A DNA stretch of 33,881 bases from a virus. Taxonomy: Duplodnaviria; Caudoviricetes. Location of the stretch: IMG/VR virus record IMGVR_UViG_3300011335_000500, positions 1 through 33,881 of that record; one strand, written 5' to 3'. Positions 1-33,881 of the stretch are shown here, piece after piece. The translations under genes were made by a program, and so were the position numbers. Under the pieces are notes generated by a model. The model saw nothing but the letters and a program-made list of their open reading frames with translations. It made no database searches and had not been told where the DNA came from. Every line of letters begins with the position of its first letter. Position 1 is the first letter of the stretch.

Positions 1-121
1 TAGCCTTAAACAACTTGAGTTTGGAAACAAGGCAACCCGATTTGCTTTTCATTGTGAGGCTTTGCCGCTGGTTACATCTAGCGCGGTAGCTTACACAAGC
101 GATATTTACGCGATAGCATAA
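1..121 (+). CDS. 3' end of the putative tail tube gene (duplicate of 33624-33744)
   Basis: Same sequence as the end of ORF 33232-33744; stop TAA at 119-121. Confidence 0.85.
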   Translation, partial: SLKQLEFGNKATRFAFHCEALPLVTSSAVAYTSDIYAIA

Positions 122-258
122 GGACACTATGTCAAAAAATACAGAATTTATTTTTGATTATGAGGTTGGCGATAAAACTTTTCGCTTAGACGCGTTGCTT
201 ATTTTGGCTGAACTTGCCATCAACAACAATCACGAAAACCCGACAACGGAACACATGA
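1..258. repeat. Terminal direct repeat, left copy (circular-genome overlap)
   Basis: 1-258 matches 33624-33881 except two substitutions (19 G vs 33642 T; 132 T vs 33755 A); it starts and ends inside genes. Confidence 0.97.
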
Positions 259-386
259 TTGCTGCGGTCAAAAATGCGGTTCGCCCAATTGAACAAGCAA
301 GGACTTTAACCGACACAGAAGCCTACGCGCTAAGTTTACGCGTGACCATGAGCCTAAAGGCAATGGGAAACGTTTTCGCGTCATAG
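129..386 (+). CDS. Tail assembly chaperone (lambda gpG-like), 85 aa
   Basis: Follows the putative tail tube gene on the circle; AAGGA RBS; slippery GGGAAAC just before the stop. Confidence 0.75.
   Translation: MSKNTEFIFDYEVGDKTFRLDALLILAELAINNNHENPTTEHMIAAVKNAVRPIEQARTLTDTEAYALSLRVTMSLKAMGNVFAS
365..371 (+). other. -1 programmed ribosomal frameshift site G GGA AAC
   Basis: X XXY YYZ heptamer in the correct phase (ATG GGA AAC); the -1 frame is open to TGA at 629-631. Confidence 0.8.
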
Positions 387-631
387 CCATATTCACGGCT
401 GTCTATGGCGCATCACCTTGGGAAATGCCGCAAGAAACCGCTTTGGGATTGATGATGAATCTACAAACTGCAAATTCTTGGAAAGCCATTCCTGTCATGC
501 AAGGAATTGGTTTATGTCTTGCTGGCAAGCAAGCCTTGCCAACGTTTGCCGCATCCCTTGTTGGTAAATTGCCAAGCGTACGCGAACAAATCAAATCATC
601 CCTATACGACTTCAAAAGTAAATCCAAATGA
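371..631 (+). CDS. -1 frame extension of the tail chaperone (gpGT-like fusion 129..631, ~167 aa)
   Basis: -1 frame reads RFRVIAIFTAVYGASPWEMPQETALG... into the listed ORF 425-631; ends in an ATGA overlap with the next gene. Confidence 0.72.
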   Translation, partial: RFRVIAIFTAVYGASPWEMPQETALGLMMNLQTANSWKAIPVMQGIGLCLAGKQALPTFAASLVGKLPSVREQIKSSLYDFKSKSK

Positions 632-1911
632 CAATCAATTTAGCAACCTTGTACGCCCGTGTAGGAAAATTGATGGGTGTCGCCAAAACCCAAATTGACG
701 CGCGCGCAGCGATTACGTCAAGGATTACAACGCTTGATGCTTCCTACGATGCCGCAAGCCGATATATGTTCACGCCTGTTTTAAATTATTTTTTGAGCTT
801 GGGAAAGACGCAAGACCGAAGCATAACGGAATCGGTTTCGGGAGCGGTAAAAACTTTGACCGAAATGGTGACTTCTGATAACGATTCTATTGCAAAAAGT
901 GTTGTGCCCGCGTTGAGGGAACTCAACCGCCAAATGATTCTTTCATCGTCCACGTTTCCAGCCAACACCATTACGCAAGGATCCGTTACCTATGGAGCTA
1001 ACAACGTAGGAACAGGAAAAATAATTTTACACGCAATACCTTCGCAAATGTCGGCAAGCGAATTGATTAGGGTTGAGTGCATTTCCGATACAACCACCGG
1101 TTCCGTGGCAGGATCTGAAGTATTTAGGGTTGTGGGAGCCGCGCGCGTAGCCGACATTACAAGCAATCTTTACCCAGCCGGTAGCGGTGCTTCATCGTCC
1201 ATTGTGTCTAGCGATTATTCAGGCTCCGACAATTTTGTGACAAACGGAAATTTTTATAATTGGACTGCTGGAGTGCCGAACGGATGGGTTATTACAACAT
1301 CAGGAACAGGCATATTTACGCAAGATACAAATGTTCAAATGCGCGGAACTAGCTGTTTGGTTATTACGGGCGGTAGCGGCTTTTCAACTTCAATGGTGCA
1401 AACGCCATCAACTCAATTGTTAGGGCCAAACAAAAGGGTGTTGTTTGGTTTTTGGATTAAAAAACTGAATGGATCAATTCCGCTTACGCAAGATGTTGAA
1501 TTTGAATTGCTAGATCAAAACGCAAATGTTTTAACATCGGTAATTGCGGGCTATTCCTCTCTTACGTTTAGTTACCAGCTCTTTACCGCATCATATGTTT
1601 CCGCGTCAAATGCGCCGCCAACTTCGCTTTCGCTTTCCGCAAACATAGGTTTAGGCGCGGGCATGGATATTGCTTTGCAAGGGTTTTTTGTTTACACGCC
1701 ATCGCAATTTGGTGTAAATGGACAATTCTTGAAAGTAGTCGCCAGCGGGGTTGATTGGCGTTTAGGAGATTACGCCACGGTTCAAATTACAAACAACTAC
1801 TATTCGACGGTTTTGAATTACACGGAACGATTCTTTGCGCCATTCCAAAATGGGATTGAATTGCCTACCACTACAGGAACCCCAACAATTGCAAATACGG
1901 TGGTTCCATAA
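628..1911 (+). CDS. Virion structural protein with a CBM4/9-like beta-sandwich; paralog of 9372-10757
   Basis: 427 aa; NFVTNGNF..W..GVPNGW motif; colinear similarity to 9372-10757; located in the tail module. Confidence 0.65.
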   Translation: MTINLATLYARVGKLMGVAKTQIDARAAITSRITTLDASYDAASRYMFTPVLNYFLSLGKTQDRSITESVSGAVKTLTEMVTSDNDSIAKSVVPALRELNRQMILSSSTFPANTITQGSVTYGANNVGTGKIILHAIPSQMSASELIRVECISDTTTGSVAGSEVFRVVGAARVADITSNLYPAGSGASSSIVSSDYSGSDNFVTNGNFYNWTAGVPNGWVITTSGTGIFTQDTNVQMRGTSCLVITGGSGFSTSMVQTPSTQLLGPNKRVLFGFWIKKLNGSIPLTQDVEFELLDQNANVLTSVIAGYSSLTFSYQLFTASYVSASNAPPTSLSLSANIGLGAGMDIALQGFFVYTPSQFGVNGQFLKVVASGVDWRLGDYATVQITNNYYSTVLNYTERFFAPFQNGIELPTTTGTPTIANTVVP

Positions 1912-2372
1912 TGGCAAATTTGACGGCTACCATTACCATTGGTAATTTTTTTTTAGGGTTGATCACAAGGATTCAAAGCCAAATGACCGTGGCGGCTCAC
2001 CGCGTTTTTGTGGTTGACAAATTACGCTTGCAAGATGCGGCTGTTCCAAACTTTCAAATTGAACCGGTTTCCATGATTCCGCTTGCAGAAAATACAGGCG
2101 TGAATGTGTGCTTGATTGAATATAGAGTGCATTCCGTGGTGAAGGTCGAATACGATTCGGGCGGCAGAATGACGGAAAAATTGGTGGATAACAAATCCGC
2201 CTTTTTGCAAACAAACACGGTTGCCGACGCGTTGCTTGGCATGACGGAAACCACATCGTACGGGCGTCAAATTTTTGTACGCATGGACGGCGGCGTTTAC
2301 GATGAAACGCACGGCTTGACTACCGCAACCGGAACATTCCGTTGCCACGTGAGGACATTAAGCGATGGCTGA
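1911..2372 (+). CDS. Putative tail terminator/completion protein
   Basis: 153 aa; TAATG coupling; helix-then-beta pattern and size typical of tail completion proteins (position-based). Confidence 0.45.
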   Translation: MANLTATITIGNFFLGLITRIQSQMTVAAHRVFVVDKLRLQDAAVPNFQIEPVSMIPLAENTGVNVCLIEYRVHSVVKVEYDSGGRMTEKLVDNKSAFLQTNTVADALLGMTETTSYGRQIFVRMDGGVYDETHGLTTATGTFRCHVRTLSDG

Positions 2373-3312
2373 CGAATCACTAGGTCATATAGATATACGC
2401 TTTCCCGGCGGCGGTGGCGGTGGTGGCAGCCCCAGCGGCGGCGGTGGTGGCGGTGGCGGCTCTAGCGGTGGATTGGGTTCAACGCTAACCAATCTACTCA
2501 AGGGCGCAGGCGGTTTCAAGAATGTATTGAGTCAAGGTATGAGCGGCGCGGGCATTGGTGACATTGTTGGCGGCGCAAAGTCGGCTGCTAGTGGTGCTGG
2601 CGGCGGCATGGCTGCTATGGGCGTGGGGGCGGCTGTCGGCGGTGTTGCAATTATTGCAAGCGCAATGCAAAGCGTGAAGTCAGCTGTAAACGGCATTTTG
2701 AGCCGCGTAAGTGAACTAGCGCGCGTCAACCCAGCAATGGCAATGCAACAGGCTATGAACAACATAGCTGACATGAAACGCGATATGCAGGAAGCCAAAG
2801 TAATTAACCCCCTTTACAAAAGCGTTATGGAAATCGTGCGCGTAATCAAGGATTTGCTTGCTCCCATTTTCTTGATTATTAAAGCGATTATTACGGGCGG
2901 CTTGTTAATTGTTTTAAACATTATCAAGGATGCAATACAAGCCTTGTTGCCCGTAATTGCATCTATTGCAAACGCTACCGGTCTTATGTTGTTAAAGATG
3001 TACGAAAACAGAAAAGAAACTGAGGCATTTTTTCAACAAATGTATGAATATGGAATGCTAACAAATTCAGGCACTAACTTAGGCGGCGTAATTGTTGGTT
3101 CAATTGGTTCATATCTGTTTGGCTCGTCCCCAATCATGGATACTATTTCAGTAATTGCTAAAAATCTAATTGAAATATCCGGCATGATCAAACAACAAAC
3201 TGCTAAAACCGGGACAAGCAACCAATACTTTACAGATATGTTACAAGCTATGTCTGCTAACCCGCGTTTTAATTATAACGCACAACCTAATCGGCCCTTT
3301 GTCGTGCCGTAA
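2365..3312 (+). CDS. Putative short tape measure protein
   Basis: 315 aa; N-terminus MADESLGHIDIRF, Gly-rich stretch, long Ala/Ile-rich amphipathic helices; located in the tail module. Confidence 0.6.
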   Translation: MADESLGHIDIRFPGGGGGGGSPSGGGGGGGGSSGGLGSTLTNLLKGAGGFKNVLSQGMSGAGIGDIVGGAKSAASGAGGGMAAMGVGAAVGGVAIIASAMQSVKSAVNGILSRVSELARVNPAMAMQQAMNNIADMKRDMQEAKVINPLYKSVMEIVRVIKDLLAPIFLIIKAIITGGLLIVLNIIKDAIQALLPVIASIANATGLMLLKMYENRKETEAFFQQMYEYGMLTNSGTNLGGVIVGSIGSYLFGSSPIMDTISVIAKNLIEISGMIKQQTAKTGTSNQYFTDMLQAMSANPRFNYNAQPNRPFVVP

Positions 3313-3357
3313 ATTAAATTTGTATAAAATACCTATGCAATGTAAATCAAAAATACC

Positions 3358-5148
3358 ATGCGAATAAGATATACGCCAACAACGGCTATAGGGGCAATTG
3401 TTTTTGATTGCGCAAAAATAACAAAGTTTGCCGTAGACAATTTGTACGAAGGTTCCGACTTTAATCGTTCCGGCAGAAAACACGTAATAGAAGGAACCGC
3501 AACGCTTACGGGAACAACTTCGACCAATATAACCACAATTACAACAAATTTAAACAAGCCGCGCGGAAAGCTTGAAATTGATTATGGCGACAGTACTTTT
3601 GTGACGCTTATAGACAAATGCGATAGTACCGGTGATGGGCCGTTTGACGCTAGAAACGGGCCAATCCCAAGCGTTCAAATTGCTGAAATTGTTGGTTCCA
3701 CAACATCCACAATTCTTTTAAATTTTAGCTTCACATATTTTGCTTGTGGCGATGAACGAATACAACGTTTTGATATGTCCGTGCAGCAATCCATAGATCA
3801 CGCCGGCTTTATAAAATTGACAAAAACAGGTACGTTGTGCGTTTCGGCGGCTCATTTTGCAGATGAAATTGATTCGCCTGTTCCCGCCACGGAAACAAGC
3901 GTTGCGTTAAGTGATGACACCCCGCTACCAAATCCCGTTGCGTTGCGAGATACCGCAAACCAATATGCACCGTCACCCGATCTTTATAGGAATATGGTTG
4001 CTGGCTTACCGCCACCAATGTACGTTAGAAAATCACAGGATTACACAATAGATTCGTCATTGCGAACGCTTTCTTTTACCGTAGTGGATGAACAAGTACA
4101 CAGAATTTTACCGGATTTTGTAATTGCTGGCACAGCTTCATTTAGTTACGAAAGAGCGTTGGGCGAAACGTCAATGCTAGGAAACAAAACTTTTAACTGT
4201 TCATTTGAAGGATCAACCGATGCACCCCCACAATTATTGCTAACTGCTGCTTGTGAAGCTTCACAGGCAAGAATTGATTGGGTTAATGATTTGATTCAAT
4301 CTATAACGGTGCGCGAACCTAATTTGTATGGAAGAAATGTAGTTGAATTGCAAATTATAGCGTTGGGAACAGGAACAGAATTTGTTGATCCAAAAGTAGT
4401 TTCAATGATTTTTTCAAGGCTGCATCCGTATCAAACTACTTACGAATATGTGAAAGCGTACCCATATAACGGTCGATATGTAAATTCAGTCACAGGATTT
4501 ATTTATGATCCGTGCCAAGTTCCGTCAATAATTGCATCAATAATTTCAGACCCAAACCCTGATGACGAAAGCAAAATTACGCTGACGGAAATTCCCGATG
4601 ATACAACCGGAGGGGAAATACCTACTGACGATGCGCCCGAAGTTGATGACGGAATGCCGACCGCAACGGGACTAATAAAGCATTACGAAGCGGAAACATC
4701 ATATCAAACAGTTAATACTGGTTGCGGTTTTATGGAAACTGTTGGCGGCGAACAGCAATTTCCGTTTCAATTCAAGTTGCCAAAAGTGCTTGCAACTCAA
4801 ACGGTAAAAATGGTGTCGCTATCAAACACTATTGCAATACCTTGGGAGCGCATATACGAGCCGTTTGTGGTTGTTGATCAAAACATTGTTGTTAAATCTG
4901 CGGCTTTGGATGCGGCTGGAAAGCCCATGTATGCAATTGTTGCGACGCGAACGCTGCAAATACAAACCGCAAATTCTGAAAATACATATCGCGTTGCCGC
5001 TGGCGCAGAAGGTGGAATGTCTAGGCGCGTGTATTCGCCTACGGTTGCGGTAACGCCGCGTAACCCGTACAACAAGGGTCTAGCTGTAGCCGTTACAACG
5101 GACGCTAATAGCCCCGGAACGCCTGCAAGGGTAGACTACATTGGATAA
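3358..5148 (+). CDS. Putative tail tip/baseplate protein
   Basis: 596 aa, beta-rich with an acidic Pro linker; immediately after the TMP candidate. Confidence 0.5.
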   Translation: MRIRYTPTTAIGAIVFDCAKITKFAVDNLYEGSDFNRSGRKHVIEGTATLTGTTSTNITTITTNLNKPRGKLEIDYGDSTFVTLIDKCDSTGDGPFDARNGPIPSVQIAEIVGSTTSTILLNFSFTYFACGDERIQRFDMSVQQSIDHAGFIKLTKTGTLCVSAAHFADEIDSPVPATETSVALSDDTPLPNPVALRDTANQYAPSPDLYRNMVAGLPPPMYVRKSQDYTIDSSLRTLSFTVVDEQVHRILPDFVIAGTASFSYERALGETSMLGNKTFNCSFEGSTDAPPQLLLTAACEASQARIDWVNDLIQSITVREPNLYGRNVVELQIIALGTGTEFVDPKVVSMIFSRLHPYQTTYEYVKAYPYNGRYVNSVTGFIYDPCQVPSIIASIISDPNPDDESKITLTEIPDDTTGGEIPTDDAPEVDDGMPTATGLIKHYEAETSYQTVNTGCGFMETVGGEQQFPFQFKLPKVLATQTVKMVSLSNTIAIPWERIYEPFVVVDQNIVVKSAALDAAGKPMYAIVATRTLQIQTANSENTYRVAAGAEGGMSRRVYSPTVAVTPRNPYNKGLAVAVTTDANSPGTPARVDYIG

Positions 5149-5150
5149 AC

Positions 5151-7559
5151 ATGAGCTTATCAGCATCGCTAAAAAACCGAACTACGGGACTGATTACTAC
5201 TCCGCTTAGACGCACCGCCGAGTTGGATGCCGTTCTATCACAGGCGGGATACGATCCCGAAAGCATAAACAAGATTACTACTCCGCTAATTGGCGCGGCT
5301 CGTCACATGAGCGCAACCATAATAATTAGGTCAAGGGGGCTTGGCTCAAACGATGTTCCTTTTGTGGTTTCAGGAGATAGCGACAAAACAGAATTGTTTG
5401 ACTTGCTTCTATGGGAACCTTACGCAAAAGGCGGCGGTGGCGGCGGCGATGGCGGCGGCGATGGCGGGGGAGCCAATCCAACAGATCGCCCAATAATTAC
5501 AAGCGAAGGCGGTGTTGGGGGTGGAACCGGAGCCGGCAGCACGGGTAGTAATTCAGAAGCATTTGCGCCAACAAATTTTAACCCAGCAACATCACAATTA
5601 AAAACAATAACCGATTCGGGTCGAAAATTGCAATGGTCAAAATTGTATTGCTTGAGCATTCAAGAGTTGGTTTTGTCTGCTGGCGCGCTCACGCAATCGC
5701 TATTGTTTCGGCCTGCGGCGGATGATCAACAGCCGTCTATATTTGTCATGGAGTTGGTGGACGCTCGTTATTTCCTTGCAAATCAAATGCTAGTTGATTT
5801 GACGGACGCAACTAAAGTTCAGCGCGGCGTTTCATTTGATCAATGGAACATGATGGCTGAAAATCCGCTTCATTTGCTTTCGTCCACAATTGAAAATTCG
5901 TCAAGAATTGAGCCTGACAATTCGGTTTCACTTGTAACTGACGCAGGCTACCAAATTGATCCGGCTAGCCTTTATGGAGTTCCGCAACCCAATCCGTGGT
6001 ATGTCCAAGACGCAATGTCAGCTGACACAATAATTTCAAAAATCATTCAAGATTTTACCCTTGCAAAATTGTGGGGTGATAAGGAAGCCATTGTTTTTGT
6101 CAACAAAATCAAGGACGCATACGATCCTAAAAGCCCGTTTGATTTGATCAATTTAGACTTGCGCGCGCGTAGCGTTGGATCCGCGCTAGATGAAATAGCG
6201 TCGCGGATTGGTTGCGTGTGGGTGTGGGATCGCTCATCCCAGCTTGTGTTGGAACAATGCGACCCAGTTGCGCGCGAGGATATTTTGGATGATTGGATAC
6301 ACACCAACGAGCAATACAGGGCTGCGGGCGGTCTAAATTCGTTGTCGCTGGATATGCCGGAATCCGTGGTAAGCATCCACCCAATCCGTTTATGCTCGAC
6401 ATACGGCATTTCAACGGATACGGTCATCCAAGATTGGCGAACGATCCCGCACATTGACGGCGTGGACGATTTTCAACCAACAAAGCCGCTTTACTATGTG
6501 AATCAATCGCCTCGAACAAATAGCACAAATAATCGAACCGCTTACATTGGTGACCATTTGCCGGCGTTCATTGGCGTGGTTTCTTCTAACCCTAAAGATT
6601 GGCAATTCAATATCCCAACCATTGAAGGAAGCGTTACTTCCAAATTGCCTGTTCCGTGGAACTTGGACGACTCAAACAATGGCGAAGGAATATGGTTTAC
6701 AAAATCCTATTCTGAAAACCTTGAAAGGCGCAACCGCGTATTAAACAGGCGGTACACGCGTTTACGCAACCTTGTTTCGGGAAACCTGTCGCTATCTAGG
6801 ATCCCTGCGTACGCGCAAAACACGCAAGCAAAAATGACACCTTCCATTGGCTTGAACATGGAAACAATCCATTTCGGTCAGGAAATGAACAATCAAGTTC
6901 AGTATTACATTTGCGGCGATAAAAAAGACAATTTGATTTTGCCGTCTTTGTTAAAAACGGAACGCGTATCGGCCTTGGGCTTGATGCAATGTCGAAACGT
7001 GGCTGGCACGATCAACATTGAATACTTGAAACCGCGCGCTGGCATTGTAAGAACGTTTATATGTAATTTTAGCGTTGAGCAGATTTTACGAACCGAGCCG
7101 CTTACCGGCGCGGCAATCATGTGGCTTTACTCGTTCCGCGAAGTTCAACTTACAAACTTGCCATACCCAAAGTGGCAGCAACAAGACGAAGCCGGCGACA
7201 TGAGCGGCGCGGCCACGGGATACGCCATGAATCTTTGTGAGCTGTCCCCATCAAATTTAAGCGTTACGCCCACCATAAATTTTGATGGTGGCGCATTGTT
7301 TTACAGCGATCCCGCAACACCAAGCACTAACCCGCAAATCCACATGACACCAGCGGGCGGCCTTGTTGGGGGCTTTGCCCCGTGCTACGAAATCGTGAAT
7401 GAGGGCGGCGCAACAACATATTGGATTTACGCGCCAAATGGCGTAAACGTAATATGTTCAACGACAGGTTTGGTTGGCACAAACGGAAATTGGCAATCGT
7501 CGGGAATTTCGGGAGTGGGAATTGCAAGTTCTGTACCTTTAACAAGCCGAATTGTTTAG
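5151..7559 (+). CDS. Putative tail tip hub / central tail protein
   Basis: 802 aa; segments VMELVDARYF and ALDEIASRIGCVWVWD resemble hub proteins; Gly-rich insertion. Confidence 0.5.
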   Translation: MSLSASLKNRTTGLITTPLRRTAELDAVLSQAGYDPESINKITTPLIGAARHMSATIIIRSRGLGSNDVPFVVSGDSDKTELFDLLLWEPYAKGGGGGGDGGGDGGGANPTDRPIITSEGGVGGGTGAGSTGSNSEAFAPTNFNPATSQLKTITDSGRKLQWSKLYCLSIQELVLSAGALTQSLLFRPAADDQQPSIFVMELVDARYFLANQMLVDLTDATKVQRGVSFDQWNMMAENPLHLLSSTIENSSRIEPDNSVSLVTDAGYQIDPASLYGVPQPNPWYVQDAMSADTIISKIIQDFTLAKLWGDKEAIVFVNKIKDAYDPKSPFDLINLDLRARSVGSALDEIASRIGCVWVWDRSSQLVLEQCDPVAREDILDDWIHTNEQYRAAGGLNSLSLDMPESVVSIHPIRLCSTYGISTDTVIQDWRTIPHIDGVDDFQPTKPLYYVNQSPRTNSTNNRTAYIGDHLPAFIGVVSSNPKDWQFNIPTIEGSVTSKLPVPWNLDDSNNGEGIWFTKSYSENLERRNRVLNRRYTRLRNLVSGNLSLSRIPAYAQNTQAKMTPSIGLNMETIHFGQEMNNQVQYYICGDKKDNLILPSLLKTERVSALGLMQCRNVAGTINIEYLKPRAGIVRTFICNFSVEQILRTEPLTGAAIMWLYSFREVQLTNLPYPKWQQQDEAGDMSGAATGYAMNLCELSPSNLSVTPTINFDGGALFYSDPATPSTNPQIHMTPAGGLVGGFAPCYEIVNEGGATTYWIYAPNGVNVICSTTGLVGTNGNWQSSGISGVGIASSVPLTSRIV

Positions 7560-7572
7560 CGAGAGCAAAAAA

Positions 7573-7887
7573 ATGAGCCAAATTTACATTATGCGGAAGG
7601 CACTCTACATTGCTGAAACCATGCTTGTTGCTGGCAATGGCGCGTCCATGTATTTCAAGAGCATTTATATTTCAAGCACACACAATAATGCTTTGACGGT
7701 ATCGCTTGCGGTGACCGGTGGAGCATCGTTTTCAAGCGTTGGTGACTATTTAATCTACAACTATTCGCTTGCCGCAGGCGCGTACCTAAAGCTGGAAGAT
7801 ATTTCCATTCCAATCACGCATCAATTGCGGGGTTCCTGTAGTGTTGATTTGGTTGTAAGCGTGGTTGGTTCAGGTATTTTAGAGTGA
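7573..7887 (+). CDS. Small beta-sandwich virion protein (104 aa)
   Basis: ATG at 7573 preferred over the 7552 start; GTGA overlap with the next gene. Confidence 0.55.
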   Translation: MSQIYIMRKALYIAETMLVAGNGASMYFKSIYISSTHNNALTVSLAVTGGASFSSVGDYLIYNYSLAAGAYLKLEDISIPITHQLRGSCSVDLVVSVVGSGILE

Positions 7888-8861
7888 GTCAGCGACTTAA
7901 AGCTTGTTGTTGCGGCGACTGTATAAACGGCGCATTGGGTGCTTGTTGTTACAAGCGTGGCGGTGGCGGTGCTGGCGGTTCGACTTGCGAATGTTCAGAA
8001 AACTTAACGGAATGCGCTTGCAAGAACATTGGCGGTGTGTGGAACGGAAGCAACAATTGCGCTACGGGTTGCCTTGGTTCATGCTGTTTAGTTGAAAATA
8101 GTAGCGGTAGAATTTTAAGCTGTCAGGATAATGTTACGGAATGCGATTGCGCGTTAGTGACCAACGCAACACAAACGGGTTTTTGGATGGTTGGCGTAGG
8201 CTGCTACAACAATCCTTGCGGTATTCCATGCGGCCCTAAATTGTGCAATTTTCCGCAATCGGGATACATTCAAGATACTTACACCCGAACGTTAAATTAT
8301 AGAAGTAAAAATTCACCAACAGGAAACGGAGAGCCAAACAGTTACCAAATTTATACGGAAGATTTAAAATTTGTTAATTTTTATTATACCACAAACGTAG
8401 ATGCCACGTTTGCTTCAATCTATCGTCCACCCCCCAAAATAACTGTTTTTGATGATGGTTGGGTAACTTCGCGACAAGTTGAAACTTGGAATGTTTCAAT
8501 TTACAAAAAATCCGGCGATTGCGTTGAAATGGGTTGCATTCCAAATAGCAGTTCATATGATAATAAAACATACGATGGTTATAACGGAGTAACGGGTTGT
8601 TCAGAAGGTTCCACAGAAACAGTAACGTACACGGGAGAACAATTTTACGCATTAGTAAATCCATGTATAGAACTTACAACTAATCCCAGCCCGCCATGGT
8701 TTTGGCTTAACCGTTTTGGAAATCGAGCTTGTAGAATTTTGGGTGGTTGTGAAGTGCAATTAGTGGATTACTACATTAGAAGCAGGCTTGGTTATCCGGC
8801 TAATGGTTGCACAGCACCAAATAACACCATAACAAGAACAAGCTACGACACTTGCCCATGA
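7884..8861 (+). CDS. Cys-rich tail-associated protein with G(A/S)CC repeats (candidate receptor-binding protein)
   Basis: KACCCGDC, then two G(A/S)CC-x-C-x-TECxC-x-GxW-x-G-xxC repeats; AT-rich 3' half. Confidence 0.65.
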   Translation: MSQRLKACCCGDCINGALGACCYKRGGGGAGGSTCECSENLTECACKNIGGVWNGSNNCATGCLGSCCLVENSSGRILSCQDNVTECDCALVTNATQTGFWMVGVGCYNNPCGIPCGPKLCNFPQSGYIQDTYTRTLNYRSKNSPTGNGEPNSYQIYTEDLKFVNFYYTTNVDATFASIYRPPPKITVFDDGWVTSRQVETWNVSIYKKSGDCVEMGCIPNSSSYDNKTYDGYNGVTGCSEGSTETVTYTGEQFYALVNPCIELTTNPSPPWFWLNRFGNRACRILGGCEVQLVDYYIRSRLGYPANGCTAPNNTITRTSYDTCP

Positions 8862-9367
8862 TTCGCAACTTTTTCAAATACTTGTACGCTGAATTTTCAC
8901 ACGCTTTTAGGGGCGCGGCTTCCCAAAAAATTGCTAGTCAAAGATTGAAGGAATGTATGCGATGCGACCAGCGTAAGGTTGAATTGCTAGGGTCACTAGA
9001 CCCCGCTGGGGTTGGCTATTGTGGCGCGTGTGGGTGCTTGCCTTCGGCGCGTTCGCTATTGCAAGTCAAGGTAGGCATGGCAAAAGCAACTTGCCCGTTG
9101 AACAAATGGACGCAAACTAAGGGAACGGGAGCTACTGCAAGAACGATTTTGGAGGCGGTTTTAGGCTTTGTTACAACCGCAAAAACCTACGTTCCAAAAT
9201 TCCCAAAACGCGCCTTAACTCAAAGCAAAGTCAAAAAGGATGCAATAAAAAGGGTGAGCCAAATAAGGAAAGAACTAGGGTTGCCGCCCCTTGATTTAAA
9301 AAAAACAAAGGTAACCATAACGGTTGGTACGGCTTCTATGCAGCCCACACAAAATAAGATAGGATAA
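8858..9367 (+). CDS. Zn-finger protein (CxxC...CxxCGC...CPxxKW; DUF6171-like)
   Basis: RLKECMRC, YCGACGC, KATCPLNKW; ATGA overlap at 8858. Confidence 0.65.
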   Translation: MIRNFFKYLYAEFSHAFRGAASQKIASQRLKECMRCDQRKVELLGSLDPAGVGYCGACGCLPSARSLLQVKVGMAKATCPLNKWTQTKGTGATARTILEAVLGFVTTAKTYVPKFPKRALTQSKVKKDAIKRVSQIRKELGLPPLDLKKTKVTITVGTASMQPTQNKIG

Positions 9368-9371
9368 AATT

Positions 9372-10757
9372 ATGGCTCTTAATGTTGCAAATTTTTCTAC
9401 ACGACTAGGCGCGTTGTTTGGATACGCAAACACGATAGCCACTCAAGCTTCGCCTTTGTATGTTGCAAATTTAAGTTCAGTTTTAACAACGTTTGATGGC
9501 ACAAATTACCGTAACAGCGTTGGAAACCTAGCCGATTTTTCAAACAATCAAATGGGCTTGCCAGCCACAATCGGGGTAATTGCGTACCAAAACATTTTGG
9601 AAAGCATAAATTCGTTTGTTATTGATGCCATCCGCCAAGAAGAATCTGTTTTTGATGGAACTATGGTCACCGCTTTAAAACGACTGCAATCGGTAATGAC
9701 TACCAATTCCAAGTCTTTTGCAGCCGTAGGAACATCGTCTTTGACTTACACGGCTGGAAGCGGAAATCAAGGTAGCGGCACAATTCTAGCGCGCGCATAT
9801 AGACCGGCATCGTCATCAATTTTTTTACAGGAAATGTTTACCGAAACGCTCAATGGAAGCTGTATTGTGGGCGGCAACGTTTCAAACTTTGGTGCGGCAA
9901 CCTTTTCAATTTCGGGTCTTGGTGCGGTTCCGCAATCCAATACTGTGTACCCAACGGGTGTAGGAACCAGCCCAAGCGCAGGTTCAGGTGTACGAACAAA
10001 CATCACTTGCACAAGCGCAAGCCTAACTTCCTCATTGGGAACGCCGGGCTTTTCGTTGTTAAGCAACGGCGACTTTGAATCATGGAGCGCAACCAATACG
10101 CCTACAAATTGGGAAATAGTTACAGGCACGGCAGGCACACAAATTACGCGCGGATCCGTGGCGGCGCGCGGAACTTACGCTTTGCAGTTTGTGGGTGACG
10201 GCACAACGCTAACGCGGGTGCGCCAACAAATTGCAAGCGCAAACGGCGCGCCGGCAAGTGTCAGCGCGGAAACAAATTATTCAATTATGTTCATGGCTAA
10301 GATTAGCGCGGCGGCTACCGGAACTGTATTGGTTGCGTTGCGCGATTCTTCCGGCAATGTCGTTGGATCAGCAATTACGCTTAATCTTGCATCCCTTACA
10401 ACGTCTTATGTAATTCAATCCACATCGTTTAGTGTGGCGCGCGGATCGCTCCCAACAACCTTGTACCTTGACATTTACAGCACAACGGCAATTCAATCCG
10501 CCAAAACGCTAATGATTGACGAATTGATTTTTTCGCCAATGACACCGCTTTACGCTGGCGGCCCTAGCGTCACGGCTTACAGCGGATCAACCGATTGGAA
10601 TGCAGATGACACTTTCAAAATTGCGGTAGTGAGCGACTCGACAACTACCGGCAAGTTTATGAAATCGTTTGCAAGATGGTGCAAGACGGAATCGTTAGGC
10701 ATATTTTTACCGGTAAGCGCATCACCAACCGAAGCCGACGCGTTAGTCACCGTTTAA
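9372..10757 (+). CDS. Virion structural protein with a CBM4/9-like domain; paralog of 628-1911
   Basis: 461 aa; LLSNGDFESW..PTNW, RGTYALQF, IDELIF motifs; AGGA RBS. Confidence 0.7.
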   Translation: MALNVANFSTRLGALFGYANTIATQASPLYVANLSSVLTTFDGTNYRNSVGNLADFSNNQMGLPATIGVIAYQNILESINSFVIDAIRQEESVFDGTMVTALKRLQSVMTTNSKSFAAVGTSSLTYTAGSGNQGSGTILARAYRPASSSIFLQEMFTETLNGSCIVGGNVSNFGAATFSISGLGAVPQSNTVYPTGVGTSPSAGSGVRTNITCTSASLTSSLGTPGFSLLSNGDFESWSATNTPTNWEIVTGTAGTQITRGSVAARGTYALQFVGDGTTLTRVRQQIASANGAPASVSAETNYSIMFMAKISAAATGTVLVALRDSSGNVVGSAITLNLASLTTSYVIQSTSFSVARGSLPTTLYLDIYSTTAIQSAKTLMIDELIFSPMTPLYAGGPSVTAYSGSTDWNADDTFKIAVVSDSTTTGKFMKSFARWCKTESLGIFLPVSASPTEADALVTV

Positions 10758-11098
10758 CGTTTTTGGTTGCGCTTGCGATGGCATTTGCGTTTCCCGCGCA
10801 ATGGGTCGTCATCCGTTCCGCGCCTGTTTGGCAAGCAATGAACCACCAAAAGAATGTTGCGAAACTCGTCAGCAAATAGGCAATCCCCAAACCGCGTCAA
10901 TTCCAAGGCTGTGCGTATTCCCTCAAGCACTTCTTTTAAATCGCCAGCCACATCATTTATTGCGTATTTGCATTGCAGCGTTTCAATTGCATTTTCAAGC
11001 AATCGAACGTGGCTAGGCGGTTGCTTAATTGTCGGAAGCGTCCTTGATTCCATTATGCGAAGCGTACCAACAAAAAAGCTCGCCATGCTTTTCAACAT
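10754..11098 (-). CDS. Hypothetical protein (start uncertain)
   Basis: Last ORF of the leftward operon; its stop overlaps the stop of the convergent gene (TTAA). Confidence 0.5.
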   Translation of the reverse strand: MLKSMASFFVGTLRIMESRTLPTIKQPPSHVRLLENAIETLQCKYAINDVAGDLKEVLEGIRTALELTRFGDCLFADEFRNILLVVHCLPNRRGTDDDPLRGKRKCHRKRNQKR

Positions 11099-11160
11099 GA
11101 CGAGCCACTAGGTTGCACCTACGCAGCGTTTCGGGGGCGAACCGCGCCGGCGCAATTGTT

Positions 11161-11424
11161 TTAATGTCGTCTAATCCAGCGGTTGTTGTTGACATACTCT
11201 AGCACAATTTTAAAAATGGTTGCGCCGTATCGGTCATACACAAGGGCAACTTCAAAGGCTTCCGCGCCTTCCTTACGGCGCAGCCTGCCACACAAATTCT
11301 TGATGCCTTCAATAGATTTAAAATCTGAAATGCGTACAATTTTGGTGTGGCTTAATCCATTTTTGACATACCGAACATGAGCAAACGGTGTCTTAATCAA
11401 TCCCTTGTTGGTTTCTGTGTTCAT
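11161..11424 (-). CDS. Hypothetical protein (87 aa, MNTETNK...)
   Basis: ATGA coupling to the lysozyme gene at 11421-11424; the longer start at 11679 is unlikely. Confidence 0.6.
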   Translation of the reverse strand: MNTETNKGLIKTPFAHVRYVKNGLSHTKIVRISDFKSIEGIKNLCGRLRRKEGAEAFEVALVYDRYGATIFKIVLEYVNNNRWIRRH

Positions 11425-11849
11425 GTATTTTTGCCTGTATCGGTTAAAACCCTTTGAACTTTTAGCCAATACTTCAGCGTTGCCGGCTTTAGATAACCAC
11501 GCGGCCCGCCGTTGTGAATTCGCGCCAACATTTCCAAAGTAACAGTTCCACGCTTGGGTGCATATCGGGCTAGGTACGCGCGCACCACAAATTCCGCATA
11601 CTTGGGATCCTTGCAATCCTGATAGCAACCACCGATTGAAGGAACGTATGCAATGCTGTCCCGCCAATAGGATTCCCAAATCTGAAAGGCTCCAAGGGCT
11701 TTTCCTTGATCGCCTATTGCGTTGGAATCACCGTTGCTTTCAACTTGCTTTATGGCAGCAAGCAATCGCACCATGTCAGATTCCGGCACTTGTGCAAACG
11801 CGCTGGTTGCCGCTGTTAGGGATAAAACTAAAGGTATTAAGTGTTTCAT
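11421..11849 (-). CDS. Secreted lysozyme-like / lytic transglycosylase (i-type/SLT-like fold)
   Basis: Signal peptide MKHLIPLVLSLTAATSAFA; AIKQVESNG (catalytic E), GAFQI..SYW, ARIHNGGP, YWLKV. Confidence 0.85.
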   Translation of the reverse strand: MKHLIPLVLSLTAATSAFAQVPESDMVRLLAAIKQVESNGDSNAIGDQGKALGAFQIWESYWRDSIAYVPSIGGCYQDCKDPKYAEFVVRAYLARYAPKRGTVTLEMLARIHNGGPRGYLKPATLKYWLKVQRVLTDTGKNT

Positions 11850-12187
11850 GCTGTCCTAAAAAGGTTGTGCGCGTGTTGCTTGCTTGACAGTTCATTTGAT
11901 GCCGCTTGAAAAGTGTGAAACAGTTCAAATTGCAAATCGCCCTGTACCCTTGAAATGACTGCTCCGCCCTCGCACTCACGCAACTTTGTGCGATCCTCAA
12001 AGCTCAACTTCACATAGGCATTTTCACAGGCTTTTGCGTTGGTGCAACCGTATCCCATCGGATGTAATCCGCAAGCGTCATCGGCTTCCACTAAAAGAAG
12101 CAAATCGCACACTTCATCGTTATTGTAAAACTCAAAGGTTTCCCAACCCGCTTCTAGCACGATTTCAAAATAGGCTTCTAGGTTCAT
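11846..12187 (-). CDS. Hypothetical acidic, Cys-containing protein
   Basis: 113 aa; ATGA coupling on both sides. Confidence 0.65.
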   Translation of the reverse strand: MNLEAYFEIVLEAGWETFEFYNNDEVCDLLLLVEADDACGLHPMGYGCTNAKACENAYVKLSFEDRTKLRECEGGAVISRVQGDLQFELFHTFQAASNELSSKQHAHNLFRTA

Positions 12188-12513
12188 TGTTGGCGATCCT
12201 CTAAGACTTTGCGCGCGCGCTGTAGGTCAGCAATTAAGTCGGACGAATCGGCTTCGCTAGCCGCCTCAAAAATTGAGCGTCCAACCTTGCGCTTGTGCGC
12301 CCCGCTGGGCGTAGCCATATTGTCCATGACCATAGCCCCACCAAATTCCAACGCCTCTATCGCTCCGCCAAATTCATACATAACAATATCGGCTCCAATG
12401 TCGCCGCCTTCGGCTAGCTCAAGCCTTGCAGCGCGTTCACGACCGCCTGTAACCAAATCGCCGGCTTTGCCATTGCAATTCTGTGAGTAAATAAATACGA
12501 TGAATTTTGCCAT
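12184..12513 (-). CDS. Hypothetical protein, first gene of the leftward operon
   Basis: 109 aa; AGGAAAGG RBS upstream. Confidence 0.7.
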   Translation of the reverse strand: MAKFIVFIYSQNCNGKAGDLVTGGRERAARLELAEGGDIGADIVMYEFGGAIEALEFGGAMVMDNMATPSGAHKRKVGRSIFEAASEADSSDLIADLQRARKVLEDRQQ

Positions 12514-12578
12514 TTGTGGCCTTTCCTAGTAGATCCGGCAAACCCAGCCGTTGGGAGTCATCGCCCGATGACATAAGT

Positions 12579-12606
12579 AAGATAACCGCATATCGGTAAT
12601 GTGCAA
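12579..12606 (-). promoter_or_regulatory. Leftward sigma70-like promoter TTGCAC-N16-TATCTT
   Basis: In the AT-rich divergent intergenic region; the spacer contains CCGATA and the inverted repeat ACCG-N5-CGGT. Confidence 0.6.
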
Positions 12607-12657
12607 GCGATTCTTTAACATTTTCTAGATTTTTTTAATATTTATTAAAGAAAGCCC

Positions 12658-12686
12658 TTGCAATAGCCGATAGATGTGTTAGTAAT
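12658..12686 (+). promoter_or_regulatory. Rightward sigma70-like promoter TTGCAA-N17-AGTAAT
   Basis: Mirrors the leftward promoter (CTTGCA...CCGATA); AT-rich upstream element. Confidence 0.55.
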
Positions 12687-12730
12687 GTACCATGCTTCGG
12701 GCGAAGCAAGCGACTAGCCGCGCCGCTAGA

Positions 12731-12750
12731 AACTAGGAGTATTGCCATGA
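12731..12750 (+). repeat. 20-bp translation-start repeat AACTAGGAGTATTGCCATGA, copy 1
   Basis: 19/20 identical to 13291-13310. Confidence 0.9.
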
Positions 12751-13214
12751 TGGACGATCAAGAAATAATTTCAAGACTAACCATAAAAAAAATGAATGTT
12801 GCTTTAAATTTATCGCGCGAAACGACAGCGTTTACGGCAGACATTTATTACGAAGGCGAAAAAGTTGGCTCTGCGGAAAATGACGGAAACGGCGGCGCAA
12901 CAAATGTATGGATTGATCAAGAAAAAAGCATTTGGTTTGATACGGGAGATCCATATATTTTAAGCGATTTAATTGAACGTTGGATTACATTAAAAGCCGC
13001 AGCCGCCGAAGATATTAAGCGCAACCAAAGAGCAACCAATGCAACAAACAAATGGATTTCTAGTTGTTTAAAAAAGGGAATGTTTGTTTACAAAACAGAA
13101 ACGCATTTGTGTTGCGCCAGCACTAAAAATTTGACAAGGGATACCGCCGTGGAAATTGTTCACCGAAGCCATCCAAAGGCTACAGATTTTGTATTTCCCG
13201 CAAAGTTTATTTGA
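12747..13214 (+). CDS. Hypothetical early protein
   Basis: 155 aa; strong AGGAG RBS; SRETTAFTADIY...AENDGNGG motif; AT-rich. Confidence 0.8.
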   Translation: MMDDQEIISRLTIKKMNVALNLSRETTAFTADIYYEGEKVGSAENDGNGGATNVWIDQEKSIWFDTGDPYILSDLIERWITLKAAAAEDIKRNQRATNATNKWISSCLKKGMFVYKTETHLCCASTKNLTRDTAVEIVHRSHPKATDFVFPAKFI

Positions 13215-13228
13215 CGATCTACAACTTT

Positions 13229-13253
13229 CCACCCTTGCGAGGGTGGTTTGTTC
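13229..13253 (+). terminator. Probable intrinsic terminator
   Basis: CCACCCT-TGCG-AGGGTGG followed by TTTGTTC. Confidence 0.55.
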
Positions 13254-13290
13254 TTGCTCGTCGCAATGATCGCGCCCGCCGATTGCGGGT

Positions 13291-13310
13291 AACTAGGAGT
13301 ATTGACATGA
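13291..13310 (+). repeat. 20-bp translation-start repeat AACTAGGAGTATTGACATGA, copy 2
   Basis: 19/20 identical to 12731-12750. Confidence 0.9.
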
Positions 13311-14335
13311 ATGATTTAGAGAAAAAGAATGGAATGGCAGCAGCCATCGAACAAGTAGTAATTGGGGGCGATTTGTCGCGTTTGTCGTCGGAACAGCGTG
13401 TTTCGTATGTAAACAGCATTTGCACTTCGCTGGGCTTGAATCCAACGACTAGACCGTTTGAGTACATAACTCTGTCCGGCAAACTTACTTTGTACGCAAC
13501 GCGCGCTTGCAGCGAGCAGTTACGCAAACTCAACGGCGTAACGATCTTTCCGCTAGATCGTTCCATGATGACGGAAGTAGGGTTGTATCAAGTGATCGCT
13601 AGGGGCAAGGACGCTACAGGTCGAGAAGATGAATCAAGCGGCGTGGTAACCATTGCCGGCTTGAAGGGCGAAATGCTCGCCAACGCAATGCTGAAGTGTG
13701 AAACCAAAGCAAAGCGTAGATTGACGCTTTCAATCTGTGGCCTTGGATTCTTAGATGAAACGGAAGTTTCTGACATTCCAAGCGCAAGACATGAGCCAAG
13801 CAATTACGCTGCAACCGCGCCGCAAGCGGTCATTAACGCCACCAAAAGAGTGGAGCAGGAACAGCCAAAAATCGCTGCGCCTGTTGGAATCGTTAATGAA
13901 CCGAAGCGGGCGGTTGCGGCTAAATTTGTGGAATCGTCAGCGGTTGAAACACCGCAAGCAAAGCAGCCCGAAGGTTTCAAGTACAAGTGCGAGCGAATGC
14001 CCAAGGACGTTGTATTGCAACTTGGGGCGGCGACCGTAGTCAAGATTGGAACCGGAAAGCCAACCAAAACCGGCGGCTCACGCGTTCCTATTTTGTTTGA
14101 CCGCAATGGCGATGAATTTTGGGTAGGAACTTTTGACCAAGGGCTTGTTTCCGCTTGCGCTTCCTGCCAAGAAAACGAAATGCGCGTGGAATTGCTTGTG
14201 CAGCCCAATGAAAAATACGGTTCGACTTTGTACGGCGTCCGTGAGTATTTCAGCGATGACGCGCAGGTTGATATCGAAGAACCCGAAATGGTTGTGGCCG
14301 CAGCCCCAATTGATTTAAACGATATTCCATTTTAA
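13307..14335 (+). CDS. Single-strand annealing recombinase (RecT/Redbeta-like) with an SSB-like C-terminal tail
   Basis: GLNP...KLTLY, NAMLKCETKAKRRLTLSICGLG.LDETE; ends DLNDIPF; AGGAG RBS before ATG 13307. Confidence 0.75.
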   Translation: MNDLEKKNGMAAAIEQVVIGGDLSRLSSEQRVSYVNSICTSLGLNPTTRPFEYITLSGKLTLYATRACSEQLRKLNGVTIFPLDRSMMTEVGLYQVIARGKDATGREDESSGVVTIAGLKGEMLANAMLKCETKAKRRLTLSICGLGFLDETEVSDIPSARHEPSNYAATAPQAVINATKRVEQEQPKIAAPVGIVNEPKRAVAAKFVESSAVETPQAKQPEGFKYKCERMPKDVVLQLGAATVVKIGTGKPTKTGGSRVPILFDRNGDEFWVGTFDQGLVSACASCQENEMRVELLVQPNEKYGSTLYGVREYFSDDAQVDIEEPEMVVAAAPIDLNDIPF

Positions 14336-14344
14336 TTAAACACA

Positions 14345-14382
14345 GGGGTTGGCGGCTATCTTCGACGGATGCCGCCGACCCC
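14345..14382 (+). other. Strong intergenic hairpin (terminator or processing site)
   Basis: GGGGTTGGCGGC...GCCGCCGACCCC 12-bp stem with only a weak U tract. Confidence 0.55.
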
Positions 14383-14403
14383 GCTCTTTACAAGGAAAAA
14401 CAA

Positions 14404-14925
14404 ATGACAGAATTACAGCGAGTTTATAAGGCGAGCCAAGCGGCTCAACAGTTGGAAGCGTTGCTATTAAGCACAGAAGAATCCGGCGGTGATGCAACCT
14501 TGCTCATGGGCCAAATTGATGTTTTGGCATCAATGGCAAAGGAGTTAGGGCCGTGTTGCGATGACCTGCTTTCAATAGCCGGTGAAATCACAATGCGAGC
14601 TAGTACGCGCAAACAGGAAGCGGCGCGCTTGACTGCGTTGGCAAAGCGTGATGAAGCAATGGTTGCGTTTATGAAGCAACAAGTTATGCGTGTCATGCAA
14701 GAATCCGATGTTGACCGCATGGAAACACCGTTACATAAGTTGAGCATTGCGAGCGCGGGCGGGAAGCAATCAATGGAGCTGGTTGGCGAAGTGCCGCCGG
14801 AATTTACAATGACAGTCACGGAAATAGTGCCTAACAAGGAATTGATTCGCTCAAAGCTGGAAGCCGGCGAACAACTTAACTTTGCGCTTTTGCATCCCCG
14901 TACCCAAACTTTAAGGATTTCATAA
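14404..14925 (+). CDS. Siphovirus Gp157-family protein
   Basis: Coiled coil EAARLTALAKR; C-terminal VPPEF...PNKELIRSKLEAG...LRI; adjacent to the annealing protein. Confidence 0.8.
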   Translation: MTELQRVYKASQAAQQLEALLLSTEESGGDATLLMGQIDVLASMAKELGPCCDDLLSIAGEITMRASTRKQEAARLTALAKRDEAMVAFMKQQVMRVMQESDVDRMETPLHKLSIASAGGKQSMELVGEVPPEFTMTVTEIVPNKELIRSKLEAGEQLNFALLHPRTQTLRIS

Positions 14926-15230
14926 TGTATTCAGTTGAGCTAGTTCAAGCAGCGATTCAACAATGTTTAGCCCGCCGTGGATTTAACTATCCACGGCACA
15001 ACGAAAGGGGCAAGGACAGCAACACCGCGCGAATGCTTGCCTTTGATGCGATGTTTGCTTTGACAGGCGGAAGCGTCACAGGCAGCGCGGTGAACGTGAA
15101 CGCATCCACAGCCAGCGGCAAGGCGTTGTTAGAGCGCACAACCACGGCGTACAGGAACAAGGACGAACGCAACATTTGGATCGCTGAAGTTCGGTCGCAA
15201 GTTCAACAAAATATTGAAACAGCAAAATGA
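14925..15230 (+). CDS. Hypothetical protein (possible small DNA-binding protein)
   Basis: 101 aa; TAATG and ATGA couplings. Confidence 0.6.
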   Translation: MYSVELVQAAIQQCLARRGFNYPRHNERGKDSNTARMLAFDAMFALTGGSVTGSAVNVNASTASGKALLERTTTAYRNKDERNIWIAEVRSQVQQNIETAK

Positions 15231-16342
15231 ATTACCTATCCGTGTGCAGCGGTATTGAAGCCGCAAGCGTTGCGTGGCATCCTTTAGGTTGGAAATGCGT
15301 TGGCGTTTCTGAAATAGAGCCTTTCCCTTGCGCCGTGTTGAATCATCACTATCCCACAGTTCCCAATTTTGGGGACATGACAAAATTTAAAGAATGGAAA
15401 ATAAATGGAACAGTTGACCTTTTGGCCGGAGGAACTCCCTGCCAATCTTTTAGCGTTGCAGGATTGCGGCAAGGCCTCAAAGACCCACGCGGAAACCTCA
15501 TGCTCACTTTTCTTGCAATCGCTGAACATTTCAAACCCAAATGGATCTTGTGGGAAAATGTCCCCGGTGTCTTGTCATCAAACAGCGGAAAAGATTTTGG
15601 TTGCTTCCTTGGAGGGTTGGGGGAATTGGGGTATGGGTTCGCCTACCGAGTTCTTGACGCTCAATGGTGCAGAACACACCGGCATCCAAGAGCCGTGCCG
15701 CAGCGTCGAAGGCGTGTGTTCGTTGTCGGATGTCTTGGAGATTTTACAAGTGCCGCAAAGGTTTTATTTGAGCGCGAAAGCCTGTCAAGGTATTCTGCGC
15801 CGCGCCGAGCGACGAGGGAAGGAACTGCCGACAATTTTGAGGAAGGCGTTGGAGGCGGTGGCAAAATAGTTGCCGATGTTGCAACAGTAGATGCAAGGAA
15901 TAATTTTGATCGTGGGGATAGTCAGCATTTAGACAGACTGATTCCGTGCTGGTGGGATGGCGACAACACGGCCAGCACTTTGACAAAATCAAATGCCAAT
16001 GGAGCGCAACGGATGCCTGACAAAGATAATTTTGGGGCGGTGTTGCAGCCTGTGGCAATGGCCGCGTTTACAAAGTCGAAGCGAGCGCAAAGCAAAACAG
16101 ATAACGAAACATGGGTTGAAGGTGTAGTTGCGCCAACAATGCAAGTGCGCCGCTTGACTCCAACCGAATGCGAACGCTTGCAAGGCTTTCCCGATGGTTG
16201 GACGGCGATACCGTGGAAGAAGAAGCCAGCGCAGGGCTGTCCCGATGGGCCGCGATACAAGGCTCTAGGCAACTCAATGGCGGTCAACTGCATGGAGTGG
16301 CTAGGCGAACGAATACAAGCGGTGGAGAGCGGGACGCTATGA
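15227..16342 (+). CDS. C5-cytosine DNA methyltransferase
   Basis: Motif I SVCSGIEA, IV GGTPCQSFS, VI WENVPG, VIII PQRRRRVF, IX RRLTPTECERLQGFPD, X YKALGNS. Confidence 0.95.
   Translation: MNYLSVCSGIEAASVAWHPLGWKCVGVSEIEPFPCAVLNHHYPTVPNFGDMTKFKEWKINGTVDLLAGGTPCQSFSVAGLRQGLKDPRGNLMLTFLAIAEHFKPKWILWENVPGVLSSNSGKDFGCFLGGLGELGYGFAYRVLDAQWCRTHRHPRAVPQRRRRVFVVGCLGDFTSAAKVLFERESLSRYSAPRRATREGTADNFEEGVGGGGKIVADVATVDARNNFDRGDSQHLDRLIPCWWDGDNTASTLTKSNANGAQRMPDKDNFGAVLQPVAMAAFTKSKRAQSKTDNETWVEGVVAPTMQVRRLTPTECERLQGFPDGWTAIPWKKKPAQGCPDGPRYKALGNSMAVNCMEWLGERIQAVESGTL
15405..15869 (+). CDS. Nested alternative-frame ORF, putative methyltransferase beta-type subunit
   Basis: 154-aa +1-frame ORF ending SLSDVLE..VPQRFYLSAKACQGILRRAERRGK; arrangement as in M.EcoHK31I alpha/beta. 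Confidence 0.65.
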   Translation: MEQLTFWPEELPANLLALQDCGKASKTHAETSCSLFLQSLNISNPNGSCGKMSPVSCHQTAEKILVASLEGWGNWGMGSPTEFLTLNGAEHTGIQEPCRSVEGVCSLSDVLEILQVPQRFYLSAKACQGILRRAERRGKELPTILRKALEAVAK

Positions 16343-16665
16343 CCGCAACCCAAAAGCAACATTATTTCCTGCGCCGGCAAGATGATGAAATTTTGATGGG
16401 TCGCAAGGGCTATTGGTTGCTTGCGCGCGATCACGATGATGTTCACTTGTGTTTGCAGTTCCTAGGAATTAATGGCTTTGAGGGCGACCAAATTCTTGTA
16501 AAGGAATTTGAAGTGGCTAAGGAATCAATAACGGAATATGACTGTGCTACGCAGGAAATTAAAACTTATGATCGGATGACGTTCACCATCATCACGGAAG
16601 CCGGCACAAAGTTTGTCGGCGTGTTGGTCGGCCATGTGGTGGGCAGATCGCGCAGGGACTACTAG
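16339..16665 (+). CDS. Hypothetical protein (108 aa, MTATQKQ...)
   Basis: ATGA overlap with the MTase stop. Confidence 0.65.
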   Translation: MTATQKQHYFLRRQDDEILMGRKGYWLLARDHDDVHLCLQFLGINGFEGDQILVKEFEVAKESITEYDCATQEIKTYDRMTFTIITEAGTKFVGVLVGHVVGRSRRDY

Positions 16666-16666
16666 A

Positions 16667-16695
16667 TTGCGTTCAAGAAAAACGATAGGTACTAT
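16667..16695 (+). promoter_or_regulatory. Sigma70-like promoter TTGCGT-N17-TACTAT
   Basis: In the intergenic gap before the replication initiator; the spacer contains CGATA. Confidence 0.5.
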
Positions 16696-16774
16696 AGAAA
16701 GCGAAACAGCCCAAGCGTGTTACTTGAGCCGTTTCTAAACCCGTTAGCGGTGCAAAGCCGCAGAGGATTGTCAG

Positions 16775-17584
16775 ATGAGTGTACAAAAAATTGATGTAGA
16801 TCAAGGGCGCGCGCCTTGGATGCCGTTTTGGGGAGCAGATTTTTACGCGTCAACCGTGGGTTGGACGCTCCAAGAGCGGGGCGCGTATCAGTTCCTGCTT
16901 TGGAATGCGTGGGCATCGGACGGGTTGCCGCCGGACGAGAATCGGATCTTTAGGCTTGATCCTGACATTTCCAAGATGTGGCCGCTTCTATCCGAAAAGT
17001 TCCCCATAGCCGAGGATGGCAAGCGCAGGAATCCGCGCCAAGAAAAGATACGGTTTGATATGAAAAACACGGCAAATCTGAAAAGGGAGAAGGCGCAAGC
17101 CGCCGCAAATAAGCGTTGGCACAACCCCCAATCTAGCAATGCCAACGCATATGCGGATGCAATGCCAACGCATATGCCAATGCAATGCCAAACAGATACA
17201 TATACAAAAACAGATACACAATCAGAAGCAGAATCAAAAACACAAAAATTAAAACATACGCTCACCCGCGTTGCGGTTGAGCAAGATATTCAACCGCCAA
17301 GAAAGAAACCGGCAAGCAGCATCAGCGATGACGATTGCGAAACCGTGTGGCAAATCTTTCCGCGCCGTGTAGGTAAAAAAAAGGCTTTCATTTTGATTCG
17401 AAAAGCGGCCGCTGAACTTGCGGACATTTACGATCAAGACGATCCAGCCGCCGGCATTTTAGTCCTGTGCGAGCGCGTCCAAAAATTTGCAGACGATTCA
17501 CGAAACGCAGACCCCAAATTTATCGCACACCCAACCACTTGGTTGCAACAAGGTCGCTTCCTTGACCCGCAGGAGGCTTTGTAA
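16775..17584 (+). CDS. Replication initiator, DUF1376/YdaU-like
   Basis: PWMPFWGADF...WTLQERGAYQFLL; C-terminal WQIFPRRVGKKKA...FIAHPTTWLQQGRF. Confidence 0.8.
   Translation: MSVQKIDVDQGRAPWMPFWGADFYASTVGWTLQERGAYQFLLWNAWASDGLPPDENRIFRLDPDISKMWPLLSEKFPIAEDGKRRNPRQEKIRFDMKNTANLKREKAQAAANKRWHNPQSSNANAYADAMPTHMPMQCQTDTYTKTDTQSEAESKTQKLKHTLTRVAVEQDIQPPRKKPASSISDDDCETVWQIFPRRVGKKKAFILIRKAAAELADIYDQDDPAAGILVLCERVQKFADDSRNADPKFIAHPTTWLQQGRFLDPQEAL
17136..17250. repeat. Putative replication origin: 23-bp-period iterons plus an A-rich tract
   Basis: GCAATGCCAACGCATATGC at 17136 and 17159, partial GCAATGCCAA at 17182, then AAACAGATACA twice and an A-rich run. Confidence 0.7.
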
Positions 17585-17712
17585 TGCCACTAGGATCCTT
17601 ACCAACGCATTTGTCTAGGCAAGTAGGGTGCAACGCCACCCAAACCATAGAAACGCCGTACGGGGCATTTAACGAGTTTTCAAATTTAATTGAAATGGGG
17701 ATAAAATGTTGA
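17584..17712 (+). CDS. Possible 42-aa ORF (MPLGSLPTHL...)
   Basis: TAATG and TGATG couplings fill the gap exactly; not in the ORF track. Confidence 0.35.
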   Translation: MPLGSLPTHLSRQVGCNATQTIETPYGAFNEFSNLIEMGIKC

Positions 17713-18257
17713 TGCAAAATAGACCTGATCAAAATTGGCATTTGACTGAACGAAATAATCAGATTGTAAAACTTGTGGATTACGAGTTCCGAAACGCCTC
17801 ATTTGTGGGTTACACAAGGACACTCAACGCGCTACTAAAAAATGGGCAAAATTACTTCCCTGAAAAGTATGAGGGTCAAGCATGGTACAACGCAATCTTA
17901 GGAGCCTGCGGAGAAGTAGCCGTTGCCAAGTTCCTCAACGTCTATTGGGGAGCTGGCGTTGACACCTTTAAGCAACCCGACCTCTTAGGTTACAAATGCG
18001 AAATCAGAACCACACGCGCTTTTGACCCCTGCCCTAAAATTAGATCAACCGACTCCGGCATCGTCATAGCAGTCATTGCCAGCGCAAACTACAAAACGAC
18101 TTTTAAAGTTTGGGGCTGGCTCTATGCCGATGAAGCAAAGCAAGACGCGTACTACTACGATGACCAAAAATCCACTTTCCCGAAACCTTGTTGGTTTCCA
18201 CCGCTTGACGTTTGGCACGAAATGCACTCTTTACCAAAGGAATCAAAAAATGACTGA
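17706..18257 (+). CDS. Hypothetical protein, possible PD-(D/E)xK-like nuclease (start may be 17712)
   Basis: GACGEVAVAK...PDL....EIRTT...VWGW pattern. Confidence 0.55.
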   Translation: MLMQNRPDQNWHLTERNNQIVKLVDYEFRNASFVGYTRTLNALLKNGQNYFPEKYEGQAWYNAILGACGEVAVAKFLNVYWGAGVDTFKQPDLLGYKCEIRTTRAFDPCPKIRSTDSGIVIAVIASANYKTTFKVWGWLYADEAKQDAYYYDDQKSTFPKPCWFPPLDVWHEMHSLPKESKND

Positions 18258-18708
18258 CCAAATATTGCAAACAATTTTGGACTGCTTCCCAAACTCCAAA
18301 TGGGCTAGCCAACAAAGCAAACTCAACGCGCAAGCCATGCGTGACCTTGAGCCGTTTGATGACGCTACCGTCATCATCGCTTTAACCAACTCAAAGCGTT
18401 CACTAGCAAGAACTTTCATCACCGTCATCGAGCTAGCGCAAGCCTGTAAAACCGTGCAAAAACTCGCTAGAAGTATGACAAAAATACAGCAGAATCATTT
18501 TAGCGTTGGCGAAATTGAAGTTGATCAAAATGAGGCCGCGCGCCGAATTGCTAAAATGTCACGTGAACAAGTAACGGAAGCAGTTGCACATTGCCGGCTT
18601 CACGGCGCGCTTACCGCAGAAGCCGTATCGCCGCATAGGGAGCAATGGTCAAAATGGACAAAAGGCATGATCAACGCGGCTTCAATTGCATTAGCCCAAA
18701 ACGTCTAA
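18250..18708 (+). CDS. Hypothetical helical protein (possible helicase loader/replication accessory)
   Basis: 152 aa from MTDQIL; overlaps the preceding stop; function inferred from position only. Confidence 0.5.
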   Translation: MTDQILQTILDCFPNSKWASQQSKLNAQAMRDLEPFDDATVIIALTNSKRSLARTFITVIELAQACKTVQKLARSMTKIQQNHFSVGEIEVDQNEAARRIAKMSREQVTEAVAHCRLHGALTAEAVSPHREQWSKWTKGMINAASIALAQNV

Positions 18709-18785
18709 TACCATGGGGGCATGGGGGGAACTGCATTTTGGTTGTGCATATTCCAATTTCCTATGACAAATGGAATAATGCGCTT

Positions 18786-19175
18786 ATGAGTGATTCATCG
18801 ATCAAGATCACCGTTGGCATTCCGGCGCGTGTGCTATCCCCAAATACGCGTTGCCATTGGGCGATGAAAGCCAAAGCAACTAAATCAGCCCGCATTGAAT
18901 CGTGGGCGGCAACGCAAATTGCAATGGATGGGATGAAAGGCGATTGGATTGCGGCTGAATGCCAAGTTTATTGGTACGCGCGCGACTCACGCCTTAGAGA
19001 TCGTGATAACTGCCTAGCCAGCCTTAAAGCTACGTTTGACGGCCTCAAAGATGGCGGGCTACTTAAAGACGATTCCGGATTGATTCATTTGCCGCTGCGC
19101 CTGTTCGTAGATTCCAAGAACCCACGCGTTGAGTTGTTCATAACAAAAATTGAAATAACAGAAGCGTCCAAATGA
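18786..19175 (+). CDS. rusA: RusA-like Holliday junction resolvase
   Basis: LSPN.RCHW, RDRDNCLASLKATFDGL..GLLKDDS, PRVELFI; ATG 18786 preferred. Confidence 0.75.
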   Translation: MSDSSIKITVGIPARVLSPNTRCHWAMKAKATKSARIESWAATQIAMDGMKGDWIAAECQVYWYARDSRLRDRDNCLASLKATFDGLKDGGLLKDDSGLIHLPLRLFVDSKNPRVELFITKIEITEASK

Positions 19176-19222
19176 TGGTTCAAAACGTAGACCTTGAAAA
19201 CGCTATTCGCTAGGATTCAAAA

Positions 19223-19507
19223 ATGAGTATTGACACCGAACTAAAAATGTCTAAGCAAGTTTCGCTTCAAACCGTGTTCAGCGGGATTCAAGCGATTGTG
19301 CTTTTAGGTTCCATCGCTGGGGCGTTCATGCTTATAGGCAGGCGCGATGCCGCGCTGGACAATCAAGGCGAACGAATAAAGGATTTGGCTTTGATTAGTA
19401 GCGACCTAGCCAAGGCGGTAGGCAACCTATCGGCTAATGACCGAGAATTTAACGCTAAGATGGATTCAATATTGATGCGACTCGAAAAACTTGAAAAGAC
19501 AAAATAA
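19223..19507 (+). CDS. Single-TM membrane protein with a coiled coil (holin/XhlA-like candidate)
   Basis: TM GIQAIVLLGSIAGAFMLIG followed by a heptad-rich C-terminus. Confidence 0.55.
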   Translation: MSIDTELKMSKQVSLQTVFSGIQAIVLLGSIAGAFMLIGRRDAALDNQGERIKDLALISSDLAKAVGNLSANDREFNAKMDSILMRLEKLEKTK

Positions 19508-19519
19508 AGGAAATTACAA

Positions 19520-20062
19520 ATGGCATTAGCAACAGCGGCAACAGGGCAAGCAGCCTACAACTTTAGCGGCCTTATTACTCTTACAAGCGGACAAGCTTAC
19601 GACGCGGCTTCACCAACGGCAACCAAGCCAAGCACGACTAGCCAAAGCGCGTTGCTGTATGACCTTGGCACAAACTACCCCAACCTAATCAAGATTGTTC
19701 CAAGCACCAGCGCAAACAATTTTACGTCCGTTGGTATGCGCGTCATTGGTTGGTCGCCTTATTCCGCAACCACGGGTAGCAATCCTTGGATTCCAACAGT
19801 TCTTGCAGATGTAACTTTGGGCTACACAAGCGGCACGGTTGCAAGCCTAAGCATTGACAACGTAACCAATTACTTCTTCAGTTCCGCAACCGTTGCAGCA
19901 AGCGTTCCAACCGTAAATATTTACACGCCGGCAACCGCAGCCGCTGCAAATGTTCAGCCCGCAAGCGTAATCATTGACTGCGTTGGCTCGCTGCTTATTC
20001 AAGTGCAATTCAAAGCCACCGGATCAAGCCCACAAATGGGCGCATTTTGGTACACAATCTAA
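19520..20062 (+). CDS. Virion structural protein (possible fibre/spike base)
   Basis: 180 aa, Ala/Thr/Ser-rich and beta-rich; AAGGA RBS; precedes the fibre-like gene. Confidence 0.55.
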   Translation: MALATAATGQAAYNFSGLITLTSGQAYDAASPTATKPSTTSQSALLYDLGTNYPNLIKIVPSTSANNFTSVGMRVIGWSPYSATTGSNPWIPTVLADVTLGYTSGTVASLSIDNVTNYFFSSATVAASVPTVNIYTPATAAAANVQPASVIIDCVGSLLIQVQFKATGSSPQMGAFWYTI

Positions 20063-20063
20063 A

Positions 20064-21260
20064 ATGCGAACGCGCCAAGTTACCGTTCCACGCCGGTATT
20101 CTCGCATGGGAATTGGTGGCGACGGCTCAACGCTGAATTTGAATTTTACAACTATGGGCGCGCTAGATTCGCGCTTTACATTCACGCGATCAACTACAGC
20201 CACTTACATTGATTCGTCGGGCTATGTCGCAACAATGGCGGCAGCCGCTACAAACGATCCAACCAAAGCGCGCTTTGATTACGACCCCACAACGCTAGCG
20301 GCTAAGGGTTTGTTAATTGAAGGCGCGGCTACGAATCTTTTAAACTTTAGCGAAACATTCGCAACCACCGGCGGCACTAATAATAATTGGGCCGACACGA
20401 ATCTAACCCGCACAAGCACAAATAACACTAGCCCGCGCAATGACGCTACAGCGTTGCAACTCACAGCCAGCGCGGCCAACGGAACGATTATTAGTTCAGC
20501 GGCTATGGGAACATCGGCGGCGCGCACTTTGTCCGTTTGGTTGCGACGCGTAACAGGCACAGGCAACATTCAATACACGCTTGACAATGGGTCGACATAC
20601 ACCACGCAAGCGATTACGGCGTCGTGGGTGCGCTACACATTCGCAGTCACTACCGCAGATCAACGCGTAGGTTTTAGAATTGTCACTAGCGCGGACGCTA
20701 TCGAAATTTGGGGAGTCCAGTTAGAGGCTGGCACTGGTGCTAGTTCATACATTCCCACAACCACGGCGCAAGTGGCGCGGGCTGAAGATGTTTGCAACAT
20801 CGGAACCATTACGGCGTTTAATTATTCCACCACTAACGGAACGCTTTTTTATTCGGGCGTGATAACAAAACAAAACGCTGGCGGATATCCAATTCGTCTA
20901 GGTTTTTATAAATTAAGCGGCGACGAAAAATGTTTTAATTTTCTAACAAATACAAATACTATTTATTTTAACGCAACGGGAAATGCATCCGCTGAAGTAT
21001 CGAAAAATTTTACGCTAAACACAGCATTCAAGGCCGCTATGTCTTTAGATGCTTCACTAGCCACGGCTGAAGTTATTGTGAATATCAACGGTACTACTGG
21101 CTCAACGGGTGCGACAGCGTTAACGGCAACCAACGCGCCAACGCAATTCAGTTTTGGGCAAACTGGCTACGGCGTAAATTTCCCATGCGGAACTATTGCG
21201 GCGGTGAAGTATTGGCCACTAACCAAGACAGCGGCAGAATTGGCGGTATTAACAGCATGA
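20064..21260 (+). CDS. Head-spike/fibre-like protein with carbohydrate-binding and LamG-like domains
   Basis: FTRSTTATY...RFDYDP...GLLIEGAATNL and QLEAG..ASSYIPTT motifs; ATG 20064. Confidence 0.7.
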   Translation: MRTRQVTVPRRYSRMGIGGDGSTLNLNFTTMGALDSRFTFTRSTTATYIDSSGYVATMAAAATNDPTKARFDYDPTTLAAKGLLIEGAATNLLNFSETFATTGGTNNNWADTNLTRTSTNNTSPRNDATALQLTASAANGTIISSAAMGTSAARTLSVWLRRVTGTGNIQYTLDNGSTYTTQAITASWVRYTFAVTTADQRVGFRIVTSADAIEIWGVQLEAGTGASSYIPTTTAQVARAEDVCNIGTITAFNYSTTNGTLFYSGVITKQNAGGYPIRLGFYKLSGDEKCFNFLTNTNTIYFNATGNASAEVSKNFTLNTAFKAAMSLDASLATAEVIVNINGTTGSTGATALTATNAPTQFSFGQTGYGVNFPCGTIAAVKYWPLTKTAAELAVLTA

Positions 21261-21511
21261 TTGATTATTACCTACGCACATCGACCAAGTCGAATATGGA
21301 AGCGTGTTTATTCGCCGCTGGCATTGCCACAATCAAAGATGGAATGTTGGTAGTCGCTGAAACTTATACCGTGGACATGGTCGGCGCGGCTGATGGTGAT
21401 TCCCGCTACCACGCCAACCTACGCGTATGCCGTGAACTGACCCAAGACCAACTAGATGAGCTACCAATTCTCGACCCCGCACCGACAACACCAATGCGTG
21501 TTTTCGCATGA
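21257..21511 (+). CDS. Small fibre-associated protein (84 aa)
   Basis: MIDYYLR...YHANLR...PTTPMRVFA; ATGA overlaps on both sides. Confidence 0.65.
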   Translation: MIDYYLRTSTKSNMEACLFAAGIATIKDGMLVVAETYTVDMVGAADGDSRYHANLRVCRELTQDQLDELPILDPAPTTPMRVFA

Positions 21512-22041
21512 AATGGGTAGCGTTGCTCTTGCTTGCTGGTTGTTCCGCGTCGCAACAAATAGCAACCAGCGCAACCGCAATTAGGGAATACGCGTCAACC
21601 ATCAAGGATCAAAGCGCAAGCATTCAAAACAATGCAAGCGAGCCGGCGGTGATTTCAAGCGCAAAATCCATAAGCGCAACCGCCAATAAGATCATTGCCG
21701 AAGTGGCCGATATCCAAGAATCCATTCCTAGCGTTGCGGATATAACGCCGTGGTGGGCTACGCTCATAAAATGGGGGTTCATAATGGTCGCAGCCATAGC
21801 CGCTACTTTCCTGCTTGTACAGTCCGGCGCGCTAGTTTGGCTGCGCCTATTGCTCAACCTAATTCCTAAACGGGTTACCACGGAAGCCAACATTGCCATG
21901 AACGCGCTGGATCCCAACAAGGAAGATAACTTGACTACATGGATTTCAGCCAAGCGCGCAAGCGATCCGCTCTTTAACAAGGCATGGTTGCAAGCCAAAT
22001 CGGAGCGTGTTTCTGATATAGTGACACCAAAGGAGAATTGA
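21508..22041 (+). CDS. Lipoprotein with a second TM helix (unimolecular-spanin-like)
   Basis: Lipobox LLAG|C at residue 12; helical domain; TM WGFIMVAAIAATFLLV. Confidence 0.6.
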   Translation: MKWVALLLLAGCSASQQIATSATAIREYASTIKDQSASIQNNASEPAVISSAKSISATANKIIAEVADIQESIPSVADITPWWATLIKWGFIMVAAIAATFLLVQSGALVWLRLLLNLIPKRVTTEANIAMNALDPNKEDNLTTWISAKRASDPLFNKAWLQAKSERVSDIVTPKEN

Positions 22042-22044
22042 ACT

Positions 22045-22173
22045 ATGGACAGCATTTCAAGTTTCTTAGGTTCGTTTTGGTTTGGGGTTATGCTCGCTGC
22101 GCTGGGCTACATCGCCGGCAATTTGATTCCGCTTGCGACTCTCGCAAAGTGGATTCCAAGCAAGAAGGACTGA
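22045..22173 (+). CDS. 42-aa membrane peptide (holin-like candidate)
   Basis: MDSISSFLGSFWFGVMLAALGYIAGNLIPLATLAKWIPSKKD; AAGGAG RBS; not in the ORF track. Confidence 0.6.
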   Translation: MDSISSFLGSFWFGVMLAALGYIAGNLIPLATLAKWIPSKKD

Positions 22174-22217
22174 CCCACTTCTAAAGCCCTCGCAGGGGAA
22201 ACCCTACGGCGGCAATT

Positions 22218-22604
22218 ATGGCAAAGCGCAAAGCTAAATCCAAAGCAGTCAAGGCGGAAAAACCTTCGCCCGCGCTGCAAATTGAAACTAGGGGTTGTAG
22301 GTCGTCGCTTGCCGTTATTCGTCGCGCTGTTGAAAAGGGCTGGAATGTTCCGCAACGGATCATTGATCAAGTGCCGGAAATTGTTGCCCAAATTATGAAC
22401 GATGACGTAGCCCATGTTCGTGACAGGCTGCGCGCCAGCGAAGTGCTTGCTTCCCTAGTCAAGCACAGGGTTGAAGCGGCCATTGCGCTAGACAAAATTG
22501 AACGGCTCGACGGCGGTGAAGCAACCGAACGCTTTGCGGTTTCCCCTGAAATTGAAGCGCGCGCCCGTGAAATAATCACAAGGCGGCTAGGTGAACAGCG
22601 ATAG
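22218..22604 (+). CDS. terS: Putative terminase small subunit
   Basis: 128 aa helical protein overlapping the start of TerL. Confidence 0.55.
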   Translation: MAKRKAKSKAVKAEKPSPALQIETRGCRSSLAVIRRAVEKGWNVPQRIIDQVPEIVAQIMNDDVAHVRDRLRASEVLASLVKHRVEAAIALDKIERLDGGEATERFAVSPEIEARAREIITRRLGEQR

Positions 22605-24015
22605 CGTTGCTGCGGTTGCCGCCGCCGCGCGTGAATGCCCTGACGTATTTGCCGAGTTGCTAGGCTTCCAGCAATCGCAATTGCACACAGATATGCAAGC
22701 GCACTTGAGCAAACACAGGGACGCGGCAATTGGTATGCCCCGTGGACACGGAAAATCCGTTCAAATAGGAATCCGTGAAGCGTGGGAAATTGGTCGCAAC
22801 CCAAGAATCCGCATTAAGCATATTGGGCAAACCGTAGTCAAAGCGCAAGAACAAGTACGCATGGTGGTTCAGATTATGCGCTCCGAAGTCTACAAGCTAG
22901 TGTTTCCTGAAATCCAAATAGTGAAGCCAAAGCCGGACGATGACGGCTCTAGCGAAATTGTTGTGCGTAGCGACACCATGCACAAGGATCCAACGCTACA
23001 GGCTGCAAATATCTTTGGTCGAGCCGGTGGACGCGCTGACCTATTGATTGGGGATGACGTTTGCGATTTACGCAATTCAATCCTGATCCCAGCGGAGCGC
23101 GCAAAGGTCAAGGAATCTTGGCGCAACAATTGGCTACCCATGCGCGACTTTTCGGCTGGAACACCGCGCACGTGGCGGCTGTTCACGCCTTATCACTCCG
23201 ATGATCTAACAGCCGATTGGAAGCGATCCGCCGAACTAGATGAAACCTTGTATTGGAAGCCCTGCAAGCACTACCAAAGCCCGTGGCCTGAAGTGTTCAC
23301 GCCAGCAATCCTAGAGGCGCAGCGTAAGGAAATGGGGCAAATGGGCTACGCGCGCGCCTACGAACTCGTTGCCATTGCTGACGATGCTTTGATATTCCGA
23401 CCCGAATGGATTGAACAAGGCTATTACATTGGCGACCCATCGCCTGAAGCGCAGTCAACAGGTCGGATTGTGGCTGCAATTGATTGGGCATTTACAGCCA
23501 AGAGCGGCGAAAAGGGCGACTTCAGCGTTTGCGTTATTGGCTTGCTTGACCGTGAAGGCAAAGTTTGGATCTTAGAAGCCATGCGGATGCAAGCAACGTT
23601 TCCCGAATTTATGCGCCGCGCCGTAGATTCATGTGAACGGCTAGACGTTTCCCTAATCATTGCAGAAGGCAACGGCCCTCAAATGGGGCTATGCCAGCAA
23701 CTTGCAAGCTCAACTAAGATACCGGTGCGGCAAATCAACCGCACTAAAGACAAGGTAACGCGCGCCAGCGAAGCGCAACCAATGGTTGAACAAGGTAGGT
23801 TGAAATTGCGATGCACCATGCAAGGCAGGGTTGAAATTACACAGGAAGTAATACGTGATGAAATGATCGGCTTTCCAGCGGCGGAGCATGACGACACAGT
23901 TGACGCGGTGGTTGACTTGCTCGATTATGCGCGCACAAGTCGATACGATCCTAGAAGCAGGCCTAGCACGGTGAAAAACGAATTGCCTAAATTGTGGAGA
24001 TTGTACGGACGATGA
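22591..24015 (+). CDS. terL: Terminase large subunit
   Basis: Walker A MPRGHGKS, Walker B LLIGDD, RNase H-like AIDWA...GDFS...HDDTVDA. Confidence 0.93.
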   Translation: MNSDSVAAVAAAARECPDVFAELLGFQQSQLHTDMQAHLSKHRDAAIGMPRGHGKSVQIGIREAWEIGRNPRIRIKHIGQTVVKAQEQVRMVVQIMRSEVYKLVFPEIQIVKPKPDDDGSSEIVVRSDTMHKDPTLQAANIFGRAGGRADLLIGDDVCDLRNSILIPAERAKVKESWRNNWLPMRDFSAGTPRTWRLFTPYHSDDLTADWKRSAELDETLYWKPCKHYQSPWPEVFTPAILEAQRKEMGQMGYARAYELVAIADDALIFRPEWIEQGYYIGDPSPEAQSTGRIVAAIDWAFTAKSGEKGDFSVCVIGLLDREGKVWILEAMRMQATFPEFMRRAVDSCERLDVSLIIAEGNGPQMGLCQQLASSTKIPVRQINRTKDKVTRASEAQPMVEQGRLKLRCTMQGRVEITQEVIRDEMIGFPAAEHDDTVDAVVDLLDYARTSRYDPRSRPSTVKNELPKLWRLYGR

Positions 24016-25868
24016 GCGAAAAAGAACAAGATCTAGCGGCGGAAACACAGCAAGGCGATGCAATCAAAACGCAGCCGGTGTACCAACAACTCGTTACGCC
24101 GGTTGAAATGCAGCGTTCGTTTTATACGAGCGTCAACAAAGTCTTGCGCCAAGGCTCACTTGCGTTCCGTAAGGATCGAACCTTGCAACGTCAAATGCGG
24201 TTTGATCCCGACATCATGGGGCCGTTACTAAGCTTGCAGCTGGGCGTTGCTTGCAGCGATTGGACAATTACGCCACAAGCGGACAAGATGAAAGATCCCG
24301 AAGCCATTCAAAAGGCTGCGATCATTGAAAAATTGGTACGCGGCATTCCACGCATCACAGATTTTATTCGTCATTTGCTAGATGCCCTGTGGTACGGTCG
24401 CAGCGCGGTGAACATTGTCTACGGACGCAGCGAGGACATGATCTATATCCGTGATTGGTTGCCTATCCACGGCGACAGCGTGGTTTCCACAGAACTAAAT
24501 CAGATCGGTTTGAAAGTTGGCCCGCGCTATTACACGCAATTTTCCGGCGGTGTTGATCCCGACACGGACAAAATCAACGGGACAATCATTGGTTGGGATT
24601 CACGCGTCTTGCCGCTTGATGAACGCCAACGAGCGACCATTGTGCTTCACACTTATCAGGCGCAGGGCGTTGATTTTGATGATCCGTATGAAGCCGAGAA
24701 TGCCTACCTAGGTCGCGGAATGCGTGACCTGTGTTGGTACTATTGGTCAATGAAGCAGGCCGCGCTTCAGAATTGGGCTACCTACATCGAACGCTACAGC
24801 ATGGGAATCCGAATTGGAACCTACCCAATTGGTAACGATCAAGCCAAAACTGAAATGGAAACGGTCATGCAAAATATGCTTGGCGATGTTTCCGCATTGA
24901 TGCCGCGCGACCCCAACGCCACAGGCGACCAACCATTTGACATCAAGATTTTGGAACCCAACGCCGGCAACGCTGAAACCTTTGCCCGCATGGTTGAATA
25001 CCTAGTCGGCAATATCAAGGAAGTAATTCTTGGACAAACGGGAACAAGCGAAGCCATTTCAACCGGAATGGGATCTAGCGTAGCCGATGAACACGCCAAA
25101 ACCCTAAACCGCCAAATGCAATATGTGGCAAACGGCCTAGCGGAAACAATGAACCGTGAAGTGATACAGCCCCTTTACCTGCATAACTTCGGGCATGAGG
25201 GAACTATTCCACAATTCACCTTTAGCATTTCCAAGCCAAATCCTGAAGAATATATGAAGGCTGTTGAATCCTTCACCAAATTGGGCGGGCGCATATCGGA
25301 GCGTGAAGCCCGCAAGGTGTTTGGATTGGCGGAGCCGGAAGATGATGAACCCGTATTGCAAGCACCCGCTGAAGGCGGAATGGCTCCGCTTGATGTTCGC
25401 CCAATGGGCAAAGAACCCGAACCGCTGCCGGACATGGACGAGCAAGAACCGCCTAGCAATGAACCGCCAACTAAGATCAAAGCCCGCAAGCGCGGCAAGA
25501 AGGCATTTACACGCTCAAAAAAAAAGTTTAGCGCAGGCGCGGAAACGAAATGGTTTGCCGGCGAAACGGAATTAGGCAAAGGATCAGGCTCTCGCAAAAT
25601 AGTTTCCGGCGCAGAATTTAAAGCAATGTTTCCAACAGAAACTTCCGCTTTTAGTTTCGACACGCAGCGAATGGCTGCAATAAATCCACAGCGACAATAT
25701 TGGGTTGGGTTTGTCAATGGTGTTGCAAAGCCAATTACGCGCGCGGTGCTGTGGGCCGCAAAGCCAAACAAGCCGTTGCACAAGTGCAATTCCAAATGCA
25801 AAACCGCCAACGGCGGGGAATGCAATTGTGAATGCCTAGGCAAAAATCACGGGATACTAAGGGTTTGA
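24012..25868 (+). CDS. Portal protein (DUF935/Mu gp29-like) with an extra C-terminal Zn-binding domain
   Basis: LLDALWYGRS, YLGRG, WATYIERY, ILGQT; ATGA overlap at 24012; C-terminal HKC..KC...CNCECLGKNHG. Confidence 0.88.
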   Translation: MSEKEQDLAAETQQGDAIKTQPVYQQLVTPVEMQRSFYTSVNKVLRQGSLAFRKDRTLQRQMRFDPDIMGPLLSLQLGVACSDWTITPQADKMKDPEAIQKAAIIEKLVRGIPRITDFIRHLLDALWYGRSAVNIVYGRSEDMIYIRDWLPIHGDSVVSTELNQIGLKVGPRYYTQFSGGVDPDTDKINGTIIGWDSRVLPLDERQRATIVLHTYQAQGVDFDDPYEAENAYLGRGMRDLCWYYWSMKQAALQNWATYIERYSMGIRIGTYPIGNDQAKTEMETVMQNMLGDVSALMPRDPNATGDQPFDIKILEPNAGNAETFARMVEYLVGNIKEVILGQTGTSEAISTGMGSSVADEHAKTLNRQMQYVANGLAETMNREVIQPLYLHNFGHEGTIPQFTFSISKPNPEEYMKAVESFTKLGGRISEREARKVFGLAEPEDDEPVLQAPAEGGMAPLDVRPMGKEPEPLPDMDEQEPPSNEPPTKIKARKRGKKAFTRSKKKFSAGAETKWFAGETELGKGSGSRKIVSGAEFKAMFPTETSAFSFDTQRMAAINPQRQYWVGFVNGVAKPITRAVLWAAKPNKPLHKCNSKCKTANGGECNCECLGKNHGILRV

Positions 25869-26920
25869 AAGACTTTGATGCAGTCTATAAGCGCGGTCTA
25901 ATCATCGTTGACCGCCTTTACCGGCAAGCCATTGCCGATCAAATCAAAGGCGACAAAGCAGCCGCCAAAAAATCTTGGGGAAAATATCAATCTGCCCTGT
26001 CACAGATCCTTACCTTGACCGTTCTACATGGTGAGGCGGTTGCATACGCGGCAGCGCAGCGGGCTGGTTTAAAAATCAAGCCTGATCCAAAACTCAAAAA
26101 AAAGCCCGAAACCTTTGCTGAACGCAAAGCAACGGTTGGCTTTGAAGCCGGTGACTTTTGGGAAGCCATTTGGGGATTCAAGAAAAAAATACCTTTAGCG
26201 TCCAAGGCAGTCCAAAAGGCGCAACGTGAAATGGATCAATTGGCCGCCAAGATTGCCAAGGCGGAAAGCGTCAACGCCTTAAACGACCTTTCAGCGCGCC
26301 TAGAAGCACTACGCAAGACTTTAAAAGGCTCTTTCCGCGTCAAGGGGGCTTCGGCGGCGCAGGCTAGGAAACTCAAGGCTTTGATTGCGGATGCCATTAT
26401 TCATAAGAAACTGCCCGAAGGCTTGCGAACCGGCGGAATGAGCCAATTCATTTCCCGCGCGCAAGTGGAGGGGATCGTTGGCTTGACTAGCGCGCGCATG
26501 GAAACGGTCTACCGCACCAATGTGGCAAGCGCATACAACGATGCAACCGTAGACGCTATGGACAAACCAGCTGTTCAATCATGGGCTCCATTGCTTCGCC
26601 TAGTCGAAATTCACGATTCCCGCACTCGTGGCGCGCCAAACGGTGTTTACAAGCAAAAGGGAAAGAGCGCAAACGAGGGCTTCCATTGGCAAATGGACGG
26701 CTACATTGAAACGGCGCAGCGATTTAAGGAACAAAACCTTGTTCCGCCCAACGGTTACAACTGCCGTGGCTCGCTTGAACCATTTACGCATGACGATGCC
26801 GGCGAATTAGGCTTGCTGGATAAGGATGAGAATATAGACCAAGCGAAACTAAATCGCTATAACAGCAAGAGGCAGCAAGTGATTGATCGCGGGCTATACC
26901 CCGATGCAGGATTCAAATGA
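25832..26920 (+). CDS. MuF / SPP1 gp7-like minor head protein
   Basis: RMETVYRTNVASAY, DSRTR, HWQMDG, PPNGYNCRG. Confidence 0.85.
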   Translation: MPRQKSRDTKGLKDFDAVYKRGLIIVDRLYRQAIADQIKGDKAAAKKSWGKYQSALSQILTLTVLHGEAVAYAAAQRAGLKIKPDPKLKKKPETFAERKATVGFEAGDFWEAIWGFKKKIPLASKAVQKAQREMDQLAAKIAKAESVNALNDLSARLEALRKTLKGSFRVKGASAAQARKLKALIADAIIHKKLPEGLRTGGMSQFISRAQVEGIVGLTSARMETVYRTNVASAYNDATVDAMDKPAVQSWAPLLRLVEIHDSRTRGAPNGVYKQKGKSANEGFHWQMDGYIETAQRFKEQNLVPPNGYNCRGSLEPFTHDDAGELGLLDKDENIDQAKLNRYNSKRQQVIDRGLYPDAGFK

Positions 26921-27078
26921 CAGAAATGACCCTTCAGCAAATCAATAAGGCAATCCGAGAAGCCAAGAAAGAGCGCGCTGCAATCATTGCGGCGCAGGCT
27001 GCATACCTGAAGGCCGCTGAAGATACGCGCAAGGCAGTTGACCTAGCAATGGAAAAGGCACGAAAGGCAAACCAATGA
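26917..27078 (+). CDS. 53-aa helical peptide (MTEMTLQQINKAIRE...)
   Basis: ATGA overlaps at both ends; not in the ORF track. Confidence 0.7.
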   Translation: MTEMTLQQINKAIREAKKERAAIIAAQAAYLKAAEDTRKAVDLAMEKARKANQ

Positions 27079-28094
27079 AGATTGAAGATAAAGCGTATTT
27101 TGCAGTTTCACCGGCTGAAACAGAAAAGAAAATTCGTGATCTAACAGCGGCGTGGCGTAAGTTAATGAATGTCGCCGACAACTTGCACGGCATGGCTAAC
27201 CCATCGCCGGAAATTATGAAACGCCAAGATCAAGTGGATGCTGACATGGAACGCATCGGCAACCAAATAGCGGAGTTAAAAAAATCAATTGGCGTTCAAG
27301 AAAATGTTTCTGTAAGACTTGCCAAGCCCGTCGAGGACAAAGCGTATTTTGACCGCCGAATTGAAGTCGAAACATGGAAAAGCCCAAAGGGAACAACCTA
27401 CATTGCCGGACTGCATCAATTAAGCGGCGGTTCATTCCAACCGTTTGTTACCGCTACTTATGCCGACGGCGAACAACAATTGATGACTAGAAATATGTTG
27501 AGATTTAAAACGGAAGATGGCGCAAGAAAATGGTTGAGCGCAGAAATTACAAGGCGCAAAACACCAAATGCCCGCCAAGGCATCAAGGCTAGGTTTGATA
27601 AAGAATGGACTGAAGCCGGATTTAGTGCTTCGTTCTTTATTAAAAAATTGCAAGGCATGATGGCCGTGTATCAAGGCGAAAACGATAACGAATACAGAAA
27701 CAAGATTATTGGCTATGCAAAAACATTGGCTAATCATCCCGACTTTGTATTGAATGGCGTGAGTTCTCAAGCGTTGGCTAAAAAGGCTTTTGCACTTGTT
27801 AAATTTAAATATGCCCGCACAGGAACCAAATCCAAGTTTGCCAACCGTGGCGCGTTCGCCGAAGCGTCATCGTCGCCGGTACTTGGAAGCCTGCTAGAGA
27901 AAAAAGTAATGCCTGAAGGTGGTTGGCGCGCGGTGGAAACTGATGGCGCGGCGTTAGTAATCGCCTTCGAGGACGGCGACATTGCGGGCAACTTTGCTAG
28001 GAGAGCATCGGAAAATGGTTATAGTGCGACTGCGCCAATGGCTATGGCGGGACGATTTTGGAATGTAAAGGTACAAAATGAAAACAAAAACTAA
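27075..28094 (+). CDS. Head-module multi-domain protein 1 (four ~82-aa modules; putative cargo polyprotein)
   Basis: Modules delimited by EDKAYF|A, EDKAYF|D, ARQGIKARF|D and ARTGTKSKF|A. Confidence 0.8.
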   Translation: MKIEDKAYFAVSPAETEKKIRDLTAAWRKLMNVADNLHGMANPSPEIMKRQDQVDADMERIGNQIAELKKSIGVQENVSVRLAKPVEDKAYFDRRIEVETWKSPKGTTYIAGLHQLSGGSFQPFVTATYADGEQQLMTRNMLRFKTEDGARKWLSAEITRRKTPNARQGIKARFDKEWTEAGFSASFFIKKLQGMMAVYQGENDNEYRNKIIGYAKTLANHPDFVLNGVSSQALAKKAFALVKFKYARTGTKSKFANRGAFAEASSSPVLGSLLEKKVMPEGGWRAVETDGAALVIAFEDGDIAGNFARRASENGYSATAPMAMAGRFWNVKVQNENKN

Positions 28095-29394
28095 TTTTGC
28101 AACAACATCGGATGTCAGAAATTTGATTAACGCAACTATGGAAACCTTTCCAAAGGGGCCGGAGCGTGACGGCATCCAAACAAAGATGTTTAATTTTTGG
28201 GATAATTTCAACGCTGGAAACAACTTGCCCGCAGGATCTGACCGTAAACGGTTTCTTGCCGAAGCCTTTGACAACATAAACGCAGCACTTCGCACAGCAC
28301 AGCGGCTAGACAATGAAGGCAACAAAGGCTGCGTTATGAAAGTAACCGTGTTGGAATCAAAGTTGACAGGAATTAAAGTAGGCAAAAACGAAATGGCAAA
28401 GGTTGAAGATAATTTTTACGGCAAGCGCGTTGTGAAGGGAATCTTTGCGAAGGCGAAGTTTGCAAAAGAATACATATTGTGGGCTGTTCCAAAAGGCAAA
28501 ACGGACACAATGTATTCACAGCCCATAGCGGAACACCTGTACACGGATGCACAAATAAACGATGTAAAACGCAGAGCAACCGCTGCGGGTTGGCATACCT
28601 TTAGAATTGCTGAGATGATGAGTTTCGAGGATATGACAAACGCTTTTAAGGGCAAGCCTGTTAAAAGACGAAGTTCTCGCACCGGCTCGAAGGCGAAGTT
28701 TGCAAAAATGAGCCCTGAAAAAGTAAAAATGTTGACTGAAGCGGTTCAACAAGTTGTAAAAGAAAAACCATTGATTACTAGGAAATACTACGCAGATCAC
28801 GGATTGTCAGAAGTGCGATGGTTTTGGGATATATATTGGGCAGCACAAAAAAAACTGCCGCCAAATTTTGTAAGCGATCATTATAAAGATGGGTTACATG
28901 ACAGTCATATTCAAACAATTTTAAAGTCTGCATTAAAATCATACTCATCCCGCACCGGCGCAAAGGCGAAGTTTGCCAACGAGGAAATTGCCAAAGGGCT
29001 TTCCAAAGTCTTGAAAGCAAACGGCTTTGACGCAATGGCATCGGAAGTTCTTAGCGGTTCAACAGATTCCGAAACGCTTCGCAAATATATCCGCGCGTTG
29101 AAAAGCAAACTTTCACCTATGGGCGGAAATGATAGGGGAATGTTCTTGTTGCAAACACTTGAAAAGCAACTTGCTTCCCGCACCGGCGCAAAGGCGAAGT
29201 TTGCAATAAAGAAAATTAAAGATTTAGGTAACGGTTGGGTTGTTGAAGAAGCAACCGGCAACGATGCTTTTAACCCTAGTGCTACAGAATTGTATTTAAC
29301 AAAAGGAAGCAAAACAATTCCTGTTGAATCTCTTAAACACGCAATTGAAACCTACAACGATCTTATAACGGGTAAAAAAGGGATTTATAAATAA
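28078..29394 (+). CDS. Head-module multi-domain protein 2 (about five modules; putative cargo polyprotein)
   Basis: Modules delimited by KTKTNF|A, AKAKF|A, SRTGSKAKF|A and SRTGAKAKF|A twice. Confidence 0.8.
   Translation: MKTKTNFATTSDVRNLINATMETFPKGPERDGIQTKMFNFWDNFNAGNNLPAGSDRKRFLAEAFDNINAALRTAQRLDNEGNKGCVMKVTVLESKLTGIKVGKNEMAKVEDNFYGKRVVKGIFAKAKFAKEYILWAVPKGKTDTMYSQPIAEHLYTDAQINDVKRRATAAGWHTFRIAEMMSFEDMTNAFKGKPVKRRSSRTGSKAKFAKMSPEKVKMLTEAVQQVVKEKPLITRKYYADHGLSEVRWFWDIYWAAQKKLPPNFVSDHYKDGLHDSHIQTILKSALKSYSSRTGAKAKFANEEIAKGLSKVLKANGFDAMASEVLSGSTDSETLRKYIRALKSKLSPMGGNDRGMFLLQTLEKQLASRTGAKAKFAIKKIKDLGNGWVVEEATGNDAFNPSATELYLTKGSKTIPVESLKHAIETYNDLITGKKGIYK
28448..29204 (+). repeat. Dispersed in-frame linker repeats
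   Basis: TCCCGCACCGGCGCAAAGGCGAAGTTTGC identical at 28948-28976 and 29176-29204; variant at 28675-28704; CGAAGGCGAAGTTTGCAAAA shared by 28448 and 28688. Confidence 0.92.
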
Positions 29395-30644
29395 TGGCCG
29401 CATCCCACCAAACCGAAACTACGCCGGACGGCAAGGTTCGCATTAAAGACTTGGAATTGTTCATGGGTTACGATCCCTCGATTGATGCGGCGGATGATGA
29501 TGCCATGCAGGAATACGATTCCGAGAAGGTAAAGGACATTGTTAGCCGCACCAATAAGTTTATTGCGCGCGGAAGCCGTCCCAAACTTGTGATTGAACAT
29601 GAAAAAGATGGCAAGCCCAGCAACCCAAAGGCGGTTGGCGACATTGAAAAGGTGTGGCTTGAAGAACGCAACGGCGTTTCCTACGTCATTGGCGATGTCA
29701 TTATGCCCCAAAAATCATACGATGCGTACTTAGCAACCAATGCTTTCCCGCGTCGATCCGCTGAAATTTGGAAAGACAATCATTTGAGCGAAGTGGCATT
29801 GCTGGGTCGCGATACCCCGCGCCGGCCATTGCCGGACACTTCATTTACGAAACTTGGCGATAAGATTATTTTTGAAAGAAAATTGTCCACGTTGGACATG
29901 ACTATTGACTTGAAAAGCAAATTTGACGAAATTGGCGTAGGTGGTGGTTCAAACACCTTCGTCCCATCGTCAGGAATTACAAAGGAAACAAAAATGGCTA
30001 AGAAGAAGCGAATGGATGCTGAAGAAGAATTGAAGCAAAACGCCGCTATGGAATGCGCTGTTGACCCCGACGAGGATGAGGAAAATTTTGAGGGCGATGA
30101 CCTTGAAACTATGGAATCCGATGCCGAAGCAATGGGCGCGGATGACATGGAAGATGAAATGGCCGAGGATGAGGATTTGGAAGTTATGGCCGAGGATGAG
30201 GACGAAGATGACAACGCCTACGGCGGAAAGAAGAAAATGAAGCAACCCGTATTTAGCAAGGGCAGCCGATCCGAGAAGGCTTTATTTGCTCAAGTTCAGG
30301 CTTTGACCGAAGCAAACAAGGCTATGGAGCGTCAATTGCGCCTTGAGCGATTTGGCAAGGAAATTGACAACATGGTGCGCGACGGTTTCCGTTGCTCCAA
30401 ATTCCGCAATCAAATGGTTGAGGAGTTGGCGGACAGCGAAGCCCCGCAAGCAAAGGTTTCCTTTTGGAAAGCGACAATGGCGCGCGATCTGACAGGTATG
30501 CCGATGTTGGCTCAAATGACTGTGCAAAACGATAGCCCAAATATGGGTGACCGTGAAGCAAGCGACCGCGCTGTTCGTGAAGCAGCCGGCGACATGATGA
30601 AATTCAAACAACTGTTCAGCAAGTACACAGGCAAACAAGCCTAA
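29394..30644 (+). CDS. Prohead protease-scaffold fusion (Mu gpI-like)
   Basis: PKLVIEH, AVG.I, RRSAEI, VALLG..P motifs; highly acidic and coiled-coil C-terminal half. Confidence 0.8.
   Translation: MAASHQTETTPDGKVRIKDLELFMGYDPSIDAADDDAMQEYDSEKVKDIVSRTNKFIARGSRPKLVIEHEKDGKPSNPKAVGDIEKVWLEERNGVSYVIGDVIMPQKSYDAYLATNAFPRRSAEIWKDNHLSEVALLGRDTPRRPLPDTSFTKLGDKIIFERKLSTLDMTIDLKSKFDEIGVGGGSNTFVPSSGITKETKMAKKKRMDAEEELKQNAAMECAVDPDEDEENFEGDDLETMESDAEAMGADDMEDEMAEDEDLEVMAEDEDEDDNAYGGKKKMKQPVFSKGSRSEKALFAQVQALTEANKAMERQLRLERFGKEIDNMVRDGFRCSKFRNQMVEELADSEAPQAKVSFWKATMARDLTGMPMLAQMTVQNDSPNMGDREASDRAVREAAGDMMKFKQLFSKYTGKQA
29994..30644 (+). CDS. Scaffold protein from an internal in-frame start (Mu gpZ-like)
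   Basis: AAGGAAACAAAAATG at codon 201 of the protease ORF. Confidence 0.6.
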   Translation: MAKKKRMDAEEELKQNAAMECAVDPDEDEENFEGDDLETMESDAEAMGADDMEDEMAEDEDLEVMAEDEDEDDNAYGGKKKMKQPVFSKGSRSEKALFAQVQALTEANKAMERQLRLERFGKEIDNMVRDGFRCSKFRNQMVEELADSEAPQAKVSFWKATMARDLTGMPMLAQMTVQNDSPNMGDREASDRAVREAAGDMMKFKQLFSKYTGKQA

Positions 30645-30662
30645 TTTTAAAGGAAAAATACA

Positions 30663-31091
30663 ATGGGATCATTTTCAGGTACACCAGCACTTCAAGCAAC
30701 AGGCACAATTCTGCCATACACATTCGTAGGCATTGGTAGCGCGGATAACACGGGCGCGGCGGCAACTGCTGCTACAACCGTTGTTCTTGGCGTTTCCGAT
30801 GGTTCAACATTGCAATTTGATAGCGCAAATCATGCAACCACGGGCTTGCCAATCACGCTTCAAGGCGGCGATGTTGTGCTAATCGCTGTAACGGCTTCTA
30901 CGGCTATTGCCGTAGGCGACCGTTTGCAGGCTTCCACAAGTGGCTACGCAATTAAGGCGGTTGCTACCGCAGGCCCTGCTTTGCGTTGGCAAGGCTTGGT
31001 TGCTCTTGAGGCAGTTTCTTCACAAGCGTCAAATGTTGTTATTCGTGCATACAAAAGCGGTGGAATGGTTTACTACCCAACCACACTTTAA
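30663..31091 (+). CDS. Capsid cement/decoration protein (DUF2190-like)
   Basis: 142 aa, Ala/Thr-rich, IAVGDRL..STSGYA..A, GLVALEA; located between scaffold and MCP. Confidence 0.7.
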   Translation: MGSFSGTPALQATGTILPYTFVGIGSADNTGAAATAATTVVLGVSDGSTLQFDSANHATTGLPITLQGGDVVLIAVTASTAIAVGDRLQASTSGYAIKAVATAGPALRWQGLVALEAVSSQASNVVIRAYKSGGMVYYPTTL

Positions 31092-31117
31092 AACAAACTT
31101 ACAAAGGAGTATGAAAA

Positions 31118-32146
31118 ATGGCTGAAGTAGGAGTTGGTGGTGGCCCGAATACATTCGTTCCCACCTTTAGTCCGGCAACCGGACAATTGCAGATCGAGTT
31201 TACACGTTCCGTAAATCAGTTTCCAATTACGCGTTATGCCCAAATTGTTCCTGTGACCGCCATGAAGGGTTACTACCTCAAAATTGATGAGGAAGAAACT
31301 GCCCGCTTGGTTACTGTTCAAGATGCCCAATGGCCGCTTGGCGAAGATCGACCAACAGGAATCAACAGCGATTTTGAATTTGTTGCATACACAACGCAAC
31401 GCTTCCAAAACTCGTTCAGCATTCCAGCGGAAACCGCGCGCCAATCAGCTTGGGATATTGTTGCGAGCCATGCTCGTATTCAAGCCGCCAAGATGATGAC
31501 GCACCGCGCTTCCCGCGCTGCAACAACTTTGACGACTTCCGGCAATTACCCATCCAACGCTTATGTTGCTAGTGCAACAGCGGCTATTGGTGCAGCAATT
31601 ACAACGACCGATGGCGTACAAAAGTTGATCCGCTACGCAATTGAACAAATTGTTCAAAACACAGTTGGCGTTGTAACTCCAAAGGACATTATCATGGTAA
31701 TGAATCCATCAGCCGCGCGCATTATTGCGTCAACTGACGGCGTTCGTGACTATGTGAAGAACACCCCAATGGCTTTCAGCGCGTTGACAGGCGATGCAAC
31801 ATTCGCAACCTACGGCTTGCCGCAAACCTTGTTTGGTTTGGGTGGCGTTGTTGTTGATGACACAGTCAAGGTAACAACCCGCAAGGGCGCGTTGACACCT
31901 TCCCGTGGATTCTTCTACGGTACAGCGGCAGCCCCATCGGTTGTATTTGTGAGCCGTCCCGGCGGTTTGGTTGGAAACGAAGGCCCTTCGTTCTCAAGTT
32001 TGACTGTGTTTGCCTATGAGGACATGACAGTTGAAACCTTGGAAGATCCTTGGAATCGACGCATCAAGGGTTCAGTTGTTGACAATTCAGCAATTGAATT
32101 GACTGCGCCACTTTCAGCATTCTACTGTTTAGACATTCTTACCTAA
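31118..32146 (+). CDS. Major capsid protein (HK97 fold)
   Basis: 342 aa; strong AAGGAG RBS; canonical position; IIMVMNP segment; followed by a terminator. Confidence 0.85.
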   Translation: MAEVGVGGGPNTFVPTFSPATGQLQIEFTRSVNQFPITRYAQIVPVTAMKGYYLKIDEEETARLVTVQDAQWPLGEDRPTGINSDFEFVAYTTQRFQNSFSIPAETARQSAWDIVASHARIQAAKMMTHRASRAATTLTTSGNYPSNAYVASATAAIGAAITTTDGVQKLIRYAIEQIVQNTVGVVTPKDIIMVMNPSAARIIASTDGVRDYVKNTPMAFSALTGDATFATYGLPQTLFGLGGVVVDDTVKVTTRKGALTPSRGFFYGTAAAPSVVFVSRPGGLVGNEGPSFSSLTVFAYEDMTVETLEDPWNRRIKGSVVDNSAIELTAPLSAFYCLDILT

Positions 32147-32166
32147 GCAACTCAAAGTTTGCATTC

Positions 32167-32207
32167 AAAGGGTTGCTTAGTTTAATCGCTAGGCAACCCT
32201 TTTCTTT
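32167..32207 (+). terminator. Intrinsic terminator after the MCP gene
   Basis: AAAGGGTTGCTTAG-N8-CTAGGCAACCCTTT-TCTTT. Confidence 0.85.
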
Positions 32208-32218
32208 GGAAGGCTATT

Positions 32219-32704
32219 ATGAATCAACTTTTGACTAACACCCGCTTGGCTCTTTACGTTGATGAGCGAATTTTAAAAGAACTGTCTACCGACGACAATA
32301 CGGACGGCACGATTTCAACTTCACCCACGATTACGGCGGCTATCCTGCGCGCTGGCGAGGAAGTGGCTTCGGCTGCGACACGATCTAACACCTATTCAAC
32401 CGTAGATTTAGATACCTTGGCAACCGCCAACAACGGAATGCTAGAAGGCTTGGTTGCTGATCTTGCCCTATGCTTCCTGTTTGAACGTAGGGGCGGCGAT
32501 GTACCCGAAACGGTCAAGGCTAAGGCTGTGCGCGCGCAAGCGTCCTTGAGCGATCTACGCGACGGTAAACGAGTTTTTGCCAATGATGTCAATAGAGCAG
32601 CCGGCTTGCCCAGCGTGTCCGTGGTATCCGTTCAGGCGCGCGGAAACCTTGGAATGGTTTCGGACACTTCATTTTTCCCTGTGCGGCGTGATCGAGTCTA
32701 CTAA
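32219..32704 (+). CDS. Head-tail adaptor (Mu gp36/DUF1320-like)
   Basis: ITAAILRAGEEV, LVADLALCFLFERR, LSDLRDGK. Confidence 0.78.
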   Translation: MNQLLTNTRLALYVDERILKELSTDDNTDGTISTSPTITAAILRAGEEVASAATRSNTYSTVDLDTLATANNGMLEGLVADLALCFLFERRGGDVPETVKAKAVRAQASLSDLRDGKRVFANDVNRAAGLPSVSVVSVQARGNLGMVSDTSFFPVRRDRVY

Positions 32705-33210
32705 TGAATCCGCTGCAACAGTTACTAGCCAAATTGCAAAGTTCAAACGTTGGCTTGATCTTAAAAAAGCAAGCTCAAAAGCGTATCCGTGAGCGTGGAG
32801 CCGACATTGGCGGCTATGCGCCGCTATGGGCTGACAGCGCGCGCCTAAACGTAGGCACAAAGAAGAAGCCAAAGTTTATTGACCATTACCGCAAAGGCGG
32901 CGTTCCGCTATATGACACCGGCGAGCTGTTCCGCAGTTTGTCGGCTAAGACTGAAATTATCGCTAACGGCATTCGATTGATCTTAATTGGTTCCGCAATA
33001 GCCGTTGCCCAAAGCAAGGGGTTCAAAATAATCGGAGCCGTGACTATTCCGTTTACGCGTCGAGCCGTGCGGGGCGATCCTAAGGGCGCGCGTGAAAATT
33101 TAAGGGTACGTAACGGCGTGACTGTTCCAGCGCGACCCATATTTGCCATGCCTGAAACCGCAAAAAAAGAATTGGTACGCGCTATCGCTAGAGCGATGGG
33201 CACACGTTAA
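32704..33210 (+). CDS. Virion morphogenesis/neck protein (Mu gpG-like)
   Basis: PLYDTGELFRSL, VTVPARPIF. Confidence 0.78.
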   Translation: MNPLQQLLAKLQSSNVGLILKKQAQKRIRERGADIGGYAPLWADSARLNVGTKKKPKFIDHYRKGGVPLYDTGELFRSLSAKTEIIANGIRLILIGSAIAVAQSKGFKIIGAVTIPFTRRAVRGDPKGARENLRVRNGVTVPARPIFAMPETAKKELVRAIARAMGTR

Positions 33211-33231
33211 ACTAGAAACAAGGAGAAACCT

Positions 33232-33744
33232 ATGGCTTTAGCACCTGAAGTAGTTGGCCCGTACACGATTTCAACAGTTGTTGGCTCAACAACCCGCATT
33301 TTGGGGCGTGGCGACAATGATGACTTGTTCAAATTAGATTTGAATTACACATATACCGACATTTTCACAAACGATTCCGGCACGATGCCGTTTGAATCGG
33401 TAAGAACAGGCGTAAAAGCCGAGTGTTTTTTCAGTCTAATTGTAATAGACCGCGCAGTTTTAAGCGCGTTTTTAGCCGACATTGACGGCGGCGGAACGGC
33501 TGCTGAAGCCCCTTTTCCTGTTGTTGGCACAACATTAAAAAATTCAGCGGCATTAGGACAAACAACGTTTTCGGTTGTAGTGAATTACACAACAACATTA
33601 ACAGTAAAGCGTTGCCGGCTACTTAGCCTTAAACAACTTGATTTTGGAAACAAGGCAACCCGATTTGCTTTTCATTGTGAGGCTTTGCCGCTGGTTACAT
33701 CTAGCGCGGTAGCTTACACAAGCGATATTTACGCGATAGCATAA
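33232..33744 (+). CDS. Putative tail tube protein
   Basis: 170 aa, beta-rich; AAGGAG RBS; located between the neck gene and the frameshifting chaperone. Confidence 0.6.
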   Translation: MALAPEVVGPYTISTVVGSTTRILGRGDNDDLFKLDLNYTYTDIFTNDSGTMPFESVRTGVKAECFFSLIVIDRAVLSAFLADIDGGGTAAEAPFPVVGTTLKNSAALGQTTFSVVVNYTTTLTVKRCRLLSLKQLDFGNKATRFAFHCEALPLVTSSAVAYTSDIYAIA

Positions 33745-33881
33745 GGACACTATGACAAAAAATACAGAATTTATTTTTGATTATGAGGTTGGCGATAAAA
33801 CTTTTCGCTTAGACGCGTTGCTTATTTTGGCTGAACTTGCCATCAACAACAATCACGAAAACCCGACAACGGAACACATGA
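33624..33881. repeat. Terminal direct repeat, right copy
   Basis: Matches 1-258 with two mismatches; includes the 5' part of the chaperone gene (33752-33881). Confidence 0.97.

Follow-up and report, generated by a model that had tools for sequence, protein, structure and literature searches.

Gene content and layout of the head locus

The window (the whole 33,881-nt stretch of viral DNA analysed here) carries two genes, ORFs 27075 and 28078, that encode nine modules of 63 to 113 aa, each behind a site of the form [K/P]xx[F/M]|small, in which the bar marks the predicted cut (Table 1). An earlier note on this DNA had described both ORFs as arrays of mutually dissimilar modules joined by a recurring motif that ends in Phe, each ORF opening with a very short leader that ends in such a site and the pair adjoining a prohead protease gene, and all of this was borne out. 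The Phe codons begin in the leaders at 27099 and 28096, with spacings of 83, 82 and 81 aa in ORF 27075 and of 121, 80, 91 and 76 aa in ORF 28078, and they agree with the codons that the note had given for ORF 27075 and with its spacings for the last four sites of ORF 28078. The stop codon of polyprotein 2 overlaps the start of the neighbouring gene, ORF 29394, which has the prohead-protease fold. Module 4 is a candidate prohead anchor.

Among the neighbouring genes, MuF encodes 362 aa, like its relatives, and has no C-terminal extension, while the Cys-rich module of the portal tail recurs as the first module of a polyprotein in locus L160. No library match passes for the putative major capsid protein. 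An integrase was absent from the scanned window genes, in a contig that may be incomplete and in which many genes are without a match, and a promoter and terminator scan stayed at chance level. ORF 13307, which at first suggested a strand-annealing recombinase, was dropped as a candidate after Pfam, PHROG, NCBIfam and the PDB gave nothing.

Table 1. Features of the head locus, in window coordinates
Feature	Coordinates	Strand	Description
Mu-type portal	24012..25868	+	C-terminal tail: basic linker (KKKF|S, TKWF|A) and Cys-rich module, 25557-25865
MuF minor head protein	25832..26920	+	N-terminal part ends PETF|A (Phe95, codon 26114); site kept in relatives
53-aa ORF between MuF and polyprotein 1	26917..27078	+	seen in the window's clade only
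Polyprotein 1, ORF 27075	27075..28094	+	339 aa; three variable modules and a constant one, behind a 9-aa leader that closes with EDKAYF
Module 1	27102..27332	+	77 aa, pI 8.3; confined to the window's own clade
Linker EDKAYF|D	27333..27350	+	Phe codon 27348, with the predicted cut behind it; end of the homology with L001 and L003
Module 2	27351..27569	+	73 aa, pI 9.9; relatives in four clades, 39-81% identity
Linker ARQGIKARF|D	27570..27596	+	Phe codon 27594
Module 3	27597..27812	+	72 aa; different position in L001
Linker ARTGTKSKF|A	27813..27839	+	Phe codon 27837; loose contig ends at 27814 and 27818
Module 4	27840..28091	+	84 aa, acidic, pI 5.3; sole constant module, in 42/42 loci
Polyprotein 2, ORF 28078	28078..29394	+	438 aa; 7-aa leader KTKTNF, then five modules
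Module 5	28099..28437	+	113 aa; window clade only
Linker GIFAKAKF|A	28438..28461	+	Phe codon 28459
Module 6 (KEYILW...GWHTFR)	28462..28674	+	71 aa; elsewhere behind Glu-type sites or stand-alone
Linker SRTGSKAKF|A	28675..28701	+	Phe codon 28699
Module 7 (KMSPEK...)	28702..28947	+	82 aa; matches phrog_9817; no relative among the loci
Linker SRTGAKAKF|A (first copy)	28948..28974	+	Phe codon 28972
Module 8	28975..29175	+	67 aa; relatives in two distant clades
Linker SRTGAKAKF|A (second copy)	29176..29202	+	Phe codon 29200
Module 9	29203..29391	+	63 aa; relatives in one distant clade
Prohead protease domain, assemblin/T4 gp21 fold	29394..29924	+	ends at junction site KSKF|D (Phe177, codon 29922)
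Junction site and copy of putative major capsid protein N-terminus	29919..29965	+	DEIGVGGGSNTFVP vs AEVGVGGGPNTFVP; DNA repeat family D5
Scaffold part of protease gene	29994..30644	+	in-frame ATG, Shine-Dalgarno-like AAAGGA upstream
Putative major capsid protein	31118..32146	+	inferred from position and size; motif not enriched

The head protease and the linker motif

By its modelled fold, the product of ORF 29394 is a prohead protease of the assemblin/T4 gp21 type (Mu gpI-like). A structure search of 48,161 chains with the model (pLDDT 94) placed T4 gp21 at the top (Z 8.8, rmsd 3.1, 119 residues aligned), followed by the VZV protease (Z 7.4) and the HCMV protease (Z 5.9), with unrelated rows at or below 4.9; only the top VIA score is above 8. 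Foldseek returned no match at E <= 0.001, its best hit (0.015) agreeing weakly, and the Atlas look-alike was Mu-like_Pro at 0.93, a family found on 17% of that cluster. Pfam, PHROG and NCBIfam, in which PF10123 or a similar family was sought, gave no match to ORF 29394. A preliminary model based on 16 sequences reached a pLDDT of only 58, and its Foldseek and PDB-sequence searches yielded nothing informative. His69 (codon 29598) and Ser122 (codon 29757), the only invariant columns among 139 sequences, are the predicted catalytic pair. The gene lies between the portal and capsid genes and includes an in-frame scaffold with further sites (KKRM|D, KALF|A, KATM|A and KQLF|S); an embedded scaffold gene has been described in the Mu-like phage KS10 (PMC2628397). 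In clade A3 the long form of the motif is native to the scaffolds, with its codons free, and in one protease gene (L117) a cargo module is inserted at the scaffold's long-motif site. At the junction, Asn takes the place of Phe in L052-L055, as does His in some proteases of clade A4, while F or M persists at the majority of their linkers, so that co-variation of protease and linker within the family was not observed.

The pattern K[AST][KRYN]F[AD] occurs four times in ORF 27075 and five times in ORF 28078, and none of 100,000 shuffles of either polyprotein gave at least three matches, a figure that is optimistic because the pattern was fitted to these same sites. Only two further matches are found in the remaining 9,490 aa of the window, namely the protease's own junction and one in tail protein 20064. 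An independent matrix, derived solely from linkers of other clades (232 in all), was used to score 10,079 window positions. It put the last four sites of ORF 28078 at ranks 1 to 4, two sites of ORF 27075 at 7 and 8 and KTKTNF|A at 25, with the two EDKAYF sites outside the top 30. The same matrix ranked KARF|D of tail protein 20064 sixth and resolvase 18645 ninth. The motif thus occurs in proteins that should stay uncut, which counts against a cleavage reading.

At 303 DNA-anchored linkers, P1 is mostly F (169) or M (89), P4 is K (228) or P (64), and P1' is most often A (133), G (51) or D (44). The Phe codons at P1 are divided between TTC (92) and TTT (77), and therefore it is the residue, not the codon, that is kept. 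In 105 of 259 cases (14-fold), F occupies the position directly ahead of the linker, a second site in tandem. Linkers also repeat as DNA, with five copies of 42 nt in the window (family D1), and the codon identity between linker copies (0.83-0.88, against 0.36-0.46 expected) shows linker DNA to be homogenised and near-identical within genomes. The looser pattern [KP]xx[FM][ADGSE] exceeds expectation 5.4-fold at the protease junction, 4.1-fold in the scaffold, 2.9-fold in portal tails and 2.0-fold in the MuF N-terminus. Its observed-to-expected ratio is 1.08 for the capsid protein, 1.14 for terminase, 1.18 for the portal core and 0.55 for the protease domain, a distribution such as the substrates of a head protease would show. 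Inside modules the predicted depletion was absent, at a ratio of 1.33 that unsplit linkers may inflate. The presence of the motif in the scaffold, at the protease junction, in the portal tail and in MuF goes beyond the earlier note.

Module families and their exchange

The 268 modules of 42 loci fall into 73 families and 37 arrangements, with a median length of 75 aa, and the 606 modules of all clades fall into 218 families; the loci are related, and counts across them are not independent. A median dN/dS of 0.17, with values below 0.5 in 49 of 52 families, indicates that the modules are under purifying selection across clades, and the pI exceeds 8 in 86% of the 73 families. Homology ends within 9 nt of a linker in 77% of 802 cases, compared with 17% at random, and 161 of 166 linker matches are in frame. 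Contig joints and loose ends fall at linkers in other runs too, and the DNA block common to the window and L001 (27594-27818) is exactly module 3. Comparison of the loci in this way shows a modular build with swap points at the linkers.

Of 102 linker-DNA loci examined, 74 have wide flanks, and every one of these lies in the head operon and on its strand. Linker polyproteins were found in 0 of 24 complete loci of sister clade A2, and from this absence we infer that the modules are non-essential, accessory elements. The earlier note had read the ORFs as polyproteins and expected related phages to join other sets of modules by a shared linker. Such relatives were found, as were modules encoded as separate genes, and stand-alone copies occur among small hypothetical genes of cultured phages. 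None of the contrary outcomes that the note had named was seen, since architecture varies and linkers are conserved, and each proposed computational test that was run came out in favour of the polyprotein reading. The role of linker DNA as a swap point, and the much longer polyproteins of related clades (up to 1297 aa in relatives), had not been part of that note.

Module 6 is the best clue, in that its sequence implies the same new N-terminus behind different site chemistry. It starts as KAKF|AKEYILW in the window and as LTE|AKEYILW, with a Glu site of the T4 rule, in unrelated phages. Among the 42 loci examined, it is found 27 times in F/M-linker polyproteins, 10 times right after xTE|A and twice stand-alone, as a 65-aa gene in L382/L383. 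Three further module families are also present in Glu-type loci, where a head protease was not seen in the flanks, so that a T4-type rule at those loci is an assumption. The occurrence of module 6 in three formats with one N-terminus points to convergence of unrelated phage groups on a common delivery format. The suggestion that both the KEYILW and the KMSPEK modules resemble free-standing phage genes held for the former through the 65-aa gene; the latter matched only phrog_9817 (E 2e-9), with no homologue of module 7 in cultured phages, the word-index protein search or the loci. One viral match to module 7 was rejected as a 10-residue chance match. Word-index protein searches gave no stand-alone homologue of module 6 or 7, and for module 6 the Atlas offered nothing beyond leads that scored below 0.9.

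For the window modules, the family libraries held nothing informative except phrog_9817 and a weak DUF1391. PADLOC gave one marginal match in 18 proteins, NCBIfam none in 21, and Pfam, over 75 and 60 proteins, a single match above cut-off (DUF7678) besides Portal_Mu; no module matches a characterised effector in these three collections. In tblastn against cultured phages, neither ORF, module 7, the capsid protein nor the L201 polyprotein had a match. A cluster look-up for the host led to no organism, no RNA holder is listed, and the single genome match, a 6.5-kb contig in a Nitrospiraceae assembly, was rejected as host evidence, as every gene read on it was a phage head gene. The literature search found no printed description of linker cassettes and no printed cleavage rule for this Mu-type protease family; PMC7689252 was set aside as a precedent, its subject being an unrelated DNA-polymerase polyprotein.

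A proposed delivery route and its counterparts in known systems

We consider the following scheme, as a whole, reasonably likely. Both genes would be arrays of cassettes, with small modules that related phages exchange at linker DNA. The polyproteins would co-assemble into the prohead, the adjacent head protease would cut after the Phe or Met of every linker, and the freed modules would remain in the capsid and then be injected, to act early, probably in counter-defence or host takeover. The parts of this scheme differ in strength. Exchange very probably proceeds by homologous recombination between the 27-nt repeats. It is likely that the phage's own protease cleaves, by a rule close to [K/P/R]-x-x-[F/M, rarely H/N] | [A/G/D/S/E], and the modules are probably packaged in the capsid. 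A loading signal common to all clades was not found, and the EDK/R-x-YF leader or the constant last module may tentatively be put forward for that role. On balance, the modules would be injected as effectors; a specific action against host defence is conceivable but somewhat less likely than not.

The part of this scheme most open to another reading is the fate of the pieces, which might be cut in the prohead only to serve the head itself, as core filler, DNA-condensing basic proteins or ejection aids, or to be discarded. The modules are basic, the motif also occurs in the disposable scaffold, T4 IPIII influences the rate of head assembly (PMC9026906), and the head protease of SPN3US acts almost entirely to remove propeptides, most of which exit the head after repeated cutting (PMC10052503), so that released pieces need not be retained. 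We nevertheless regard a head role as unlikely, since 218 unrelated families under purifying selection, with stand-alone copies in cultured phages, exceed the needs of a filler, and such diversity fits host conflict. Less likely still are chains that remain uncut like beads on a string, the linker being no more than a repeat for DNA recombination and a spacer, either flexible or capsid-binding. Packaging or transfer without cutting is described for some polyvalent proteins (PMC5512222), the motif is not depleted inside modules, and recombination alone explains why the first four linker codons are fixed at the DNA level; the uncut reading does not fit a P1 kept as a residue with free codons, Glu in the same register in other phages, or a motif that marks scaffold and junction even in clades without a polyprotein.

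Release by some other route, whether a host protease, the phage protease in the cytoplasm or internal translation starts at Met-type linkers, is improbable. It would gain from the 89 of 303 linkers whose last codon is ATG, preceded at a short distance by AAGG, and staphylococcal host proteases do cut phage head proteins at Phe-Ala. However, all nine window sites end in Phe, which is unable to start translation, TTG and GTG never occur at P1, K-x-x-M sites are enriched in the scaffold too, and the genes are located in the head operon. A motif of four residues is short, and Lys-rich proteins commonly contain it, but chance, or neutral junk from repeat-driven duplication, is hardly credible in the face of non-random in-frame linkers, exact swap points, purifying selection and head-operon location.

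Under the preferred scheme of cutting, retention and injection, the linker is probably a copy of the scaffold's own site, and a gene caught between two such copies would consequently be in frame, freed with a clean N-terminus and exchangeable again. More speculatively, the system may be a distinct kind of phage diversity generator, in which a 27-nt coding repeat derived from the scaffold protease site would be recombination site and cut site at once. The in-frame array would capture small genes from a pool common to unrelated phages, adapt their sites to whichever protease is resident, with Phe/Met in this case and Glu in others, load up to a dozen or more per gene and inject a pre-made counter-defence arsenal under constant reshuffling. 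If this is true, the 218 module families are a ready screening library of injected effectors, and a head-protease site flanking a tiny phage protein would give a rule for which ones ride in the virion. What phages inject, and how that kit evolves, would become testable with one protease, one substrate and about 200 small families, and a cleavage rule is proposed for a Mu-type protease family.

Integrons are likewise arrays of unrelated accessory cassettes that are exchanged at a separating repeat, whereas the window repeat is coding, in frame and fuses the cassettes into one protein. The gp245 system of SPN3US resembles the window in placing one short motif across portal, protease and inner head proteins and in cutting precursors repeatedly, but 13 of its 14 mapped sites remove N-terminal propeptides, and the available part of that account describes no retained array of exchangeable modules (PMC10052503). 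MuF polymorphic toxins share a variable cargo tied to portal-MuF and a proposed loading into the head (Jamet et al. 2017, PMC5576092). They carry, as far as that source goes, a single C-terminal toxin on MuF, whereas the window's cargo occupies separate genes and the portal tail; "cleav" and "recombination" do not occur in the main text of that paper.

The closest known systems are polyvalent proteins and the T4 internal proteins. Polyvalent proteins have many unrelated domains per chain (2-15) and are mosaic between relatives (Iyer et al. 2017, PMC5512222); as here, they are linked to MuF and portal and predicted to be packaged and proteolytically released, and the paper itself draws the polyprotein analogy. 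They contain recognisable enzyme domains, from a repertoire that includes MPTase, ArdC-N, LPD, ART and PBECR, in contrast to window modules of about 75 aa in which no known domain was matched. Embedded metallopeptidases are mostly held responsible for the release of polyvalent proteins (about 36% of members carry a peptidase). Family-library scans matched no peptidase in ORF 27075 or 28078, and every joint in the window is a repeated site; the word "linker" is absent from the main text of PMC5512222.

In T4, cleavage by gp21 follows L/I-x-E and was originally observed at Glu-Ala, and IPI is an injected restriction inhibitor, basic and of about 8 kDa, roughly the size of one module (PMC9026906). 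T4 IPI, IPII, IPIII and Alt have in common with the window a leader ending in a head-protease site and a protease of the same fold (PMC9026906, PMC10229621). The internal proteins are also small, basic, non-essential (as the window modules appear to be) and variable between relatives, and the scaffold is cut by the cargo's rule in T4 and carries the cargo's motif in the window. On the same partial sources, T4 has one cargo per gene, each with its own leader and cut after Glu, whereas the window has four to five modules per gene with Phe/Met sites, a Mu-type head and site DNA that is the swap point; packaging is established in T4 and only predicted here. The T4 capsid targeting sequence is 10-19 aa long with a gp21 Glu site, compared with window leaders of 9 and 7 aa that end in Phe. 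At best, then, the window system works like the T4 internal proteins and their capsid targeting sequence, as a counterpart and not as a member.

Shuffled modules and the linker DNA between them

The window and its relatives carry a real and widespread cassette system. With the protease domain as query we found 51 viral loci, and modules were compared across the window and the 41 loci that have both MuF and the protease, leaving aside L046 with its broken frames and any locus in which one of these two genes is missing. These 42 loci yielded 268 segments (median, 75 aa) in 37 arrangements and, by single linkage, 73 families; one of these, family 2, is heterogeneous, and ORF calling produced two artefactual segments. 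The expectation that relatives would carry differing module sets behind the same kind of linker was thus borne out: EDKAYF and SRTGAKAKF recur in close relatives, and SRPGQPERF, SRPGEKDMM and EDRFYF in a neighbouring clade. A clade with proteases about 66% identical added 4 loci, and three clades at about 50% identity contributed 35, the best 80 of 136 and the best 80 of 122. Of the loci that run from terminase to protease, those with a linker ORF number 28 of 29 in clade 1, 19 of 23 in clade A3, 14 of 16 in clade A4, two of three in the window's clade (the exception, L003, has variant linkers) and none of 24 in clade A2. In A3 the polyprotein is mostly encoded between the terminase and portal genes, and the longest has 1297 aa. 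Pooling all loci gave 606 segments in 218 families, 51 of them in at least two clades, and relatives of eight of the nine window modules. In the 52 families with usable pairs, the median dN/dS is 0.17, with 49 below 0.5 and none above 1.

All nine linker Phe codons in ORFs 27075 and 28078, and their spacings, agree with the earlier note, and the linkers are repeated at the DNA level as well. Both ORFs contain the motif much more often than chance predicts, by a pattern fitted to those same sites. A matrix trained on other clades' linkers only placed six of the nine sites in the top eight of 10,079 positions and KTKTNF↓A (arrow, predicted cut) at rank 25, and missed two EDKAYF sites.

On the evidence of sequence, modules are exchanged at the linker DNA. 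Internal homology ends within 9 nt of a linker in 77% of 802 cases, which are not independent, versus 17% at random, and two DNA blocks shared with relatives each cover exactly one module (see the table). Linker copies within a genome have a codon identity of 0.83-0.88 versus 0.36-0.46 expected, and an identical 12-nt linker start recurs across clades. In public contigs from other runs, three of the five listed joints end at or within a few bases of a linker on both sides, and 7 of 14 loose ends among those listed lie inside a linker or no more than 5 nt from one; these data come from four runs, one possibly the window's source, and joints with short sides carry little weight. A 25-nt linker pattern matched 108 stretches, giving 102 new loci for examination, 28 with 300-bp flanks only; all 74 with wide flanks place the linker in the head operon on the operon strand, with the protease in reach in 36. 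The linker frame is kept in 161 of 166 pattern matches. The window is one phage contig, and its genes include those for a RusA-like resolvase and for Gp157.

Features of the window head operon, shared blocks and side observations
Position	Feature	Remarks
22591	Terminase	Head operon
After terminase	Mu-type portal	PF06074, E 1e-49
25500-25868	Portal tail	Cys-rich module
After portal	MuF	PF04233 just below cut-off; phrog_220
Between MuF and polyprotein ORFs	53-aa ORF	
27075-28094	Polyprotein 1	Coupled through overlapping ends with polyprotein 2, as is polyprotein 2 with ORF 29394
28078-29394	Polyprotein 2	
27594-27818	DNA block shared with L001	Exactly one module
28458-28704	DNA block shared with L002/L004	Exactly one module
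28462-28674	Module 6	71 aa
28703 to 29176; 28705 to 28963; 28693 to gene end	Contig joints at linkers	
3' of polyprotein ORFs	ORF 29394, small head gene, putative major capsid protein, adaptor, neck	In this order
29919-29965; 31115-31161	GVGGGxNTFVP	Putative capsid protein's N-terminus, copied directly 3' of the junction site
19520-21260	Conserved 180-aa gene and tail-like gene	5' of terminase; relatives lie between MuF and protease in many loci (L117, L125, L152, L171-L250)
11161-12513 (minus strand)	Small opposite-strand block	Includes destabilase/transglycosylase-like lysin (PF05497)
7884-9367	Two Cys-rich ORFs, tail region	phrog_13558 match for one; no match for the second
15227-16342	C5 cytosine methyltransferase (PF00145)	154-aa frame overlaps at 15405-15869
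L117:7992-9446	Cargo module in scaffold part of protease gene	At native linker-like site
L041:2700-5432	910-aa portal	
L384:532-10833	3,400-aa open frame (also L398)	Glu-type repeated joints; module 6 and ATPase-like domain

The neighbouring protease and the predicted cut site

ORF 29394, the neighbour of polyprotein 2, is modelled with a head-protease fold. Family libraries gave no match for it; the top three of 48,161 solved chains matched by its confident structure model are the T4 gp21, VZV and HCMV proteases, which upholds the prohead protease of the earlier note. Foldseek returned the same protease families, weakly and intermixed with MCE domains, and Atlas indicates Mu-like_Pro. His69 and Ser122 are the sole invariant columns in a 139-sequence alignment. 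The protease domain terminates at KSKF↓D, whose Phe never varies among 16 close sequences and is kept in at least 90% of 53 diverse ones, and a copy of the capsid protein N-terminus follows. This copy, retained in varied forms throughout the protease family, may be an arm that the cut exposes for binding to the capsid. In the distant proteases P0142 and P0150, long extensions begin directly after the junction Phe, a sign that the protease may carry fused cargo as well.

By its motif, the linker looks like the cut site of this protease. The short motif is enriched at the protease junction, in the scaffold, in portal tails and at the MuF N-terminus, and shows no enrichment in the capsid protein, terminase, portal core or protease domain. 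In scaffolds, Ala after Phe is enriched 3.5-fold, Lys or Pro at P4 of Phe 3.3- to 3.5-fold, and Lys at P4 of Met 3.1-fold. Of 303 linkers, 258 have F or M at P1, with both Phe codons in use, and a second F is frequent directly before the linker; H and N, which are rare at P1, are found at some protease junctions as well. The long motif is native to A3 scaffolds, where its codons are free, and this, with the module inserted at a native linker-like site in L117, suggests that the linker originated as a scaffold site.

Module 6 provides the strongest clue, a natural swap between site types. Its profile gave 46 rows, of which 42 were examined, four loci already counted as family members being left out. 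F/M-linker polyproteins hold it in 27 rows; in 10 it directly follows xTE↓A behind five different leaders (for example, MKNFKQHLTE↓AKEYILW and MKTFNQFITE↓AKEYILW), in two MAE↓DH, and in one another context. The remaining two, identical, are a stand-alone 65-aa gene with its own ribosome-binding site, a free-standing homologue of the kind that the earlier note had suggested for this module. T4 gp21 cuts after L/I-x-E, the Glu-Ala bond having been seen first, according to PMC9026906. Since module 6 follows LTE↓A elsewhere, the window's Phe occupies the register of this Glu, and Phe-type and Glu-type cuts would both free the same module 6 N-terminus.

Three further module families are common to polyprotein and Glu-type loci. 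The MKxFxQ leaders of Glu-type loci resemble what we take to be the T4 targeting sequence; the flanks of the Glu-type module 6 loci contain no T4 head genes. The frame in L384 and L398 is a very large polyprotein of Glu-type chemistry. A module absent from the window is a stand-alone gene of 94-100 aa in cultured phages (31 records matched, two examined), and some other modules span almost entire profiles (phrog_7884, DUF7678).

Against the cut-site reading, some non-head proteins contain the motif, the junction Phe varies in some clades whose linkers have no matching change, and no motif avoidance was seen within module interiors. We nevertheless consider it likely that the phage protease cleaves at the linkers. 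The full mechanism that we propose, of swap, cleavage, packaging and injection, is one towards which we lean less firmly.

Putative cargo on other head genes, and comparison with known systems

The window portal tail corresponds to the first module of the L160 polyprotein (39% over 99 aa). Relatives' portals have other tails, preceded by KDRF↓A and KDRF↓D sites and as long as about 450 aa; the L017 portal lacks a tail. The last domain of the long L041 portal resembles, by eye, an ADP-ribosyltransferase and has no Pfam match; in the same locus an unrelated 382-aa gene replaces polyprotein 2. A 100-aa phrog_2859-like module moves among portal tail, protease N-terminus (protease genes of L139, L164 and L171-L250) and polyproteins. 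MuF is 636-638 aa, versus the usual 360 or so, in L177, L184, L220, L226, L248 and L250, and the extra stretch, beginning at Cys after CN, resembles an intein by its pattern.

A loading signal common to all clades was not found. Clade 1 is marked by an EDK/R-x-YF leader and by a last module that is acidic and constant; in A3 and A4 the polyprotein frequently has a 50-aa phrog_2423-like module at its end. The putative counter-defence role of the modules rests on analogy with T4 IPI and on their size, charge and diversity.

In the literature covered, which leaves out most subscription journals, we found no description of head polyproteins whose modules are linked through a recurring protease site; the supplementary domain lists of PMC5512222 might include some of these proteins. 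The window system would work like the T4 internal proteins and is built like the polyvalent proteins, but as these two families are defined it belongs to neither.
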